Shown here in pieces: positions 1-64,000 of a stretch of 64,000 bases of DNA (position 1 is its first letter; the number at the start of each line of letters is the position of its first letter). The translations under genes and the position numbers were made by a program. The notes beneath the pieces are model-generated. The model saw nothing but the letters and a program-made list of their open reading frames with translations. It did not search any database and was not told the origin of the DNA. Source of the DNA: a virus; the IMG/VR virus record IMGVR_UViG_3300021964_000047, positions 9,208-73,207 of that record; one strand, 5' to 3'.

Positions 1-1
1 A

Positions 2-577
2 TATCGCTTCTCCATTCTTGATTCAAACGAGGGTGGAGAAGGTATTTGGTATTGGGCCAAGTCGGTTACAAAGCCATCATTCGAGATCTCAACAAACGAA
101 TATCAACTTATAAATCATAAATTTAAATATCCCGGCACTCTAACGTGGAATGATATAACAATATCGATTGTTGACACAGCAGATAAGACGCAATTGCTGC
201 TAAATAAAGTATTCAATTTCGGTTATATTTACCCTGACTACCAAAACATAACCGAGTACATAGATGGCATATCTAAATCGCAATCTTCTGCTTATTTTGA
301 TGAATTTTTGATTAATCAATTAGATGCTGCGGGCAATGCTCTTGAATCGTGGAGATTGCACGGAGCAATTTTAAAATCTGTAAATTTTGGAAGCCTTGAT
401 TATTCTTCTGAAGATTTGGTGACAATTGAATTAACAATAACATATGACTGGGCCCAAATAGAACAATTAACTGAACAGCCAATGGCTGCACCTGTAACTG
501 TTGATAATGTCCAAGGTGGACAAATGGTAACACAAGATGGTGCAAGCAATACTGTTGGACCCAACCCTGTAGCATAA
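2..577 (+). CDS. tail tube protein (T4 gp19-like), 5'-truncated by the window edge
   Basis: Frame is open from position 2 (YRFSIL..WYWAKSVTKPSFEI..KYPGTLTWNDITISIVD..LDAAGNALESWRLHGA..LDYSSEDLVTIELTITYDWA), a typical contractile-tail tube pattern; lies upstream of chaperone and tape measure genes. Confidence 0.85.
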   Translation, partial: YRFSILDSNEGGEGIWYWAKSVTKPSFEISTNEYQLINHKFKYPGTLTWNDITISIVDTADKTQLLLNKVFNFGYIYPDYQNITEYIDGISKSQSSAYFDEFLINQLDAAGNALESWRLHGAILKSVNFGSLDYSSEDLVTIELTITYDWAQIEQLTEQPMAAPVTVDNVQGGQMVTQDGASNTVGPNPVA

Positions 578-588
578 CGAGGTGAAAT

Positions 589-1431
589 TTGACTACAAGA
601 AATAATGAGGATAGAATCGGACCTCAAACAATCGATTCGGAGCCAACAGCGGCCCTAAATCCGCTTGAGTTTGTTGCTCCTACGGAATTGGTGGATATTC
701 CATCAAAAGGACAGTTATATCCTGCCGATCATCCGCTCCATGGCAAGGAAGAAGTCGAGATCAGATATATGACAGCTAAAGAAGAAGACATTCTTACATC
801 AAAGACACTTCTTAAGAAAGGTGTTGCAATTGATCGCTTCATTCAGAATATTATTGTTGATAAAAACATTAAAGTTGAAGACCTTTTGGTTGGAGATAAG
901 AATGCCATTTTGATTGCTGCTCGTTCAACAGGCTATGGAAGCGATTATGAGACTCAAGTTGTGTGTCCTAGTTGCGGAACCAAATCTCATGAGTCATTTG
1001 ATCTTGCAAATCCTCAAATAAATGAATCCAAAGTGGATGAATCCCTAGGAATTCGAAAAACCGAGAACAATAATTTTGTAATTACCATGCCATTTAGCAA
1101 ATTTGAAGTCGAAGTTCGCATTTTGACAGGAAAAGACGAGAAACACATCACAAAACTCGCAGAATCTCGCAAGAAAGGCATGATGCAAGAGACCGGTATG
1201 ACCGATCAATACAAAATGATGATTGTTTCGGTCCATGGCAACTCACAAAGAAATGTTATTAATCATTATGTTGATAATATGCCTTTAAAGGACGCAAGAT
1301 TTTTAAGAAATGCTTACAAAATGGTTAATCCTGATGTCAAAGTTATGAAGCATTTTGAATGTTCTAATTGTGGCTTTGATCAGGAAATGGAGGTGCCCTT
1401 TGGGGCCGACTTTCTTTGGCCTGACCGATAA
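589..1431 (+). CDS. baseplate hub / tail assembly chaperone (T4 gp26-like), Zn-binding
   Basis: IPSKG..Y, MTAKEEDIL, DLLVGDKNAILIAAR..GYG motifs; two CxxC pairs; lies between tube and tape measure genes; TTG start with GAGGTG SD. Confidence 0.7.
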   Translation: MTTRNNEDRIGPQTIDSEPTAALNPLEFVAPTELVDIPSKGQLYPADHPLHGKEEVEIRYMTAKEEDILTSKTLLKKGVAIDRFIQNIIVDKNIKVEDLLVGDKNAILIAARSTGYGSDYETQVVCPSCGTKSHESFDLANPQINESKVDESLGIRKTENNNFVITMPFSKFEVEVRILTGKDEKHITKLAESRKKGMMQETGMTDQYKMMIVSVHGNSQRNVINHYVDNMPLKDARFLRNAYKMVNPDVKVMKHFECSNCGFDQEMEVPFGADFLWPDR

Positions 1432-1603
1432 ATACTCGGAAGCAGTATACGAACAATTCTTTTTGCTTAAGCATTTTGGCGGATGGTCTCTTATTGAGGC
1501 TTATAACCTTCCCGTGGGTCTTCGAAATTGGTTTGTGAAGCGTTTGCAGAAACAATTCGAGGACGAAAAGAAAGAAATGGAAAAAGCACGGAAGAAATCA
1601 TAA
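1412..1603 (+). CDS. tail chaperone C-terminal extension (G-T type / gp51-like), probably expressed by +1 frameshift
   Basis: +1 frame overlapping the end of the upstream gene, no convincing start/SD; YEQFFLLKHFGGWSLIEAYNLPVGLRNWF resembles chaperone T segments. Confidence 0.6.
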   Translation, partial: FFGLTDKYSEAVYEQFFLLKHFGGWSLIEAYNLPVGLRNWFVKRLQKQFEDEKKEMEKARKKS

Positions 1604-1605
1604 TA

Positions 1606-1628
1606 ATGCCCGCAAGGGCATTTTTTTT
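1606..1628 (+). terminator. intrinsic terminator
   Basis: ATGCCC-GCAA-GGGCAT followed by a T-run. Confidence 0.8.
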
Positions 1629-1661
1629 ATAAAACTAATTATTGTATTGGAGAGCGTTGTC

Positions 1662-2009
1662 ATGAAGATTGATTTAACAAGAGACCCTAAACTCTTAACC
1701 GAGTCTTGGATAAGAGCTTTTGGCGAATGGAGCAAAACTTTACTTAAATATATCTATGGTAAAGATGTTAATATGGTTGCGAATCTTAATGAAGAAGAAC
1801 AATCATTAAAATTTATCATTCGAGGCGAACAAAAGGACATAAAAGCTTATGCTACCGCTCTTTTTGCTGAAAAAGACTATCTCGAGGCTTATGCACAATT
1901 TGGCAAAGACCATCCAATGACCAATAAACAGCGTATTGTATTAAATCAAGCCGTTGGTGATTTTGAAAATAAAACCGGCATAACATGGCCTTTTAAAGAC
2001 GAGGATTAA
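1662..2009 (+). CDS. hypothetical virion-module protein
   Basis: ORF with GGAG SD, preceded by ACTAATTA; contains LLTE/LNEE motifs. Confidence 0.6.
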   Translation: MKIDLTRDPKLLTESWIRAFGEWSKTLLKYIYGKDVNMVANLNEEEQSLKFIIRGEQKDIKAYATALFAEKDYLEAYAQFGKDHPMTNKQRIVLNQAVGDFENKTGITWPFKDED

Positions 2010-2012
2010 TAA

Positions 2013-4508
2013 GTGGCTGATCCATTTCCAATAAAAAATATTGATGATCTTGCGCAAGCACTTGGAAAACTATCAAGAGAGCAGCGTAAAGCCGCCGGAT
2101 TAGATACGGTATCTGTTGTTGACTCAAAGGATACAGCAGAATTAGAGAAACAACTTGCTTTAAAAAGAGAAGAGTTGATGCTCGAGAAGCAGCTCGCAGA
2201 TGCTGTACAAGATGGCACAAAAGCAAGAGTTGCCCAAAAAGAATTAATGTATGAAGAACTTAAAGTACTTCAAAAAGCGTATGAATTAAATAAAGACGAA
2301 ATAGCAAATAACGAAGAAGCGCTAGCTCAATTCCAGCAAAGATTAGATATTATCAAACAAACTTATGGTGTTGAAGCACTAACATTAGAAGAGTTACCAG
2401 ATAAAATAGCAAAAACCAAAAAAGAATTAGATGAAGCTACTAAATTTAGCAACAAATATGAAAACTCAATCGATAGACTTGCTAGTAAAATGGTTATTGC
2501 CGGTAAAGGACCTATAGTCCAGTTTGCGTTAAAAACACGAGAACTTGGAAAAGAATTAGAAACAAGCGCAGAAGCTCAAATACAATTTCGACAAGCCATT
2601 CTTGATGCGTTCAATTTTACAAATCTTTTTGGTAATTTATTGAATGTTGTGGCCGAATCAACCATGACTCTTGTTAAAGGATTGGACGCCGCCTCAACAT
2701 CACTCGCAGCTGCGACAGGTTTTGGAAATCAATTCAATCAAACAATGCGTGATGCACAACAGCAAGGCAATTATCTTGGTGTTACAATGGATGGCGCCGT
2801 TAAAGCGATTCAAGGCTTATCTGCTAACTTTACAAATTTCGTTAATATTTCAGGAGAGTCCCGCAGTGCACTTGTTGCTAATGTAGCCCAACTTGATAGA
2901 ATCGGTGTGTCCGCTGATACATCTGCTGGTCTTATTAACTTCTTTAACCAGAACTTGGGCATGACTGCCGAAGAAGGCGTCCGTGTCACAAAAGAATTAG
3001 CCATGATGGGCCGACAATTGGGCATGACCTCCGCTCAAATAACAAAAGATTTCCAAGCAGCACTGCCAACTCTTGCGGTTTATGGCGATCGCTCTCAAGA
3101 GGTCTTCAAAGGTCTTGCGTCGGCTGCTAAGGTTGCTGGTGTCGAAATGAGTAAACTTCTTGGCTTGGCAGGAAAATTTGATACATTTGCTTCAGCGGCA
3201 GAAACAACCGGTAAATTGAACGCAATTCTGGGAACTCAAATGTCTGCTGTTGATCTTCTTCGTCAATCTGAGGAAGGAAGAATCGAGACTCTTATTTCTA
3301 GTATGCAAGCACAAGGTCGATCGTTTAAGGATATGGATCGTTTCACACAGAAAGCAATAGCCGCTGCTGCTGGTATTGATGATCTTGCTGAAGCACAACG
3401 TATTTTTGGAATGGATATTGGCCAATATAAAGAATACCAAAACCAAATGAGCAGATCAGCAGATGTGCAAAGGAAATTCGAAGAAGCTGTTCAGAAAACT
3501 ATTCCAATTCAAGAAAAACTACAATTAATCGCAGCAGAATTTGCGGTTGCTGTCACTCCAATATTAGAGAGGGTCACAAATTTTTTAGATGGTGTCCTTA
3601 AATTTTATTCATCATTTGATCCCGGAACAAAAGATATTATCAATAGCACAATTGTGGCGATTGGGGCTTTAGTATTATCAATTAAAACATTTGGAGCTGT
3701 AATTGCAATTGGTAAAACTTTGTTTCAGCCGCTGGCTTTTATGGGCAAGATTCTTGGCATGTTTTCTTCAACAACTGTTGATGCGGCCGAAGAAATGCGC
3801 GAGGCATCAGAACATGTTCCAGAAACAATGGAAAATATTTCAGAAGGAATTGGATCAGGAATCGAAAGAATTGCTGATGCGGCAGCACATAATGCCAAGG
3901 GGCTTGGAATCTTGGTTCTTTCACTTATTGGTATTGCAGGCGCTGTTGCTTTGATGGGATACGCAATTAAGGGAACAGATTTCGGTGCTTTCGCTGGACT
4001 ATCTTTGTTGATCTTAACATTGGTTGGTGCGGCCGCAGCGGCTGGTGCATTGGCCTCATCTGGAGTTGGTGCGCTTGTGGTTGCGGCTGGTTTTGGATTG
4101 TTAGCTTTAGGTATTGCTGGTATTGGCGCAGCACTACATGCGTTCCCAGTTGATGTTTTAAGTCAAGTTTCTTCAATCATGTCTTCTCTCGTTAATCTAT
4201 CAATGGATAATGTAGCAGCCGTTGGAGCCGCATTTACTGCTCTTGCTGCTGGTTTACAAACTGTTTCAGATACTGCTAATCAGCTTGATGGAAAGAAAGT
4301 TAAGATCTCTTCTGTTATTGAGAATCTCGCTTTATTGAGTGTTGGAACTGCCAAAGATTCAATGACAGGAGCAAAAATATCAGCATCAGGCATCAATGTT
4401 GTTAATAACCTAAAGAATGCAATCAATTTTGACGGAATGGAAGTTAAGGTTTCAATCGGAGGCAAAGAATTTGAGAGTGCAATTCTCGAGGTAGTACAAA
4501 AAAATTAA
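2013..4508 (+). CDS. tape measure protein
   Basis: 831 aa, Ala-rich helical protein with coiled-coil N-terminus and hydrophobic Ala/Gly-rich C-terminal segments; follows the chaperone genes. Confidence 0.8.
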   Translation: MADPFPIKNIDDLAQALGKLSREQRKAAGLDTVSVVDSKDTAELEKQLALKREELMLEKQLADAVQDGTKARVAQKELMYEELKVLQKAYELNKDEIANNEEALAQFQQRLDIIKQTYGVEALTLEELPDKIAKTKKELDEATKFSNKYENSIDRLASKMVIAGKGPIVQFALKTRELGKELETSAEAQIQFRQAILDAFNFTNLFGNLLNVVAESTMTLVKGLDAASTSLAAATGFGNQFNQTMRDAQQQGNYLGVTMDGAVKAIQGLSANFTNFVNISGESRSALVANVAQLDRIGVSADTSAGLINFFNQNLGMTAEEGVRVTKELAMMGRQLGMTSAQITKDFQAALPTLAVYGDRSQEVFKGLASAAKVAGVEMSKLLGLAGKFDTFASAAETTGKLNAILGTQMSAVDLLRQSEEGRIETLISSMQAQGRSFKDMDRFTQKAIAAAAGIDDLAEAQRIFGMDIGQYKEYQNQMSRSADVQRKFEEAVQKTIPIQEKLQLIAAEFAVAVTPILERVTNFLDGVLKFYSSFDPGTKDIINSTIVAIGALVLSIKTFGAVIAIGKTLFQPLAFMGKILGMFSSTTVDAAEEMREASEHVPETMENISEGIGSGIERIADAAAHNAKGLGILVLSLIGIAGAVALMGYAIKGTDFGAFAGLSLLILTLVGAAAAAGALASSGVGALVVAAGFGLLALGIAGIGAALHAFPVDVLSQVSSIMSSLVNLSMDNVAAVGAAFTALAAGLQTVSDTANQLDGKKVKISSVIENLALLSVGTAKDSMTGAKISASGINVVNNLKNAINFDGMEVKVSIGGKEFESAILEVVQKN

Positions 4509-4520
4509 GGTAACACAAGA

Positions 4521-5249
4521 ATGATTCCAAATTATTATTTTAATTCCTCGGACAAATCTTCCGAATATGCAACCAAAACTGGTGCTTTACTTGAATTCAA
4601 AAGTATGATTTCTGGTGTGAATGTTATATTTAAAGCATTTTTAACAGATTTTTCACAAAACTTTGCTTCAACATGGAACTCAGAGAATGTATTCGGGCGG
4701 ATGGATCCAATCCCAACATTTGACAACACAAAAAGAACAATCTCGGTTGGTTGGGATATTCCGTCGTATGATATTACCGATGCAAAAAACAATCTTCACA
4801 AATGCTCTGTATTGGTTCAAATGCTGTATCCAAATTATTCTGCGACTCAAAATTACACACCTGAAGACGAAGACACAGGAGCTTTCTCTTCAACATTAGC
4901 CAATTCATTAACAAAGCCTCCTCTTTTAAAACTTAAATTTGCAAACTTAATCTCAACTTCTGCAATGGGAACAGATGATGGTCTTTTGGGCTGGGTTGAT
5001 GGTATTAATTGGCAGCCAAAATTAGATGAAGGAATGTTCGCACACAACGGCAAGTTCTATCCAAAAGTTATTTCTTTATCTTGCACATTCAATGTTCTTC
5101 ATCAAGAAAATCTTATTAAAGACAACAAATCACAATTACCCGGTTTTCCATTTAATTCCGATGCCTTACCTTTGGAAGCGGACAATGCTAATGATTTAGG
5201 TCTTATGCCATTAGCAAATCAAAATATTAAAACTACGATGGGAGACTAA
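4521..5249 (+). CDS. baseplate / tube-initiator-like protein
   Basis: FKAFLTDFSQNFASTWNSENVFGRMDPI and PPLLKLKFANL motifs typical of the gene after tape measure in contractile tails. Confidence 0.6.
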   Translation: MIPNYYFNSSDKSSEYATKTGALLEFKSMISGVNVIFKAFLTDFSQNFASTWNSENVFGRMDPIPTFDNTKRTISVGWDIPSYDITDAKNNLHKCSVLVQMLYPNYSATQNYTPEDEDTGAFSSTLANSLTKPPLLKLKFANLISTSAMGTDDGLLGWVDGINWQPKLDEGMFAHNGKFYPKVISLSCTFNVLHQENLIKDNKSQLPGFPFNSDALPLEADNANDLGLMPLANQNIKTTMGD

Positions 5250-5584
5250 TGATGTCCAGAAACTCAAACAGAAAGAAAGCAACCAATAATCATTCCCAAT
5301 ATGAAGAATTGTTCGAGAACAGAAATATAAAACAAATTCAACAATATCGAACAAAAAAATTAACTTATCCCTCAAAAGAACAAATTGATAATCTTGAATT
5401 AACAAAATATTATTGGCAAGCAAATGACAATTTCTATAAGGTCTCCGAGAAATTCTATGGTGATCCAAAATATTGGTATATTATAGCTCAATTTAACAAA
5501 ATCCCTTTCGAGGGAGATATCAAAGTCGGAGACACATTAATGATTCCTCGCCCATTGGCTAGGGTCGTACAGGTGATGAAGTAA
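5249..5584 (+). CDS. LysM-like baseplate wedge protein (gp53/tail X-like)
   Basis: YYWQANDNFYKVSEKFYGDPKYWYIIAQFNK..IKVGDTLMIP LysM-like signature. Confidence 0.75.
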   Translation: MMSRNSNRKKATNNHSQYEELFENRNIKQIQQYRTKKLTYPSKEQIDNLELTKYYWQANDNFYKVSEKFYGDPKYWYIIAQFNKIPFEGDIKVGDTLMIPRPLARVVQVMK

Positions 5585-8500
5585 TGGCTTTAACAGATTC
5601 ACAAAAAGAAGAAGTGCTTCGGGCAATTTATGAAGAGTCGGACATATCTGTAGAACTTGCAACATTAATTTTAGAAGACTCTACGTATAGATCTTATGTT
5701 GATAGTGTGGACGAAGATGACTACGATGCATTGGAAAACGGTTCTAGTAATTGGGCAGGGTTTTGGAATACAGTTCTGCCCAATTATCCGGCATTAAGTG
5801 TCTTTACAGCAAAATATGCAGCACAAATAGCAGATAAAATCAATGGCGGTGGCTCATTTCAAGTTAGTGAATTAGATTTAATAATACGCAATAAAGATGA
5901 TTTTAATAAAAATGCTTCTTGGGCGGCGCAAGCATATCGATATTATACGGATCAGTCTTCAAATTATATAGATGCTATTATCAGTGCTATTATCGATAAT
6001 CCTGATTCTATACCAGTCAATGAAATCCTTAAAAGCGGAGCCCAATTTGATATTGAAGGTTCTAAAAAACTGCGTGAGATTTTAGATACTTCTGGTATTG
6101 AAATAAAGGACCTTTATTTTGCTAGAGTGGCCCGAAATAATCTAGATTATATTTTAGATTCAGATAAAGATGGAAGATATGGAATAGGCTCCATAGAAAA
6201 AACTAGTTTTGAAACAGTTGCTGCTGCAAATACCGAGATCGCAGAATTAAATAATAAACAAATAACATTTACAAAAGACTTGGGCGGCGGCCAGCAATTC
6301 AATGTATCAAATATTAGAAACACTGCTCCTACAATTTTTGAGGCTGTTTATAAAAGATATGTTTTCGCAATTTTCAAGGACGGCACAAATCCTCTAGACG
6401 CATTCAATAATTTAACTCAAGTTTATGCTACAGACGCTGCTCCTTTAATTTTAAGAGATTTTGAAAACGATAGAAGGAAAGCATTGTGGGACAATCTTGT
6501 TGCTGCTAACGCTGATGGCAAAATAACACCACAAGAAGCTGCTGATGCTCTTAATTCTGCAAATGCTGATGCTTTATCGGATGCTAGTGCTGCTGGATTA
6601 TCTGGTCGTATTGATGAAACCGATGGACTCTCTGATGCAGATATCGAGAAAAGACAAAGATTTTTTCAACAATGTGTTCTTTTACTTCGCATGAATGACC
6701 TTAAGACGTATTATTCGAATGATTTGAATTCAGACAATACTTCTGGTTTTCATAGCCCTGCTCCTTATAATGATCGTTTTTATATGATAACAGACGGAAA
6801 AGATAATTCGACATTTGTCAATACTTTGATTGCGCCAAAAGGCGACACAATTAGAGATTTCATGAATATAACACCAGATATTCAAGCATTTTTAGTACCA
6901 AAAATAAGATTATTTAAAGTTTATGGAACCGGCGAGAGTTTAAATCAAGTAGAATTTGTTTTTCGTAATAATACATATGAAAACAATTACATGTCTAAAT
7001 TGTTCTCCGATAATTCTGCTGTCATTAGAGGCTCCGGCTATGGTATCAAAGAAGTATCAATAGGATTTGAAGGAACCTCACCAGCAACAGCAAAAAATGA
7101 TATAAAATTTGGTCTCAAGTTATATTTCCAAGATTTCCAAGATTTTGTGAAAACATTTAATACTGTTGATTCAAAGGGCGAAGCAGCAACAGCAAGATTT
7201 GTTGATTTGATTTTATTTGACCAAAAAGAAAATCCGCAAGTAACTGATAATCAATTGCGGCAACAATATGATCCTCAATATTACAGAATCAGGGCAGATA
7301 TAGGCTGGCAGGTCCCTGATTCAAATGATCAACAGTTTGTGTCAGTATGCAACAAAAGAGGTTTGAGCGCGGAAGCTATTAAAAATGCAATTGTTAAAAT
7401 GAATAAATCTTTTTATTTAACAATGGTCGAGCACAATTTAGATTTTGATAAAACAGGCGCAATCACGATTACCGCTGATTATAGAGCTTATATTGAATCT
7501 CAATTAAAATCAACAAGATTTGATGCACTTTCCGATCCTACTATTGTTGCTTCTAGAAAACAAAGACAAGAAAAACTAGCGGCCGCACAAAAAGCCTGTA
7601 CTCCGGGCGAAATAGCTCAACTAAAGTCAATTTATAATGGACAAGAAAAAGCCGAGATTGCAACAGTTCAAAAAAGAATTATCAACAAATTGTTTGAAAA
7701 AAATAAAATATTTAATATAACAGTTACAGACGACGGTGGCTTCAGGGAATCTGGTGTATTCTCAAAAATGCCAGAATACGAAGCCGCACAAGATCCAAAA
7801 ACATCCTCTGGAGATTCTGAGGATTTAATTCAATTTTTCTATCTTGGAGATTTGTTTTATATCATTCTTGATTCAATGTACGGTGAGTCCGGAGAACCTA
7901 AAATTGATAAAACAAAATTTATATTACCAAGTATTGAATTAGAGGCTTATCTTGGCGGCAATAGCGGGTATACCATAAATGTAGCAGAAATCCCTATTTC
8001 CATCAATTATTTTAAAGAATGGTATACACAGACAGTTGTCAAGCCACAAAGAAAATCATATGCTATTATGTATTTTATAAGAGATTTGCTAAACAACTTG
8101 GTTGTTGATGCTCTTATAGATACTTGTTTTAATAGAGATTATGTTAAATCTTTTAGGTTTGATACCACAACGGTTACGACAAATGGCGATGTACTGTCCA
8201 GCAAAGCAAATACAACAGATTATGTAATTAATATTGCAGATCCCGCTAATTCAAATTTGTTTCCTTTAACAGCAGAAAGCGCCACCGGTGAGCCAGTAGA
8301 CATAGCTGATTTAGTTTCTTATATTTTTATTATACCGGTTTATAATACAATAACCAACAAGGGTCTTGGAAATTATTACGAGGATATTAATAGAGGTGTT
8401 TATCATTTTGAAATCGGAGCAGACAGGGGTATATTGAATGAAGTTAAGTTCAGCAAAATAGACATGGAATATATTCGCGAAGCTCGATTTGAACAATCAA

Positions 8501-9180
8501 GAGGAGTTGACGATCTTTTGCAACTTGCGGCTGTTTATAAAGCATCTCTTAATTTATTTGGTAATACTTTATTTTATCCCGGAATGACTTTGTTTATTAA
8601 TCCTTTTGGCATTGGTGGGCTTGATTTTATTCCCTCCGATCCTAATTCTATAGCCAATAAACTTGGTCTTGGTGGATACCATCTCGTTACAAGAGTGAAT
8701 TCAATTATTTCAAACGGCTCTTTCAAAACTGATGTCGAAGCAATGTTTGTGTATCCGGGCGATGGAATAACCAGAGCTTTAGTTCAAGGAAATAATCAGC
8801 CAAAAGATAGCCCGAATGAGTCTGTCGAAAACACTTCTCAAACACAGAGCCAAGAAGATGCTTATTTCTGTGATACTTTGATTAGAAGAGAAGCCGATTA
8901 TTTGAAAGATATTACCAGATCAGCAGAATCTGATGAAAACAATGATATCGCAGCACCTACAGCAGAAGGAGTTACTGAGTCTTATAATCAAAAACAAGGT
9001 TCTCCTCAATCAATACCGCCACCAAACGCACCAGCTCAAAGTCAACAAACTACAAATACCGAACCGCAAGGTATTATTCTCGATTCAAATAATAGGCCGC
9101 AAACTTATTATAGTGTCGAGGTAAATAATAATGTTTTTTATTATTATGATCAAAATGGTAATTTAATTGTGAGTTATTAA
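5584..9180 (+). CDS. large baseplate hub-like structural protein
   Basis: 1198 aa; C-terminal GNTLFYPGM..GLGGYHLVTRVNS resembles late-control D / hub proteins; tail context. Confidence 0.55.
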   Translation: MALTDSQKEEVLRAIYEESDISVELATLILEDSTYRSYVDSVDEDDYDALENGSSNWAGFWNTVLPNYPALSVFTAKYAAQIADKINGGGSFQVSELDLIIRNKDDFNKNASWAAQAYRYYTDQSSNYIDAIISAIIDNPDSIPVNEILKSGAQFDIEGSKKLREILDTSGIEIKDLYFARVARNNLDYILDSDKDGRYGIGSIEKTSFETVAAANTEIAELNNKQITFTKDLGGGQQFNVSNIRNTAPTIFEAVYKRYVFAIFKDGTNPLDAFNNLTQVYATDAAPLILRDFENDRRKALWDNLVAANADGKITPQEAADALNSANADALSDASAAGLSGRIDETDGLSDADIEKRQRFFQQCVLLLRMNDLKTYYSNDLNSDNTSGFHSPAPYNDRFYMITDGKDNSTFVNTLIAPKGDTIRDFMNITPDIQAFLVPKIRLFKVYGTGESLNQVEFVFRNNTYENNYMSKLFSDNSAVIRGSGYGIKEVSIGFEGTSPATAKNDIKFGLKLYFQDFQDFVKTFNTVDSKGEAATARFVDLILFDQKENPQVTDNQLRQQYDPQYYRIRADIGWQVPDSNDQQFVSVCNKRGLSAEAIKNAIVKMNKSFYLTMVEHNLDFDKTGAITITADYRAYIESQLKSTRFDALSDPTIVASRKQRQEKLAAAQKACTPGEIAQLKSIYNGQEKAEIATVQKRIINKLFEKNKIFNITVTDDGGFRESGVFSKMPEYEAAQDPKTSSGDSEDLIQFFYLGDLFYIILDSMYGESGEPKIDKTKFILPSIELEAYLGGNSGYTINVAEIPISINYFKEWYTQTVVKPQRKSYAIMYFIRDLLNNLVVDALIDTCFNRDYVKSFRFDTTTVTTNGDVLSSKANTTDYVINIADPANSNLFPLTAESATGEPVDIADLVSYIFIIPVYNTITNKGLGNYYEDINRGVYHFEIGADRGILNEVKFSKIDMEYIREARFEQSRGVDDLLQLAAVYKASLNLFGNTLFYPGMTLFINPFGIGGLDFIPSDPNSIANKLGLGGYHLVTRVNSIISNGSFKTDVEAMFVYPGDGITRALVQGNNQPKDSPNESVENTSQTQSQEDAYFCDTLIRREADYLKDITRSAESDENNDIAAPTAEGVTESYNQKQGSPQSIPPPNAPAQSQQTTNTEPQGIILDSNNRPQTYYSVEVNNNVFYYYDQNGNLIVSY

Positions 9181-9182
9181 TT

Positions 9183-10439
9183 ATGGCTAGATTTAACGGA
9201 AAAAACGATACAAACCAAACCAAAAACCTCATGGCTCAGAGGAATAATTACAATTACGGAGCCTATGCAAGAGATGAGGATGGTCTTGATATAAAACCAA
9301 TAACAGATTTCAATTTCGCAGAACGAGCTTATTATGGACGTGTGGATTCTAGATTAAATCCAGTTTATCCGGATAATCAATTTATTAAATCGGTTCCTTA
9401 TGTTAGACAACCGGAAACCACTCCATTTTTAATGGATTTTGTTGCAGATATGTTTGGAACATTATCAGAAAAGTTTTTTAGATCTTGCAAACTAGGCCAA
9501 ATACCACAAAACGATCCTTATTTTACCGATCTTGTCGCTTATAATTCTTATGTTGATCCTGCTTTTGATTATAAAGAATATATTACAGCAATATTAGACA
9601 ATTTTAACAATGATTATCTATTTGGGGGCAATAGAGAAAAAGATGTTAAAACTGTAGAACAATATGTAATGCATTTAAAGAACTATAGCAAAGAATTAGG
9701 TGCAACTTTTCCCTTGACATTTTCTGGATTTATGTTAAGTAATCAAAGTAGCATTTTTAGTTCTGGTCTCGCAGTAACAATAGCAGACCTTCCAATGGAT
9801 GTTGACGAAACCAAGGATGATCTTTTTATTAGAAACAGGAGTTTTCCGCTATTTCTTAATTTTGCAAAAGAAACGGGCTTTTCTGTAAACAAGAATGTGC
9901 CATATATGTTGGTTGCTGATTTGGAATCACCAATAACCAAAAAGTACATGGCTAAATATCTTCTTGGTTCCACCGATAGTATTTTTGGAACAAGATATAA
10001 GCAAACTTACACCTCCGATTTTGATAAGCTTTTAGATAATATTATAACATCTTATAGGGTGTTTGTCAACAAAAAATCTTATATAAAAACTCTGAAACCT
10101 TGTAATGGTAAGACTATATCGGAGATATCTTATAAAGAAAATATTAATAATAATGTTATTAGTAGATTAATTAATAATAATATATTATTTATAGATTTAT
10201 ATATTAATATAAGAAATATAGAAGAAAATAATCCTTTAAATGAAAATGAATTAATGACATTTAGTAGAGATATGAAAACTTATTTACAAAGATATGATAG
10301 ATTAAAAGTAATGGAATTAATTAATGATAAGTTCACATCTGTCAGGAAGTTCAAGGACGGAGGGACATTTTCAAAAATAAATAAAAGAAATTTAAAAAAG
10401 GCCTTGACAAAAAAGATGGAGGATGTTACAATATATTAA
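9183..10439 (+). CDS. hypothetical protein (end of tail module)
   Basis: 418-aa ORF abutting the upstream gene. Confidence 0.6.
   Translation: MARFNGKNDTNQTKNLMAQRNNYNYGAYARDEDGLDIKPITDFNFAERAYYGRVDSRLNPVYPDNQFIKSVPYVRQPETTPFLMDFVADMFGTLSEKFFRSCKLGQIPQNDPYFTDLVAYNSYVDPAFDYKEYITAILDNFNNDYLFGGNREKDVKTVEQYVMHLKNYSKELGATFPLTFSGFMLSNQSSIFSSGLAVTIADLPMDVDETKDDLFIRNRSFPLFLNFAKETGFSVNKNVPYMLVADLESPITKKYMAKYLLGSTDSIFGTRYKQTYTSDFDKLLDNIITSYRVFVNKKSYIKTLKPCNGKTISEISYKENINNNVISRLINNNILFIDLYINIRNIEENNPLNENELMTFSRDMKTYLQRYDRLKVMELINDKFTSVRKFKDGGTFSKINKRNLKKALTKKMEDVTIY
10404..10432 (+). promoter_or_regulatory. sigma70-type promoter
   Basis: TTGACA-N17-TACAAT with extended -10 TG. Confidence 0.75.
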
Positions 10440-10451
10440 ATCGGAGGCAAG

Positions 10452-11642
10452 ATGACATTTCAAACATTGGACGACAAACGAGACTGTAAAGGAGTATTCT
10501 ACAACGGAGATTTTTATTTTGATAAATTGCCTCGCAATCTAGATCTTACATGGTCTTGGTCAGAACATTTGGAGGATTATAATGTCGACTTCGCAGAACT
10601 TTGGGTTAATGGACAGAGCATTGATAATTGCGCTCCTGATCATCTTGTTGATCGTTATGTATTTCGAAAGCGACGGTTGGAAGCACACGTTAAGGCGATT
10701 GTTGGATCGAAAATCAACTTGGATGATAATTGCATTTATGACTTGGTGCCTCGGCATATTCTGCGGCATTATTATCAGTTAAGAAACGAAATCACCGAAT
10801 GGGTCGTTGCAAACAATCCAAAACCAAAGAATTACTCTTTCCTCGTCGAAACACAGTCGACCATCAATAAAATAAGACAGCAGGAATTGCGAATAGATTG
10901 GGATAATCACAATCTTTTGTTCCTCCAAGACCCAAAGGCAAGATCACTCTACAAACGATTTGCAAAGCAAAAATCTGCTGTTATTTACAATCTTTTTGGC
11001 ACAATCACGGGTCGTTTGACCACAACCCAAGACTCATTTCCAATTATGAATCTTAAATCAGAACATCGCAAAATTGTGATGCCACGAAACGATCTCTTTG
11101 TCGAATTGGACTTCAATGCTGCCGAGATCCGCACGCTTCTGGCTCTTGCCGGCTTGGACCAACCACAGGACGATATTCACAAGTTCAACATCGAGCAAGT
11201 GTTTAAGACCCCGATGAGCAGGGACAATGCGAAGCGACGATTCTTTGCTTGGCTTTATAATCCCGACTCAAAGGACGAGGAACTAAAAAATTATTATAAT
11301 AAAGAAAAAATACTTGACAAGTATTATAAAACAGGTTATATTAATACTATCTTTGGAAGAAAAATAGAATGTGATTCATTTCATGCTTTAAATTATCTTC
11401 TTCAGAGCACCTCATCGGATAACTGTATGGATAGAGCAAACAAAATAATGAAAATGCTGTCTGGTCGTAAGTCAACAATCGCTTTCTGTCTTCACGATTG
11501 CGTTGTTCTCGACTTCTCGAATCAAGACGCTCATTTGTTGCCTCAAATCAAGCAGGTATTCGAGCAAACTCGTCTTGGTAAGTTCAAAATTAACCTAAAA
11601 GCAGGTAAAACTTATGGATTATTGGAGGATTTCTCATGGTAG
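10452..11642 (+). CDS. short family A DNA polymerase (polymerase domain only)
   Basis: TITGRL, motif A DFNAAEIR, motif B RDNAKRRFF, ALNYLLQS, motif C LHDC. Confidence 0.8.
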   Translation: MTFQTLDDKRDCKGVFYNGDFYFDKLPRNLDLTWSWSEHLEDYNVDFAELWVNGQSIDNCAPDHLVDRYVFRKRRLEAHVKAIVGSKINLDDNCIYDLVPRHILRHYYQLRNEITEWVVANNPKPKNYSFLVETQSTINKIRQQELRIDWDNHNLLFLQDPKARSLYKRFAKQKSAVIYNLFGTITGRLTTTQDSFPIMNLKSEHRKIVMPRNDLFVELDFNAAEIRTLLALAGLDQPQDDIHKFNIEQVFKTPMSRDNAKRRFFAWLYNPDSKDEELKNYYNKEKILDKYYKTGYINTIFGRKIECDSFHALNYLLQSTSSDNCMDRANKIMKMLSGRKSTIAFCLHDCVVLDFSNQDAHLLPQIKQVFEQTRLGKFKINLKAGKTYGLLEDFSW

Positions 11643-12433
11643 TGATTGGTCTTGGTAAAGCAGGCTGCTCAATAGCCGAAATGTTTAAATTTTATGATAA
11701 TTACAAAGTTTTGACCTATGATGGAGGAAAGAATGTACCCCTTAATGAATCTTCAGAAGGATACGAAAATGAATTTCCAAATAAAAAAGAACTTGCAAAG
11801 ATCAAAGGAGAAACTATCTGGTTTTTTGTTTGCGGCGCAGGAAAGGTTGCTGGGGCAACTCTACGATTACTTGAACAAATCAGAGAAAACAAAATAAATA
11901 TTGTTTATATCGTACCTGATGTTTCAATTTCATCAGATTTGGCCAAGAAGCGTAACAAAGTAAGCATGGGGGTGCTTCAAGAATACGCTAGATCTGGTTT
12001 ATTCGAGGCAATTTATCTTGTTTCTAATAATTCTCTTCAAGAAATCGTTGGAGAAGCCCCGCTGGCCTCTTATTACTCAAAAATGAACGAATTAATCTTT
12101 AATTGTGTTCATTCAATGAATGTTTTCGCTCATACCGACCCTGTCTTCGGACAATTGCATGAGCCAAAAGAAATCTCAAGAATCAGAACCTTCTCATTCT
12201 CCGAGACCAATAAAAAAGAAAAAAAGTTATTTTTTCCACTTGACAATATAACCGAAACATGTTATATTAATAATATCAAAAAGAGCGAGATTGAAAATAA
12301 TTCAAATCTTATCTCTGAGATAAAAAACAGACTAGATGATGATGTTATTTCTTCATTTACTGTTTACCAATCCCCTTACGAGCATTCTTATGCTTATGGG
12401 ATTCACTACACTCATTTCATTCAGGAGGTATAA
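11636..12433 (+). CDS. tubulin/FtsZ-like (PhuZ/TubZ-type) GTPase, divergent
   Basis: N-terminal VIGLGKAGCSIAE, degenerate signature GAGKVAG, YLVSNNSL and YYSKMNELI segments. Confidence 0.6.
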   Translation: MVVIGLGKAGCSIAEMFKFYDNYKVLTYDGGKNVPLNESSEGYENEFPNKKELAKIKGETIWFFVCGAGKVAGATLRLLEQIRENKINIVYIVPDVSISSDLAKKRNKVSMGVLQEYARSGLFEAIYLVSNNSLQEIVGEAPLASYYSKMNELIFNCVHSMNVFAHTDPVFGQLHEPKEISRIRTFSFSETNKKEKKLFFPLDNITETCYINNIKKSEIENNSNLISEIKNRLDDDVISSFTVYQSPYEHSYAYGIHYTHFIQEV

Positions 12434-12684
12434 TGAATAATTACGTAGTTTACACTGGTACCTATACCAAGCAAGACGGAACTAACCGTACAATGCAATT
12501 TGTCCGCACTCAGGACCTTCCAACGGATCTATTTGCTCCTTATGAGCGAAACCCTAAGCGAAAAATGCAAGAAGGCTATGAATTAGTCTTTGATGTCCAG
12601 CGAATGGGTTTCCGAGCATTTAACTGGAATACCGTTCAAGGTGAAGTTGTCTCAAAAGAACAGAATATCGACTTCCCAGAATAA
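12433..12684 (+). CDS. small WYL-like/SH3 beta-barrel protein
   Basis: YTKQDGTNRTM..VFDVQRMGFRAFNW pattern. Confidence 0.6.
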   Translation: MNNYVVYTGTYTKQDGTNRTMQFVRTQDLPTDLFAPYERNPKRKMQEGYELVFDVQRMGFRAFNWNTVQGEVVSKEQNIDFPE

Positions 12685-12761
12685 GTCTGTGGGCGTGTTA
12701 GCCCCGAGTTCGGGAGATCTCGTAAAAAATCTCCCCTGTTTAAAAAAAATACAAAAAACAC

Positions 12762-12790
12762 TTGACAAATGAGTCAAAATATGTTATAAT
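12762..12790 (+). promoter_or_regulatory. sigma70-type promoter
   Basis: TTGACA-N17-TATAAT with TG extension and upstream A-tracts. Confidence 0.85.
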
Positions 12791-12869
12791 TATATATGTT
12801 GAAAGTGATATTGGACTTTCAGCGTTAGGGTAGATCCCCACAATGATTAACTAATAAGGAGATAAAATC

Positions 12870-13637
12870 ATGGCTATTGATCTAGACGCAATGCGAGCAA
12901 AACTCGAGCAATCAAAGAATGGAGGTAAGAAGAAAACATCAGACACTAAATGGCGACCTCAACAAGGCGACCAAACTATTCGTATCCTACCAACAGCAGA
13001 CGGCGATCCGTTCAAAGAATATTTCTTTCATTATAATGTTGGTAAAAACCCCGGACTTCTTTGTCCAAAAAAGAATCATGGCGGCGACTGTCCAATTTGT
13101 GACTTTGCTTCCAAGTTGTGGCGTGAAGGCGTCGACAACAATGATGAAGTAGCGAAGAAAGAAGCAAAGCAACTCTTTGCCCGAAATCGTTATTATTCTC
13201 CAATCTTGGTCCGAGGCCAAGAAGAAGAAGGAGTTAAAGTATGGGCTTATGGTAAGCAAGCATATCAAACTCTTCTTGGATATGTTCTTGATCCAGATTA
13301 TGGTGATGTAACAGATCCTGAAACAGGCACAGATATTGTTTTGAATTATGATGTTCCCGGAACCCCCGGCACATTTCCAAAGACAACTCTTAAACCTCGT
13401 CGTCGTCCCTCCGTTTTATGTGACGATGCGGTAGCAGACTGTGCCGAACTTCTTGACTCGGTGCCTGATTTCTCTTCTCTTTTCGATGAGAAAACAACTC
13501 AAGAATTGGAAACTATTTTGAGCGACTATCTCGCTGGCAATTCGAGTGCCTCCGATGATGATAGTGCTGGAGTTGAGAAGTATGCGTCTTCTGGCGACGC
13601 AGTTCTAGAAGCAATGCAACGACTTCAGGGTAAATAA
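12870..13637 (+). CDS. single-stranded DNA-binding protein (T4 gp32-like)
   Basis: IRILP, H..C..CPIC Zn motif, KVWAYGK, DVTDPETGTDI, acidic C-terminus. Confidence 0.8.
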   Translation: MAIDLDAMRAKLEQSKNGGKKKTSDTKWRPQQGDQTIRILPTADGDPFKEYFFHYNVGKNPGLLCPKKNHGGDCPICDFASKLWREGVDNNDEVAKKEAKQLFARNRYYSPILVRGQEEEGVKVWAYGKQAYQTLLGYVLDPDYGDVTDPETGTDIVLNYDVPGTPGTFPKTTLKPRRRPSVLCDDAVADCAELLDSVPDFSSLFDEKTTQELETILSDYLAGNSSASDDDSAGVEKYASSGDAVLEAMQRLQGK

Positions 13638-13716
13638 CAAAGTCCAGTGAGCAATCGCTCCCCGCAGGGAAGGCACGGGGTTACAGGTGTCTTTGTTTTT
13701 TCATTGGAGGCCCATA

Positions 13717-14826
13717 GTGGGAAAAGTTTTAAAAATGGCAAAAGCAGGTAAATTAGATCTGAACTCAATGAAGTCTCTGATCAACAAGACCACGGGCATG
13801 AATGTAGCCCATAGTCTTGAAGAAGATAACCCAACGGCAGTAAAGGACTGGATCCCAACCGGTTCTCGTTGGTTAGACTCTATTATCTGTAAAGGCAAAA
13901 TGGCAGGTATTCCCGTCGGAAAGGTAACTGAGATTGCTGGTCTTTCAGCCTCTGGTAAATCCTTTATGGCAACTCAAATCGCTGCCAATGCTCAGAAGAA
14001 AGGTATTCAAGTTGTTTATTTTGATGCTGAGTCGGCAATTGACCCTGATTTCCTTACCAGAGCAGGCGTTGATAATAGCGAGTTGCTTTACATTCAGGCA
14101 GTTTCTGTTGAGAAAACTCTCAATCAAATCGAGACCCTAATGACCAATTATCCTGACACTCAGTTTTTGTTTATTTGGGACTCAATTGCTGCCACAGCCT
14201 CCGAGAAAGATATTGAAGGCGATTTTAATCCACAATCGTCTATGGCTGTCAAGCCTCGTATCTTCTCAAAGGCATTTCCAAAGTTAACGATTCCTCTTGC
14301 GGATTCACAATCAACTTTGGTTCTCATCAATCAGCTTAAGCAAAACATTTCCTCAAATGTTGCTGAAATGATGACGACACCTTATATTGCTCCCGGCGGT
14401 AAGGCTATTGAGTATTTCTGTTCTCTGCGTATTTGGCTCACAAAACGTAAAGCAAAGGCTTCCTTTGTTGAGAACGAAAAAGGTGTCCGAATTGGCTCCG
14501 AGACCAAAATAAAAATTGAGAAATCTCGATTTGGTTCTTATGGTCGAACATGTACCTTCAAAATCTTATGGGGAGATGATGTCGGTATTCAGGATGAGGA
14601 GTCATGGCTCGAGGCAATCAAGCTGTCAGGAACCGACAGACTTAAGCGAGCCGGTGCTTGGTATACCATTGTGGGCTCTGATGGTAAAGAATTCAAATTC
14701 CAAGCCTCTAAGTGGATTGAACAGCTTCAGGATGAAGCCTTCCGAGCTGTTGTGTATGATATCATGGACAAAGAAATCATTGAGAAATATGATAACGATG
14801 GAAGTGATATTGATATCGGTGAATAA
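13717..14826 (+). CDS. recA: RecA/UvsX recombinase
   Basis: IPTGS, Walker A GLSASGKS, YFDAE, WDSIAA, INQL, GGKA; GTG start after GGAGG. Confidence 0.92.
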   Translation: MGKVLKMAKAGKLDLNSMKSLINKTTGMNVAHSLEEDNPTAVKDWIPTGSRWLDSIICKGKMAGIPVGKVTEIAGLSASGKSFMATQIAANAQKKGIQVVYFDAESAIDPDFLTRAGVDNSELLYIQAVSVEKTLNQIETLMTNYPDTQFLFIWDSIAATASEKDIEGDFNPQSSMAVKPRIFSKAFPKLTIPLADSQSTLVLINQLKQNISSNVAEMMTTPYIAPGGKAIEYFCSLRIWLTKRKAKASFVENEKGVRIGSETKIKIEKSRFGSYGRTCTFKILWGDDVGIQDEESWLEAIKLSGTDRLKRAGAWYTIVGSDGKEFKFQASKWIEQLQDEAFRAVVYDIMDKEIIEKYDNDGSDIDIGE

Positions 14827-14851
14827 GTTTTTTCATCTTATTTCCTCCTTT

Positions 14852-14879
14852 GGCCGCTCCCTTCGGGGAGCGGTTTTTT
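14852..14879 (+). terminator. intrinsic terminator
   Basis: CCGCTCCC-TTCG-GGGAGCGG followed by a T-run. Confidence 0.9.
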
Positions 14880-14930
14880 GTTTATGGAGCATGATTCATT
14901 GTTCAAGAACTATTTAGTATAGGAGTTATT

Positions 14931-15269
14931 ATGGCGAAAACACTATGGCCGGCTGGATCAATTGTATACTTTGAGGGTTTCGAAGATATCCCTTATCGCC
15001 TCATTGATCGAGTGGTCGAGAACCATACTAAAATGATTCCGATTATTGATATTTTGACATTAGAAATAGAATGGACAAAATTTGATGAATTAGAATATTT
15101 AGATAAACCTGAAACCTATAAGGAGTATTACTATGCAGTCCGCAGAGAAAATTCAAAAACAATACGAAGACCTAAAAGAACTATTATTATCGATAGAGGG
15201 GGATCTTCAAAAGAACTTGGAGAAGGGGAACAAAGCAGCAGGGACGAGAGCCCGAAAAGCACTTCGTGA
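14931..15269 (+). CDS. hypothetical protein
   Basis: AGGAG SD; 3' end overlaps the next gene by ~137 nt. Confidence 0.5.
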   Translation: MAKTLWPAGSIVYFEGFEDIPYRLIDRVVENHTKMIPIIDILTLEIEWTKFDELEYLDKPETYKEYYYAVRRENSKTIRRPKRTIIIDRGGSSKELGEGEQSSRDESPKSTS

Positions 15270-15330
15270 AATCAAGAAAGAAGCCGCTGCCCTTGTTAAA
15301 GCAATGATTGAGCTTGAAAAACAAGAATAA
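15133..15330 (+). CDS. histone H1-like Hc1-family nucleoid protein
   Basis: EKGNKAAGTRARKALREIK signature; TAAGGAG SD. Confidence 0.8.
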   Translation: MQSAEKIQKQYEDLKELLLSIEGDLQKNLEKGNKAAGTRARKALREIKKEAAALVKAMIELEKQE

Positions 15331-15361
15331 TCACACTATTTACACTAAAAGGGCATAAATC

Positions 15362-15775
15362 GTGAGCAATAACTTTTATTACACAAATGGATTAGGGAAT
15401 GTTGGGTCTTATCAAGCATCGGCAAAACCTTATTTGACTTCTTCTTTGACGGTTCCAGACAATACATCTGAACCTTTGGAGATTACATTTCCAAATGTGA
15501 GTAGGTTTGTTGTTATAACTAATACAGCAGAACCTTCTGCTCCAAGCAGACCAATAAGATTTGGTTTTTCTTCTGCTGGAGTCCAAGGTTCTGTTGATAA
15601 CAACTATGTAGTTCTAGATAATGCCGAAACATTTGAGGCTGAATTTAGAGTGACAAGTGTGTTTCTTCTGTCTAACACTGCCCAAGAAGGATCTGCTTCC
15701 GTTATTGCCGGATTGACTGGAATACATCATAAGCACTTGCTTAATAATTGGTCTGGATCGATAGGAGTAGGATAA
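15362..15775 (+). CDS. putative virion structural protein
   Basis: Beta-rich 137-aa protein preceded by ACTATTTA. Confidence 0.5.
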   Translation: MSNNFYYTNGLGNVGSYQASAKPYLTSSLTVPDNTSEPLEITFPNVSRFVVITNTAEPSAPSRPIRFGFSSAGVQGSVDNNYVVLDNAETFEAEFRVTSVFLLSNTAQEGSASVIAGLTGIHHKHLLNNWSGSIGVG

Positions 15776-17322
15776 TGGGATTTAATGATTTAAGAAAAAA
15801 GATTGCTTCTGTAACACCCAACGGCGGACAAGCAGTTGAGATTAAAAGCCCTTTGTCTACTTTCGGTGAACTTACAATTACCGATATGACGCCCATAGCA
15901 CAGGGCGATTTTGTTTATGACAACATAAATACACAGATTTTCACAACTTCTTCGTATGGTACTGGAACATCTGTCGCCGTATCTTCTGGTATGTGCAATT
16001 TGGATTCTGGAACAGATGCTTCTGGTTCTGCAACAGTACAATTGCGAAGAGGCTTGAAGTATCGCTCTGGACAAGGTGCTCTTATGAGAGGTACTGCCTT
16101 GTTTGATGAGCCAGATGCTGGTCATGCTCAATTTATTGGTTTTGGTAATGCTGAATGTGGTTATTTTATCGGCTATTTCGGAAACAACTTTGGTGTCCTT
16201 CATCAGCCAAAGAATCGCCGCGAGATTAGAAAACTCACAGTAACGACAGCAACCGCAACAGGAAATGTAACAGTCACTTTGGATGGCAATGCTGTAACAG
16301 TCCCAGTGAATGCTACAAGCACCAATCAACTTGCTTATCAATTATTTAAACATGATTATAGACAAGTTGCTGGTGGAGGCTTCCTTGTTGATATAATTGG
16401 CTCAGATGTTTACTTTATAACTGCTCGCTCAAGGCAAACCACCGGTGGCTTTAGTGCTACATTTGGCGGTTCTCCGATAGGGACATTTTCGGTAGTCCAA
16501 CCAGCAATTGTAACAGCACCAGATTTTATACCATCTGGATCTTTCAATATAGATAGATTAGATGGAACTGGTCCAAGCCAAATGACTTTGGACCCCACAA
16601 AGGGAAATGTTTTCCAAATCGGATTCCAATATCTTGGCTTTGGTAATGCTAAATTTTATGTCGAGAACCCTCAATCGGGACATATGCAATTGTTTCATGA
16701 AATACAGAATGCTAATAATAGAACAACTCCTGTACTTGTCAATCCTAATGTCTCTATTTTGGCGACATCTGCCAACATTGGAGGCACAACATCAAAAAGA
16801 TTAAAGTCTGCTTCTCTCGCTGCTTTTAATGAGGGTAAAGAAAGAAAACTAGATCCGAAGTATGCTAGAACATTTGACATCCCTGCCGGAACAGAAGCAA
16901 CTTATGTTCCGCTAGCCATATTTAAAACAAACAGAGTCTTTAGTGATCAAAGTTGTTTCGGAGAACTTGATTTTTTAAAAGCATCTATTGCCAATAATAC
17001 CGCCTCGTCATCACCAAAATCTATTATTGTGGCTTTTTTCCTGAATGCTACTGTAACTGGTGATGTTAATTTTGAAGAGGTACTGGCAGGTGAATCTATT
17101 GTATCTTATGCAACAACAGACCCATCATCAGACACAATAGATAATATTGCTAATTTGGTACCTTTTTATACAATTACTTGCGGTGCTGGAACATCTAATA
17201 CACAAAATATCGCTAGTATGGAGTATACATTTGGAGCCGGTCAAACTGTTGTTGTGGCCTATAAAACATCGGGCAACATTACAGCAAGCACATTCTCCTT
17301 AAACTGGTACGAACAACAATAA
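15775..17322 (+). CDS. putative virion structural / fibre-like protein
   Basis: T/S/G-rich beta protein with LKYRSGQG and FQYLGFG motifs seen in phage structural proteins. Confidence 0.55.
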   Translation: MGFNDLRKKIASVTPNGGQAVEIKSPLSTFGELTITDMTPIAQGDFVYDNINTQIFTTSSYGTGTSVAVSSGMCNLDSGTDASGSATVQLRRGLKYRSGQGALMRGTALFDEPDAGHAQFIGFGNAECGYFIGYFGNNFGVLHQPKNRREIRKLTVTTATATGNVTVTLDGNAVTVPVNATSTNQLAYQLFKHDYRQVAGGGFLVDIIGSDVYFITARSRQTTGGFSATFGGSPIGTFSVVQPAIVTAPDFIPSGSFNIDRLDGTGPSQMTLDPTKGNVFQIGFQYLGFGNAKFYVENPQSGHMQLFHEIQNANNRTTPVLVNPNVSILATSANIGGTTSKRLKSASLAAFNEGKERKLDPKYARTFDIPAGTEATYVPLAIFKTNRVFSDQSCFGELDFLKASIANNTASSSPKSIIVAFFLNATVTGDVNFEEVLAGESIVSYATTDPSSDTIDNIANLVPFYTITCGAGTSNTQNIASMEYTFGAGQTVVVAYKTSGNITASTFSLNWYEQQ

Positions 17323-17357
17323 AAAACAACTTTATTTCATTTTTCTTCCAATGCCCC

Positions 17358-17386
17358 TTGACAACCGTCTTGGGGCATGTTATATT
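17358..17386 (+). promoter_or_regulatory. sigma70-type promoter within an inverted repeat
   Basis: TTGACA-N17-TATATT flanked by ATGCCCC/GGGGCAT. Confidence 0.75.
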
Positions 17387-17409
17387 ATATACATCATTAG
17401 GAGGTAAAA

Positions 17410-17664
17410 ATGATAAATAATAAATTTCAATCTTTTATGTTGGCTACGATAGCATTGGCTTTGTGTATCTTGGCCGGAGATAAAATATATGATACCCTTG
17501 TACCAGAGGCTAGAGCAGGCTCTTATAGGTGGGCTTGTGGCCGCATTGACCATACAGGAGATACTCTACAGCGAATCTTAAATCAAGAAAACATTATTCA
17601 AGTTTCTTTGGTACAAGATCCAAGTCCCGGATCTGCTGGTATTTTCGTGTGTACCGCTTCATAG
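17410..17664 (+). CDS. small exported/membrane-anchored protein (paralog 1)
   Basis: MINNKFQSF, hydrophobic segment, AxA, two Cys in the mature part. Confidence 0.65.
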   Translation: MINNKFQSFMLATIALALCILAGDKIYDTLVPEARAGSYRWACGRIDHTGDTLQRILNQENIIQVSLVQDPSPGSAGIFVCTAS

Positions 17665-17706
17665 CAAGCAGTTCTTTACAAATTTCAATATCATTCGGAG
17701 GTAAAA

Positions 17707-17946
17707 ATGATAAATAATAAATTTCAATCTTTCACAATGGCCATTGTTGCATTGGCCTTTATATTCATAGCAGCAGAGAGAGCTTATAGTCTCTTCGTCC
17801 CCAAAGCAAATGCTTATTCAACATCTTGGGTCTGTGCGACCTATAATGGAACAAGAGAATTGACTTCACATTTGCAAAATAAAGGTGTAATTGAAGTGGC
17901 TTTAGGTTCAGCAGCAGGTCAGGATATGGTCTGCATGAAATACTAA
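17707..17946 (+). CDS. small exported/membrane-anchored protein (paralog 2)
   Basis: Same SD and first 9 codons as 17410; AxA; two Cys. Confidence 0.65.
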   Translation: MINNKFQSFTMAIVALAFIFIAAERAYSLFVPKANAYSTSWVCATYNGTRELTSHLQNKGVIEVALGSAAGQDMVCMKY

Positions 17947-17984
17947 TAAAATCAATAAAAAACCTAAAAAATAATGCATGCCCC

Positions 17985-18013
17985 TTGACAAATGTCTTGG
18001 GGCATGTTACATT
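17985..18013 (+). promoter_or_regulatory. sigma70-type promoter within an inverted repeat
   Basis: TTGACA-N17-TACATT inside CATGCCCC..GGGGCATG. Confidence 0.75.
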
Positions 18014-18033
18014 ATATACATCATGGAGGCACA

Positions 18034-18252
18034 ATGAAAATTATAAAATATATTTTTGGAGTTATATCTTATTTATTCTCCGCTGTTTTTGCTCTTGGCT
18101 GTTTTGGCGTAATTATGCGTTTACTCATGCCACAGCCAGTTACAAATACAGGGTTATTCTTGCTTGGCTTATTAATCGAGTTTTGCATCTTGGCCGCACT
18201 TTCTGGCGGTCTTTGGAAAGCAGGCGAATATCTAACCGGAAAGGAGGAATAA
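18034..18252 (+). CDS. two-TM membrane protein
   Basis: GGAGG SD; two hydrophobic helices. Confidence 0.6.
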   Translation: MKIIKYIFGVISYLFSAVFALGCFGVIMRLLMPQPVTNTGLFLLGLLIEFCILAALSGGLWKAGEYLTGKEE

Positions 18253-19205
18253 TGAAACATGATATAATGCTAATTGATGGACTGAACATGTTCATCCGGA
18301 GTTACATCGTAAACCCCACGATTGACTCAAAAGGGCGACCGCTCGGAGGATGTATGGGATTCCTCAAATCTCTCCAAAAGGTTGTCCGAATGTTTGCTCC
18401 CGACGAAATCGTTATCTGTTGGGACGGACAAGGCGGAAGCCAGAGGCGGAAAGCCCAAAACAAAAACTACAAAGAAGGACGCTCTCCGGTCCGCTTTAAC
18501 CGAAGAATGTACGAATTATCCCCCGAGGAACAAGAAAAAAATAAAGCATATCAATTTTATAGGTTAGTTGAGTATCTTAATGAAATGCCGGTTATACAAA
18601 TTATGGTTGATGGAATTGAAGCAGATGATGTGGTCGGTGTTCTCGCAGGATCAGATCATTACAGAGGACGTAGTAAGATCATTGTGTCTTCTGATAAAGA
18701 CTTCCTCCAACTCTGCAACGAGGAAACCACTCTTTACCGACCGATTCAAGACACAATTGTTACCCAAAATAGCGTTGTTTCTGAATTTGGTATTCATCCC
18801 AATAATTTTGCCCTTGCTCGAGCAATCGCAGGGGATGCATCGGACAACATTCAAGGCGTTCCTCGTGTTGGGCTTGGCACAGTTAAAAAACATTTTCCTT
18901 TCATGGCTGAGTCAAAAAGTTACAGCAGTCAGGATCTTGTTGAACATTGTCGACAAGTGGGAAAGACTCTCTCTTGTCACAAAAAGATTATCGATAATTC
19001 TTCTTTAATTCAATCTAATTATGGAATAATGCAACTATATAATCCAATTATATCGCCGATGACCTTAAAACAAATAATGTTTAATGTCACAGAATTCGAA
19101 CCAAAAGTCAATATAACCGAAGTTAAGAAAATGACCCTTGAAGACGGTTTTGTTGCTTATAAATTTGATGATCTCTATGCGGCGTTTAGAAGAATTACAG
19201 CATAA
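18252..19205 (+). CDS. 5'-3' exonuclease / RNase H (PolI N-terminal / T4 rnh-like)
   Basis: LIDGLN, YKEGR, EADD, SSDKDF, GDASDNIQGV motifs. Confidence 0.9.
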   Translation: MKHDIMLIDGLNMFIRSYIVNPTIDSKGRPLGGCMGFLKSLQKVVRMFAPDEIVICWDGQGGSQRRKAQNKNYKEGRSPVRFNRRMYELSPEEQEKNKAYQFYRLVEYLNEMPVIQIMVDGIEADDVVGVLAGSDHYRGRSKIIVSSDKDFLQLCNEETTLYRPIQDTIVTQNSVVSEFGIHPNNFALARAIAGDASDNIQGVPRVGLGTVKKHFPFMAESKSYSSQDLVEHCRQVGKTLSCHKKIIDNSSLIQSNYGIMQLYNPIISPMTLKQIMFNVTEFEPKVNITEVKKMTLEDGFVAYKFDDLYAAFRRITA

Positions 19206-19227
19206 TTATACAGCGGAGGAAACAACC

Positions 19228-19449
19228 ATGCATTCTTATTTTATTTCTATTCTCACGGCTTGCGTAAGCCCTGTTATAACCTTTGGCGAAGGCGACGAGT
19301 GGGACTATGATTATCAATGGACTTGCGAGGAACCATCATCAGCTTATAATTTGCAGATCAAAGCATATCAGCGACTTCCCGAGACCAAAACCGAAACAGT
19401 TGATCTTTTTAATAGATTTCCTGTGAGTGAGGTGTCAGTTGAACAGTAA
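19228..19449 (+). CDS. small putative lipoprotein
   Basis: Short hydrophobic N-terminus ending LTAC; GGAGG SD. Confidence 0.4.
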   Translation: MHSYFISILTACVSPVITFGEGDEWDYDYQWTCEEPSSAYNLQIKAYQRLPETKTETVDLFNRFPVSEVSVEQ

Positions 19450-19786
19450 TTTAGTTCTTGCTATTGTTTTCTTTCTTATCGGGCATTTATTATCATGGTA
19501 TGGAGCGAACCTTCAGTTCGTTTCTCCATGGTGGAAAGCCCGTGCGGTTCTGTTAACTTGCATAATAGCAATTCCAACCGGCCTTATGTGGTTGTTTGGA
19601 ACGCGATTCATTATGCAGTGGACACCTGAATTGTGGACTTCACGATTTATTGCTTTTTCATTATCTTATTTCACATTCCCTTTAATGACTTGGTATTACC
19701 TCGGCGAATCGCCTTTCACTGCAAAAACCATAATCTGCACTCTTCTTGCTTTTACAATAGTTATAGTTCAATTGTTCATGAAATAG
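19439..19786 (+). CDS. four-TM membrane protein (SMR/DMT-like size)
   Basis: Four hydrophobic segments, ~115 aa. Confidence 0.55.
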   Translation: MNSNLVLAIVFFLIGHLLSWYGANLQFVSPWWKARAVLLTCIIAIPTGLMWLFGTRFIMQWTPELWTSRFIAFSLSYFTFPLMTWYYLGESPFTAKTIICTLLAFTIVIVQLFMK

Positions 19787-19850
19787 CAAGTCATCAAAAT
19801 AAAATCCAATAACGACTTAGTAATCGTCGGTATAATTAAAAAATTACATA

Positions 19851-19882
19851 AATGCCCCGTAAAAAAGGGCATTTTCTTTTTT
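19851..19882 (+). terminator. intrinsic terminator
   Basis: AATGCCC..GGGCATT followed by a T-rich tail. Confidence 0.6.
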
Positions 19883-19909
19883 CGAGACTAAAAAAAAGAA
19901 AAAAACAAC

Positions 19910-19938
19910 TTGACATTCCTTTTAAAATATGTTATAAT
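19910..19938 (+). promoter_or_regulatory. sigma70-type promoter
   Basis: TTGACA-N17-TATAAT. Confidence 0.85.
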
Positions 19939-19960
19939 ATTTATATACAACGGAGCAATT

Positions 19961-21316
19961 ATGCAAACACAAACAGACAACTTTTCCAAGTTCGGTAAGA
20001 GTTTTCAAGAAAAACTATGCCAACTTATGCTTGAGGACAGACCCTTCTGCGATCAAATCACAGAAGTCCTTGATATTCAATTTCTCGAGGTCAAATACCT
20101 TCAAGTTTTTATTCAAACAATTCTTGATTATCGTCACAAATATGGAGTTCATCCTACTTATGAAATACTCGCAACAATCTTCAAGTCTGGCATCACAGAA
20201 CATGATGATGCTGTTCAAAAGCAAGTGCGAGATTATTACACACGAGTCCTCTCCGGAAAGGTCGAGGGTGCTCAATTTGTTAAAGATACGGCAATGGATT
20301 TCTGCCGCAAGCAAGTTCTAAAGCAAGCGATGATGAAATCAGTTGGACTTCTAAAAACATCGTCATTTGACGAAATTTCAAAGGTAATTAATGATGCTCT
20401 TAAACTTGGTTCTGATAACAACTTCGGCCATGACTGGCTGGCTGATTTTGAACGTAGATTCGAGATCAGAGCAAGAAACCCTGTCTCAACAGGATGGGAA
20501 CGAATGGACACCCTCTGTAAGGGTGGTCTTGGGCGTAGCGAACTTGGTGTGGTTATCGCTCCTACTGGCGCTGGTAAATCAATGGTCCTTGTCCATTTAG
20601 GGACCCAAGCACTAAAAGAAGGAAAAACCGTTGTACATTATACTTTAGAATTGGCGGATACCGTTGTCGGTTCTCGCTATGACTCCTGCATGACTGGCAT
20701 TCCGCTTAACGATCTGATGCACAACAAAGAGGAGATCTTTGATGCGATCTCTGATGTTGAAGGCTCGCTCATTGTTAAAGAATATCCCACCAAGTCAGCA
20801 ACAACTCAATCAATCAAAAATCACCTCGAGAAACTTAAAAAGCGAGGTATTCATCCTGATATGGTTATCGTGGATTATGCTGACTTGTTGAGACCAGTCA
20901 GGGGTCAATCCGAAAAGCGACACGAATTAGAGTCGTTATACGAAGAACTCCGTGGTATTGCCCAAACCATGGAATGTCCCATTTGGACCGCTTCACAAAC
21001 CAATAGGTCTGGGCTAAATGCTGAAGTTATTACAATGGAAGCAATCTCGGAGGCATTCAACAAATGCTTTGTCGCAGATTTTATTTTTACTGTGTCTCGA
21101 ACAATCGAGGACAAAAAAGCCAATATGGGTCGTATCTTTGTTGCGAAGAATAGAAATGGTCCCGATGGACTTGTTCTTCCAATCTTCATGGACACAGCGA
21201 ATGTCTGCATAAAGATCCTTGAAGATCAAGACGAGTTGGAAGAACAACGAGCCAACCCTGTCGCTAATGCCAAAGAACACATTAAAAATAAATATTCACA
21301 TTTGTTAAACAAATAA
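19961..21316 (+). CDS. replicative DNA helicase (DnaB/gp41 family)
   Basis: Walker A APTGAGKS, YTLE, IVDYADLL, TASQTNR, KNRNG. Confidence 0.92.
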   Translation: MQTQTDNFSKFGKSFQEKLCQLMLEDRPFCDQITEVLDIQFLEVKYLQVFIQTILDYRHKYGVHPTYEILATIFKSGITEHDDAVQKQVRDYYTRVLSGKVEGAQFVKDTAMDFCRKQVLKQAMMKSVGLLKTSSFDEISKVINDALKLGSDNNFGHDWLADFERRFEIRARNPVSTGWERMDTLCKGGLGRSELGVVIAPTGAGKSMVLVHLGTQALKEGKTVVHYTLELADTVVGSRYDSCMTGIPLNDLMHNKEEIFDAISDVEGSLIVKEYPTKSATTQSIKNHLEKLKKRGIHPDMVIVDYADLLRPVRGQSEKRHELESLYEELRGIAQTMECPIWTASQTNRSGLNAEVITMEAISEAFNKCFVADFIFTVSRTIEDKKANMGRIFVAKNRNGPDGLVLPIFMDTANVCIKILEDQDELEEQRANPVANAKEHIKNKYSHLLNK

Positions 21317-21329
21317 TAGGAGAAACAAC

Positions 21330-23303
21330 ATGTTTAAAATAAGCGAAGTCAATGTTCGCAAATTTAAGCTTTCCGATAATTTCATCGGACAGTATGCGGA
21401 GAAAGAAGTCCCATGGGGACCTGTGGGCTATATTACATTCAAGCGAACCTATGCTCGCCGTTTGAATGAATTCACAGAAGGAGCTGAAGGCACAGAAGAA
21501 TGGTATCAAACCTGTCGTCGTGTTATCGAAGGAATGTTCGATATTCAGAAGCGTCACGTCCATGCTCTTGGTTTAGAATGGAATGATCAGAAAGCCCAAA
21601 GAACCGCAAAGGAAGCATATGACCGTCTTTTCAATCTTAAATGGACACCACCCGGCCGAGGTCTTTGGATGATGGGAACTAAGTTCATTTACGAACGAAC
21701 AGGTGCTGGTCTTTTCAATTGCGCTTTCCGATCAACTCGCGAGATTTCCTCAAAAGGTGGCTACATCTTTGCTTGGATGATGGACGCTCTTATGGTTGGT
21801 ATCGGAGTTGGTTTCGATACACTTGGAGCAGGCACATGTACTATCCGAGAACCAGAATATGTTGAGGACAATTATACTATTTCAGATTCTCGTGAAGGTT
21901 GGGTGAAATCGGTCCAGATTCTTCTCGACGGATTTTTCTTCGGCAAAAAAATTCCCCAATTCGATTACTCCGTCATCCGACCACCCGGAGAGGAAATCAA
22001 AGGATTCGGTGGAACTGCATCGGGATATGGCCCGCTAAAGGAACTTCATGATTCACTTAAAGAACTTTACACGCCGCTTATCGGTAAAGAAATTGATTCG
22101 GTTACAATTGTTGACACTGAAAACCTTATTGGTCGTTGTGTTGTTGCAGGGAATGTACGTCGTTCTGCTGCTCTTGCTTTGGGCCAGCACGATGACATGC
22201 AATATCTTACAATGAAGAACGATCAAGAGAAATTATACTCTCATCGCTGGGGATCAAACAATTCTTTTGAAGCCCGTGTCGGAATGGATTATACTTGGCA
22301 CGCCGCTCAAAGCCAAAAGAACGGAGAACCCGGTTATATCTGGCTTGATAACGCAAGAACTCGAGGCCGAATGAAAGACGGCTATCGTGACGATGATCTT
22401 AAGGTTATGGGCTTCAATCCTTGTGTCGAACAACAATTAGAAGACGGTGAGCTTTGTTGTCTTGTTGAGACTTATCCCGCAAAGCACGATTCTTATGAAG
22501 ATTATCTGAGAACTCTAAAAATTGCATACCTTTACGGAAAGACCGTAACGCTTGCAAATACCCATTGGCCCGAGACCAACGCTCTTATGTTAAAAAATCG
22601 TCGAATTGGTTTGTCACAGACCGGCGTGGTTCAAGCATTCAATAAGTTCGGTCGTCGTGAAATGTATAAGTGGTGCGACAAAGCTTATGATCATGTTAAG
22701 GAACTTGACGAGCAATATTCAGATTGGCTTTGTGTTCCAAGATCAGTTCGAATGACTTCTATTAAGCCATCAGGCACCGTGTCTTTGCTTAATGGATCAA
22801 CTCCCGGCATTCATTTTCCCGAGGACGAATATTATATCCGACGCATTCGCTTCGCGAAAGACTCAAAGCTAATCGAGCCGCTTCGTGAAGCAGGTTATCG
22901 TATCGAGGAGGACAAGTACTCTCCAAACACTCTTTGTGTTGAATTTCCGGTAAAAGAGCCACACTTTTTCAAAGGAAAGCGTGACGTAAGCATGTGGGAG
23001 CAATTGGAGATTGCCGCTCAATATCAGCACTATTGGGCCGATAATTCAGTATCAATCACCGTTACTTTTAAGCCCGAGGAAGCGCACCAAATTAAGGACG
23101 CTTTGGAAATGTATGAGACTCGTCTCAAAGCCGTGTCCTTCCTTCGTTATGAGGAAACCGGATACGAGCAGGCTCCATACGAGCCAATCACCAAAGAACA
23201 ATACGAGGACATGATAAAAAATGTTACCCCAATCCAACGAATTGAGACCAATGAAGGCGGAACGGGAACCAAATTTTGTTCAAATGACACTTGCGAAATA
23301 TAG
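21330..23303 (+). CDS. nrdJ: class II (adenosylcobalamin-dependent) ribonucleotide reductase
   Basis: PPGRGLW, VVAGNVRRSA, NPCVEQ, IKPSGTVS, C-terminal CxxxxC; no small subunit nearby. Confidence 0.9.
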   Translation: MFKISEVNVRKFKLSDNFIGQYAEKEVPWGPVGYITFKRTYARRLNEFTEGAEGTEEWYQTCRRVIEGMFDIQKRHVHALGLEWNDQKAQRTAKEAYDRLFNLKWTPPGRGLWMMGTKFIYERTGAGLFNCAFRSTREISSKGGYIFAWMMDALMVGIGVGFDTLGAGTCTIREPEYVEDNYTISDSREGWVKSVQILLDGFFFGKKIPQFDYSVIRPPGEEIKGFGGTASGYGPLKELHDSLKELYTPLIGKEIDSVTIVDTENLIGRCVVAGNVRRSAALALGQHDDMQYLTMKNDQEKLYSHRWGSNNSFEARVGMDYTWHAAQSQKNGEPGYIWLDNARTRGRMKDGYRDDDLKVMGFNPCVEQQLEDGELCCLVETYPAKHDSYEDYLRTLKIAYLYGKTVTLANTHWPETNALMLKNRRIGLSQTGVVQAFNKFGRREMYKWCDKAYDHVKELDEQYSDWLCVPRSVRMTSIKPSGTVSLLNGSTPGIHFPEDEYYIRRIRFAKDSKLIEPLREAGYRIEEDKYSPNTLCVEFPVKEPHFFKGKRDVSMWEQLEIAAQYQHYWADNSVSITVTFKPEEAHQIKDALEMYETRLKAVSFLRYEETGYEQAPYEPITKEQYEDMIKNVTPIQRIETNEGGTGTKFCSNDTCEI

Positions 23304-23311
23304 GAGGAATA

Positions 23312-23593
23312 ATGTCATTAATACCAGAAAACCGTCATCTATTGGTTATTCCCGTTGAGGAATCACAAGATAGCAATTACGACAGAGTTCAGTTATTAAT
23401 GCCCGACGACTTCAAGCCACCTCAATCATTACATGTAGTGTGCGAGGTGGTGGCCATCGCCAAGGACTCAAAGTTCTATGGCGAGGCCATCGATCGGATT
23501 GTAACTGAAAGAAGAATGCTTCAAGAGATGCAAATTGAAGGCGAAACATACTATTTAGTGTTAGAAAATTATGTTTTTGGGAGAATAACGTGA
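23312..23593 (+). CDS. GroES/Cpn10-like co-chaperonin
   Basis: LIPENRHLLV..LLMP..EVVAI..IEGETYYLVLENYVFG matches the Cpn10 layout; GroEL present in the window. Confidence 0.65.
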   Translation: MSLIPENRHLLVIPVEESQDSNYDRVQLLMPDDFKPPQSLHVVCEVVAIAKDSKFYGEAIDRIVTERRMLQEMQIEGETYYLVLENYVFGRIT

Positions 23594-24156
23594 AACTAAC
23601 AAAACGATTACTCGAGAAAATGATTCGAGAAGCAGTCAAGCAATATGCTGTTGATCCGGACCAATGGATGACACAAAGTCCTTTGGAACCCGGTTATGCA
23701 GGTTTAAAAAACTTAGCTCAATCTGGAGATATTGAAAATATCAATATGGCGAAAGAACTAGGATATACACCTGAAATCACAGGAGATGAAAGAGTCTTTG
23801 GATCAACTGGTGATCCTATCATGCGCTTCATTATTAATCGCACCGAGGATCTCGAAGCAGAACCAGATGAATTTGATTTGCAAATGAAATTTATGATAGG
23901 TTTGAGAGAATTATCTGATAAAATGAAAGAATTGCTAAGAACTGGCAACGACAAAGATTCTAGAGATTTTTATGTTTTTGCTGATAATCTTTATCATAAA
24001 TTGATTAACTTGACTTACGAAGGATACGATGATGGTGTTATTCCCTCAATGAAAGAAGCGATTTATGAAAAATCACCAAAGATCATTGAAATGTTCAGAA
24101 AAAATCATCCAATGGTATATTCCAAAGTTCTCGCTGCTATTAAAGAGATCCAATAA
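23590..24156 (+). CDS. putative head-packaged protein with MKLT leader
   Basis: N-terminus MKLTKRLLEKMIREA shared with neighbours; ACTATTTA upstream. Confidence 0.55.
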   Translation: MKLTKRLLEKMIREAVKQYAVDPDQWMTQSPLEPGYAGLKNLAQSGDIENINMAKELGYTPEITGDERVFGSTGDPIMRFIINRTEDLEAEPDEFDLQMKFMIGLRELSDKMKELLRTGNDKDSRDFYVFADNLYHKLINLTYEGYDDGVIPSMKEAIYEKSPKIIEMFRKNHPMVYSKVLAAIKEIQ

Positions 24157-25143
24157 ATGAAACTAACAAGACGATTACTCGAAAGAATGATTCGAGAAGA
24201 ATATAAACAATATTATATTGCGCCCGAAGGAACACACTTAATGCCGGGTGCTACTTCCGATGAAAGTGGAATTACCATGACGGATGAGAATTATGAAAAA
24301 TTGATGGTTCTTTTGAATTCTGATGATAGAGAAAATGTTGAAATGGGAATAGAATTGGCCGATACTTTGGGTTTTTCCTTACCGCCAACAGAAATCCCAG
24401 ACAATGAAGAATATGAAAAATTTTTTGTTCCCTCGAATGATCCGATTGCTAATTCAGATATTGTTTACGAATGGATATATGACAGGGTTCATAGAGCACC
24501 TCTGTTGGACAAGGACGGGATTGCGGTGAGCCAGTATGAGAGATTAAACCATAAGTGGACCCGGGTGTTAGAGCATCTTTTTAACCTTGTGAGATATCAA
24601 TCACACGATTGGGTTGGCGGCCCACGTGGTCTCTATAAACAAGATAATGAAAACGCTGGCATGAATAAAGAATACTACCAAGAAGCAGCATTAATTGTAG
24701 ATACAATTACAGAACGTTTTGTAAATGCAAAATTTAGGGCCTATGAAGTGCCTATTCGCATCGACCCCGATAAACCGGCTGGTTCACTCCCTCGTAGTAA
24801 TAAATCACTCTCTAGAGAATTGAAAAGTATCTTAAGAGCATTGGCTCAAAGATTACCACGCGGAATGGCGGCATTGGCTTGGATTGTTAAAAATAGACAA
24901 TATCCCCATCGTGGCGACCAGAACCCACGTGATCGCGAAGGCAAAACGATAGCAGATAGAAAAGCGCGCGCCTATAATTTGACATTACCATCGCGCTCCG
25001 ATTATATGCAAGATACATGGTCAGACAAAATTGTCGATGCTTATCGTAGGGCAAAAGCGTTTTTAACGAGAAATCGTGTACCAACATCGACAACAACAAT
25101 GTCAGATAAAACTTGGAAAGATTTACCAACGGAGAAAAAATAA
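24157..25143 (+). CDS. putative head-packaged protein with MKLT leader
   Basis: N-terminus MKLTRRLLERMIREE. Confidence 0.55.
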   Translation: MKLTRRLLERMIREEYKQYYIAPEGTHLMPGATSDESGITMTDENYEKLMVLLNSDDRENVEMGIELADTLGFSLPPTEIPDNEEYEKFFVPSNDPIANSDIVYEWIYDRVHRAPLLDKDGIAVSQYERLNHKWTRVLEHLFNLVRYQSHDWVGGPRGLYKQDNENAGMNKEYYQEAALIVDTITERFVNAKFRAYEVPIRIDPDKPAGSLPRSNKSLSRELKSILRALAQRLPRGMAALAWIVKNRQYPHRGDQNPRDREGKTIADRKARAYNLTLPSRSDYMQDTWSDKIVDAYRRAKAFLTRNRVPTSTTTMSDKTWKDLPTEKK

Positions 25144-25144
25144 A

Positions 25145-25801
25145 ATGAAATTAACAAGACAATTATTAAAAGAAATGGTTCAACAAGTTGTGAGACAAAA
25201 CAAGAAAAGTTTTTTGTTGAACGAATCTTATCAACCTGATCCTTCGCATGCTCAATCGTATGCTGAAATCATGGAAGTTCTTCACGGCATGGGAGCTTCA
25301 TCAATCGGAATTATGTCCGGTCAAAACCCAATGGCAAAGGTCGACCAATCAGCCAATAACGCTCAGCTTCATCAATCTTTAATTCGAGACGTAACAAATC
25401 AAGGTTTGCGTTATATTGAAGTTGGCGGTGTCTTTGGTGGCTTACCAGAAGATTCTTTGGTTATCATTGATCCTTCAATGGACCAAATGGCCGAGCTCAA
25501 TAGAAAATACAAGCAATGGGGCTTCGTATACGGACCAGCACAAGGCGGTCAGTTACCTAGCTTCGTAATGATGAAGATGGATGTTGACGCAAACGATGAA
25601 CATACCCAAAATCCTCCAACTATTGACGCAGGGCCTGTTGAAGAAGTTATTATGCATCCGAGAACAATGGCAATTAAAGACGATTATACTTTTGATATTT
25701 CAAGTAAACAAAAGTTTTTAATTCCTCTTTATGGTGTTCCTGATTCTATTAAGAATACACCAGCTACACCAGTAGGTTCTTCACCAGACATGGAGGTATA
25801 A
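25145..25801 (+). CDS. DUF3293-like protein with MKLT leader
   Basis: MKLTRQLLKEMV..LLNE leader; IMSGQNP..N..L..GGVFG..EDS pattern. Confidence 0.5.
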   Translation: MKLTRQLLKEMVQQVVRQNKKSFLLNESYQPDPSHAQSYAEIMEVLHGMGASSIGIMSGQNPMAKVDQSANNAQLHQSLIRDVTNQGLRYIEVGGVFGGLPEDSLVIIDPSMDQMAELNRKYKQWGFVYGPAQGGQLPSFVMMKMDVDANDEHTQNPPTIDAGPVEEVIMHPRTMAIKDDYTFDISSKQKFLIPLYGVPDSIKNTPATPVGSSPDMEV

Positions 25802-26506
25802 GTGGAATCAATCTATTTATACAACGATGATATCGGGCGAGTTGATTTAATCGATCATATGGGGTCTGACCTCACGATTGTTAACTCTGCCCGAGTTTCT
25901 TTCGGGGTAACCAAAGATCAACTTGATAATCGAGACAAAAAACTTATCAAATATTTGGTTAAGCACCGTCACACGTCGACCTTCGAGCACAACGTCGTTA
26001 CTTTTCGTTTTGTCGTTCCAATGTTTGTGCGATCTCAGCATATGCGTCATAGAACATGGGCCTATAACGAAATATCACGCAGATACACGGATAAGGACCT
26101 TCAGTTTTACACACCGAAGACATTTCGAACGCAGCACGAAACGAACAGGCAAGCATCGAATTTGGATGAAATAAATCCTGTTGTTGTTCCTGATCTCGCA
26201 GACTTCGGAGAAGGAAAAAGAGCGGATTTGGCCGTAAAATCGCATGTTCGCAATTCTTTGGAACTATTTAATACATTGATGAGAGAAGGTGTGTGTCGTG
26301 AGCAAGCGAGAATGGTTTTACCACAAAATCTTTACACCGAATACTACGGCACGGTCAACCTTAATAATCTTCTTAAGTTTGTTAGCCTCCGCAGTCACGC
26401 CGGCGCTCAATGGGAGATCCAACGAGTTGCAGACGCCTGTTTGGAAATTGCGTCAACGCTTTGGCCGGAGGCTGTGGGAGCGTATAGACAAAATGTCGTA
26501 TCATAA
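25802..26506 (+). CDS. thyX: flavin-dependent thymidylate synthase
   Basis: HTSTFEH, RHRTWAYNEISRRY ThyX motif, REQARMVLP, AQWEI. Confidence 0.95.
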   Translation: MESIYLYNDDIGRVDLIDHMGSDLTIVNSARVSFGVTKDQLDNRDKKLIKYLVKHRHTSTFEHNVVTFRFVVPMFVRSQHMRHRTWAYNEISRRYTDKDLQFYTPKTFRTQHETNRQASNLDEINPVVVPDLADFGEGKRADLAVKSHVRNSLELFNTLMREGVCREQARMVLPQNLYTEYYGTVNLNNLLKFVSLRSHAGAQWEIQRVADACLEIASTLWPEAVGAYRQNVVS

Positions 26507-26741
26507 AATCAAATCAGAATTCGAGGTGGGCGACCTTGTTCACCTCGAGGCCTATAATATTGATATCTATACAAATGATAATAAAAAGCTCGCTGTTATC
26601 ATTACCGGACCTAATTATGGTAGATCATTAACTTATGAAGATTGGGAAGTTCTCGATGAACCTATGTATGATATTTTGTGCGAAGGTCGAGTTCAAACAA
26701 ATATCCCACAAAAGTTTTTAGAAAAGGTAACAAAAAAATGA
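26493..26741 (+). CDS. KOW/SH3-like miniprotein
   Basis: FEVGDLV..LAVII..LEKV. Confidence 0.55.
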   Translation: MSYHKIKSEFEVGDLVHLEAYNIDIYTNDNKKLAVIITGPNYGRSLTYEDWEVLDEPMYDILCEGRVQTNIPQKFLEKVTKK

Positions 26742-27436
26742 AATTATTAATGGAAAACTGGAGAACCTTTCTTAAAGAATCAAGAATAACTCTTGATGAT
26801 GTTGCTTTGTATCAAGTCCGTCATGACTCTGGTTTTTATTTCATTTTATATCGTGTCTATAACCATCCGGCAATCCAACGAGATGTTGTGAGTGTTATCG
26901 GGAGAATCACTGTCAGCCCGACTCTCGAACCATGTATTCCAGAAACATATCAAGTAGATTCTATTTATGTTGATAAACCTTATCGCGATATGGGATTCGG
27001 TAGTACGTTATATAATATAGCTTTTCTATTTGCCGATTATAGAAAAATGGGACTAACCTCCGATAAAGTGGTCGGAACCAATAAAAAAGCAGCAGATCAA
27101 TGGCTAAAGTTTGATAACAGATCGAATTATGTAAAAAAAGCAACCTCTCAAGGAAATGATAAATTCGATTATACAGGCCGCGAAACTCCTTTAGATCCAG
27201 ATGATGATTGCTCAATGCCGGCAATGACTCATAAGAATGCCACAGACCACAGTTTTATTAAAACAGATGCTGCTTCTTTCAGAAGCAAATATTTGGAAAT
27301 GCATAAGCTACATCCTGTAAATGTTGATAAAGTTTTAAAAACAAGGATGTTCAGAGACCAAGCAGCATTTGAGAAATATATTGAAAGACAAGCTGAAGAT
27401 GATTTTCAATTAAATTATGCGGATGAACCAGAATAA
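26738..27436 (+). CDS. GNAT-fold acetyltransferase-like protein with MKLLxENWR leader
   Basis: YQVDSIYVDKPYRDMGFGSTLY acetyl-CoA motif A. Confidence 0.6.
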   Translation: MKLLMENWRTFLKESRITLDDVALYQVRHDSGFYFILYRVYNHPAIQRDVVSVIGRITVSPTLEPCIPETYQVDSIYVDKPYRDMGFGSTLYNIAFLFADYRKMGLTSDKVVGTNKKAADQWLKFDNRSNYVKKATSQGNDKFDYTGRETPLDPDDDCSMPAMTHKNATDHSFIKTDAASFRSKYLEMHKLHPVNVDKVLKTRMFRDQAAFEKYIERQAEDDFQLNYADEPE

Positions 27437-27437
27437 A

Positions 27438-29147
27438 ATGAAGTTATTATTTGAAAATTGGAGAAAATACCTTAATGAATCAAAAGACATCGATCTTTTG
27501 CATGATCAGATTTATCGCTATGAAGATATGAGAATCTCATTTGCAAAAAAGATTTCTGATATTCTTTTCTTATATCAAGGCAAGAACTCAATTTCAGGTG
27601 TTGATTTGCAAGATAGAATAACACTTGCTGCGAAGCCAAACACACAAGTTCAATTATCTGATGGTTTTGTTGCAAAGACACCAACACAAGAAGAAATTAA
27701 TTTGTTCAGACAAGAAGCAGAAATGCTATTCGATTCTCTCGAGGCAGACAGAACTAAGATCGCACAAACATATGACACCCTCGCCAAACAATTTGACAAA
27801 TATATTGATTTATTTATTAAACTCACAAACGACTCCGAAGATCAATCTTACGAAGGCCGTCTTGAACACATTCAGGATCTTGTCAAGCAAATAGGTTACG
27901 AAGAAGAGCCAATTTATTCCGAAGAACAACGAGACTTCGTTCAATCTCTTATCGTCAAGCCGCTTAAAGGTACAAAGGACCCAAAGCATCCGTTCCCTGT
28001 TGGTTCTGTCAAAGACAAGAAAATGAAGAAACTTGGTCTTTCGGGGCTTCTCGAGCCTTTGCGAAAGCAATTCAAGCCAACTCGCAACGGCGGCCTTTCA
28101 AAAGGTAAAATCAAAGCTTATAACGATGCTCTTGGAGAGATCTGGGGATCGATGGCCGATTTGGTTCTCAAGCCAACGCACGAAGAAGCAATGGCCAAGC
28201 TGGGACCTGTTGGCGAGTCAATCTTCGCTGGAGATCCTTTGAAATATAAAGTAAGGATTCCTCGAGGACAGAACGTTTTTAAAAGAGAGACAGACAGAGA
28301 GAACTCCGAGTTTATTCCTGTTACTGAATTCACTAAAGACAAATATCAGCTTGCACTCATGCATTATTTTAATCCCAACAACCTTCGAATGAATGCTCAG
28401 TTAGCTGACGAAGGGGCAGATAAATCAGACGCAGAGATTAGAGCTCTGCAAGCACAGCTTGGTACGACAAGCGATCCAATGGAACAGCGTATCATTCAAG
28501 GCCAAATAGCAAGAAAGAAACTTGAACGCAATATGAATCGCAAAAGAGCAAGACTTATACGTAAAGACATGCAAATGTATAAGACTGGCTTCGAAAACAG
28601 AATGGAAGGAAAAGACTCTGCTCTGCCTATTCCTCGACGATATGGTACAGCTCAATATACAGGCTACGGTCAAGCATCCGGATTTGACAATCTTGCGTTC
28701 GGTGGCGCACCAGCCAACATTTACAAAGACACCGGTGTGAAAGGAAGAACTGTTGAGGACGAAGATGATGTTCTTAGAACATTAGAATATTATCTAGATG
28801 AAGTTGGCGGAGAGATTCCAAGCCCAATGCAAGATATCTATAACAGTGCTAGCGATGAAGATAAATATGCTGTTCAATCAATGTTGTTTTTAAATTATGT
28901 TCACACAACCAAAGTTTCAGCGGAGCTCGCCCCAAGAGAACCAGAACCAGCATCACCAACCGGAGGCATTGAGTCTCTTGATGATCTCGACATGGACGAC
29001 CTCGATTATTATATGAACGAACTTAACTTCGCCGATGCTCCTGTCCAAGGAACGGGCGATGATGGTGATATCGATCTTGATGATCCAGAGAACATTGAAT
29101 GGATGGTCGGAGAGATAAATAAAATAATGCAATCGGAGGCAACATAG
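27438..29147 (+). CDS. large putative head-packaged protein with MKLLxENWR leader
   Basis: MKLLFENWRKYLNE leader; acidic C-terminus. Confidence 0.55.
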   Translation: MKLLFENWRKYLNESKDIDLLHDQIYRYEDMRISFAKKISDILFLYQGKNSISGVDLQDRITLAAKPNTQVQLSDGFVAKTPTQEEINLFRQEAEMLFDSLEADRTKIAQTYDTLAKQFDKYIDLFIKLTNDSEDQSYEGRLEHIQDLVKQIGYEEEPIYSEEQRDFVQSLIVKPLKGTKDPKHPFPVGSVKDKKMKKLGLSGLLEPLRKQFKPTRNGGLSKGKIKAYNDALGEIWGSMADLVLKPTHEEAMAKLGPVGESIFAGDPLKYKVRIPRGQNVFKRETDRENSEFIPVTEFTKDKYQLALMHYFNPNNLRMNAQLADEGADKSDAEIRALQAQLGTTSDPMEQRIIQGQIARKKLERNMNRKRARLIRKDMQMYKTGFENRMEGKDSALPIPRRYGTAQYTGYGQASGFDNLAFGGAPANIYKDTGVKGRTVEDEDDVLRTLEYYLDEVGGEIPSPMQDIYNSASDEDKYAVQSMLFLNYVHTTKVSAELAPREPEPASPTGGIESLDDLDMDDLDYYMNELNFADAPVQGTGDDGDIDLDDPENIEWMVGEINKIMQSEAT

Positions 29148-29155
29148 AACTCAAT

Positions 29156-29953
29156 TTGCCAAAGATTGTCCTCGGACGAACAATTAAGTCTCTTCTTTAT
29201 GCTTACAAGAATGAGATTCCAATTATTGTTCATCAACCAATAAAGCCGAGCGATGTTGAGTTCATTGGAAAGAATCATGACTTTGATTTTCTTTGTTTCG
29301 AACGAAAGCCAACTTACGGAGAAGTGTGGGATCGCTTGACCTTTGCTCTCGGAATGGGCGGCTATATGATCGCCCCAGATTTAATAACAAACTTCCGTCA
29401 CGATACCGAAACAAAAACAATAACAATTGTTTCAAAACAAAGTTCTCGATTTATCGTTAAATATCAAGAGGTTATTGAGCCCGATCTCGGAGAAACAGGC
29501 AATGTTTATGTTTATGATTGGTTTGATGTGAGAACAGGCTCAAAAGATTTCCCCGATATAATGAGAGGAGAAGATGATCATCCTCAAAAGTTGGTGTTCT
29601 ATGATTCAAGACGACAGAAGGTTCGCAATGGTTTGAAAGACTTTGTTGCAATCTCGAAGGTCAAAGAAACAAAGCTAAACTCTTGGGATTACAGCGAGGT
29701 CGCTGTTGAATACGCTTGCTATAAGTTATTCAAAAAGCACAATCTCAAAGGCGCACCAAACGGCTACACAAGGCACGGCAAGCAAAGATATTATCCAGTT
29801 AAAATAGAGCATGCTTGGCGCGAGATCAAAAGCGAAATTAAATCTTTACACACATTAGAGGAACTATGCAAAATGAAGCAAAAGGGAAATCACCTGACGA
29901 ACTTAACGACAAACCTTTTCTCGACAACCAAAACTTCCACCTCGCAGGAGTAA
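29156..29953 (+). CDS. hypothetical protein (possible degenerate Rossmann fold)
   Basis: KIVLGRTIKSLLYAY N-terminus; 265 aa. Confidence 0.45.
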   Translation: MPKIVLGRTIKSLLYAYKNEIPIIVHQPIKPSDVEFIGKNHDFDFLCFERKPTYGEVWDRLTFALGMGGYMIAPDLITNFRHDTETKTITIVSKQSSRFIVKYQEVIEPDLGETGNVYVYDWFDVRTGSKDFPDIMRGEDDHPQKLVFYDSRRQKVRNGLKDFVAISKVKETKLNSWDYSEVAVEYACYKLFKKHNLKGAPNGYTRHGKQRYYPVKIEHAWREIKSEIKSLHTLEELCKMKQKGNHLTNLTTNLFSTTKTSTSQE

Positions 29954-30816
29954 TCCCTGTCGCAGGTCATAAGCTTGACTTTGGAATGGAATGGGATGAA
30001 GCCCTTGCTCCAATCTCTCCGAACTATACCTTAATTGAGAACGCTGTCTACGAATGCGCTTGGGCTGGTTGTGATACAATTTGGATTGTCGTGAACGATG
30101 ATATGGCTCCTCTGCTTCGCTATCGTCTTGGAGAGCGAGTCCAAGATCCTATTTATGTCAACAGCAAGTTCGCCAAGATGCCGAGGAACTATCAAAAGCA
30201 TATTCCAATTTTTTATGTTCCTGTTCATCCAAAGGACAGAGATAAAAGAGATTGTCTTGCTTGGTCTGTTATATACGGAGCGGTTACTTGTTTAAAGGTC
30301 TCCGACTTTCTCTCGAAATGGGTCAAGCCAGATAAATATTATGTCTCGTTTCCTTTCTCCGTCTTTTACTCTCCGGACCTCCGAGAACATCGTCGCCGGA
30401 TTAGGTCAAAAGATAACTTCTATGTAACAAAAAATGGATTGTCGGTCGAAGACAACCTCTATGCTTCCTTCACGTTCGGAAAGGAAGAATTCGTTAAATA
30501 TAGGCGAATAATTAGGCAAAAAGGCACTGGAATGTATGACCGCTCAAGTCCCAAGAATGAAATGGGAAGACACACCGTTCCGCTTCCAATTGAACAAAGA
30601 TATTCAGCTCGTCATTTTGATTTGCAAGATGTCTTTATTGACCTCGATCTAAGCGAAGAGAATTCAATGGAGCCTGCTTGGTACTACGATGTTGGCTCGT
30701 GGGAACAATACTGCGAGTTCCTATCGTCCGAGGAAAGTAAAAAAATAAAACGTCCAAATCCAATTGTAATGGGATATCGAGAATTTAACAAAATAGGACT
30801 TGACAATCAGGATTAA
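29866..30816 (+). CDS. NTP-sugar transferase-like protein
   Basis: LAGVIPVAG..LAPI..LIENAVYECAWAGCDTIWIV..YYDVGSW. Confidence 0.6.
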   Translation: MQNEAKGKSPDELNDKPFLDNQNFHLAGVIPVAGHKLDFGMEWDEALAPISPNYTLIENAVYECAWAGCDTIWIVVNDDMAPLLRYRLGERVQDPIYVNSKFAKMPRNYQKHIPIFYVPVHPKDRDKRDCLAWSVIYGAVTCLKVSDFLSKWVKPDKYYVSFPFSVFYSPDLREHRRRIRSKDNFYVTKNGLSVEDNLYASFTFGKEEFVKYRRIIRQKGTGMYDRSSPKNEMGRHTVPLPIEQRYSARHFDLQDVFIDLDLSEENSMEPAWYYDVGSWEQYCEFLSSEESKKIKRPNPIVMGYREFNKIGLDNQD

Positions 30817-30834
30817 ACGTGATATATATTATAT

Positions 30835-31473
30835 ATGGGATTTCACGAATTACAATACAAGAAACTGTTAAGCGAACTTAAGTTCAAGAACGAAGAACTT
30901 GAGATTCTCGAAGAGTCTATGCACGAGATTCACATGGAGTTTGAGCAATATTATGCAGACTTTTTGAAAAGAAACGAATTATCCAAAGAAGAATTAGAAC
31001 AATCAAAAACGCCACAATTTCAACAATTCAAGAAAGAAATGGCTGCTCCAATGCCCGAGACCGATGAAACCGGCATAGTTGTCGTTGAGCAAATGTCCGA
31101 GGAAGACAAAGAAGCAAAGGCTGTCTTTGCGAAACTTTATAAAGAAATTGTTAAGAAGTGTCATCCTGATCGGCTATCAACAGATGACATGGATTATTTC
31201 AATAAAATGAATACACACTTCAAGGCCGCAACATGGGGCTATAACAATGCGAAATGGTCTATTGTCATTAAGGTTGCTGAAGAACTTGGAATAAAGCCTC
31301 CGAATTATAAAAAGATGAATGGTCATCTAAAGCGCGAGGTCAAAGAATTAGATAAAAAATTAAATCATTATAAGAAATCCTTTGGTTACATGCTTTACGA
31401 AGCCGAGGATGAAAGTTCCAAGGACAATATTATTAAAAACTTTATTTTTGCTTTATTTAGGAGGAGATTGTGA
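30835..31473 (+). CDS. J-domain (DnaJ-like) protein
   Basis: LYKEIVKKCHPD within a coiled-coil protein. Confidence 0.65.
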   Translation: MGFHELQYKKLLSELKFKNEELEILEESMHEIHMEFEQYYADFLKRNELSKEELEQSKTPQFQQFKKEMAAPMPETDETGIVVVEQMSEEDKEAKAVFAKLYKEIVKKCHPDRLSTDDMDYFNKMNTHFKAATWGYNNAKWSIVIKVAEELGIKPPNYKKMNGHLKREVKELDKKLNHYKKSFGYMLYEAEDESSKDNIIKNFIFALFRRRL

Positions 31474-31682
31474 GCACAAGAAAAACTATATCGGTTAGCG
31501 AGAACATGCATTTATTTGAGGACATATGTGATGGATCTATTTATCTTGAACTTGAAAATGTTGGCGACTGCACATTTGAATTGTGGACCAATGAAGACGG
31601 AACAACGTCGAGAGCTCTTGTTAGAATTAGCAAAGAAGATCTTGAGAAGATTGTAAATGATTATCGATCACGAGAAAGTTAA
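31470..31682 (+). CDS. hypothetical protein
   Basis: GGAGGAG SD; overlapping start. Confidence 0.55.
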   Translation: MSTRKTISVSENMHLFEDICDGSIYLELENVGDCTFELWTNEDGTTSRALVRISKEDLEKIVNDYRSRES

Positions 31683-31917
31683 AATTGGAACCTTGGTTCG
31701 TCTCGAGGAAGGCTCTTACTATTGTGAGATCGCCCAACAATATGTTCCAGTTTCATATTGCCAAATCGGCTTGGTAATTCATATCTTTAGATATGAAGTG
31801 TCCTCTTATCCTTGGGCCACATTAGGATACAAGTTCCTTGCCGATGTTGTTGTTGGCCCACACAGGCTAAGAGATGTCCCAGATTTCAAATTGTATGAGG
31901 TGAAGAGTGGCGGCTAG
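31657..31917 (+). CDS. KOW/SH3-like miniprotein
   Basis: VKIGTLV..IGLVI..LYEV. Confidence 0.5.
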   Translation: MIIDHEKVKIGTLVRLEEGSYYCEIAQQYVPVSYCQIGLVIHIFRYEVSSYPWATLGYKFLADVVVGPHRLRDVPDFKLYEVKSGG

Positions 31918-32290
31918 ATATCCGAGAAAATATTCGAGAGAACAAGAATACGAACAACTTTATAATAATTTCGAGCATCTTTTTTGTACGTCGTTTTGGG
32001 GCTTTGAAATTGGTCCCGGATGGTTTGAGTTCATTGCTGACTTTATTCTTAAAATGGACCGTTATATAACAGAGAACGATTTACCAAGAGAGGATTACAG
32101 AATCATGCAAGTTAAGAACAAATTCGGAACCTTGCGTATCTATCTTGCTGGCTCCGACTTTTATCTTAACACACTAATCGCAGAGACCGAGGCTCAAGCG
32201 AATGATTGCTGCATTATTTGCGGCAAGAAGGCCCTTGGTTCCATTGGGGTCTACACTCAAATGTGCGAGGAACACGTAAAAGAATTTTAA
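31907..32290 (+). CDS. conserved phage protein with C-terminal CxxC
   Basis: GPGW..QVKNKFGTLRIY..CIICG pattern. Confidence 0.6.
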   Translation: MAARYPRKYSREQEYEQLYNNFEHLFCTSFWGFEIGPGWFEFIADFILKMDRYITENDLPREDYRIMQVKNKFGTLRIYLAGSDFYLNTLIAETEAQANDCCIICGKKALGSIGVYTQMCEEHVKEF

Positions 32291-32300
32291 TAAAAAATAC

Positions 32301-32329
32301 TTGACAAGTTGCTCTTCGTATGTTATATT
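32301..32329 (+). promoter_or_regulatory. sigma70-type promoter
   Basis: TTGACA-N17-TATATT. Confidence 0.75.
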
Positions 32330-32360
32330 GTATACACAAACAAACACGGAGAACAACATT

Positions 32361-35300
32361 ATGCATTATGTTATATTAGATATTCAACCAATTGCTAACA
32401 ACACTGGCTATCCACCGTCAGGCTCTACTATTTCAGCCTTTCCTGCTGATCTGATGGCAGATCTAGGATTTACACAGCAGCAGATTGACGCTGTAACAGT
32501 TAATTTTAGTCATAATTCGGTTAAAACAAGAAATGGCTTCTTTGAATTTACGGCAAAGGTCTGCCCAATTCAAAACGCCAATCAAGCAACAGCTATTGCA
32601 TCACAACAAATTGTTGCCAAGAATAATCAATTGCAATCAATAATCGCAAAAAATACAAAAGGTTCAATTGATTTTGTCAATCTCCACGGTCACTCTGGTG
32701 TGGGCTCACCATTTGATGGGTTTGGTTATCCCGAAGACCATATGAACTTTGCTTACAGTAACGGAGCGAAGGCTCTCGCTTTGACCGATCATGGCAACAT
32801 GAATGGCTTGGCTTATCAAATTATGTACGCCAAGAAGATGCAAGCCGAAGGTAAAGACTTCAAGCCAATCTTTGGTGTTGAGGCTTATTTCATTCCGTCT
32901 GTTGAAGAATGGAAAGAACAACTCGAGGAATACAGAAAAGATAAGAAACTCGCAAAGCAGATTGATGATGATCAATCCGGAACCACGATTGAGAACGAAG
33001 GCGACTCAAAAGGTGTAACCAAACATGATATCAATCGCCGTCGTCACTTGATTCTTCTTGCTCAAAACCAAACAGGATTGAATAACATTTTTAAAATGGT
33101 CTCGCAAAGTTACACTGGAGACAACTTCTATCGTTATCCTCGAATTGACTTTGATTTGCTCTCGAAGCATAGCGAAGGCGTTATCGCTGCCTCTGCTTGC
33201 CTTGGCGGTGTCTATGCTGGCTGCTATTGGGAGAACCGAGAAGAAGGTGACGAAGCCGTGCTTCAAGCAATGCGCGAGGTCACAAAGAAATTCCAAGATA
33301 TTCTTGGTGATCGTTGGTATGGCGAGTTGCAATGGAACAATATCCCAGAGCAACATGCGCTAAATCAACATATCATTCAAATTTCAAAAGAAACTGGTCT
33401 AAAGTTGATCTCGACCTGTGATAGTCATTATCCAAGTCCGGACGCTTGGCAATCCAGAGAACTATATAAAAGATTAGGCTGGCTTGGTAAGAAGCCAGAA
33501 TGGGCTAACATGGAGTTGCCTCTCTCAACAGAAGAGATTGGATATGAGTTATATCCAAAGAACGGCAACCAAATGTGGAGGTCCTACAAAAAGTATTCAG
33601 AAGAATGTGGAGTAACATATGACGATGAAATCATCCTTAACTCAATTACAGAAACTTACACTATCGCTTTCGATAGAATTGAATCGTTCACCCCTGACAA
33701 CACTGTTAGGTTGCCTAATTTTGTCGTTCCTGCTGGGACTGACGCTACAACATACTTGGGCCAACTTGCTTTCGAAGGTCTTGTAAAGTTATTCGAGGAC
33801 AGAGATATTGAAAGTAAAGTTCTCTTTGAGAAATATAGCAAGCGTTTAAACGAAGAACTTGATGTTATCAACTCTCGTGGTTTCGCCAAGTACTTCTTGA
33901 CGATGAAAGCGATTGTAGACAAGACAGCCGAGGTTCAACTCGCAGGTCCCGGTCGTGGTTCAGCAGCCGGCTCTCTTGTTGCTTATGCTCTCGGCATCAC
34001 TCAAGTCGATCCAATAAAATATGGTCTTCTGTTCTCTCGTTTCCTTCGTTCAGATGCGAAAGATTATCCTGACATTGACTATGATGTGTCTGATCCAATG
34101 GTTCTCAAAGACAAGTTGATTGATGCTTGGGGCGACAATGTTGTGGTTCCTATTTCAAACTGGAACACTCTTCAATTGAAATCTCTTATCAAAGACATTG
34201 CTCGTCTTTATGAGATTCCGTTTACAGAAGTAAACACTGTGACCTCGAAGATGCTGTCAGAGGCCACGCCTCTTGCTAAAGCAAGACACGGTATCAAGGC
34301 TGGTGTCTACACTCCAACTCTCACAGAAGTTATGGAATTCTCCGAGTCTCTTCAAAAGTTCTTCAGATCTTATCCTCAAATCGAAAAGCATTGTCGTGAT
34401 CTCGCAGGACAAGTTAAGTCCTGTTCCAGACACGCTGGTGGCGTTGTGATTGGTGAGTCGCTCAACGAGTACATGCCGCTTATCTCTTCAAAAGGTGTTC
34501 GCCAAACTCCTTGGTCCGAAGGTCAGAATGTTCGTCAGCTTGAGCCAATGGGCTTCATCAAGTTTGATATTCTCGGTCTCTCAACTCTGCGAATGATTGA
34601 AGATTGCATTGAGAAGATCCTTCGTCGGCATCACGGCATCGCCAACCCAACGTTCGAGGACATAAAGAAATTTTATGATGCCAATCTTCATCCAGATAAG
34701 ATCGACCTTAATGACCAAGAGGTTTACAAGAACATCTTTCACGAAGGCAAATGGATCGGAATCTTCCAATTCACAGAGAACGGAGCACAAACCTTTGCTC
34801 AACAAGTAAAGCCTTGCTCTATCATTGATATCTCTGCTATCACTTCTATTTATCGTCCCGGTCCTTTGTCTGCTGGCGTTGACCGACAGTATGTTGCCGC
34901 TCACAACAACCCTGAAGATGTGAGATACATCAATGATTATGTTCAAGATGTAACAGAAGAGACACACGGCTTTCTTATCTTTCAAGAGCAGATTGCTATG
35001 TTGGCTCACAAGTTAGGTCGCAACCTTACCTTGGATGAAGGTAATCTTCTTCGTAAGGTTCTCACAAAGAAAGGAACAGGCAAAGGCCACGAGGTCAAAG
35101 ATGCTATTCATGAGAAGTTTGTTCTTGGCTGTCAAGACAAAGGCATGCCGCTGTGGCAAGCAGAAGAGCTTTGGCAAACCTTTGAGTATTTCTCTGGTTA
35201 TGGTTTCAATAAGTCTCACGCTGTCAGTTATTCTATTATCTCTTATCAATGCGCTTGGTTGTGTCATTACTACTCAACAGAGTGGACAGCGTCCTTTTTG

Positions 35301-36095
35301 GACAAAGAGCCAGAGGCTCGCAAAGAGAAAGCAATCAACTTGGCAAAGCAGCACGGCTATACAATCCAGCCTCTCAATGTTAACAAGTCAGGTCGTACTT
35401 GGGAAATCCTTGACGACACAACACTTGTTGCTCCTTTGACCACAATCAAAGGCCTTGGTGACAAAGCGATTGATCAGATTCTTGCTCACCGACCTTTCGA
35501 GAACATAGAAGAATTTTTATTTCATGATAAGATTGTATATTCCAAACTTAACAAAAAGTGTTTGGATGCTCTTGCGAGAGCTGGTGCTTTGAAAGAATTG
35601 CAAGACGATCGCTTCACAGGCGACAAGCATTTCTGGACAGCGACATGTGTTGATCGTCCAAGAAAACTAAAGAACCTTGGAGAGAACATTGAGAAGTATC
35701 GTCCTGAAGGCAACTTCACAGACGACGAACGCATTGACTTTCTTGCCAATCTTACAGGCATCTTCCCAATCAATCTTGTGATTGACGAAGGCATTCAAAG
35801 AAAGCTCGATCAATACTGTATTCCACCAATCTCGGAGTACGACCCAGAACTAGGAATGTGTTGGTGCATTGTTCGCGAGGTCACAAAAAAGAAAACTAAA
35901 GGCGGCAAGTTATTCTATGTCGCCAAGGTTATCGACAATAACTCTGTCGAAACAACAATTCGTTGTTGGTCTGTAAATCCAGAGCGTGATATCCTGTATA
36001 TCAATAAGACTTATATGATCAAACCACAATACAACGAAACATGGGGCTTTTCAACCCGAGGGTCCCTTAATAATGCTTGGGTTATGTTAGGTTAA
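32361..36095 (+). CDS. dnaE: DNA polymerase III alpha subunit (family C)
   Basis: PHP LHGHS and TDHG, GPGRGSAAGSLVAY, PDIDYD, KFDILGL, YGFNKSHA. Confidence 0.95.
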   Translation: MHYVILDIQPIANNTGYPPSGSTISAFPADLMADLGFTQQQIDAVTVNFSHNSVKTRNGFFEFTAKVCPIQNANQATAIASQQIVAKNNQLQSIIAKNTKGSIDFVNLHGHSGVGSPFDGFGYPEDHMNFAYSNGAKALALTDHGNMNGLAYQIMYAKKMQAEGKDFKPIFGVEAYFIPSVEEWKEQLEEYRKDKKLAKQIDDDQSGTTIENEGDSKGVTKHDINRRRHLILLAQNQTGLNNIFKMVSQSYTGDNFYRYPRIDFDLLSKHSEGVIAASACLGGVYAGCYWENREEGDEAVLQAMREVTKKFQDILGDRWYGELQWNNIPEQHALNQHIIQISKETGLKLISTCDSHYPSPDAWQSRELYKRLGWLGKKPEWANMELPLSTEEIGYELYPKNGNQMWRSYKKYSEECGVTYDDEIILNSITETYTIAFDRIESFTPDNTVRLPNFVVPAGTDATTYLGQLAFEGLVKLFEDRDIESKVLFEKYSKRLNEELDVINSRGFAKYFLTMKAIVDKTAEVQLAGPGRGSAAGSLVAYALGITQVDPIKYGLLFSRFLRSDAKDYPDIDYDVSDPMVLKDKLIDAWGDNVVVPISNWNTLQLKSLIKDIARLYEIPFTEVNTVTSKMLSEATPLAKARHGIKAGVYTPTLTEVMEFSESLQKFFRSYPQIEKHCRDLAGQVKSCSRHAGGVVIGESLNEYMPLISSKGVRQTPWSEGQNVRQLEPMGFIKFDILGLSTLRMIEDCIEKILRRHHGIANPTFEDIKKFYDANLHPDKIDLNDQEVYKNIFHEGKWIGIFQFTENGAQTFAQQVKPCSIIDISAITSIYRPGPLSAGVDRQYVAAHNNPEDVRYINDYVQDVTEETHGFLIFQEQIAMLAHKLGRNLTLDEGNLLRKVLTKKGTGKGHEVKDAIHEKFVLGCQDKGMPLWQAEELWQTFEYFSGYGFNKSHAVSYSIISYQCAWLCHYYSTEWTASFLDKEPEARKEKAINLAKQHGYTIQPLNVNKSGRTWEILDDTTLVAPLTTIKGLGDKAIDQILAHRPFENIEEFLFHDKIVYSKLNKKCLDALARAGALKELQDDRFTGDKHFWTATCVDRPRKLKNLGENIEKYRPEGNFTDDERIDFLANLTGIFPINLVIDEGIQRKLDQYCIPPISEYDPELGMCWCIVREVTKKKTKGGKLFYVAKVIDNNSVETTIRCWSVNPERDILYINKTYMIKPQYNETWGFSTRGSLNNAWVMLG

Positions 36096-36107
36096 ATCGG
36101 AGGAAAA

Positions 36108-36527
36108 ATGAAAGTTAAAATTAAAAAATTACACCCTGACGCTGTCATTCCATCATACGCTAAACACGGTGATGCAGGAATGGATATTGTTTCCATAAGA
36201 AAGGAAAAGGATAAGCATAATAACGATGTTCATTATACAGGTATTGCTCTTGAAATACCAGAGGGATATGTTGGGCTTATCTATCCTAGATCTTCTATTT
36301 CAAAAACAAGCTGTGCTTTGCGAAACGCTGTTGGAGTTATTGACTCTGGCTATCGTGGAGAGATCATATTTAAGTTTGCTTGTTCGTCAAATCTAAATTG
36401 CTATAAAGTCGGAGATCGTATTGGCCAACTAATTATTATGCCTTATCCTCAAGTTGAACTTGTAGAAGTCCAAGAACTTTCTGACACTGAACGAGGTGAC
36501 GGCGGTTATGGATCAACGGGGGTTTAA
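36108..36527 (+). CDS. dut: trimeric dUTPase
   Basis: AGMD, PRSS, GVIDSGYRGE, RIGQL, RGDGGYGSTG. Confidence 0.95.
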   Translation: MKVKIKKLHPDAVIPSYAKHGDAGMDIVSIRKEKDKHNNDVHYTGIALEIPEGYVGLIYPRSSISKTSCALRNAVGVIDSGYRGEIIFKFACSSNLNCYKVGDRIGQLIIMPYPQVELVEVQELSDTERGDGGYGSTGV

Positions 36528-36802
36528 TGAATAGAGCACAACGAAGAGCTGCTGCCAAGCGCAACAAACAGAATGAAAATTCTGAAGTTGAAGAAAAGAT
36601 GGCTCTATTCGGTAAGCTGCCTGACGAATGTCAGGCATGCCTTTCCCCGTTCGATAAGAAGGACAGGAACCAAGTTATGACTTGGTCGGTTGTTGTTCGG
36701 TCAGACACCGAACAAGTTAGGCTTTATTGCCCAGACTGTTGGTCAAAGGCTAAAGCAGTTGTTGAAGCATACGAGAAAGAAAATGGACGAGATCAAGAAT
36801 AA
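36527..36802 (+). CDS. small Zn-finger protein
   Basis: MNRAQRR N-terminus; CxxC..CxxC. Confidence 0.6.
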   Translation: MNRAQRRAAAKRNKQNENSEVEEKMALFGKLPDECQACLSPFDKKDRNQVMTWSVVVRSDTEQVRLYCPDCWSKAKAVVEAYEKENGRDQE

Positions 36803-37112
36803 AGAAAAAAGAGTTGTCTTTACGGACACAGATGTTCGACATGCTCAGTTGAGAATACGTCTTCAGCATGACAACCTTTCGCAAGCAGATTTCTTTCGCG
36901 CATTAATTACAGGATATCTTGAAAATGATGGGCGAATTGTAAAGTTTCTTGCTAATTATAAGGAGAAGCATGGCATCCAAAACAAGAAAAAGCGAGGCCG
37001 TGTTGTTGAGGAGATAGAGCAAGGAGAACATCTTTTGGAAAAATTCGGAATCAAAGACGACGAGTTAGAAGGAATCTTTGATATGATTGCAGAAGAATTT
37101 CCCGACCTTTAA
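36783..37112 (+). CDS. hypothetical (ribbon-helix-helix-like) protein
   Basis: KRVVF..LSQADFFRALI pattern. Confidence 0.5.
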   Translation: MDEIKNKEKRVVFTDTDVRHAQLRIRLQHDNLSQADFFRALITGYLENDGRIVKFLANYKEKHGIQNKKKRGRVVEEIEQGEHLLEKFGIKDDELEGIFDMIAEEFPDL

Positions 37113-37167
37113 TTCCTTTTCTTGTTTTGAATAATAATTAATAACAAACCTAGGAGATATTAATATC

Positions 37168-37692
37168 ATGGCTAAAAAACTTTTATCAGAAGCGCAAGTA
37201 CGTAAATTTATGGGACTTGCTAATATGGATGCTAATCTTTCTTCAAACTTTCTTAAAGAAATGTATCACAAGCGTGATGATGAAGAAATGATGAACGAAG
37301 AAGAAGAAATGGAAATGGACGCTGATATGGAAGCGAAAATGGACATGGTAGATGCGGCCCCCGAAGGAGGTGATATGGAGGGTGAAGCCGACGGACCAGA
37401 CGTAGAACTTGATGAAGAAGAAGTTGCTGACGCACAAGAAGCAATGTCTAAAGTTCAAGCAGTTCTCGACAAACTTATGGGTGGCGCAGGTGCCGGAATG
37501 GATGACATGCCAGCCGAAGAACCCATGGATGACATGGATATGGGCGGAGAAGAAGAGATTGACGCTGATGTAGAAGTTGAACCTACCGAAGATGAAATCG
37601 TTCAAGAAGTTGCCCGTCGTGTTGCTCGTCGTATCAACGAAGCCGCTCGTGCTCAAAAGAAAGCCGATCGTCTTCTTGGTCGCAAAAAATAA
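37168..37692 (+). CDS. acidic scaffold/core-like head protein
   Basis: Very D/E/M-rich, LLSE and FLKE motifs, basic C-terminal helix; AATAATTA upstream. Confidence 0.5.
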   Translation: MAKKLLSEAQVRKFMGLANMDANLSSNFLKEMYHKRDDEEMMNEEEEMEMDADMEAKMDMVDAAPEGGDMEGEADGPDVELDEEEVADAQEAMSKVQAVLDKLMGGAGAGMDDMPAEEPMDDMDMGGEEEIDADVEVEPTEDEIVQEVARRVARRINEAARAQKKADRLLGRKK

Positions 37693-37724
37693 CTTGACAA
37701 ATCGTTCATAAACGGTTACAATAT

Positions 37725-37751
37725 AAGGAGAGGGCAACCTCTCCTTTTTTT
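37725..37751 (+). terminator. intrinsic terminator adjacent to the promoter at 37694-37722
   Basis: AAGGAGAGG-GCAA-CCTCTCCTT followed by a T-run. Confidence 0.8.
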
Positions 37752-37762
37752 ATGGAGGTAAA

Positions 37763-38143
37763 ATGGAAATCATTTTATATGGCCTTTTCTTTATAACAGG
37801 ATACCTTGTTCATAGCACGATTGTTTATGTGTTGTCTCTCGGAATCTCTGTTACAATATATAAGAGAGCCATTGAAGATTGTCTGTTATTATTTGCAGAC
37901 AATTATGAAAAGCAAATTCATATGAACGAAGCGCTTTATCTTTCTTTTAAACAAAACGGAGCACCTGATGAGGTGATTGATGATCTTAAGAAGCGAGACA
38001 AGATAAAACTGAAAGAGCATATGAATTCTGTAATCTCGAACATGCTGAAAATCGTCCCGACAAGATTTCGAAACTTAATTGATTTTAATAATTGGGAAAC
38101 AGCCGAGAAAGAAATAACAAAAATAATAAAGTCAAGAAAATAA
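37763..38143 (+). CDS. membrane-anchored hypothetical protein
   Basis: N-terminal hydrophobic segment; GGAGG SD. Confidence 0.55.
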   Translation: MEIILYGLFFITGYLVHSTIVYVLSLGISVTIYKRAIEDCLLLFADNYEKQIHMNEALYLSFKQNGAPDEVIDDLKKRDKIKLKEHMNSVISNMLKIVPTRFRNLIDFNNWETAEKEITKIIKSRK

Positions 38144-38196
38144 CTTGACAACCTATTCAGAACATGTTATATTATATAAGTCATTAGGAGGTAATT

Positions 38197-38880
38197 ATGA
38201 CATTTGGAAAACGTAGAAAAAAAGCTGATGAAGAAATCGATGAAACTTCAGAAGAAACAACCGAACCAACGGAACCAACAAAGCTCAAAATAAACCTTGG
38301 GCAATTGCTTGGTAACGGAAGTGATAAAGATCCTCGGATTATCGGCTTGTTCGGTGGTGTTGAAGAAGAGAAAGCAGGAGAGCTCTGCTATCATCTTATA
38401 ACAATGTCAGAACCAGAACCGCCTGTATTTGATGAAGAAGGGGAAGAGATTCCACCTGAACTTGTCGAGGACATTACATTTTATATTTCAACATACGGCG
38501 GCTCTGCTGATGATATGTTCTCAATTTATGATGTAATGAACTTTGCAAAGACTCGTTGCGATGTTGTAACCGTTGGTCTTGGAAAGGTTATGTCCGCTGG
38601 TGTTCTTCTTCTTGCTGCTGGAACCAAAGGAAAGCGCAAGATTGGACGCAACTGTCGTGTTATGATCCACGCTGTCTCTGCTGGTAATGTTGGAACTATC
38701 CATAACCTTGCAAATGAGTTGGAAGAAATTCAGCATCTTCAGGAGGCTTATATTGATGCAATTGTTGAGAACTCGAATTTTACAAAGAGATCTCTTAAGA
38801 AACTTATGGATCGAAAGGTAAATGTATATTTATCTGCTGAAGAGGCCATAGAACATGGAATTGCTGATATTTTGATCTAA
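38197..38880 (+). CDS. clpP: ClpP-family protease
   Basis: ISTYGGS, VMSAGVLLLAAG, VMIH, LSAEEAIEHGIAD. Confidence 0.85.
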   Translation: MTFGKRRKKADEEIDETSEETTEPTEPTKLKINLGQLLGNGSDKDPRIIGLFGGVEEEKAGELCYHLITMSEPEPPVFDEEGEEIPPELVEDITFYISTYGGSADDMFSIYDVMNFAKTRCDVVTVGLGKVMSAGVLLLAAGTKGKRKIGRNCRVMIHAVSAGNVGTIHNLANELEEIQHLQEAYIDAIVENSNFTKRSLKKLMDRKVNVYLSAEEAIEHGIADILI

Positions 38881-38902
38881 TTATAGTAAAAAGGATTCAA
38901 TA

Positions 38903-39796
38903 ATGGATAAAATTTTCTATAATGAGTCCTCCGCCGTTAAACTTGGGTGGTCCCCCGATTGGTTTGGGGCCTCCCATTTTGACGAGGAGTTGCTCAAAAA
39001 GGTCAAGAAGTTTCAACAAGAGCACGGTTTAACCGCTGACGGCTTGGTTGGGCCAACGACTTATCGTCGTATTTGGACCGAAAGAGAAGCATCGCTTGCT
39101 GATTATCGACCAAAGACTATTGCCAACCGAGGCCAATCTTATATTATATGCAACAATGATTATGTTGAAATTGATTGGCCTCGTGTTGTGCTTCCAATTG
39201 AAGCGGATGGTTTGAGATTAACATCTGGTTTCAAGACTGTCCGAGAAAAAAGAAAAGTAACAAACTTTGTTTGCCATTGGGATGTCTGTCTTTCATCAGA
39301 GTCTTGCTTCAAGGTTTTAAAGAACAGAGGAATCTCTGTTCATTTTGCAATTGATAACGATGGAACGATCTATCAGTTCTTGGATTGCAATCATATCGCT
39401 TATCACGCAGGCTCAACCAAATGGAACTCAAACTCTGTTGGTGTTGAAATAGCCAATGCTTATTATCCAAAGCATCAAGGCTGGTATAAGTCCAAAGGCT
39501 TTGGCGAGAGACCTTTGTGGGAAAACAAAAAGGTCCACGGCTCAACCCTTGATCCTTTCTTGGGCTTTTATGATGTTCAGCTCCAAGCGCTTCAGGCTCT
39601 TATGAAAGCAATGAACAAAGCCTATGATATTCCGTTTGCGTGCCCGACCGCTCCAAATGGTGAAACATCAACTGGTGTTTCAAGTGTGGCTGCCGCCGGA
39701 AGGTTCAACGGATTTATATCACATTATCATTTAAAGAAGACCAAAATTGATTGTGCCGGTCTTGATCTTAAGCAACTACTCGAGGAAATAAAATAA
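38903..39796 (+). CDS. endolysin: peptidoglycan-binding domain plus amidase
   Basis: VKKFQQEHGLTADGLVGPTT; SVHFAIDNDGTIYQ, AYHAG, SVGVE, SHY..KIDC. Confidence 0.85.
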   Translation: MDKIFYNESSAVKLGWSPDWFGASHFDEELLKKVKKFQQEHGLTADGLVGPTTYRRIWTEREASLADYRPKTIANRGQSYIICNNDYVEIDWPRVVLPIEADGLRLTSGFKTVREKRKVTNFVCHWDVCLSSESCFKVLKNRGISVHFAIDNDGTIYQFLDCNHIAYHAGSTKWNSNSVGVEIANAYYPKHQGWYKSKGFGERPLWENKKVHGSTLDPFLGFYDVQLQALQALMKAMNKAYDIPFACPTAPNGETSTGVSSVAAAGRFNGFISHYHLKKTKIDCAGLDLKQLLEEIK

Positions 39797-41274
39797 TGTC
39801 AAATAAACTTACAAAAGAAATGATTGATGCTTTGATTCAAGAAGCAATGTTGCAGGAGAGGTTCCCAAATGCTTACACTGCTGCTGAATTGGATGCTTTG
39901 GATAAAGGTAAAAAACTTGCTAAAGACTTGGCTGGCCTTGAGACAGACACGAGAGAATTAGCCCCAAATGATATTAGGAAAGCATTCGCTTCTGGCGATC
40001 CTGATAAAGTAAAAAAAGTCGTTAAGTTAAAAAACACTAAAGGTTTAGATGCCACATTGAAATCCGATTTAGATGACATAATTGATGACTTGGGCGGTGA
40101 GTTAGACACTACCCAAAAAAGAATGAAAACTGATTCTGACAAGATTACTCAAATTGCCGGTGATATTGATATCGGCACTGGAGTTTCTCCCGAAGCATCT
40201 GCTTTGACGGGCAAAGGCCCAACTGGTAAGGTTCCAAACATTAAAGTTTCCAAATCTGTTATTGAACAAATGAAATTATTTGACTCCCCATCCGCAGCAG
40301 GTAAATTCCAGCAACTTCAAGAAGTTGCAACGAAAGTTGCTAACAAGCAATTTCCACAAGATACACAAGAAATGTTCAAATTTATCACTCAAGCAAATGT
40401 GTTGAATTACTTTGGGAACATGGCGAAGGCCTCTTCTGGTATTGAAGCCGGATTTGAGTTTGAAAAATTTTGTGTTGTATTCATGAATGGATTCCAAGTT
40501 GGCGGAGCGAACGGAGCCGCTGATGTTTTCTTGGCCCTAAAGAATGGCCAAGTTGTACCAACAAGTCAGAAGTTTTATTCAGACATAAAAAATGTAAAGC
40601 AATCAAACAAAGGTCAAGGCCAAGCAGGATTATATTATTTATTAAATCAACCAGATGTCGATGAAATATATTACTTTGTGGGCATAAAAGAGGGCGGGAA
40701 TACCGCAGCAGAATATACAAACCTAAAAATGTACATTATAAAAATCACACAAGATGGAAGTCATTTTTACGGGCAATCTATGGGCCCTGAAGGAAGTTAT
40801 ACAAGTCCTGAAAAACTTGGAGAGTTTACACTTGATAAGAAAAACGGTAAATCTCGCCAGACCCATATGTTTCCACAAGAAGGTGGAAAAGATTATTCTG
40901 AGCATTTGGCAACTATACCAATCTTGAATAATCCAAGTGCTGATACCGCCGCAATCGCAGAATATATGTCTGGCCAGATGACTGCTGGAGATACAGAATT
41001 TGCTGATTTTTCAAAAGCGGTTGTTGGTATTTTTGCATCTCTAAAAAAGATGGAAAAAAATACACAGATCTATAATGCAAAACAAGGACAAGGTAGAAAA
41101 AGTGATGCTTCGAGTTATGTCAATGAGATTGCAGTTAGTTATGTAGCTCTGCGAGATGATTATAATCATGTCTTTGGAGTTGCCGGAGAAACTAAAAAAC
41201 TTGCAGAAAACAAAATGACCGAACTTGATCTAATGGTCGAGAACATGGTAAAACAATTTTTAAAAGGAAACTAA
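39796..41274 (+). CDS. putative head-packaged protein, possible restriction-endonuclease-like fold
   Basis: NKLTKEMIDALIQE leader; AGFEFE..ADV..SQK pattern. Confidence 0.45.
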   Translation: MSNKLTKEMIDALIQEAMLQERFPNAYTAAELDALDKGKKLAKDLAGLETDTRELAPNDIRKAFASGDPDKVKKVVKLKNTKGLDATLKSDLDDIIDDLGGELDTTQKRMKTDSDKITQIAGDIDIGTGVSPEASALTGKGPTGKVPNIKVSKSVIEQMKLFDSPSAAGKFQQLQEVATKVANKQFPQDTQEMFKFITQANVLNYFGNMAKASSGIEAGFEFEKFCVVFMNGFQVGGANGAADVFLALKNGQVVPTSQKFYSDIKNVKQSNKGQGQAGLYYLLNQPDVDEIYYFVGIKEGGNTAAEYTNLKMYIIKITQDGSHFYGQSMGPEGSYTSPEKLGEFTLDKKNGKSRQTHMFPQEGGKDYSEHLATIPILNNPSADTAAIAEYMSGQMTAGDTEFADFSKAVVGIFASLKKMEKNTQIYNAKQGQGRKSDASSYVNEIAVSYVALRDDYNHVFGVAGETKKLAENKMTELDLMVENMVKQFLKGN

Positions 41275-41333
41275 ATGATTAAAATATGCAAACGATGCAA
41301 CAGTCAAGACTGCTGGTGTCACTGGGGAGATCA

Positions 41334-41561
41334 ATGATATATCTATTGATTGCATTGGCTCTCGCTGAGGAGCCGTCACCTGTTATCGTCTATAAACAGG
41401 AAACAGAGATCGACTTCGAAGCTGTTGACATTGAAGGGCAACTTGTCAAGCCCGAAGGGACCTTGGTCCAAGAAAGACAAGAAGCAACATTCAATCCTCT
41501 CATTAAATTGAGAATGGATTGGGATGAAGAAATTTCACAAAGCGTTAGCGAAATCAAATAA
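41334..41561 (+). CDS. CglF/GltF-like adventurous gliding motility protein homolog
   Basis: Signal peptide plus VYKQETEIDFEAVDIEGQLVKPEG..FNPLIKLR.DW..EI..SV, recalled as the myxobacterial CglF/GltF pattern. Confidence 0.65.
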   Translation: MIYLLIALALAEEPSPVIVYKQETEIDFEAVDIEGQLVKPEGTLVQERQEATFNPLIKLRMDWDEEISQSVSEIK

Positions 41562-41571
41562 TGGAGGAATA

Positions 41572-43146
41572 GTGAAGCATTATAATAACGGTCAAGAATT
41601 ATCAACAAAAGTATTAAACGGAGTTAACAAACTCGCAGACAATGTAGGATCAACATTGGGCCCTCGGGGAAGAACCGTCGGCATTATGTATCAGGGAGAG
41701 AACATCCCAATGGTAACGAAGGACGGCGTGACCGTCGCAGAACATATAACCTTTGAAGATCCTTTTGAGAATATGGGAGCACAGATTGTAAAGCAAGCAG
41801 CTAAGCAATCAGCATCAAATGCCGGAGACGGAACGACAACGGCAACCATTCTCACTCGTGGTATTCTAAACCGAGCACAGAAGTATATCGTGGCTGGTGC
41901 TTCACCAACCGAAATCAAGCGAGGAATGGATAAGGCTTGCGAGGCAATTGTAACAAACCTCAAGGAAATCGCAAGACCTGTCCAATCCAAGCAAGACATT
42001 GAGCATGTCGCAACCATCTCGGCGAACAACGACAAAGGCATCGGAACCCTTATTGCCAATGCTGTTGACTCTGCTGGAAAGGACGGCTCCGTTCTCGTTG
42101 AAGAAGCGAGGTCAATCAATACATCACTGGATCTCATTGAAGGATTCAGAATTGATCAAGGCTGGTTGTCTTCAAAGTTTATTACAAACGAGAGACAGAA
42201 CACAGCCGAGTATCATGATCCTTTGATTCTTATCACAGATGAGCAGATTGACACCGTTGAGCAAATCTATCCTGCACTTGAGCTTGCAGCGAAAGATCAA
42301 CGTCCTCTTCTGATTGTCGCCAATGAAGTAGAAGGCCAAGCACTCGCAGCTCTAATTGCAAATGCTGTCCGAGGAACCATGAAGGTGTGTGCTGTCAAAT
42401 CGCCACGCTATGGTGAAGAACGACGCTCTATTCTAAGAGATTTGGCCGCAACTGTCGGAGGGGTATTCATTACCCGTGAAGATGGTTTGCTTCTAAAAAA
42501 CGTTCAATTAAAGCAATTTGGAAGGTCAAAGTCGGCAACCATTTCCAAGTTCGCAACGACTATTGTTGGAGGACAAGGTAATGAAGAAACTATTGAGACA
42601 CGAATTGAAGCAATTAAAAACGAGATTCAAGAAACGGAAGACATGGCAACGTGCGAAAGATTGCAAGAACGAATTACAAGGCTGGCTTCTGGTGTTGCTG
42701 TTATCCGTGTGGGTGCTGCGACCGAAGTCGAAATGATTGAGAAGAAACATAGAATCGATGACGCTCTTGAAGCTGTTCGCTCTGCTTTGGAAGAAGGTAT
42801 TCTTCCCGGTGGTGGTGTTGGTTTGTTAAGAGCATCCGTTGGTCTTTATGTTGAGACTGATAACGAAGAGCAAGCACTTGGAGCTAAGATTATCCTCGAC
42901 GCAGCCCAAGAGCCTTTGCGACAATTGTGTGTCAATTCAGGCGAATCTCAAGATCTAATTCTTGATGGTGTTGTTCATAAGTCTCGAGACGAAGGTTATA
43001 ATTTTCTTACAAGAAACTATGTAAACATGCTTGACGAAGGAATCATTGATCCTTGCAAAGTAACACGCTGTGCTCTGCAAAATGCTGTGTCAGCCGCATC
43101 AACTTTATTAACAATGAACTATGCTATTGTAAGCACGAAGGACTAA
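41572..43146 (+). CDS. groEL: chaperonin GroEL
   Basis: TLGPRG, TKDGVTVA, AGDGTTTAT, LQERITRLASGVAV, GILPGGG. Confidence 0.95.
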   Translation: MKHYNNGQELSTKVLNGVNKLADNVGSTLGPRGRTVGIMYQGENIPMVTKDGVTVAEHITFEDPFENMGAQIVKQAAKQSASNAGDGTTTATILTRGILNRAQKYIVAGASPTEIKRGMDKACEAIVTNLKEIARPVQSKQDIEHVATISANNDKGIGTLIANAVDSAGKDGSVLVEEARSINTSLDLIEGFRIDQGWLSSKFITNERQNTAEYHDPLILITDEQIDTVEQIYPALELAAKDQRPLLIVANEVEGQALAALIANAVRGTMKVCAVKSPRYGEERRSILRDLAATVGGVFITREDGLLLKNVQLKQFGRSKSATISKFATTIVGGQGNEETIETRIEAIKNEIQETEDMATCERLQERITRLASGVAVIRVGAATEVEMIEKKHRIDDALEAVRSALEEGILPGGGVGLLRASVGLYVETDNEEQALGAKIILDAAQEPLRQLCVNSGESQDLILDGVVHKSRDEGYNFLTRNYVNMLDEGIIDPCKVTRCALQNAVSAASTLLTMNYAIVSTKD

Positions 43147-43153
43147 TTACATC

Positions 43154-43426
43154 ATGGATAATAACATGGACACTAACGCTCACTTAATATCATTAATTCA
43201 AGAACTCAGAGGCGATCTCCAGCGAATGGCGGAGAAGCAAGATGAAATGAATCAAGATGTTAAGAAAATAAAAGAAGCGGTTTACAACCCAGACTCTGGG
43301 CTTTATGCGAGAATAAGAGATCTGGAACAATGGAAAGAAACTTATTCCAAAGTTACTTGGGGTGTCCTTACGACTGTGTTGGGTCTAGTTACTGCGACAA
43401 TATATAAAATGATAATTGGGGCTTGA
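43154..43426 (+). CDS. coiled-coil plus single-TM protein (holin/XhlA-like)
   Basis: GLYARIRDLE followed by a C-terminal TM; ACTAATTA upstream. Confidence 0.5.
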   Translation: MDNNMDTNAHLISLIQELRGDLQRMAEKQDEMNQDVKKIKEAVYNPDSGLYARIRDLEQWKETYSKVTWGVLTTVLGLVTATIYKMIIGA

Positions 43427-43451
43427 CAAAAGCCCCAAAACATGTTATAAT
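43423..43451 (+). promoter_or_regulatory. sigma70-type promoter within an inverted repeat
   Basis: TTGACA-N17-TATAAT; TTGGGGCTT/AAGCCCCAA arms. Confidence 0.8.
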
Positions 43452-43474
43452 ATAATATAAACTCTGGAGGTATT

Positions 43475-43894
43475 ATGAGAGTTAGATTATCATATTCTGT
43501 AGAACTGGAAGATGTTCCTGATTCTGTTGCAGAATTAATTGAAGGCGAGTTATATCGCATCGATGAAGTAAAGCAAAGCATTGGAAAAGCACTCGAGGGT
43601 CTAAACCAAGATGAACCACACTTAGACCTTGTAGCCAAATCTCTTGATAAAGCGAGACAAGTTCTTGGCGCTATTGATGTACGACTAAACGAGTGCGAAA
43701 GCATTCTTGCTGGTTATGAAAGAGCAATGAACCCTCCTGAAGAGCAGCCACAACTAGCTCCTGCTCCGCAGCAAAGAGTCCCACAACCGGCTCCTGCTCA
43801 AGGTCAACCAAGGGTTCATAAATATAATCCTCCTTATACCGTTCCCGACGACGAGCCAGCCGAGGATCAACAATTCGATGGAGAAACAAATTAA
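43475..43894 (+). CDS. hypothetical protein
   Basis: GGAGG SD; helical N-terminus, P/Q-rich tail. Confidence 0.6.
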   Translation: MRVRLSYSVELEDVPDSVAELIEGELYRIDEVKQSIGKALEGLNQDEPHLDLVAKSLDKARQVLGAIDVRLNECESILAGYERAMNPPEEQPQLAPAPQQRVPQPAPAQGQPRVHKYNPPYTVPDDEPAEDQQFDGETN

Positions 43895-44136
43895 TGTTCT
43901 GTTATAGAGAAGGGGATCTTGTAAGCATCCCACAAGACACATGGCTTTTTAATGAAGAATCATTGCATAATAGCCTTCTTTTTCCAAAGAAGGTTGTCGA
44001 GGTACCTTCTATCGCCTGTGTCGTTTCATCTGAAAAAGATGGCAATCTATTGAAGGTTTTTATTAAAAATGAGTATTTTCTGGTCAAGTCTAAGGACGTT
44101 CACTTTGCAAACAGGATGGTCAGCCATGCTAGTTGA
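43894..44136 (+). CDS. KOW/SH3-like miniprotein
   Basis: YREGDLVSI. Confidence 0.5.
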   Translation: MFCYREGDLVSIPQDTWLFNEESLHNSLLFPKKVVEVPSIACVVSSEKDGNLLKVFIKNEYFLVKSKDVHFANRMVSHAS

Positions 44137-44401
44137 GTTAACAAGAGTTCAGCCAACTGATGAAACAATCAAGGTTGAAAGGATTTATGTCAATCCTTCT
44201 CACATTGTCTCAGTTGTCGAGGACAATTTAAAATATCATTCTTTAAAAGAATCTCTGGTCCAAGCAGGAGTTCACAATCAAATGTCCATTTCAGAAGTCA
44301 AAGTCTTTAATGGATCTTCTGTAGAAACAATGCTTGTTCTTGGGTCTCCTCAAGCAATAAAGAGCAAACTAAATCAAGAAAAAAGAATTTTAAGAGGTTA
44401 A
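44126..44401 (+). CDS. FlbD-like small protein
   Basis: MLVELT..IYVNPSHIVSV..V.GSP..IK pattern. Confidence 0.45.
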   Translation: MLVELTRVQPTDETIKVERIYVNPSHIVSVVEDNLKYHSLKESLVQAGVHNQMSISEVKVFNGSSVETMLVLGSPQAIKSKLNQEKRILRG

Positions 44402-44402
44402 A

Positions 44403-44681
44403 ATGTATTATTATAAAGTTATAGGATATGGCTCATGTCCTTGGTGCCAACGGGCTAACTCTCTTCTTTTACAAGAGAAGTTACCTTTTGTTGCAACATG
44501 GATTGAAAATTCTTGGGTGCTTGTTCATCATTATAAAACTAATTATGGTATGGATACAGTACCAGTTGTTTTGAAAGTTAATTTTGAAACGGGAGAGGAA
44601 CATGTCATCGGAGGATTCACAGATCTCAAAGAATACATTGACAAAGGGCTACATGAAGAAAGCGATAAGGAAGCTGACTAA
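44403..44681 (+). CDS. glutaredoxin
   Basis: CPWC, TVP, IGGFTDL. Confidence 0.85.
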   Translation: MYYYKVIGYGSCPWCQRANSLLLQEKLPFVATWIENSWVLVHHYKTNYGMDTVPVVLKVNFETGEEHVIGGFTDLKEYIDKGLHEESDKEAD

Positions 44682-45033
44682 GTACGCTTATAACGAACTT
44701 TATGTCCTTGTCGAGTTCGTTGAAGAAAGCCAAGAGTGCTCTTTTGGTTCGGATTATCAAGATGATTATGATCCTGAGTTGGTCGGAGATATTGAGATAG
44801 GAGATGACTTGAAAATAGAAGAGAAATATTATTCCTTAATACACGAAATAGGCCACGCTATTCTTCATTATCAAGACAGAGAACCAGAAAGCATAATCCT
44901 TCTTGAGACAGCATGCTGGGTTGAAGGCTTGATGAAAGCCAAAGAACTCGGCTTAAAAATAGACGAGGAAGAGTTTGAGAAACAAATGTTTCATGCATTA
45001 GATTTGTACAGAGAGGTGAGAGATGATAGTTGA
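44653..45033 (+). CDS. HExxH metallopeptidase-like protein (ImmA/IrrE-like)
   Basis: LIHEIGHA..E..W. Confidence 0.55.
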   Translation: MKKAIRKLTKYAYNELYVLVEFVEESQECSFGSDYQDDYDPELVGDIEIGDDLKIEEKYYSLIHEIGHAILHYQDREPESIILLETACWVEGLMKAKELGLKIDEEEFEKQMFHALDLYREVRDDS

Positions 45034-45370
45034 TAAGCCATGGGGTCATGAGCATATTTGGGCAAAGACCGACAAATATGTTGGCAAGTTGCTTTATATA
45101 AAAGAAGGGCAAAGATTGTCTCTTCAATATCATAGAAAGAAAGAGGAGACGATTTATGTTTTGGAAGGTAAACTGGAATTGGTTTTGGAAGAAGGATCAC
45201 GAAGAGATAAACAATCTATACTTCTTGAGCCCGGAGACACGTTTCATATTTCACCTTTAACTGTTCATCGTTTTGCCGCCACACAAGGTACCGATGTTAA
45301 GTTAATGGAGGTATCAACGACAGAGTTAGACGATGTTGTGAGAATCGAAGACGACTATTCAAGATCATAA
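45023..45370 (+). CDS. cupin (mannose-6-phosphate isomerase C-terminal-like)
   Basis: KPWG, RLSLQYH..KEE, HRF, DVVRIEDDY. Confidence 0.8.
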   Translation: MIVDKPWGHEHIWAKTDKYVGKLLYIKEGQRLSLQYHRKKEETIYVLEGKLELVLEEGSRRDKQSILLEPGDTFHISPLTVHRFAATQGTDVKLMEVSTTELDDVVRIEDDYSRS

Positions 45371-45398
45371 CAACTAATTACTGCATGGGGGGATCGTC

Positions 45399-46088
45399 AT
45401 GCGGTACATCAAACATTTATTATTAGGGATCATTGCTCTTTCTTTAATGGGCATTGGTCCCTTTTTCGGTTCAATAGACCATATTGACAAGGCTAGATCA
45501 TCTTACATGATTAATTGCTTTGCCAATGATAAATTAATCGGAGCAGGCTCTGGGAATCATTTTACTTATCGAGGGCAGAAGTTTGTTCTTACTGCTTATC
45601 ATGTAATCCAAGAGTGTGACAAAATCCTTGTTATTGAAAACAACGATCAAGTTTTTAAATTAAATGCGGTTGTTGTTGATGAACTATTAGACTGGGCTGT
45701 CTTAAAACCAGAGCAAGATCTTGTCTTGAGACCAGTTAAATTTAAAAGAACTTATCCTAGATTAGGAGAAGCAATCGATATGGTATCTTGGCCTTCCGAT
45801 TACGGAATGGTTTACACAAAAGGTATTGTTTCCGGCCAACAGTACTTGAGCTATTATGTTCAAACATTCTGTTGGCTTGGATCATCCGGAGCTTCTGTGT
45901 TTACAGATGACGGAAAGTTTGTCGGAGTGCTTCATGGAATTAAGGTTGGATATTATTCAAGTTTAGGCGATGGCCAACTTTTAAATAATATGTGCTTGGT
46001 TCGCCCGCTTGCTAGCATTACCGATAAAGATTTATATGAGGCACTGCGAGACTATGACGGAGGTGAAGCAAGGCACATTACTTACTGA
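45399..46088 (+). CDS. trypsin-like serine protease with N-terminal anchor
   Basis: LTAYHV, DWAVL, GSSG. Confidence 0.75.
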   Translation: MRYIKHLLLGIIALSLMGIGPFFGSIDHIDKARSSYMINCFANDKLIGAGSGNHFTYRGQKFVLTAYHVIQECDKILVIENNDQVFKLNAVVVDELLDWAVLKPEQDLVLRPVKFKRTYPRLGEAIDMVSWPSDYGMVYTKGIVSGQQYLSYYVQTFCWLGSSGASVFTDDGKFVGVLHGIKVGYYSSLGDGQLLNNMCLVRPLASITDKDLYEALRDYDGGEARHITY

Positions 46089-46275
46089 CCAAGGGAAGGT
46101 AGGTATTGTGATCAAGATTTACAAAATAGGAGCAACCTCCGAAGAATACTCTGGTGAACAAAAGATTCATTGGGAAGAATCTTATCACATTTATTATTCA
46201 GACGGCAACCACGCTTATATTAATAAATCAGCTTTTGATATTTTAGTTATAACAGGAGACATTAAAATTTTATGA
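46054..46275 (+). CDS. KOW/SH3-like miniprotein
   Basis: VKQGTLL..VGIVI. Confidence 0.45.
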   Translation: MTEVKQGTLLTDQGKVGIVIKIYKIGATSEEYSGEQKIHWEESYHIYYSDGNHAYINKSAFDILVITGDIKIL

Positions 46276-46339
46276 CCTCCTACTACCCTACTACTACCCC
46301 CCTACCCCCCTCCTTTCTCTTTTGTCGTGAGGCGCGGTC

Positions 46340-46624
46340 ATGTATCTGATACCTTTTAACGATTACGAGGTCAAGATCATGGACAAGTATCTGTGGTTGG
46401 ACTATTGTATCGAGCGCACATGGAACGAGTATTACAGATGTTATTATGGCAAGGTTGAATTAACCGAGGAAGAAGACGAAAGAATAATTAAAATGATGGA
46501 ATTAATCTATGATTTCGAACAAAAGATAATTGATGTTCTTGATTCTAGTTATATAGATTTCTTCATGATAGATCAATATAAGGAGCAATGCGGTGTTCGA
46601 GATTGGCCAACTCGTGTATGTTAA
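46340..46624 (+). CDS. hypothetical protein
   Basis: GAGG SD; 94 aa. Confidence 0.45.
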   Translation: MYLIPFNDYEVKIMDKYLWLDYCIERTWNEYYRCYYGKVELTEEEDERIIKMMELIYDFEQKIIDVLDSSYIDFFMIDQYKEQCGVRDWPTRVC

Positions 46625-46835
46625 GTCTGTGAGCGACCGTGTGTATTTAGGTATGGTTATGAAGAACATATTATACCTGAACAACTTCGAGGAAGCGTTC
46701 TACGAGATCTATCTTATCGGTAGCGGAGACAGAGTTTCTGTCCCTGCCGCTTTTATTGTTCCTGTCCCAAAAGATGAGGTTGCTGGTCTGAAGGCAGCCG
46801 ATCCCAAAATCCCGTACTGGCCGGACACAGATTGA
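46593..46835 (+). CDS. KOW/SH3-like miniprotein
   Basis: MFEIGQLV..LGMVM; AAGGAG SD. Confidence 0.55.
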   Translation: MFEIGQLVYVKSVSDRVYLGMVMKNILYLNNFEEAFYEIYLIGSGDRVSVPAAFIVPVPKDEVAGLKAADPKIPYWPDTD

Positions 46836-47125
46836 AATTCATCGAAAATGCAGTTTCAAACTGGCATATCGACAATTTTGAGTAAGTAATGTTCGAGAAC
46901 TTTACATAATTAAATAGTTTCGAGTTTGCTGAAAATTCATCCATTTTGGGCTTTGAACCTTTATTTTGGCCGATTTCAAGTAATTTAGTATTCATTACTT
47001 TACATAATTAAGAAGGCTTTCGGTCTTTAGATACATTTCGCCATTATGTAAGTTAAACCTTACATTTTGATGATTTTAAGTAAATAAGATCCGAGAACTT
47101 TACATAATTAAAGAGATTTCGGCTC
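46833..47125 (+). repeat. three tandem ~99-bp degenerate repeats with invariant ACTTTACATAATTAA core
   Basis: Cores at 46899, 46997, 47097, each preceded by TTTYRAGTAA-N13; a fourth copy at 62334. Confidence 0.85.
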
Positions 47126-47291
47126 AATACAAACTATAACTTGCCGGACATAATTTGTCCACCTTTTTTGATAACTTTTTTTTCATTATTTATGTAATAA
47201 ATAATGCCATTTAACCTTGACAAAATATACATAACATGATACAATATAGATGTAACACATACGGTTCTATTTATTATTGGAGGAAAACATT

Positions 47292-47507
47292 ATGTTACCA
47301 TTAAATGTAGGTATATTCGGAGAATATGAAAAGCGTTTTGAACAACGCAAAAAGAATATGGCGGCTTATGCTGCTTTGTGCCAATTCGTCGAGAGCATGG
47401 GAGATTATCCCGACACTGACGATCCCGCTGTACAGGCTTTAATTGATAAATTGTGGGATGAAATGATCGAGCAACTCGAAAAAGTTCGTGATGTTTCAGA
47501 GCAATGA
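47292..47507 (+). CDS. hypothetical early protein
   Basis: GGAGG SD after a promoter. Confidence 0.6.
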   Translation: MLPLNVGIFGEYEKRFEQRKKNMAAYAALCQFVESMGDYPDTDDPAVQALIDKLWDEMIEQLEKVRDVSEQ

Positions 47508-47788
47508 GAGCCATGATGCCTCATGAAAGATACCAAGATGTTGACATTGGTGATCTCATTATATTATCAAAAGATAAATATGCAGCCAAGCGATACTTCG
47601 GAGAAGTGCAGATTGTAACTTGGGTTCCGCACAATTGGGCCGGAAGGACAAGGATAGTACATTTCGATCAGAACGATTGGATCGAGGTTCACTCTATCAA
47701 GCGGAACCAAAAATGGCATGTTCGTCTCGGAGAGTTCGAGGTCTTAAAGAAATATAAAAAAAACATCTTGACAAATAATATAGAATAG
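47504..47788 (+). CDS. KOW/SH3-like miniprotein
   Basis: VDIGDLI..FEVL. Confidence 0.55.
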   Translation: MRAMMPHERYQDVDIGDLIILSKDKYAAKRYFGEVQIVTWVPHNWAGRTRIVHFDQNDWIEVHSIKRNQKWHVRLGEFEVLKKYKKNILTNNIE

Positions 47789-47834
47789 GATACATTATTT
47801 ATATCAGCGATGATGCTGACCAATCATTGGAGAT

Positions 47835-48182
47835 ATGATGCCTAAAATGAGAACATGCCGAGAATGTGGCGACGAGTTTGATAGTAACTCACGATGGAAA
47901 CGAGAGGTCAAAGGATACATAAATGTATGTCCTTTCTGTACTGAAGAAATGGGAGGCGATCCGGCTCCCGAAATACGAGGTTTTGTAACTGGCTCCGGCA
48001 AGATGCAAGACATATCGTTTGTCCGCTTTGAAAGCAAAGCCGATGCCGACAATTATAAAAAGGCTTGGTATGCTGCATCAGGCGGTGGCAATGCTATCCG
48101 TAATGGTCACAAACTTAATAAGATTAAGTATGAACATGCCGGACATAACGGTGGGAACCCGAACCACAAAGGAAAGTCATAA
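47835..48182 (+). CDS. Zn-ribbon protein
   Basis: CREC..CPFC. Confidence 0.6.
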   Translation: MMPKMRTCRECGDEFDSNSRWKREVKGYINVCPFCTEEMGGDPAPEIRGFVTGSGKMQDISFVRFESKADADNYKKAWYAASGGGNAIRNGHKLNKIKYEHAGHNGGNPNHKGKS

Positions 48183-48469
48183 TGGCGTATAAAAAGAACT
48201 GGCGATCCTCCAAATGCACTTTGGAGGAGGCCGCATCAATGCTGCGATTAGTGGCACAAGATTACACAGACCAAAGGTTTACTGTCCGCATCATCACTGA
48301 TGATGGAGGTAGACACTTGGCTGTCTATGCTGAATACGGTGAACACGGTGAAGAACCGTATCACAGCGAAATAGATCCACATTTCATGGACTGGCGAACC
48401 GTATGGTTTCAAGTTCCTCGTGGATATATCGAAGGAATAATGGAGGTAAAGGATGCCGGAGGCGACTGA
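48182..48469 (+). CDS. hypothetical protein
   Basis: Translationally coupled to the upstream ORF. Confidence 0.55.
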   Translation: MAYKKNWRSSKCTLEEAASMLRLVAQDYTDQRFTVRIITDDGGRHLAVYAEYGEHGEEPYHSEIDPHFMDWRTVWFQVPRGYIEGIMEVKDAGGD

Positions 48470-48626
48470 ACTTGTCGGTAGGCTCGTTAGAATTGCCGGT
48501 AAAATCGGCATTATTGCGGGCTGCAATTATTCAGAGGCCGACGATGTGTGGTCTGTCAATGTCCGCTTGACTGACGGAGAGGAATTTATATCGTTCCCAA
48601 CAATAATATATCGTTTTTTAATATAA
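48453..48626 (+). CDS. SH3-like miniprotein (not in ORF track)
   Basis: MPEATELVGRLVRI..IGII; GGAGG SD; 57 aa. Confidence 0.5.
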   Translation: MPEATELVGRLVRIAGKIGIIAGCNYSEADDVWSVNVRLTDGEEFISFPTIIYRFLI

Positions 48627-48691
48627 AAAATGATTTTTTTTCTTGACAAAAGAAACAAAACAAGATACACTATATTTGTCACAAGGAGGTA

Positions 48692-49219
48692 ATGATGACA
48701 AAACGAACTCTTAATGAGCATTTAACACAACTTGATCAAAACTCACAAGCCACTCAAGAGCAGATTGACCACTTGGCAACACGCTTCAAAGGCATCTTTA
48801 ACAAACTCGGATACAAAAAGTCTGCCAAAGATATAGATACATTGCGAGAATATGTAGATATGATCTTTGAATGTCAAGATTATCGCTGCACTCATTGGCT
48901 ACAAGTAGCAGAAGGCGAATTGAATGGTGTTTGGAACCGCCCATCCAAAGGATATATGGGTTGGAGAACCACCCAAGTATGGTACGAAATAGACCATGTT
49001 CATCCACGAAATGCCGGAGGAACCGACAGTTTGACCAACTTTCAGTTTCTATCGGCCAATGCCAACCAATTTGTCAAGTGCTCTCTGACATATGAGGATC
49101 TTTTAAAGCGTGTAGATTTATCTGATGCTCTCAAAGACAGAATAAGAAATGTCCTTGAACGCAGAAAGAAACTATTCCAATCAGAAAGATGGACAAATTT
49201 TGTCAATAATCTTTCTTGA
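48692..49219 (+). CDS. HNH endonuclease-domain protein
   Basis: YEIDHVHPRNAGGTDSLTNFQFLSANAN. Confidence 0.8.
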   Translation: MMTKRTLNEHLTQLDQNSQATQEQIDHLATRFKGIFNKLGYKKSAKDIDTLREYVDMIFECQDYRCTHWLQVAEGELNGVWNRPSKGYMGWRTTQVWYEIDHVHPRNAGGTDSLTNFQFLSANANQFVKCSLTYEDLLKRVDLSDALKDRIRNVLERRKKLFQSERWTNFVNNLS

Positions 49220-49270
49220 CAAATCTTTTCAATCGGTTATATTATTATCACACAAAGCATTGGAGGAATA

Positions 49271-49534
49271 ATGCGAACAACATACAGACAAATCTTATCT
49301 GCCGCTCATGGCGTTCTTGACAAAATTTCAAGCCACTACCGTACTGGTAGGTGGGTGGGTACTTTCGATGATTTTGTCACTTATGACAACTCACAGACGC
49401 TCACGGTCAAGATGGTAAAAGAACTGCTTTCCTGTATTGAACAAGGAGAGGTGGATCTTCCTATCTCTTTGGTCGGAGGAGACACTATTTATGTTGACAC
49501 CGATGTATACGGTTGGTTGGGAGATAAACTATGA
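49271..49534 (+). CDS. hypothetical protein
   Basis: GGAGG SD after a promoter. Confidence 0.55.
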   Translation: MRTTYRQILSAAHGVLDKISSHYRTGRWVGTFDDFVTYDNSQTLTVKMVKELLSCIEQGEVDLPISLVGGDTIYVDTDVYGWLGDKL

Positions 49535-49665
49535 GAATAAAAACTAGAAATTGGCACGCTGTGAACGCTCACCAACGCAAAGGTGGTGCTCATACACATA
49601 AGCGTAAGCACCAGTCTAAAAACGCTTGTCGCAAGTCTAAATCACAGAAATGGTCTGATGATTAG
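49531..49665 (+). CDS. small basic peptide (not in ORF track)
   Basis: MRIKTRNWHAVNAHQRKGGAHTHKRK.., 44 aa, ATGA-coupled. Confidence 0.55.
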   Translation: MRIKTRNWHAVNAHQRKGGAHTHKRKHQSKNACRKSKSQKWSDD

Positions 49666-49906
49666 TCTTGACGATATAACATACGATAACATATACATAG
49701 GTGCGGAGGTTCGTGATTTAACGACCATCCCTCCTATTCTTGGTTTTATTGTAGATATAGAAGAATACGGCTGGGCCAATGATTTCAAGGGCAACTGTGT
49801 TGCTTTTTCTTATTTCATTACGGTAAAAAACTGTGATGGGAACTATTACGAATTCGATATGGCTGAGGCCACCACCCTTAAACTTGTCGTGAGGACAAAA
49901 AAATGA
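49658..49906 (+). CDS. SH3-like miniprotein
   Basis: IYIGAEV..LGFIV..LKLV. Confidence 0.45.
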   Translation: MISLDDITYDNIYIGAEVRDLTTIPPILGFIVDIEEYGWANDFKGNCVAFSYFITVKNCDGNYYEFDMAEATTLKLVVRTKK

Positions 49907-50113
49907 TTGTTATGCCCCCCGAATACTACGAAATGGTCTATCGTGCTATAATTTTAAGCATCGCCTTTGGTCTTGGTGTAATGTACTTGATGATATATTT
50001 CGACTTTGAAACTTGGTTTTCAAAAAAGTTTAAAAAAAAGTTTGACAAATCAGAATAAACAAGATACATTACTAACATCAGCAATTCCGCTGTTCTAAAC
50101 TATGGAGGCCACG

Positions 50114-51031
50114 ATGGCCAAACGACAATGCGATTACTGCAAAGGTGATCATACTGAAACAAAATGCCCTCACCTTGAGGGTTGGATGACGCATTTCATC
50201 AACATTATCAACCTGAACCGTACCAATCAGTATCCTAGTCTTTCTTTTGATTTGGCGACTGCTTTCGATCTATATCCGCTCGGCACATTGTGGGATAGAT
50301 TTAACTCGTCTGCGACACAATCCGATTATCTCGGCAAAACACATTGGTTATGGTGGAGCATGGTGAGATCTTACAAAAAGCGGCTAAACTATAAGAAAGC
50401 CGGAGAGAAACGCAGAGGCCAAAAGCGAACTAGATCCGTTCGTTGCGGTTACTGCGGCTCCACAGGCCACACTCGTCGTACTTGTTCCGATTACAAGAGC
50501 CATGTTGTAACTTTGAAATCTGATACTACCCTCCGTAGGGCTATGTTCGTTGATGCTTGTCGTGAGATAGGTCTAGGCAAGGGCACTTTGTTGAAATTCA
50601 CTCTCGGCAAAGAAGGGCGAGAGTACAGAGATAACGGTTGGCTCAAGGATACCGAAGATGAATTTTTGGCTATGGTTATGGAAATACCGGTAGCAAACAT
50701 CAATGCTTTCACGAATTCTAACCGTTGGTCGGACTTTTACGAGAGTGCTCATATTATTTGCAAGCCTCTTGCATCAACCAATAACAGAGGTACGGTCAGT
50801 TTATTTGCCAACAACTCTGTCTTTAACGGTGCTTTCGCTAAAATCACAGAGCAAAACCACACCCCACATTACAATAGTCTGTGGGAGGTTGAGATCGTGT
50901 CAGCCTCGAAGGATCAATCTTGGAATGAGGCCAATGCCGATGAATACTTGGACATCCTTAAGAAAAGAGAGAAGTCTATCGTTCGTTCCTATGTGGAGGC
51001 TGCAAGTCAATGGCTAGAACAAAACCGCTAG
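50114..51031 (+). CDS. double zinc-knuckle protein (paralog 1)
   Basis: CDYCKGDHTETKC and CGYCGSTGHTRRTC. Confidence 0.7.
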   Translation: MAKRQCDYCKGDHTETKCPHLEGWMTHFINIINLNRTNQYPSLSFDLATAFDLYPLGTLWDRFNSSATQSDYLGKTHWLWWSMVRSYKKRLNYKKAGEKRRGQKRTRSVRCGYCGSTGHTRRTCSDYKSHVVTLKSDTTLRRAMFVDACREIGLGKGTLLKFTLGKEGREYRDNGWLKDTEDEFLAMVMEIPVANINAFTNSNRWSDFYESAHIICKPLASTNNRGTVSLFANNSVFNGAFAKITEQNHTPHYNSLWEVEIVSASKDQSWNEANADEYLDILKKREKSIVRSYVEAASQWLEQNR

Positions 51032-51306
51032 TAATAGGCGACCTTGTGTCGTTCCAATCCACCGTTCTATCAGAACAAAATGTTTATCAAAAGAACTATT
51101 CCGATGAACGCAAGATCGGTATGGTTGTGGACACAATGGGTAAAGATATGGTCAAGGTTCAATGGGTCAGCAAGGCTGTCGAGCCTTGTTGGTATCAGCG
51201 AAAAGCCTTGAGGAAACTGGATACTCAAAAAAGTTTAAATTTTTGCTTGACATATTTCATAAAACAGGATACATTATTTACATCAACAGCAATGGAGGCC
51301 ATATGA
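51010..51306 (+). CDS. MKVGDLV-family miniprotein
   Basis: LVIGDLV..IGMVV. Confidence 0.6.
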   Translation: MARTKPLVIGDLVSFQSTVLSEQNVYQKNYSDERKIGMVVDTMGKDMVKVQWVSKAVEPCWYQRKALRKLDTQKSLNFCLTYFIKQDTLFTSTAMEAI

Positions 51307-51479
51307 AACAAGGCGATCTAGTAAAACTCAAGGGCAATGATACCCTATACATTATAAACCATTTAACAAAACTCGGCCAAACCGATGTTGCAGCAATCAC
51401 GCCAGTCGAAACAATGGACTGGTCGATGACTTGTGTATACCCCTTATCAAGACTGGAGAAATGTAATGAAAACGGGTGA
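51303..51479 (+). CDS. MKVGDLV-family miniprotein
   Basis: MKQGDLV..LEKCNENG. Confidence 0.7.
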   Translation: MKQGDLVKLKGNDTLYIINHLTKLGQTDVAAITPVETMDWSMTCVYPLSRLEKCNENG

Positions 51480-51645
51480 TTTAGTGCGATGTATTTACAA
51501 ATACGGAGGGCATGATAACTGCCGTCTGTATGGAAAGATAGGACTTGTCGTTGCCTCCTACACTATGGGGCCGTATGTCGATGTTTTGATAAACAACGAG
51601 ATACATATGATGCCTTGTCGGAGACTGGAAAAGATATGCAAGTAG
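51466..51645 (+). CDS. MKVGDLV-family miniprotein
   Basis: MKTGDLV..IGLVV..LEKICK. Confidence 0.7.
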   Translation: MKTGDLVRCIYKYGGHDNCRLYGKIGLVVASYTMGPYVDVLINNEIHMMPCRRLEKICK

Positions 51646-51857
51646 GCGATTTAGTAAGACACAACGGCTCCGGCCCTGTCGGATGGAAGATGCAAGGTGC
51701 TATTGGTCTCATAACCAAACACGAAGCGTGGACTAACGGTGGGGAGCATATCACTGCGGAATGGCGTATTTTGTGGGTTTCCAAGTGGGTGACCGACTGG
51801 TACAAAGAGGTTCTATGGTACGACACAGAATTGGAGGTGATAAGTGAAAGTCGGTGA
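51636..51857 (+). CDS. MKVGDLV-family miniprotein
   Basis: MQVGDLV..IGLI..LEVISESR. Confidence 0.7.
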   Translation: MQVGDLVRHNGSGPVGWKMQGAIGLITKHEAWTNGGEHITAEWRILWVSKWVTDWYKEVLWYDTELEVISESR

Positions 51858-52068
51858 CTTGGTAAGAACAAAGCAGCAATCTTGGATGCACGATGACTAC
51901 GACGATAGCGACTTTGGCTTTGTTGTAAACATAGGTCTAATCTACAAGATTGACGAGACAGGTGTTTGGGTTCGCCACAATGGCGGCCTCCCCTGTAACG
52001 AAGGCATACGATTATTCTATCATTTCGAGATAGACAGAGATTTGGAGGTGGTTTATGCGACGACCTAA
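51844..52068 (+). CDS. MKVGDLV-family miniprotein
   Basis: MKVGDLV..IGLI..LEVV. Confidence 0.7.
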   Translation: MKVGDLVRTKQQSWMHDDYDDSDFGFVVNIGLIYKIDETGVWVRHNGGLPCNEGIRLFYHFEIDRDLEVVYATT

Positions 52069-52225
52069 GATAGGTGACTTGGTGACTTGTAAACTTTGGC
52101 TTGAGCCAGAAATGGCTGTGGTGGTCTCGTTCCTAACGGATCATTTGGCCACAATTATGATGACCGATGGTAGTGCTCGCAATCAGTTTTTATGGGAATT
52201 GGTGGTGCTCAATGAAGGTCGGTGA
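52055..52225 (+). CDS. MKVGDLV-family miniprotein (not in ORF track)
   Basis: MRRPKIGDLV..LVVLNEGR; 56 aa. Confidence 0.65.
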   Translation: MRRPKIGDLVTCKLWLEPEMAVVVSFLTDHLATIMMTDGSARNQFLWELVVLNEGR

Positions 52226-52367
52226 TTTGGTAAGACATACAGAACTCGGTTGGCTCGGTATCGTAACGGCCAAGACACTCGTTCACAACGGACATGTTTG
52301 GTATCGTATCTATGCCAATGGTATTTCTATCGAGTATACATCGAGCAAATGGGAGGTCGTCAAATGA
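52212..52367 (+). CDS. MKVGDLV-family miniprotein
   Basis: MKVGDLV..LGIV..WEVVK. Confidence 0.7.
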   Translation: MKVGDLVRHTELGWLGIVTAKTLVHNGHVWYRIYANGISIEYTSSKWEVVK

Positions 52368-52618
52368 AAACAATAATACATGTAAATCAGCACATTATCA
52401 AAAAGAATAGGAAGGAACAGGATAATCAGCCCGTCCTTACCTGTAAGACATACAAGTCCAATAATTACGGCCATGAGGCGATTATTCGGGACAAAGAGGG
52501 CAATGAGGTAGCAAGGGTCATCTATCGTCCGGACAAACCACTATCCTGTGGGGCACATGTTTGGATAGAAACTACCCTACCGGTCGAGGTCATAAATAAA
52601 AATAAAAAAAATACTTGA
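52364..52618 (+). CDS. conserved small phage protein
   Basis: IHVNQH..VIYRPDKPLSCGAHVWIET; stop codon lies inside the TTGACA box. Confidence 0.65.
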   Translation: MKTIIHVNQHIIKKNRKEQDNQPVLTCKTYKSNNYGHEAIIRDKEGNEVARVIYRPDKPLSCGAHVWIETTLPVEVINKNKKNT

Positions 52619-52675
52619 CAAACTGCTACCCCCGTGATACATTACTAACATCAACAACGAACACAGGAGGCCACA

Positions 52676-53026
52676 ATGGCCCTTAAGGTATATGTAACTT
52701 ATATGCAAGACTGGTCTAATGGCGAGGCAGAGCCACTCTCAACCCATGTAACAGAGCAAGGTGCAAAAAAGCGACTAATTGACTATCTCACCTCTCACAT
52801 GAGAGAATTGATACGATGGTCTGATCTTTCTGATCTCGACGATTGGCTTGCCGAAACTCTTGATAGTTTCGGTGCATCGTGGAATGGATATGATCATACA
52901 GTCACAGACCTAGCGGAGGCCGATATAGATAAACTTTGGAATACTTTGTATGAATACAATGATGAAATTGCCGATACTTACGGCTCGGCTTGGTACAATT
53001 ATTCAACACACGAACTGGAGGGATGA
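52676..53026 (+). CDS. hypothetical acidic protein
   Basis: AGGAGG SD after a promoter. Confidence 0.6.
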   Translation: MALKVYVTYMQDWSNGEAEPLSTHVTEQGAKKRLIDYLTSHMRELIRWSDLSDLDDWLAETLDSFGASWNGYDHTVTDLAEADIDKLWNTLYEYNDEIADTYGSAWYNYSTHELEG

Positions 53027-53199
53027 TGAAGGTCGGTGATTTGGTGCGAGTGACCTTCTCCGATGGAGAGGTGGTCATTGGCGAATTCTATAAAAATGAG
53101 CGAGGGTTCATCGTAATACTCTCGCACGGCATAGAGGTTCCTTTCAGAGAAGGCACAGCAACGGTCGAGGTCATAAATAAAAATGAAAAAAATACTTGA
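53023..53199 (+). CDS. MKVGDLV-family miniprotein
   Basis: MKVGDLV..VEVINKNEKNT. Confidence 0.7.
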   Translation: MMKVGDLVRVTFSDGEVVIGEFYKNERGFIVILSHGIEVPFREGTATVEVINKNEKNT

Positions 53200-53254
53200 C
53201 AAATTACTACTACCGTGATACATTACTAACATCAACGAACAATACGAGGTTCAA

Positions 53255-53437
53255 ATGCAAATAGGCGATTTAGTAAAACACAAACTTAACGAAGATCTCA
53301 ACGGAAAGATTGGATTGGTAACCGCTATTCACAAAGGTATGACCTACGGTCGGCAACCATATCACATTGTCAATGTTCTATTCGGCAAGCACACATACCA
53401 AGTTAGAGCCGAACTCTTGGAGGTATTATGCAAATAA
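53255..53437 (+). CDS. MKVGDLV-family miniprotein
   Basis: MQIGDLV..IGLV..LEVLCK. Confidence 0.7.
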   Translation: MQIGDLVKHKLNEDLNGKIGLVTAIHKGMTYGRQPYHIVNVLFGKHTYQVRAELLEVLCK

Positions 53438-53589
53438 AAGTCGGAGATCTTGTGAGACACAGGTATTTCACCAAGTATGGCGTTGGCCTAGTGTTAGATG
53501 TCGGCACAATCTATGCTGGCATAAAATGGATTAAAGCCGAACACGGCTATAGATCCCAAAGGGTCGAGAACCTAGCGAGGGTCAAATGA
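53428..53589 (+). CDS. MKVGDLV-family miniprotein (not in ORF track)
   Basis: MQIKVGDLV..VGLV; 53 aa. Confidence 0.65.
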   Translation: MQIKVGDLVRHRYFTKYGVGLVLDVGTIYAGIKWIKAEHGYRSQRVENLARVK

Positions 53590-53807
53590 ATAATGATACT
53601 TGGGAGAGAGATCCCGGCCTAGACTTGATTGTAGGCGACTTGGTTGCCATTCGCAAGCACCACACTTATGGTGGAACCATCGGTGTTATCACAAAGGTTG
53701 TCGTTCCTCGCAAGCAGTTTTGGGTACACTGGCTATCTAACGAGCGGTTATCGACATTATGCACTTATCGGCTCATCGAGCCAGTCAAGGAGGACAAATG
53801 CAAATAG
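53586..53807 (+). CDS. MKVGDLV-family miniprotein
   Basis: LIVGDLV..IGVI. Confidence 0.65.
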   Translation: MNNDTWERDPGLDLIVGDLVAIRKHHTYGGTIGVITKVVVPRKQFWVHWLSNERLSTLCTYRLIEPVKEDKCK

Positions 53808-53968
53808 GCGATTTAGTACGATGTGGACACCACAAAGGCATTATTATTCGGGAAGGCATGGAGGAATTCACAGGGAGAGGCCCCGTATGGTTTCACATCC
53901 TGTGGTTCGACGGTCAACATGGATGGAAACATAAAATGCTATTGGAGAAGGTCGATGAAAACGGGTGA
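53798..53968 (+). CDS. MKVGDLV-family miniprotein
   Basis: MQIGDLV..KGII..LEKVDENG. Confidence 0.7.
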   Translation: MQIGDLVRCGHHKGIIIREGMEEFTGRGPVWFHILWFDGQHGWKHKMLLEKVDENG

Positions 53969-54137
53969 TTTAGTTAGACGAAGGAACAATGGGGATCTTG
54001 CGATTGTTATTGAGACCGAGTGGATTGAAGGAGCATATGGGCGAAATTGGCCCGAAAAGGTCAATGTGCTTACAATGCGGGGATACAAGCAATACTGGTT
54101 CCCTGTTGAGTGTGAGGTGATAAGTGAAAGTCGGTGA
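53955..54137 (+). CDS. MKVGDLV-family miniprotein
   Basis: MKTGDLV..LAIV..CEVISESR. Confidence 0.7.
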   Translation: MKTGDLVRRRNNGDLAIVIETEWIEGAYGRNWPEKVNVLTMRGYKQYWFPVECEVISESR

Positions 54138-54309
54138 TCTTGTCATGGCATCGTGGTACGAATGTGATGATGTAAAGTATGGTGTCATAACCGACATTCG
54201 TGCCGATGGGTACTTGGCTCGTATTCACTGGATGGATGGAACAATCGGCCTCCTCGATGATAGTTGGTTCAAAGTAATCAGCAATGATCGAGACAATAAA
54301 AAAACTTAA
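54124..54309 (+). CDS. MKVGDLV-family miniprotein
   Basis: MKVGDLV..YGVI. Confidence 0.7.
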   Translation: MKVGDLVMASWYECDDVKYGVITDIRADGYLARIHWMDGTIGLLDDSWFKVISNDRDNKKT

Positions 54310-54402
54310 ACTTTTTTCTTGACAAATGAAACCTAACAGGATACATTACTTATATCAGACGAACTGATACTACCCCCCTACCGCCAACCAAAGGAGATTG
54401 AC

Positions 54403-54768
54403 ATGGCGTTTTTAAAACCAAACTTACTGATTTTTATTCAAAACAATGGCAAGCCTATCACGGCTATCGTACAGAAGGTCGCTTTCCGCAGATACTGGGG
54501 AAAGGGAAAGAACGACGATGGAAAGAAGGTTCGCAAGCAACGCTCGATGCCTTATGCTATATGTAGCGTCATTATGTCACAAGACGAGCAAGTAAAGATG
54601 GGAGCACAATTCACAATTGCTGGCTATATGCTCCAAAATGTCGAGGTCAAGGGCAAAACCTCCCTCGCTTTCCGCAGCAAGTATGTAGCCGAGTTTGCCG
54701 ATAAAATGGGGAACGAATGGGTTCAGAGGATGATCAACGAGGAATTTAATCATGATACCGAGCAGTGA
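54403..54768 (+). CDS. hypothetical basic protein
   Basis: AAGGAG SD after a promoter. Confidence 0.6.
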   Translation: MAFLKPNLLIFIQNNGKPITAIVQKVAFRRYWGKGKNDDGKKVRKQRSMPYAICSVIMSQDEQVKMGAQFTIAGYMLQNVEVKGKTSLAFRSKYVAEFADKMGNEWVQRMINEEFNHDTEQ

Positions 54769-54985
54769 TTATGTCCCACAGATAGGGGATCTAGTCCAGT
54801 ACACCGGTGTCTCCAATGATTATGCCGGACAAATCGGTGTTATTACGGGCAGAACCGTGATAGCAACAGGGTATTTAAAGAACCACAAAAAACGATGGTT
54901 ATACCATATCCAGTTTCCAAGCGGCCTGTGGAACCTAAAGCCCCATCATTTCAAGGTCATTAAAAAATATGAAAAAAATACTTGA
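54752..54985 (+). CDS. MKVGDLV-family miniprotein
   Basis: PQIGDLV..IGVI..FKVI. Confidence 0.65.
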   Translation: MIPSSDYVPQIGDLVQYTGVSNDYAGQIGVITGRTVIATGYLKNHKKRWLYHIQFPSGLWNLKPHHFKVIKKYEKNT

Positions 54986-55040
54986 CAAATCATAGGTAAC
55001 AGGATACATTACTAACATCAACGACAAACACGAGGTTTTG

Positions 55041-55256
55041 ATGAAACGAATAGGAACTTTGGTAAGATTTAGGAACCATAAAAACCCTGATAGAGAGGGG
55101 ATGCTCGGCATCGTATTGACCTACAGCGAACTCGAAGGATACAGGGTTTGGTGGCAGCATGGTTCGTCTAGTGGCGGTTGGCGTGAACACAACTTCCATC
55201 AGGCCAAACTCAAGCCCAACAGAGTATGGTTGGAGGTTCTCAATGAAAGTCGGTGA
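55041..55256 (+). CDS. MKRIGT-subfamily miniprotein
   Basis: MKRIGTLV..LGIV..LEVLNESR; close paralog of 55508. Confidence 0.7.
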   Translation: MKRIGTLVRFRNHKNPDREGMLGIVLTYSELEGYRVWWQHGSSSGGWREHNFHQAKLKPNRVWLEVLNESR

Positions 55257-55440
55257 TCTTGTCCTAGAGGCAGTCGAAAAGCGAGCACGAGATGTAAGAC
55301 CCCCTCTTATGGGGGTTATCCTTGCTGTTAGCAAATCGGGCTACCATTATCATATACAATGGACAAACGGCAAAGAGGCTTATCTTGGTCGCTCAATGGT
55401 TATTCCATTAAGGAAAGATCGAGACAATAAAAATAAATAA
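55243..55440 (+). CDS. MKVGDLV-family miniprotein
   Basis: MKVGDLV..MGVI. Confidence 0.7.
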   Translation: MKVGDLVLEAVEKRARDVRPPLMGVILAVSKSGYHYHIQWTNGKEAYLGRSMVIPLRKDRDNKNK

Positions 55441-55507
55441 AAAAAATACTTGACAAACTACTACCCCCGTGATACATTACCTACATCATCGAACAACAGG
55501 AGATAAG

Positions 55508-55714
55508 ATGAAACGAATAGGAACTATAGTAAAATGGTCTGAGGACTTTCATTTCGGACAGAATAATGCCGGTATGCTCGGTATTGTTGTATCTTATACT
55601 GACGACGACGGCTACAAGATTTGGTGGGCCAATGGTTCATCAAGCGATGATTGGAGCGAGTGGGATTTTGCAAGCCCCGATGGAGCACTGGTGGTGGTAA
55701 ATGAAAGTCGGTGA
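55508..55714 (+). CDS. MKRIGT-subfamily miniprotein
   Basis: MKRIGTIV..LGIV..LVVVNESR. Confidence 0.7.
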   Translation: MKRIGTIVKWSEDFHFGQNNAGMLGIVVSYTDDDGYKIWWANGSSSDDWSEWDFASPDGALVVVNESR

Positions 55715-55880
55715 TTTAATCAAGGTCAAATACCCAAACCCTACATCAAAAGACCCTCACATCGGGGTTATTGTTGAGTTTGTGCAATGGGGCGTGGTTA
55801 AGTCCAAGTTTGCTAGGGTGTGTTTAATCAATGGTCATCGAGCCACTTATCGTCTCGATAATTTGGAGGTAGTAAAATGA
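55701..55880 (+). CDS. MKVGDLV-family miniprotein (not in ORF track)
   Basis: MKVGDLI..IGVI..LEVVK; 59 aa. Confidence 0.7.
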   Translation: MKVGDLIKVKYPNPTSKDPHIGVIVEFVQWGVVKSKFARVCLINGHRATYRLDNLEVVK

Positions 55881-56074
55881 AAGTAGGTGATTTAGTAAAG
55901 CACAACGGTCTAGACGGTTGGTACAATATGGAAGGAAAGATCGGTGTTCTCAAAGAACTACTCAAGATGCCCGACCCCCGCTGTGGTCGATGGATTGTCC
56001 ACTGGTGCGATCCGAATACACCACGATACTATCAATGGGAGGCATACTTTCCCGAACACTTGGAGGCATTATGA
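55877..56074 (+). CDS. MKVGDLV-family miniprotein
   Basis: MKVGDLV..IGVL..LEAL. Confidence 0.7.
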   Translation: MKVGDLVKHNGLDGWYNMEGKIGVLKELLKMPDPRCGRWIVHWCDPNTPRYYQWEAYFPEHLEAL

Positions 56075-56346
56075 AAATAGGCGATTTAGTAACCCTGTCC
56101 GCAACAGGTAAAAAGCAACATCAGAACGCTTTAGCAAGGTGCGCTGCCTTTGGCATCATCGTAAAGGTCGAGGATCGTGGCACATGCCGCCCTTGTTTCG
56201 ATCCCACGAGCACGGAAAACTGCGTCAGGCCCATGCTTATTGTGGATTGGTGGTATTCATCCAAAAACTGGAGGGGCAAAAAGATCCGTCAGCAGCACCA
56301 TTGGCGATACGAGATCAAAAAACTCAAGGCACAATCGAAACAATAA
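56071..56346 (+). CDS. MKVGDLV-family miniprotein
   Basis: MKIGDLV..FGII. Confidence 0.7.
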   Translation: MKIGDLVTLSATGKKQHQNALARCAAFGIIVKVEDRGTCRPCFDPTSTENCVRPMLIVDWWYSSKNWRGKKIRQQHHWRYEIKKLKAQSKQ

Positions 56347-56426
56347 ACTTTTTTCACTTTTTTTATTGACAAATGAAATATAACAAGATACATTACTAAC
56401 ATCAACCACAAACACTGGAGGCTCCA

Positions 56427-57278
56427 ATGAGAGCATTTACCAATGGCGGCTCAAGCCGTCGATCATCATCATCCTGTTCCTATTGCGGTGAAAGCGAACA
56501 CCGTATCAACGAGTGTCCTTATGCCGAGAAGGACTGGGCCTCTTTGCAAGGCGGCATTATCCCGCTCAACTCGGCCACACCTCGTGTTTGGTACAAAAAC
56601 CCAAAGTATTGGTCGGACTGGTACACCAAAGCAGAGACCGCAGTAGCAAGTATCGAGGCTGCTAGACAACGAGCCACACAAAAACGCAAAGGTTCTACTA
56701 CCCCCCGTACCTGTGGGTTCTGTGGGTCAGCAGACCATACCCGTCGCAACTGTGCCCAAATGGCTGCATTTGTAGCAAAGTGCGAGAAGGCCAATGAGAA
56801 CTGGCGACGAGAGGCTTATAAATGGCTTGTCGACAATGGCCTTTACATCGGCTCTGCTATTCAAATCCAAGAGAAATCTTGGAGGGGCGATGGTGAAAAG
56901 CACATTGCTCTGATTACATCAATAAACCTTGATGATATAAATGTTATGACTGCCTTCAATACAAGGTGGCACTCTGATACAGCCACAAACTATATCCAGC
57001 CTATCGAGATCAATGCTACCTTCAACGGTCAAACGAAAACAATCAACATCGGTGACTTGGTAAAGTCCGATAGTCCCGTGTCGGAGCGAGCGGCATCGTC
57101 ATACCATTTGTATTCCTATGTCCGCAAACTGACCTCCAATGCGACACCACCAAGCGACGATTGGATCACATCCTACAAGGCTGCGTGGACTTGGTTAGCC
57201 AAGCGAAAGTCGTACGAGTGGCTCAAAGACAACAAGATTGTCGAGCATATTGAGACTTGGGCCGCAAAGGCCCAGTAA
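56427..57278 (+). CDS. double zinc-knuckle protein (paralog 2)
   Basis: CSYCGESEHRINEC and CGFCGSADHTRRNC. Confidence 0.7.
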   Translation: MRAFTNGGSSRRSSSSCSYCGESEHRINECPYAEKDWASLQGGIIPLNSATPRVWYKNPKYWSDWYTKAETAVASIEAARQRATQKRKGSTTPRTCGFCGSADHTRRNCAQMAAFVAKCEKANENWRREAYKWLVDNGLYIGSAIQIQEKSWRGDGEKHIALITSINLDDINVMTAFNTRWHSDTATNYIQPIEINATFNGQTKTINIGDLVKSDSPVSERAASSYHLYSYVRKLTSNATPPSDDWITSYKAAWTWLAKRKSYEWLKDNKIVEHIETWAAKAQ

Positions 57279-57370
57279 TGGTCGAGGTCATAAAAAAGTT
57301 TATTTTTTTTGTTGACAAATTGCTACTACCATGATACATTACTAACATCAACGACAACCACGAGGTTCAA

Positions 57371-57730
57371 ATGAAAACAACAAACATTTCAGTCAGTCTA
57401 AACACCCCCGATGGAAGGAAACAATACACAGGTCGAGGCATTGTCGCTTATCCCTTTGTTATTCATCGCCCAATTATGAGTGTTAGGGAAATGTCAGCGG
57501 GCAATGCCTACTGGTGCGTTTCCCACATTGCCAGTGGTCGCAAGGCCTTCAATGCAGCGACAATCAAAGATGCAAAGCGGATGGTTAGTATTCTAGGACA
57601 GTTTGATCTATTCAAGATGCCCGAATGTGACAGGTTCTATGAACTTTGCAAAGCACAAGGGCGAAAGGTTCAGAACACCCTTGAGAACGAGGGTTGGTCA
57701 CCGTCAACAATGAGGTTTACAAATGTTTAA
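57371..57730 (+). CDS. hypothetical protein
   Basis: GAGG SD after a promoter; WCVSHIASG motif. Confidence 0.6.
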   Translation: MKTTNISVSLNTPDGRKQYTGRGIVAYPFVIHRPIMSVREMSAGNAYWCVSHIASGRKAFNAATIKDAKRMVSILGQFDLFKMPECDRFYELCKAQGRKVQNTLENEGWSPSTMRFTNV

Positions 57731-57920
57731 GGTTGGTGATTTAGTGAAAATCCGCATTAGAAGGGGCAAATCCGATAGGTTTCAGGGTATCATCCTGAAA
57801 ACATGGACGGCTTATCGCTATCCCTGTCGAACACCCTACATCAATGCGATGGTCTATTGTTTCGATGGAACCGAGATCGAGGTTCCCACATGGTCTATGG
57901 AGGCTCTCAGTGAAAACTAA
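57723..57920 (+). CDS. MKVGDLV-family miniprotein
   Basis: MFKVGDLV..QGII..MEAL. Confidence 0.7.
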   Translation: MFKVGDLVKIRIRRGKSDRFQGIILKTWTAYRYPCRTPYINAMVYCFDGTEIEVPTWSMEALSEN

Positions 57921-58119
57921 ATATAACATTGGCGATCTCGTCTGGGTTTTTTATCAACAGTGGCCCAAAGAGCGAGAGATGGCCGTCATCATTGGCCAAA
58001 GAATAGGAACAAACTCACAACAGTCCGAGTATCAGGTGAATTTTATCCACAATTCGGGCAGTATGGCATGGTTCCCTAAAGGTTGCATAGAGAAGATGAA
58101 GGCACAGCCGAAAGAATAA
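57910..58119 (+). CDS. MKVGDLV-family miniprotein
   Basis: KYNIGDLV..MAVII..IEKM. Confidence 0.65.
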   Translation: MKTKYNIGDLVWVFYQQWPKEREMAVIIGQRIGTNSQQSEYQVNFIHNSGSMAWFPKGCIEKMKAQPKE

Positions 58120-58198
58120 ACTTTTTTCACTTTTTTTCTTGACAAACTGCTACTACCATGATACATTATCTACATCAACGACGAATACAGGAGAACTT

Positions 58199-58375
58199 AT
58201 GAAGATCGGTGATCTAGTCCTAGACATGTACGATAACATCGGGATTGTAACGAAAGTACACGGTGGCTATTTAGTGTATGTCGATATAGTTTTAAAACCA
58301 AAGTTTAAAAACCAATCAACACAATACCGTTTTTCCGGTTGGCACGATATCGTCAACATAAGGAGGCTCATATGA
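58199..58375 (+). CDS. MKVGDLV-family miniprotein
   Basis: MKIGDLV..IGIV. Confidence 0.7.
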   Translation: MKIGDLVLDMYDNIGIVTKVHGGYLVYVDIVLKPKFKNQSTQYRFSGWHDIVNIRRLI

Positions 58376-58542
58376 AAACAGGCGATTTAGTCAAGATAAT
58401 GACCTGTGGATCAGGCAATGAAGGCAAAGTAGCCCTTGTCCTGAACCAATACTTTTCACCCGATTGTTTCAAGATACAGATAGTCGGTACAAACGAGGTT
58501 CGTCCTTATCACATCACGAGGTTAATGAAGATATGCAAGTAG
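58372..58542 (+). CDS. MKVGDLV-family miniprotein
   Basis: MKTGDLV..GKVALV..LMKICK. Confidence 0.7.
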   Translation: MKTGDLVKIMTCGSGNEGKVALVLNQYFSPDCFKIQIVGTNEVRPYHITRLMKICK

Positions 58543-58712
58543 GAGACACAGTCAGGCTCATTGCTCTAGGGGCAAGAACCCCTCGCATCGGGATTGTTCT
58601 CAAGCGTTGGGTCTCTGTTGGCCGTGAATACGCAAGAGTAGCCACAACCGATGGTATAATAAATGTCTATACTGCCCGTCGCTTGGAGGTTATATGCAAG
58701 TCGGAGACTTGA
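58533..58712 (+). CDS. MKVGDLV-family miniprotein
   Basis: MQVGDTV..IGIV..LEVICK. Confidence 0.7.
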   Translation: MQVGDTVRLIALGARTPRIGIVLKRWVSVGREYARVATTDGIINVYTARRLEVICKSET

Positions 58713-58900
58713 TCAAAGTAAAGAAAGGCTGCTTTATGCAAGGCAAGATGGGCCTTATCATAAAACTAGGCCAAGACGCCAATGGCGATCCCCGATACTG
58801 GGTACAATTGATAGGCCCCGTCCCAAAGGCCATAGAAGGAAAGCCCATCATGTTTAGGGCCGACCGGTTTACCCTTATCAGCAAAGCAACCAAGCAATGA
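58694..58900 (+). CDS. MKVGDLV-family miniprotein
   Basis: MQVGDLI.V.KG..QGKMGLI (KOW-like). Confidence 0.7.
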   Translation: MQVGDLIKVKKGCFMQGKMGLIIKLGQDANGDPRYWVQLIGPVPKAIEGKPIMFRADRFTLISKATKQ

Positions 58901-59007
58901 TCGAGGTCATAAAAAAAGTTTATTTTTTTTCTTGACAAATAGATAGTAACAGGATACATTATCTACATCAACGGCAATTACGCCACTCTCACTACGAGGT
59001 TTACACA

Positions 59008-60237
59008 ATGTCAACATTTGATCTTGACCGCTACACTTTCAAGTTGCTGCAAGGCGAACCCTTCTTTGCTGCACTATCCCGTCGTATTCAAAAGCGACCT
59101 TCTACCGCCATACCCACTGCCGGTGTCCGTCTCAACCCAGATACCGCACAGTTCGAGATGCTGTACAATCCCGCTTTCTTCGAGAACATGACCGAGAAAC
59201 AACGGCTCGGTGTCCTTAAACACGAGTTCTATCATATTATCTTCGAGCATGTCACTGGTCGTCTCCCTCCCGATGGAATGAGCCGTATGTGGAATGTCGC
59301 CACAGACTTGGCTATCAACTCTCACTTGATGGGAGAACTGCCTCAAGGCGGCTGTTTCCCTACAATCGAGCCTTTCCAAGAGTACCCTCTTGGCCTGTCT
59401 GCCGAACGCTATTTCAGCATGCTGCAAAACGATGAGCAGTTTCAGCCTCAAGATGGCGATGGAGACGGTGACGGTGAGGGTCAAGGCTCTGGCGGTGGCG
59501 ATCCTTCCGACGGCAATGGCTCCTCCTCCGGTGGTGGTGGGGGCCTACCCGATACTCTCGATGACCATGACGGCTGGGGCGAGGCCTCTGAAGAAGTCCG
59601 AGACATGGCCAAAGAGCGTCTCAAGCAAGCCGTCGAGAAGGCTGCTCAAGAGGCCGCCAGTGGTCGTGGTTGGGGCACAGTCTCAGCTGAAATGCGAAAG
59701 CGTATCATGGATATGATCAAGCCAAAGGTAAACTGGCGATCAGTCCTACGCTATTTCATCAAGACCTCTCAAAGAGCCGACAAACGCTCAACCGTCAAGC
59801 GATACAATAAAAAGTATCGAGAACAACGCTATGCCGGAAAGAAGGTCACCCGTCATGCCAAGATTGCCGTCGCTATCGACCAATCCGGCTCTGTCGGTGA
59901 CGAGATGCTCGCTGCCTTCTTTGCCGAACTCAACGGACTTGCCAAGTATGCCGAGTTCACCGTTGTTCCCTTCGATACTGCTGTCGACGATAGCAAGGTC
60001 TATGTCTGGAAGAAAGGACAGCGTGTCGGTGTCGAGCGAGTACTGACCGGTGGTACGGACTTTGACGCTCCGACCCGATGGTGCAACGACCGCCGGTTTG
60101 ACGGGCTTATCATCCTGACTGACATGGAGGCCCCCAAGCCGATCCCGTCACGGTCGCAACGAATGTGGATGACCACACCGGACTGCAAGGAACGGTCGTA
60201 CTTTCAGACAACCGAACGGGTTATTGCCATTGAATAA
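59008..60237 (+). CDS. metallopeptidase-like plus VWA domain protein (DUF2201-type)
   Basis: LKHEFYH, WNVATDLAIN, DQSGS MIDAS, GGTDF, ILTD. Confidence 0.85.
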   Translation: MSTFDLDRYTFKLLQGEPFFAALSRRIQKRPSTAIPTAGVRLNPDTAQFEMLYNPAFFENMTEKQRLGVLKHEFYHIIFEHVTGRLPPDGMSRMWNVATDLAINSHLMGELPQGGCFPTIEPFQEYPLGLSAERYFSMLQNDEQFQPQDGDGDGDGEGQGSGGGDPSDGNGSSSGGGGGLPDTLDDHDGWGEASEEVRDMAKERLKQAVEKAAQEAASGRGWGTVSAEMRKRIMDMIKPKVNWRSVLRYFIKTSQRADKRSTVKRYNKKYREQRYAGKKVTRHAKIAVAIDQSGSVGDEMLAAFFAELNGLAKYAEFTVVPFDTAVDDSKVYVWKKGQRVGVERVLTGGTDFDAPTRWCNDRRFDGLIILTDMEAPKPIPSRSQRMWMTTPDCKERSYFQTTERVIAIE

Positions 60238-60487
60238 ATGGCAACTTTCCCGTGTGGGTCGAGGCCAAAAAAAAGTTTATTTTTTTTCTTGACAAATTGC
60301 AACTACCATGATACATTACTAACATCAACGAAACAACCACAAACAACGGAGACGCTTTGAAGATACAACGACCGCCTTACTAGGCACAATCGAAACAACA
60401 AACTTTTTTTACTTTTTTTCTTGACAACTTATTCAAAACTAGTTACATTATAAACACAACAACACAATCCACTTTGGAGCAAACACT

Positions 60488-61582
60488 ATGTCTATTGATT
60501 TCAAAACCTTCCTTTCAGTCGTAACCCACATTACCGATGCTCGCTACCCTGTTCTTATCAGAGGCCGTCACGGTATCGGTAAATCCACAGTCGTCTATCA
60601 GTATGCCAAAAACAATGGCCTTCCTGTCGTGGAGCGTCGTGCCTCACAGATGACCGAAGGTGACTTGCTTGGTCTGCCCGACCTCGATGAAACCTCTATC
60701 AAAGGTCAGAAGATCACCAAGTTCTGTGCCCCCGACTGGCTTGCTCAAGCCTGTAATGAGGCTGTTGTCCTATTCCTCGATGAGGTTGACCGTGCAACAA
60801 TGGAGGTTCGTCAAGGTATCTTTGAACTTTGCGATAGCCGCAAGATTGCGGGCCATACCTTGCACCCTGACACCCTTATCTTTGCTGCCGTCAATGGCGG
60901 TCAGCACGGTGCTCAATACCAAGTGGGTGAAATGGATCCCGCAGAACTCGACCGTTACACCGTGTTCGATGTTGAGCCTACCGTTGAGGACTGGCTTGCT
61001 TGGGCCGGAGACCGTGTCGTCAAGCCTATCTTTGACTTCATCAACAGCAACCATCAGCATCTTGAGCATAGCGATGATTACGAGCCTAACAAGGTTTATC
61101 CTTCTCGTCGCTCTTGGGAGCGTCTGTCTCAAACCCTTGCCACAGCCGGTGTCAAGTACGAACAGTCCCCTGTTATCTATCACTTGGCTCAAGGTTTCGT
61201 CGGCATGGAGGCCGCTATCGCCTTCAACGATTACCTCCGAGAGTACAAAAACGAACTCACAGTCGAGCAACTTATCAACGAGGGCCGTGCTGACGATACC
61301 AACGCTTGGGTTATCAATGAGCATACTGCAATGGTCGAGAAGATCAAGCAGTCAAAGATCCTCAATGCCGAACTGGACGGCAACCAGTTGCAAAACCTTG
61401 CTAACTACTTTGTCCGTATCCCTTCAGAGGTCGGTATGCTCCTGTGGACGGTGATGGGTGAGGGTGAACAAGCCCAAAACAACATCGTCAACTTTCATGA
61501 CATCAAGGCTCAAGATGCCGATGGTAACACGATTTCTGTACAAGAGCACATTGTCTCAGTCTTGACCGCAGGTTCAAACTAG
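60488..61582 (+). CDS. MoxR-like AAA+ ATPase
   Basis: GRHGIGKS, LFLDEVDR, AAVN, DPAELDR, SRRSW; adjacent to the VWA partner. Confidence 0.88.
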   Translation: MSIDFKTFLSVVTHITDARYPVLIRGRHGIGKSTVVYQYAKNNGLPVVERRASQMTEGDLLGLPDLDETSIKGQKITKFCAPDWLAQACNEAVVLFLDEVDRATMEVRQGIFELCDSRKIAGHTLHPDTLIFAAVNGGQHGAQYQVGEMDPAELDRYTVFDVEPTVEDWLAWAGDRVVKPIFDFINSNHQHLEHSDDYEPNKVYPSRRSWERLSQTLATAGVKYEQSPVIYHLAQGFVGMEAAIAFNDYLREYKNELTVEQLINEGRADDTNAWVINEHTAMVEKIKQSKILNAELDGNQLQNLANYFVRIPSEVGMLLWTVMGEGEQAQNNIVNFHDIKAQDADGNTISVQEHIVSVLTAGSN

Positions 61583-61716
61583 CCTGTAATCATCGGGTGA
61601 GTAGGGCCTCTACCCTACCACCCCCCTATAGGGGGTGTCCATGAGGATACTATTTAACATCGCTATGGTGGGCGTTATCTACGCTTGCTTTATTACACAA
61701 TCGCTAAGGAGGCGAC

Positions 61717-61908
61717 ATGAACAAGATCAAAATCGAACTACAACTAGACAATCAAGGGCTGGCCGACCTTCTTCAGTCAATGCTGATAAAAGGGCTACAA
61801 CCACAGGCTCAAATGGTAGCACTGGCCGCACTCGAACAAGAGAAGGTGGCGGCTGCTATCGACAAGGCCGATGAACCGAGAACAATTGGATTTAAAACAG
61901 GAGAATAG
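61717..61908 (+). CDS. hypothetical protein
   Basis: TAAGGAGG SD; C-terminal RTIGF motif. Confidence 0.6.
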   Translation: MNKIKIELQLDNQGLADLLQSMLIKGLQPQAQMVALAALEQEKVAAAIDKADEPRTIGFKTGE

Positions 61909-61911
61909 AAT

Positions 61912-62283
61912 ATGCGAAAACCCAATAACAACCATAACAATCACCCGAACCGTCAGTATCTTACAGACCGTCAGTTCCGAAAGGCCCTTCAAACCTATGA
62001 CACAAGAGGCCGTTGGATCACTAACGACCAGTGGAAGGTGGTTTTAAGGGAGGTATGGAAACGAGGTGGCCAAACCTATGGCACGGTCGTTGAGAAAGCC
62101 GATAACGGCTACCATGTCGATCTGCTCGGTGAAAGAGCCTTCATGTATTCATCGGAGGCTCACCCCGATACCGATCAACACTTGGGCGAAACACTTGTGT
62201 TTGAAATAAAGCACATGGAAACTACACAATCGAGAAATCGTATCGAGACTAACATCATTGTCACAAATAAGATTTACCAATAA
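61912..62283 (+). CDS. S1 RNA-binding domain protein
   Basis: YGTVVEKADNGYHVDLLGERAFMYSSE..LGETLVFEI resembles ribosomal protein S1 repeats. Confidence 0.65.
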   Translation: MRKPNNNHNNHPNRQYLTDRQFRKALQTYDTRGRWITNDQWKVVLREVWKRGGQTYGTVVEKADNGYHVDLLGERAFMYSSEAHPDTDQHLGETLVFEIKHMETTQSRNRIETNIIVTNKIYQ

Positions 62284-62389
62284 TGTAGTTTCAACCTCCA
62301 CAATTGGAGGTTTTGAGTAAGAAAGGGACAGGGACTTTACATAATTAAGACAGCCTCAGAGTAGCGGCATCTTGATTTGTCCCTGTCCC
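62284..62389 (+). repeat. isolated fourth copy of the ACTTTACATAATTAA element, with hairpins
   Basis: TGTAGTTTCAA-N16-TTTTGAGTAA-N13-ACTTTACATAATTAA; GGGACAGGGAC/GTCCCTGTCCC inverted repeat. Confidence 0.8.
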
Positions 62390-62475
62390 ACAGGGCAATG
62401 TAAAAAAAGTTTGTTTTTTTATTTGACAAATCATTGGTAACGGGATACATTATCTATATCAACGGAGGAAACAAC

Positions 62476-62637
62476 ATGATTACAGTAACACTCAGTAACC
62501 TACTTGCTTATTACGGTCTAGGCCTTGTCGCTTGGATGGTCATTTGCGAGATCATCCCTTTCGCTTGGCATGTTCGGGCTTTCTGCATTGCCCTTGCCTA
62601 TTGCGGCCTTCCCTTCTTACTTTGCTCATTCGCATAA
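62476..62637 (+). CDS. small membrane protein
   Basis: GGAGG SD; hydrophobic. Confidence 0.55.
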   Translation: MITVTLSNLLAYYGLGLVAWMVICEIIPFAWHVRAFCIALAYCGLPFLLCSFA

Positions 62638-62651
62638 TCGAGGTTCTATCT

Positions 62652-62822
62652 ATGTTTATTCAACTTGGCTTTGCTGCCCTATTCACCGTGCTCTCATGGG
62701 CTATCGTATTTTACACACTGAAGATTGCCGGTGTATTCTTGGCCGTTACACTTGGTTCGTCTCCAAACGAAATAGACAAATTCGAACAAGCCTGTAATGA
62801 TCGAGACAATAAAAATAAATAA
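62652..62822 (+). CDS. small membrane protein
   Basis: GAGG SD; hydrophobic N-terminus. Confidence 0.5.
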   Translation: MFIQLGFAALFTVLSWAIVFYTLKIAGVFLAVTLGSSPNEIDKFEQACNDRDNKNK

Positions 62823-62882
62823 AAAAAATACTTGACAAATAAACCTTACCGTGATACATTATCTATATCACAGGGAGATAGC

Positions 62883-63080
62883 ATGAATGATTACGATCAC
62901 CACTACAATATGATGATTAACTTTGCAGACCGTATCTTAAAAAGCATGGTCGTTACTAACAAGCCCACACCTTTGCACGGTCAAGTCGCTGCCGATATAC
63001 TTGCAGACCGTGAAAACGCAACCCAGTTTATCTCAAACCCCCAACCTAACGGTTGGGTTATCCACACTACAATCCGCTAG
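62883..63080 (+). CDS. hypothetical protein
   Basis: GGAG SD after a promoter. Confidence 0.55.
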   Translation: MNDYDHHYNMMINFADRILKSMVVTNKPTPLHGQVAADILADRENATQFISNPQPNGWVIHTTIR

Positions 63081-63183
63081 GAGACAGCATGTTTATTGAA
63101 ATGCTAGCATTTGCCTTGCTTACAGGCTCATTTGGAACCCTCACCGCTTTGGCCGCCTTATCGGCCCTTCAATAGGAGATCAC

Positions 63184-63381
63184 ATGGTATTCGAGTTATT
63201 CACAGACCTTAAAGAGGCCCGCCAGTACTGCTACAATCACAGCATGAAAGATATCAATCGCCTTGCCCTTGTCAAGTGCGGCTACCACAAGGCCGATGTT
63301 TACTATGTCATGGACAGCAAGCAATACAAAGACCTCGTAACCAACGGGTTCAAGATGGAAACGCTCTATATGTACGAGTAA
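63184..63381 (+). CDS. hypothetical protein
   Basis: AGGAG SD. Confidence 0.55.
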   Translation: MVFELFTDLKEARQYCYNHSMKDINRLALVKCGYHKADVYYVMDSKQYKDLVTNGFKMETLYMYE

Positions 63382-63466
63382 TCATCGAGGTCATAAAAAA
63401 ACTTAAAAAAAATACTTGACAAATCCTTTAGACCGTGATACATTATATACATCACAAGGAGATACA

Positions 63467-63703
63467 ATGAAAACAGGTGATTACATCGTTTATATCGGAA
63501 CCCGCTTTGCTGAACTCAACGACGTTGACGGGGTTATCTTGGGCTTTAGCGACAAAGGCGAGGCTATTATCGAATGGCGTGTTTGGGGCGATCAAGAGGT
63601 ATCCAAGTGCATGTCCCGCATGCCCTATCCTCTAGAGGATCTTCAGCCAATGACCCTCAGCAAGCCCATGAGAGACATGGCCAAGCGACAATCGAAACAA
63701 TAA
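63467..63703 (+). CDS. MKVGDLV-family miniprotein
   Basis: MKTGDYI..DGVI..LQPM. Confidence 0.65.
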   Translation: MKTGDYIVYIGTRFAELNDVDGVILGFSDKGEAIIEWRVWGDQEVSKCMSRMPYPLEDLQPMTLSKPMRDMAKRQSKQ

Positions 63704-63781
63704 ACTTTTTTAAAGTTTTTACTTGACAAACAAAACCTAACGGGATACATTACTAATACCAAGACGATCACAGGAGATCAC

Positions 63782-63985
63782 ATGAACATTTATTCAAACA
63801 TTATCAATCGGTTCTTTCAATACAAAGGTTCAACCTACAAAGTCACAGGCCATGTGGAAATGCCCGACAATGGCCCCGCCCGTCGCACGGTCGTCAATGT
63901 CGCCACTGGATCGGAAACAAAGTTATCCTATGCTCAAATGTGGGAGGTTACACCGCTTGGATACAGTATTTCAAATAAAAGTTGA
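63782..63985 (+). CDS. hypothetical protein
   Basis: AGGAG SD after a promoter. Confidence 0.55.
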   Translation: MNIYSNIINRFFQYKGSTYKVTGHVEMPDNGPARRTVVNVATGSETKLSYAQMWEVTPLGYSISNKS

Positions 63986-64000
63986 AATAATACTTGACAA

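What the first reader, a model, noticed from the sequence alone, without database searches (positions are those of the whole stretch)
51831..58712. A conserved ~30-bp junction acts as C-terminal strand, SD, start and stop: a candidate cassette-shuffling site
Seen: consecutive miniprotein genes are joined by TTGGAGGT-N5-6-(A/G)TG(A/C)AA(G/A)T(C/A)GG(T/C)GA(T/C)TT, e.g. near 51831, 55230, 55863 and 58684, with variants near 53417 and 56060. TTGGAGGT encodes the upstream L-E-V and is also the SD of the next gene. The upstream stop often sits inside the downstream conserved codons, which gives the recurring ends ESR*, ENG* and ICK*. Genes that end a unit often use GTCGAGGTCA or a close variant (V-E-V-I) running into the promoter module, sometimes with the stop inside TTGACA (52618, 53199, 54985), so both junction types share a GAGGT core. 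Inference: these microhomologies would let cassettes be inserted, deleted or reordered in frame and stay translationally coupled, like an integron without an integrase. PeSL promoter cassettes of T4-type phages are a known analogue.
Basis: partly seen in the sequence, partly recalled or inferred. Interest (0 to 1): 0.8.

Follow-up and report, generated by a model that had tools for sequence, protein, structure and literature searches.

The report
Junction-bounded miniprotein gene cassettes in phage
A large uncultivated phage carries 27 back-to-back genes for tiny barrel-shaped proteins, and the short sequence where one gene ends and the next begins is also where related phages have gained, lost or swapped whole genes.

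Summary
Observation confirmed. Window 51010-58900 (+) holds 27 paralogous genes for 51-98 aa SH3-like miniproteins in 10 short operons behind near-identical sigma70-type promoter modules. All 24 within-operon boundaries overlap (mostly 4, 10 or 14 nt). The codons of the upstream last strand (L-E-V) form the next gene's ribosome-binding site, and the upstream stop lies inside the downstream M-K-V-G-D codons.

Interpretation partly supported. In 8 metagenome contigs whose main matches are 88-97% identical, I found 14 distinct gene-content differences. In 12 of them both ends lie in a junction or a promoter module. Of the 28 ends, 18 are in junctions, which cover 15% of the stretch. Some crossovers lie inside the motif: a chimeric G27/G28 start, a chimeric G5/G6 tail, and 22-nt exact repeats flanking one cassette.

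Points against a special site:
- The nucleotide conservation is almost fully explained by protein, ribosome-binding-site and overlapping-stop constraints.
- Change-points of divergence in collinear DNA are not enriched at junctions (4 of 35).
- There is no integrase, hairpin site or stem-loop.

Best reading: ordinary homology- or microhomology-guided recombination uses the only sequence that unrelated cassettes share. Promoter modules play the same part for operons, like PeSLs without the stem-loop. A selection filter alone cannot be excluded. This scan noted the same kind of thing on another genome (e1-6035688).

The parts
51010..58900 (+). Array of 27 paralogous miniprotein genes (51-98 aa; N-terminal M-K/Q-V/I-G-D-L-V, central G-I/V-V, C-terminal L-E-V), interrupted by 5 non-family genes.
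   Evidence: ORFs and translations. A family HMM finds all 27 (E <= 5.5e-8) and, elsewhere in the 73,207-bp record, only one weak hit. No Pfam or PHROG family was found for the 4 members tested.
51831..51860 (+). Junction G4/G5. TTGGAGGT encodes L-E-V and serves as ribosome-binding site; GTG start; the upstream stop TGA lies inside the G-D codons (14-nt overlap).
   Evidence: It shares a 24-nt exact run with the G15/G16 junction at about 54113.
55230..55259 (+). Junction G19/G20 (14-nt overlap, tail ...NESR*).
55863..55893 (+). Junction G22/G23 (ATGA, 4-nt overlap). This is the left crossover site of the G23 loss.
   Evidence: The joint 55870>56068 occurs in contigs of all 4 runs laid. L096 and L091 break at 55898/56060.
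56060..56087 (+). Junction G23/G24. This is the right crossover site of the G23 loss and replacement, and the left site of the G24 deletion.
58683..58710 (+). Junction G31/G32 (19-nt overlap, tail ...ICKSET*).
52055..52225 (+). Cassette G6, absent in relatives. The crossover lies in the C-terminal/ribosome-binding motif TGG(A/T)GGTG and leaves the G5 body with a G6-type tail.
   Evidence: L093. The joint 52038>52196 occurs in runs X7 and X10.
55877..56074 (+). Cassette G23. It is absent (L096, 4 runs), replaced by an unrelated 66-aa paralog (L094), or relocated to another operon (L091, L092, L097, L098, L101, L108).
57723..57920 (+). Cassette G27, absent in L090 and L114. The next gene there starts with the G27-type N-terminus fused to the G28 body, so the crossover lies inside the V-G-D codons.
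58199..58375 (+). Cassette G29, absent in L114 (breaks 58218/58371). In L090 a 9%-divergent allele is bounded by the promoter module (58173) and the G30 start (58372), between flanks with 0-0.7% mismatch.
56071..56346 (+). Cassette G24. It is deleted out of frame between GGCGAT of its own G-D codons and a chance GGCGAT at 56303 (L092, X7, X10). Its body is replaced by a 50-53% identical allele in L090, L091 and L095.
52565..52675 (+). Promoter module, one of 10 in the stretch (-35 hexamers at 51247, 52615, 53196, 54319, 54982, 55450, 56366, 57312, 58139, 58932). Layout: TCGA box, A/T tract, TTGACA, 17 nt, TACATT, conserved leader, ribosome-binding site, start.
   Evidence: 11 of 11 in 50000-59200 are exact TTGACA-17-TACATT. 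Insertions in L090 and L093 are flanked by 40-92 nt of duplicated module.
57262..57370 (+). Promoter module at 57312. L090 has an extra 97-aa gene plus a second module inserted here.
58882..59007 (+). Promoter module at 58932. L090 (174-aa gene) and L093 (205-aa gene) carry different insertions here, each with a duplicated module.
56427..57278 (+). Scaffold gene G25z (two CCHC zinc knuckles). It keeps its place in all relatives and was used as the anchor to fetch them.
13735..14823 (+). Phage-encoded RecA/UvsX-family recombinase, a candidate enzyme for the exchanges.
   Evidence: PF00154 match, 139 bits, E 4.6e-42, in the window's own record and in 3 of 4 related records.

Best explanation
The stretch is a hyperplastic region, probably expressed early, of an uncultivated phage. 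CheckV rates the 73-kb record 40% complete, which implies a genome of about 180 kb. It holds 27 head-to-tail genes for SH3-like five-strand miniproteins in short operons behind near-identical sigma70-type promoter modules.

The 30-45-nt 'junction' is where three ordinary constraints overlap:
- The codons of the upstream last strand (L-E-V, TTGGAGGT) are also the ribosome-binding site of the next gene.
- The start codon follows after 5-8 nt.
- The codons of the downstream first strand (K-V-G-D-L-V) contain the upstream stop. The genes therefore overlap by 4, 10 or 14 nt and are probably translated by termination-reinitiation.

This block recurs in direct orientation every 150-280 nt. It is the only sequence that otherwise unrelated cassettes share. 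General recombination, by the phage's RecA/UvsX-type enzyme or by microhomology-mediated template switching or end joining, therefore tends to cross over there. The products keep frame, ribosome-binding site and coupling, so they survive. Whole cassettes are thus added, lost, replaced, duplicated and relocated. The roughly 120-nt promoter modules do the same for operons and for non-family genes. No dedicated recombinase or site is involved.

Shown: the anatomy, the whole-cassette differences among relatives, and crossovers inside the motif in several cases. Inferred: the causal role of the homology, translational coupling, early expression, and which enzyme acts.
For: Anatomy: 27 paralogs. 24 of 24 within-operon boundaries overlap. 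The AlphaFold2 model of G11 has pLDDT 90.5 and five strands, with G-D-L-V at strand 1 and L-E-V at strand 5.

Gene content, 8 contigs whose main matches are 88-97% identical: there are 14 distinct events with 28 ends. Of these ends, 18 fall in junction zones (15.2% of the stretch; binomial p = 5e-9), 7 in promoter zones (13.2%) and 3 elsewhere. In 12 of 14 events both ends lie in a zone. All 8 extra miniprotein cassettes are intact, with 4, 10 or 14-nt overlaps.

Crossovers inside coding motifs: L090 and L114 carry a gene with a G27-type start and a G28 body. L093 carries a G5 body with a G6-type tail.

A deletion that is not gene-preserving: G24 is lost between two GGCGAT words, out of frame (L092; also X7 and X10).

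G23 is lost at two different crossover points. L096 breaks inside the G-D-L-V codons. Contigs of 4 of 4 runs break at TTGGAGG.

Direct repeats flank variable cassettes, with longest exact runs of 22, 22, 17, 13 and 10 nt in the best cases.

Among junction pairs, 21 of 351 share an exact run of 12 nt or more, against 0 of 351 for gene bodies.

Of the 24 unique joints shown for Logan contigs, 15 have both ends in a zone.

The same tendency appears in other clades. Block ends in junction zones were 8/30, 9/29, 7/21, 11/24, 5/12 and 4/5, against a null of 9-12%.

A RecA-family gene is present.
Against: - A whole-gene difference must give alignment ends in junction zones, because the genes abut and share the motif. 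The enrichment therefore shows cassette-wise change, not mechanism. Selection against broken genes predicts the same pattern.
- Many flanking repeats are very short, with longest exact runs of 3, 4, 4, 4, 6, 6, 6 and 8 nt in 8 of the 13 comparisons. That is below what RecA-type exchange is usually thought to need (recalled).
- Synonymous-site excess in the motif is small: 0.661 against 0.636 +- 0.007. It is explained by overlapping stops and A/T-ending 5' codons.
- Change-points of divergence in collinear DNA are not enriched at junctions: 35 in all, 4 in junction zones, 7 in promoter zones, 24 elsewhere (p = 0.80 and 0.41).
- All relatives are metagenome assemblies.
- The Logan joints were laid at 88% likeness, where the tool warns of joints from other organisms. 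Only 15 of 66 and 12 of 17 rows of its tables were shown.
Confidence: 0.6

Rival explanations
1. Selection filter only. Breaks arise anywhere by illegitimate recombination, and only products that keep neighbouring genes whole and expressed survive. The junction is conserved purely for protein folding and translation and has no influence on where DNA breaks and joins.
For: Conservation is nearly all accounted for by protein, ribosome-binding-site and overlapping-stop constraints (hand tally). Eight of the 13 flanking-repeat comparisons share exact runs of only 3-8 nt. Divergence change-points are not enriched at junctions. Because the genes overlap, any viable whole-gene change must end in a junction zone.
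Against: The out-of-frame G24 deletion between two GGCGAT words is not gene-preserving, yet it uses the motif word. G23 loss recurs at two different points of the junction. One cassette is flanked by a 22-nt exact repeat. Chimeric N- and C-termini place crossovers inside the motif.
Confidence: 0.27
2. Assembly artefact. The apparent shuffling comes from chimeric joins of co-occurring strains at short repeats during metagenome assembly.
For: All sequences are assemblies. Logan contigs are short, and the tool warns about joints at under 95% likeness. Promoter-to-promoter joints are the kind of join a repeat could cause.
Against: No pair of modules (0 of 55) or junctions (0 of 351) in the window shares 31 nt or more exactly. 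The same events recur in independent assemblies and samples: G23 loss in L096, L091 and 4 of 4 runs; G6 loss in L093, X7 and X10; the extra cassette before G11 in L091 and L093; G27 loss in L090 and L114 with different flanking substitutions. The products are always intact ORFs.
Confidence: 0.05
3. Dedicated cassette system. The junction is a recognition site for a site-specific or otherwise specialised recombinase, and cassettes move as excised circles, as in an integron.
For: Cassette-wise gain, loss, replacement and relocation occur. 'Goes back' joints in contigs would fit circles or tandem duplications, for example 55869>51635 and 57354>56326.
Against: No tyrosine recombinase was found in 5 of 5 records, two of them rated complete. 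No inverted repeat of 14 nt or more within 60 nt occurs in the array. Crossover points vary within the junction and include a chance GGCGAT word. Synonymous positions of the motif vary freely.
Confidence: 0.04

Closest known systems
PeSL cassettes (promoter-early stem-loops) of T4-type phages (Arbiol et al. 2010, PMC2839356, abstract and sections 13 and 16 read; Comeau et al. 2014, PMC4122927, abstract read)
   Same: Both are repeated motifs of about 100 nt. Each has a sigma70-type promoter and an A/T tract that holds the upstream stop, with a ribosome-binding site and start at the 3' end. Both are concentrated in a region of small unknown genes. In both, indels and replacements between close relatives are flanked by the motif, and homologous recombination between motifs is the proposed cause.
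   Different: The modules here have no stable stem-loop. The phage has a DnaE-type polymerase and no close isolate. Most events here use a second, smaller joint that lies inside coding sequence within operons, which the PeSL papers do not describe in the parts I read. Mini-circles could not be tested.
Short conserved boundary sequences at module joints of lambdoid phages (Susskind and Botstein 1978; Clark et al. 2001; both seen only as citations in a passage and the reference list of PMC3029335)
   Same: The idea is the same: short conserved sequences at gene boundaries let homologous recombination exchange otherwise unrelated modules.
   Different: The PMC3029335 passage says such sequences cannot be found at most mosaic joints. 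Here the boundary sequence is explicit, repeated 27 times, and is itself coding (two protein termini, a ribosome-binding site and a stop).
Mycobacteriophage Island3 gene 68 insertion (PMC3029335, passage read)
   Same: An extra small gene shares its C-terminal codons (about 50 bp) with the upstream gene, which is read as recombination between short repeats at gene ends.
   Different: That is a single case, not a family-wide joint.
Integron gene cassettes
   Same: Promoterless cassettes sit in one orientation behind a promoter, and cassette content varies among relatives.
   Different: No integrase was found and no hairpin-forming attC-like site. The joint is a direct repeat in coding sequence.
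Tandem multigene families that evolve by unequal crossing-over (textbook; recalled)
   Same: Head-to-tail paralogs show copy-number and content turnover.
   Different: The paralog bodies here are only 17-39% identical to the G11 protein. Homology for exchange is therefore confined to the ends.

Membership tests
PeSL (T4-type promoter-early stem-loop cassette) | Sigma70-type -35 and -10 hexamers with an A/T-rich tract upstream | tested here: met
   11 of 11 modules in 50000-59200 read TTGACA, 17 nt, TACATT, with A/T tracts upstream.
PeSL (T4-type promoter-early stem-loop cassette) | Stable stem-loop that acts as terminator or attenuator | tested here: not met
   No terminator-like site lies in any module. 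Fold z-scores of 8 modules range from -2.37 to +0.74, and 6 of the 8 lie between -0.72 and +0.74. No inverted repeat of 14 nt or more was found.
PeSL (T4-type promoter-early stem-loop cassette) | Upstream stop in the A/T tract; ribosome-binding site and start at the 3' end | tested here: met
   Three stops lie in the -35 hexamer itself.
PeSL (T4-type promoter-early stem-loop cassette) | Indels between close relatives flanked by the motif | tested here: met
   Insertions in L090 and L093 are flanked by 40-92 nt of duplicated module. 7 of 28 event ends lie in promoter zones.
PeSL (T4-type promoter-early stem-loop cassette) | Resides in a T4-type myovirus | tested here: inconclusive
   The polymerase is DnaE-like, and the best isolates are at about 30% identity. 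T4 core genes were not searched for.
PeSL (T4-type promoter-early stem-loop cassette) | Excised mini-circles | not testable with these tools
   Only contigs were available, not raw reads.
Integron | IntI tyrosine recombinase | tested here: not met
   PF00589 was found in 0 of 5 records, two of them rated 100% complete.
Integron | attC-type imperfect inverted repeats at cassette ends | tested here: not met
   0 inverted repeats of 14 nt or more within 60 nt in 51000-59100.
Boundary-sequence model of phage mosaicism | Short conserved sequence shared at the boundaries of otherwise unrelated genes | tested here: met
Boundary-sequence model of phage mosaicism | Mosaic joints among relatives coincide with the boundary sequence | tested here: inconclusive
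   Met for gene content (12 of 14 events). Not met for divergence change-points in collinear DNA (4 of 35 in junction zones).
SH3-like / KOW-type small beta-barrel | Five-strand barrel topology with a short turn before the last strand | tested here: met
   AlphaFold2 model, pLDDT 90.5, strands at 6-9, 19-28, 36-43, 46-51 and 55-59.
SH3-like / KOW-type small beta-barrel | Significant match to solved members or to a Pfam model | tested here: inconclusive
   Best Foldseek E-value 0.011. Hits include ribosomal eS4, nitrile hydratase beta, Mfd, Spt5 KOW, NdhS and PWWP, with TM-score on the query of 0.56-0.80. No Pfam hit passed its cut-off for the 4 members tested.

The most novel reading that the evidence does not exclude
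The junction is more than a passive by-product. It may be maintained, at least in part, because it makes the miniprotein array shuffleable. In that reading it is a coding-embedded, recombinase-free joint that lets co-infecting phages of this clade trade, reorder and expand a combinatorial library of SH3-like binder cassettes in frame. Exchange might go through circular or tandem intermediates. Stops available in both alternative frames would make any cassette compatible with any neighbour.
Probability: 0.15. Interest if true: 0.8.

Novelty: new variant of a known kind. Interest (0 to 1): 0.55.

Why it matters
Phage genomes are mosaics, and it has long been debated whether the joints arise at short conserved boundary sequences or by random illegitimate recombination followed by selection. 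The passage read in PMC3029335 says boundary sequences cannot be found at most joints.

Here the boundary sequence is explicit and repeated 27 times. It can be read as two protein termini, a ribosome-binding site and a stop. Natural relatives differ by whole cassettes that break at it, and a few crossovers are caught inside it.

That gives a natural system in which the two models can be separated experimentally, by recoding the junction synonymously. It also shows how a phage can keep a large, fast-turning library of tiny early proteins, probably host-directed binders, always in frame and expressed. The family is widespread in this phage group: 70 of 81 related IMG/VR loci carry 1-22 copies near the same anchor gene.

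Tried and rejected
- Near-identical DNA in GenBank phages: none found. By protein, the closest isolates are distant. The VWA/metallopeptidase protein reaches about 25% identity to Pseudomonas jumbo phages. The zinc-knuckle protein has no match. The DnaE-type polymerase reaches about 30%. No named relative could be used.
- The closest IMG/VR relative (L001, anchor gene 92% identical) starts just before the anchor gene and lacks the array.
- Pfam and PHROGs gave no family for the 4 miniproteins tested. The ESM Atlas gave only unnamed viral clusters. The nearest named clusters (DsrB, DUF4314) score 0.87 and are leads only.
- I considered a dedicated integron-like system and rejected it: no integrase, no hairpin repeats.
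- I considered RecT-type annealing proteins: none in 5 records. Other single-strand-annealing families were not searched.
- I considered within-genome homogenisation of the motif. Synonymous identity is 0.512 within loci and 0.445 between loci (430 motif blocks, 59 loci, after dropping 12 near-duplicate loci). This could simply reflect each genome's codon usage, so I draw no conclusion from it.
- In the change-point analysis I expected gene-sized divergence blocks bounded by junctions. Instead I found mostly short hypervariable patches inside gene bodies.
- Habitat: only the four runs laid (labelled salt marsh, seawater, marine, estuary) were shown to hold near-identical pieces.
- Parts of the stretch without contig cover in some runs (table 2) are not interpreted.
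- Literature searches for this kind of coding junction array returned the PeSL papers and general mosaicism papers. None describes a coding junction shared by a paralog array. It bears only on the definition of PeSLs.

Full report
WHAT IS THERE.
The window is the last 64 kb of a 73,207-bp virus record that CheckV rates 40% complete. Related records rated complete are 184-193 kb. Between 51010 and 58900 on the + strand I called 27 paralogous genes of 51-98 aa. Their products begin M-K/Q-V/I-G-D-L-V, have a central G-I/V-V, and end around L-E-V.

Five non-family genes interrupt the array:
- 52364-52618, which matches phrog_8676
- 52676-53026
- 54403-54768
- 56427-57278, with two CCHC zinc knuckles
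- 57371-57730

A DUF2201 metallopeptidase/VWA gene follows at 59008.

A family HMM finds all 27 members (E <= 5.5e-8). Elsewhere in the record it finds only one weak hit, E 0.006 at window 45985-46272. No Pfam or PHROG family fits the 4 members tested.

With a 34-sequence alignment, AlphaFold2 gives a confident model of G11: pLDDT 90.5 and five strands at 6-9, 19-28, 36-43, 46-51 and 55-59. G-D-L-V therefore leads into strand 1, and L-E-V is strand 5. Foldseek's best hits are SH3-like barrels: the KOW domain of eS4, nitrile hydratase beta, Mfd, Spt5, NdhS and PWWP. These are weak, with best E 0.011 and TM-score on the query 0.56-0.80.

OPERONS AND PROMOTER MODULES.
Eleven modules on the + strand in 50000-59200 read exactly TTGACA, 17 nt, TACATT. 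Each is preceded by an A/T tract and, in several cases, a TCGA-containing box. Each is followed by a conserved leader, a ribosome-binding site and a start. Ten of them lie in the stretch and head operons of 1-7 genes. They have no conserved stem-loop:
- No terminator-like site lies in a module.
- Fold z-scores of 8 modules run from -2.37 to +0.74.
- No inverted repeat of 14 nt or more occurs within 60 nt.

THE JUNCTION.
All 24 within-operon boundaries overlap: 14 nt eight times, 4 nt six times, 10 nt four times, and 1, 8, 11, 17, 19 and 22 nt once each. The other 9 boundaries are gaps of 55-107 nt that hold the modules.

TTGGAGGT is both L-E-V and the ribosome-binding site. The tails ESR*, ENG* and CK* arise because the upstream frame runs into the downstream M-K-V-G-D or M-Q-V/I-G codons and stops on a TGA or TAG formed there.

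The relaxed full pattern matches 5 times against 0 expected. The N-terminal half matches 17 times against 0.02 expected.

IS THE DNA MORE CONSERVED THAN PROTEIN PLUS TRANSLATION REQUIRE?
Only slightly. I resampled synonymous codons from the usage in the gene bodies. This predicts a mean pairwise identity of 0.636 +- 0.007 for the 18-nt x-x-G-D-L-V block. The observed value is 0.661 (P = 0.0005).

The deviating codons have simple explanations:
- ATA or GTA before GG forms the upstream TAG.
- GTC-GGT-GA forms the upstream TGA.
- TTA, GTA and AAA are A/T-ending codons. Such codons are commonly favoured near starts (recalled).

By my hand tally, all 7 miniprotein genes whose upstream stop is that TGA use GGT. 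Of the other 20, 5 use GGT (25%), against 31% in the bodies.

Across 59 non-redundant related loci (430 motif blocks; 345 read GDLV), synonymous identity is 0.512 within a locus and 0.445 between loci. Genome-specific codon usage could account for that difference.

WHERE DO RELATIVES DIFFER?
GenBank phages gave nothing close. IMG/VR gave 80 loci with the VWA anchor gene and one with a distant relative of the zinc-knuckle gene. Of these 81 loci, 70 hold 1-22 family members, always on the anchor's strand.

A metagenome scan with the zinc-knuckle gene gave 28 loci. Eight of them (L090-L096, L114) match the window at 88-97% over their main blocks. Gene maps show a fixed scaffold of non-family genes and modules, with varying miniprotein cassettes.

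I count 14 distinct events.

Cassettes of the window that are absent in relatives:
- G6 (L093)
- G23 (L096; also the G22-to-G24 joint in L091)
- G24 (L092)
- G27 (L090 and L114)
- G29 (L114)

Replacements:
- G23 is replaced by an unrelated 66-aa paralog (L094).
- The G24 body is replaced by a 50-53% identical allele (L090, L091, L095).

Extra cassettes or extra genes in relatives:
- Two cassettes before G5 (L093)
- One before G11 (L091, L093)
- One before G29 (L091)
- One after G16 (L095)
- A G24 copy, a module and a new cassette before G23 (L091)
- A 97-aa gene plus a module at 57312 (L090)
- A 174-aa gene (L090) or a 205-aa gene (L093), each plus a module, at 58932

Of the 28 ends, 18 lie within -20..+25 of a miniprotein start. 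That zone covers 15.2% of 51000-59100, so p = 5e-9. Seven ends lie in module zones (13.2% of the stretch) and 3 elsewhere. In 12 of 14 events both ends lie in a zone. All 8 extra miniprotein cassettes are intact and keep 4, 10 or 14-nt overlaps.

Relatives at 67-78% identity show further rearrangement:
- G22-G23 is relocated to the operon after G28 (L097, L098, L101, L108).
- The order G4-G3 is swapped (L098).
- G15, G22 and G24 are doubled.

INDEPENDENT CONTIGS.
I laid Logan contigs of four runs from four studies on 51000-59100 (likeness 88). They show:
- The G23 loss in 4 of 4 runs (55870>56068)
- The G6 loss in 2 runs (52038>52196)
- The G24 deletion in 2 runs (56079>56303)
- Junction-to-junction joints: 53045>55877, 55869>51635, 51288>51466, 58194>58533
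- Module-to-module joints

Of the 24 unique joints shown, 15 have both ends in a zone. Of the 48 ends, 18 are in junction zones, 19 in promoter zones and 11 elsewhere.

Three caveats apply. Only 15 of 66 and 12 of 17 table rows were shown. The tool warns that joints at under 95% likeness may come from other organisms. Contigs cannot show circles.

Chimeric assembly at the window's own repeats is unlikely. No pair of modules (0 of 55) or junctions (0 of 351) shares 31 nt or more exactly.

MECHANISM OR FILTER?
Because the genes abut and share the motif, any whole-gene difference must end in a junction zone. The enrichment therefore proves cassette-wise change, not cause.

Five observations point to a real homology bias:
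- L090 and L114 have a gene with the G27-type start joined to the G28 body. The switch lies inside the V-G-D codons.
- In L093 the G5 body carries a G6-type tail. The switch lies in TGG(A/T)GGTG.
- G24 was deleted out of frame between its own GGCGAT and a chance GGCGAT 220 nt downstream (L092, X7, X10). This event is not gene-preserving.
- G23 was lost at two different points of the junction.
- The cassette before G11 is flanked by a 22-nt exact repeat. Other cassettes are flanked by 17, 13 and 10-nt runs.

Three observations point the other way:
- Eight of the 13 comparisons share exact runs of only 3-8 nt.
- The synonymous excess is small.
- Of 35 change-points of divergence in collinear DNA, only 4 fall in junction zones and 7 in module zones (p = 0.80 and 0.41). 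Most bound short hypervariable patches inside gene bodies.

Two clean allelic switches do sit on a joint. In L090 the G29 allele switches at 58173 (module) and at 58372 (G30 start). In L091 a switch lies at 53953 (G15 start).

My reading is that recombination uses whatever homology exists. Between orthologous cassettes that can be anywhere. Between different cassettes it can only be the junction or the module.

The phage encodes a RecA/UvsX-family protein at window 13735-14823. No RecT and no tyrosine integrase were found in 5 records.

GENERALITY.
In six comparisons among four more distant pairs of loci, block ends near the arrays fall in junction zones in 8/30, 9/29, 7/21, 11/24, 5/12 and 4/5 cases. 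The null is 9-12%.

COMPARISON WITH WHAT IS KNOWN.
The modules behave like PeSLs of T4-type phages (PMC2839356, abstract and sections 13 and 16; PMC4122927, abstract). However, they lack the defining stem-loop and sit in a phage with a DnaE-type polymerase.

The in-operon junction is an explicit case of the 'short conserved boundary sequences' model. [quoted passage not shown] The same paper describes one mycobacteriophage gene insertion between repeats of about 50 bp at gene ends.

It is not an integron.

My three literature searches found no description of a coding junction shared by a paralog array that serves as the exchange point. A follow-up note of this scan on another genome (e1-6035688) reports the same kind of thing. 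I did not examine that genome.

VERDICT.
I class it as a new variant of a known kind, with interest 0.55.

Noticed in passing
window 51725-51758, 53494-53551, 54011-54061, 54805-54913, 57472-57497, 57586-57615, 57939-58086, 58744-58887: Short patches of 22-83% mismatch lie inside gene bodies (G4, G12, G15, G18, G26x, G28, G32), flanked by 4-13% divergence in the same contigs. They look like hypervariable loops or small allelic replacements. In G15 the patch includes 9, 6 and 1-nt deletions in one run.
   Followed up: partly
window 52586-52618, 53167-53199, 57287-57296, 58903-58912: The (G/A)TCGAGGTCA box of the promoter module is coding (V-E-V-I...NKN.KNT*) at the ends of an unrelated gene (ending 52618) and of a miniprotein gene (ending 53199). 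It is non-coding after the stops at 57278 and 58900. Module-encoded tails such as ...DRDNK.. also end non-family genes in L090, L092 and L114. This suggests that module exchanges cross over inside the upstream gene's 3' end.
   Followed up: partly
window 51010-51306: The first family member (98 aa) has no stop until the ATGA of the next gene. Its last 20 or so codons therefore read straight through the promoter module at 51247.
   Followed up: no
window 56357-56387: The spacer between the -35 and -10 hexamers of the module at 56366 is replaced in L090, L091 and L095. It shows 43-44% mismatch between flanks with 0-6% mismatch.
   Followed up: no
window 50102-51031 and 56427-57278: These are two paralogous proteins, each carrying two CxxC...H....C motifs. 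The second (56427-57278) scores just under the Pfam CCHC zinc-knuckle cut-off (20.1 against 20.8 bits). It also carries an internal I-G-D-L-V about 75 residues before its end.
   Followed up: no
window 13735-14823, 19961-21313, 21330-23300, 32361-36092, 41524-43143, 59008-61579: The phage encodes a RecA-family recombinase, a DnaB-like helicase, a ribonucleotide reductase, a DnaE-type polymerase of 1244 aa and a GroEL-like chaperonin. It also encodes a pair of a DUF2201 metallopeptidase/VWA protein and a MoxR-like ATPase.
   Followed up: partly
window 62400-64000: Downstream of the conserved VWA/ATPase block, the relatives L090, L092 and L114 are again rearranged relative to the window, and they hold many more promoter modules.
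   Followed up: no
window 45985-46272: A lone weak hit of the miniprotein HMM (E 0.006) lies 5 kb upstream of the array.
   Followed up: no
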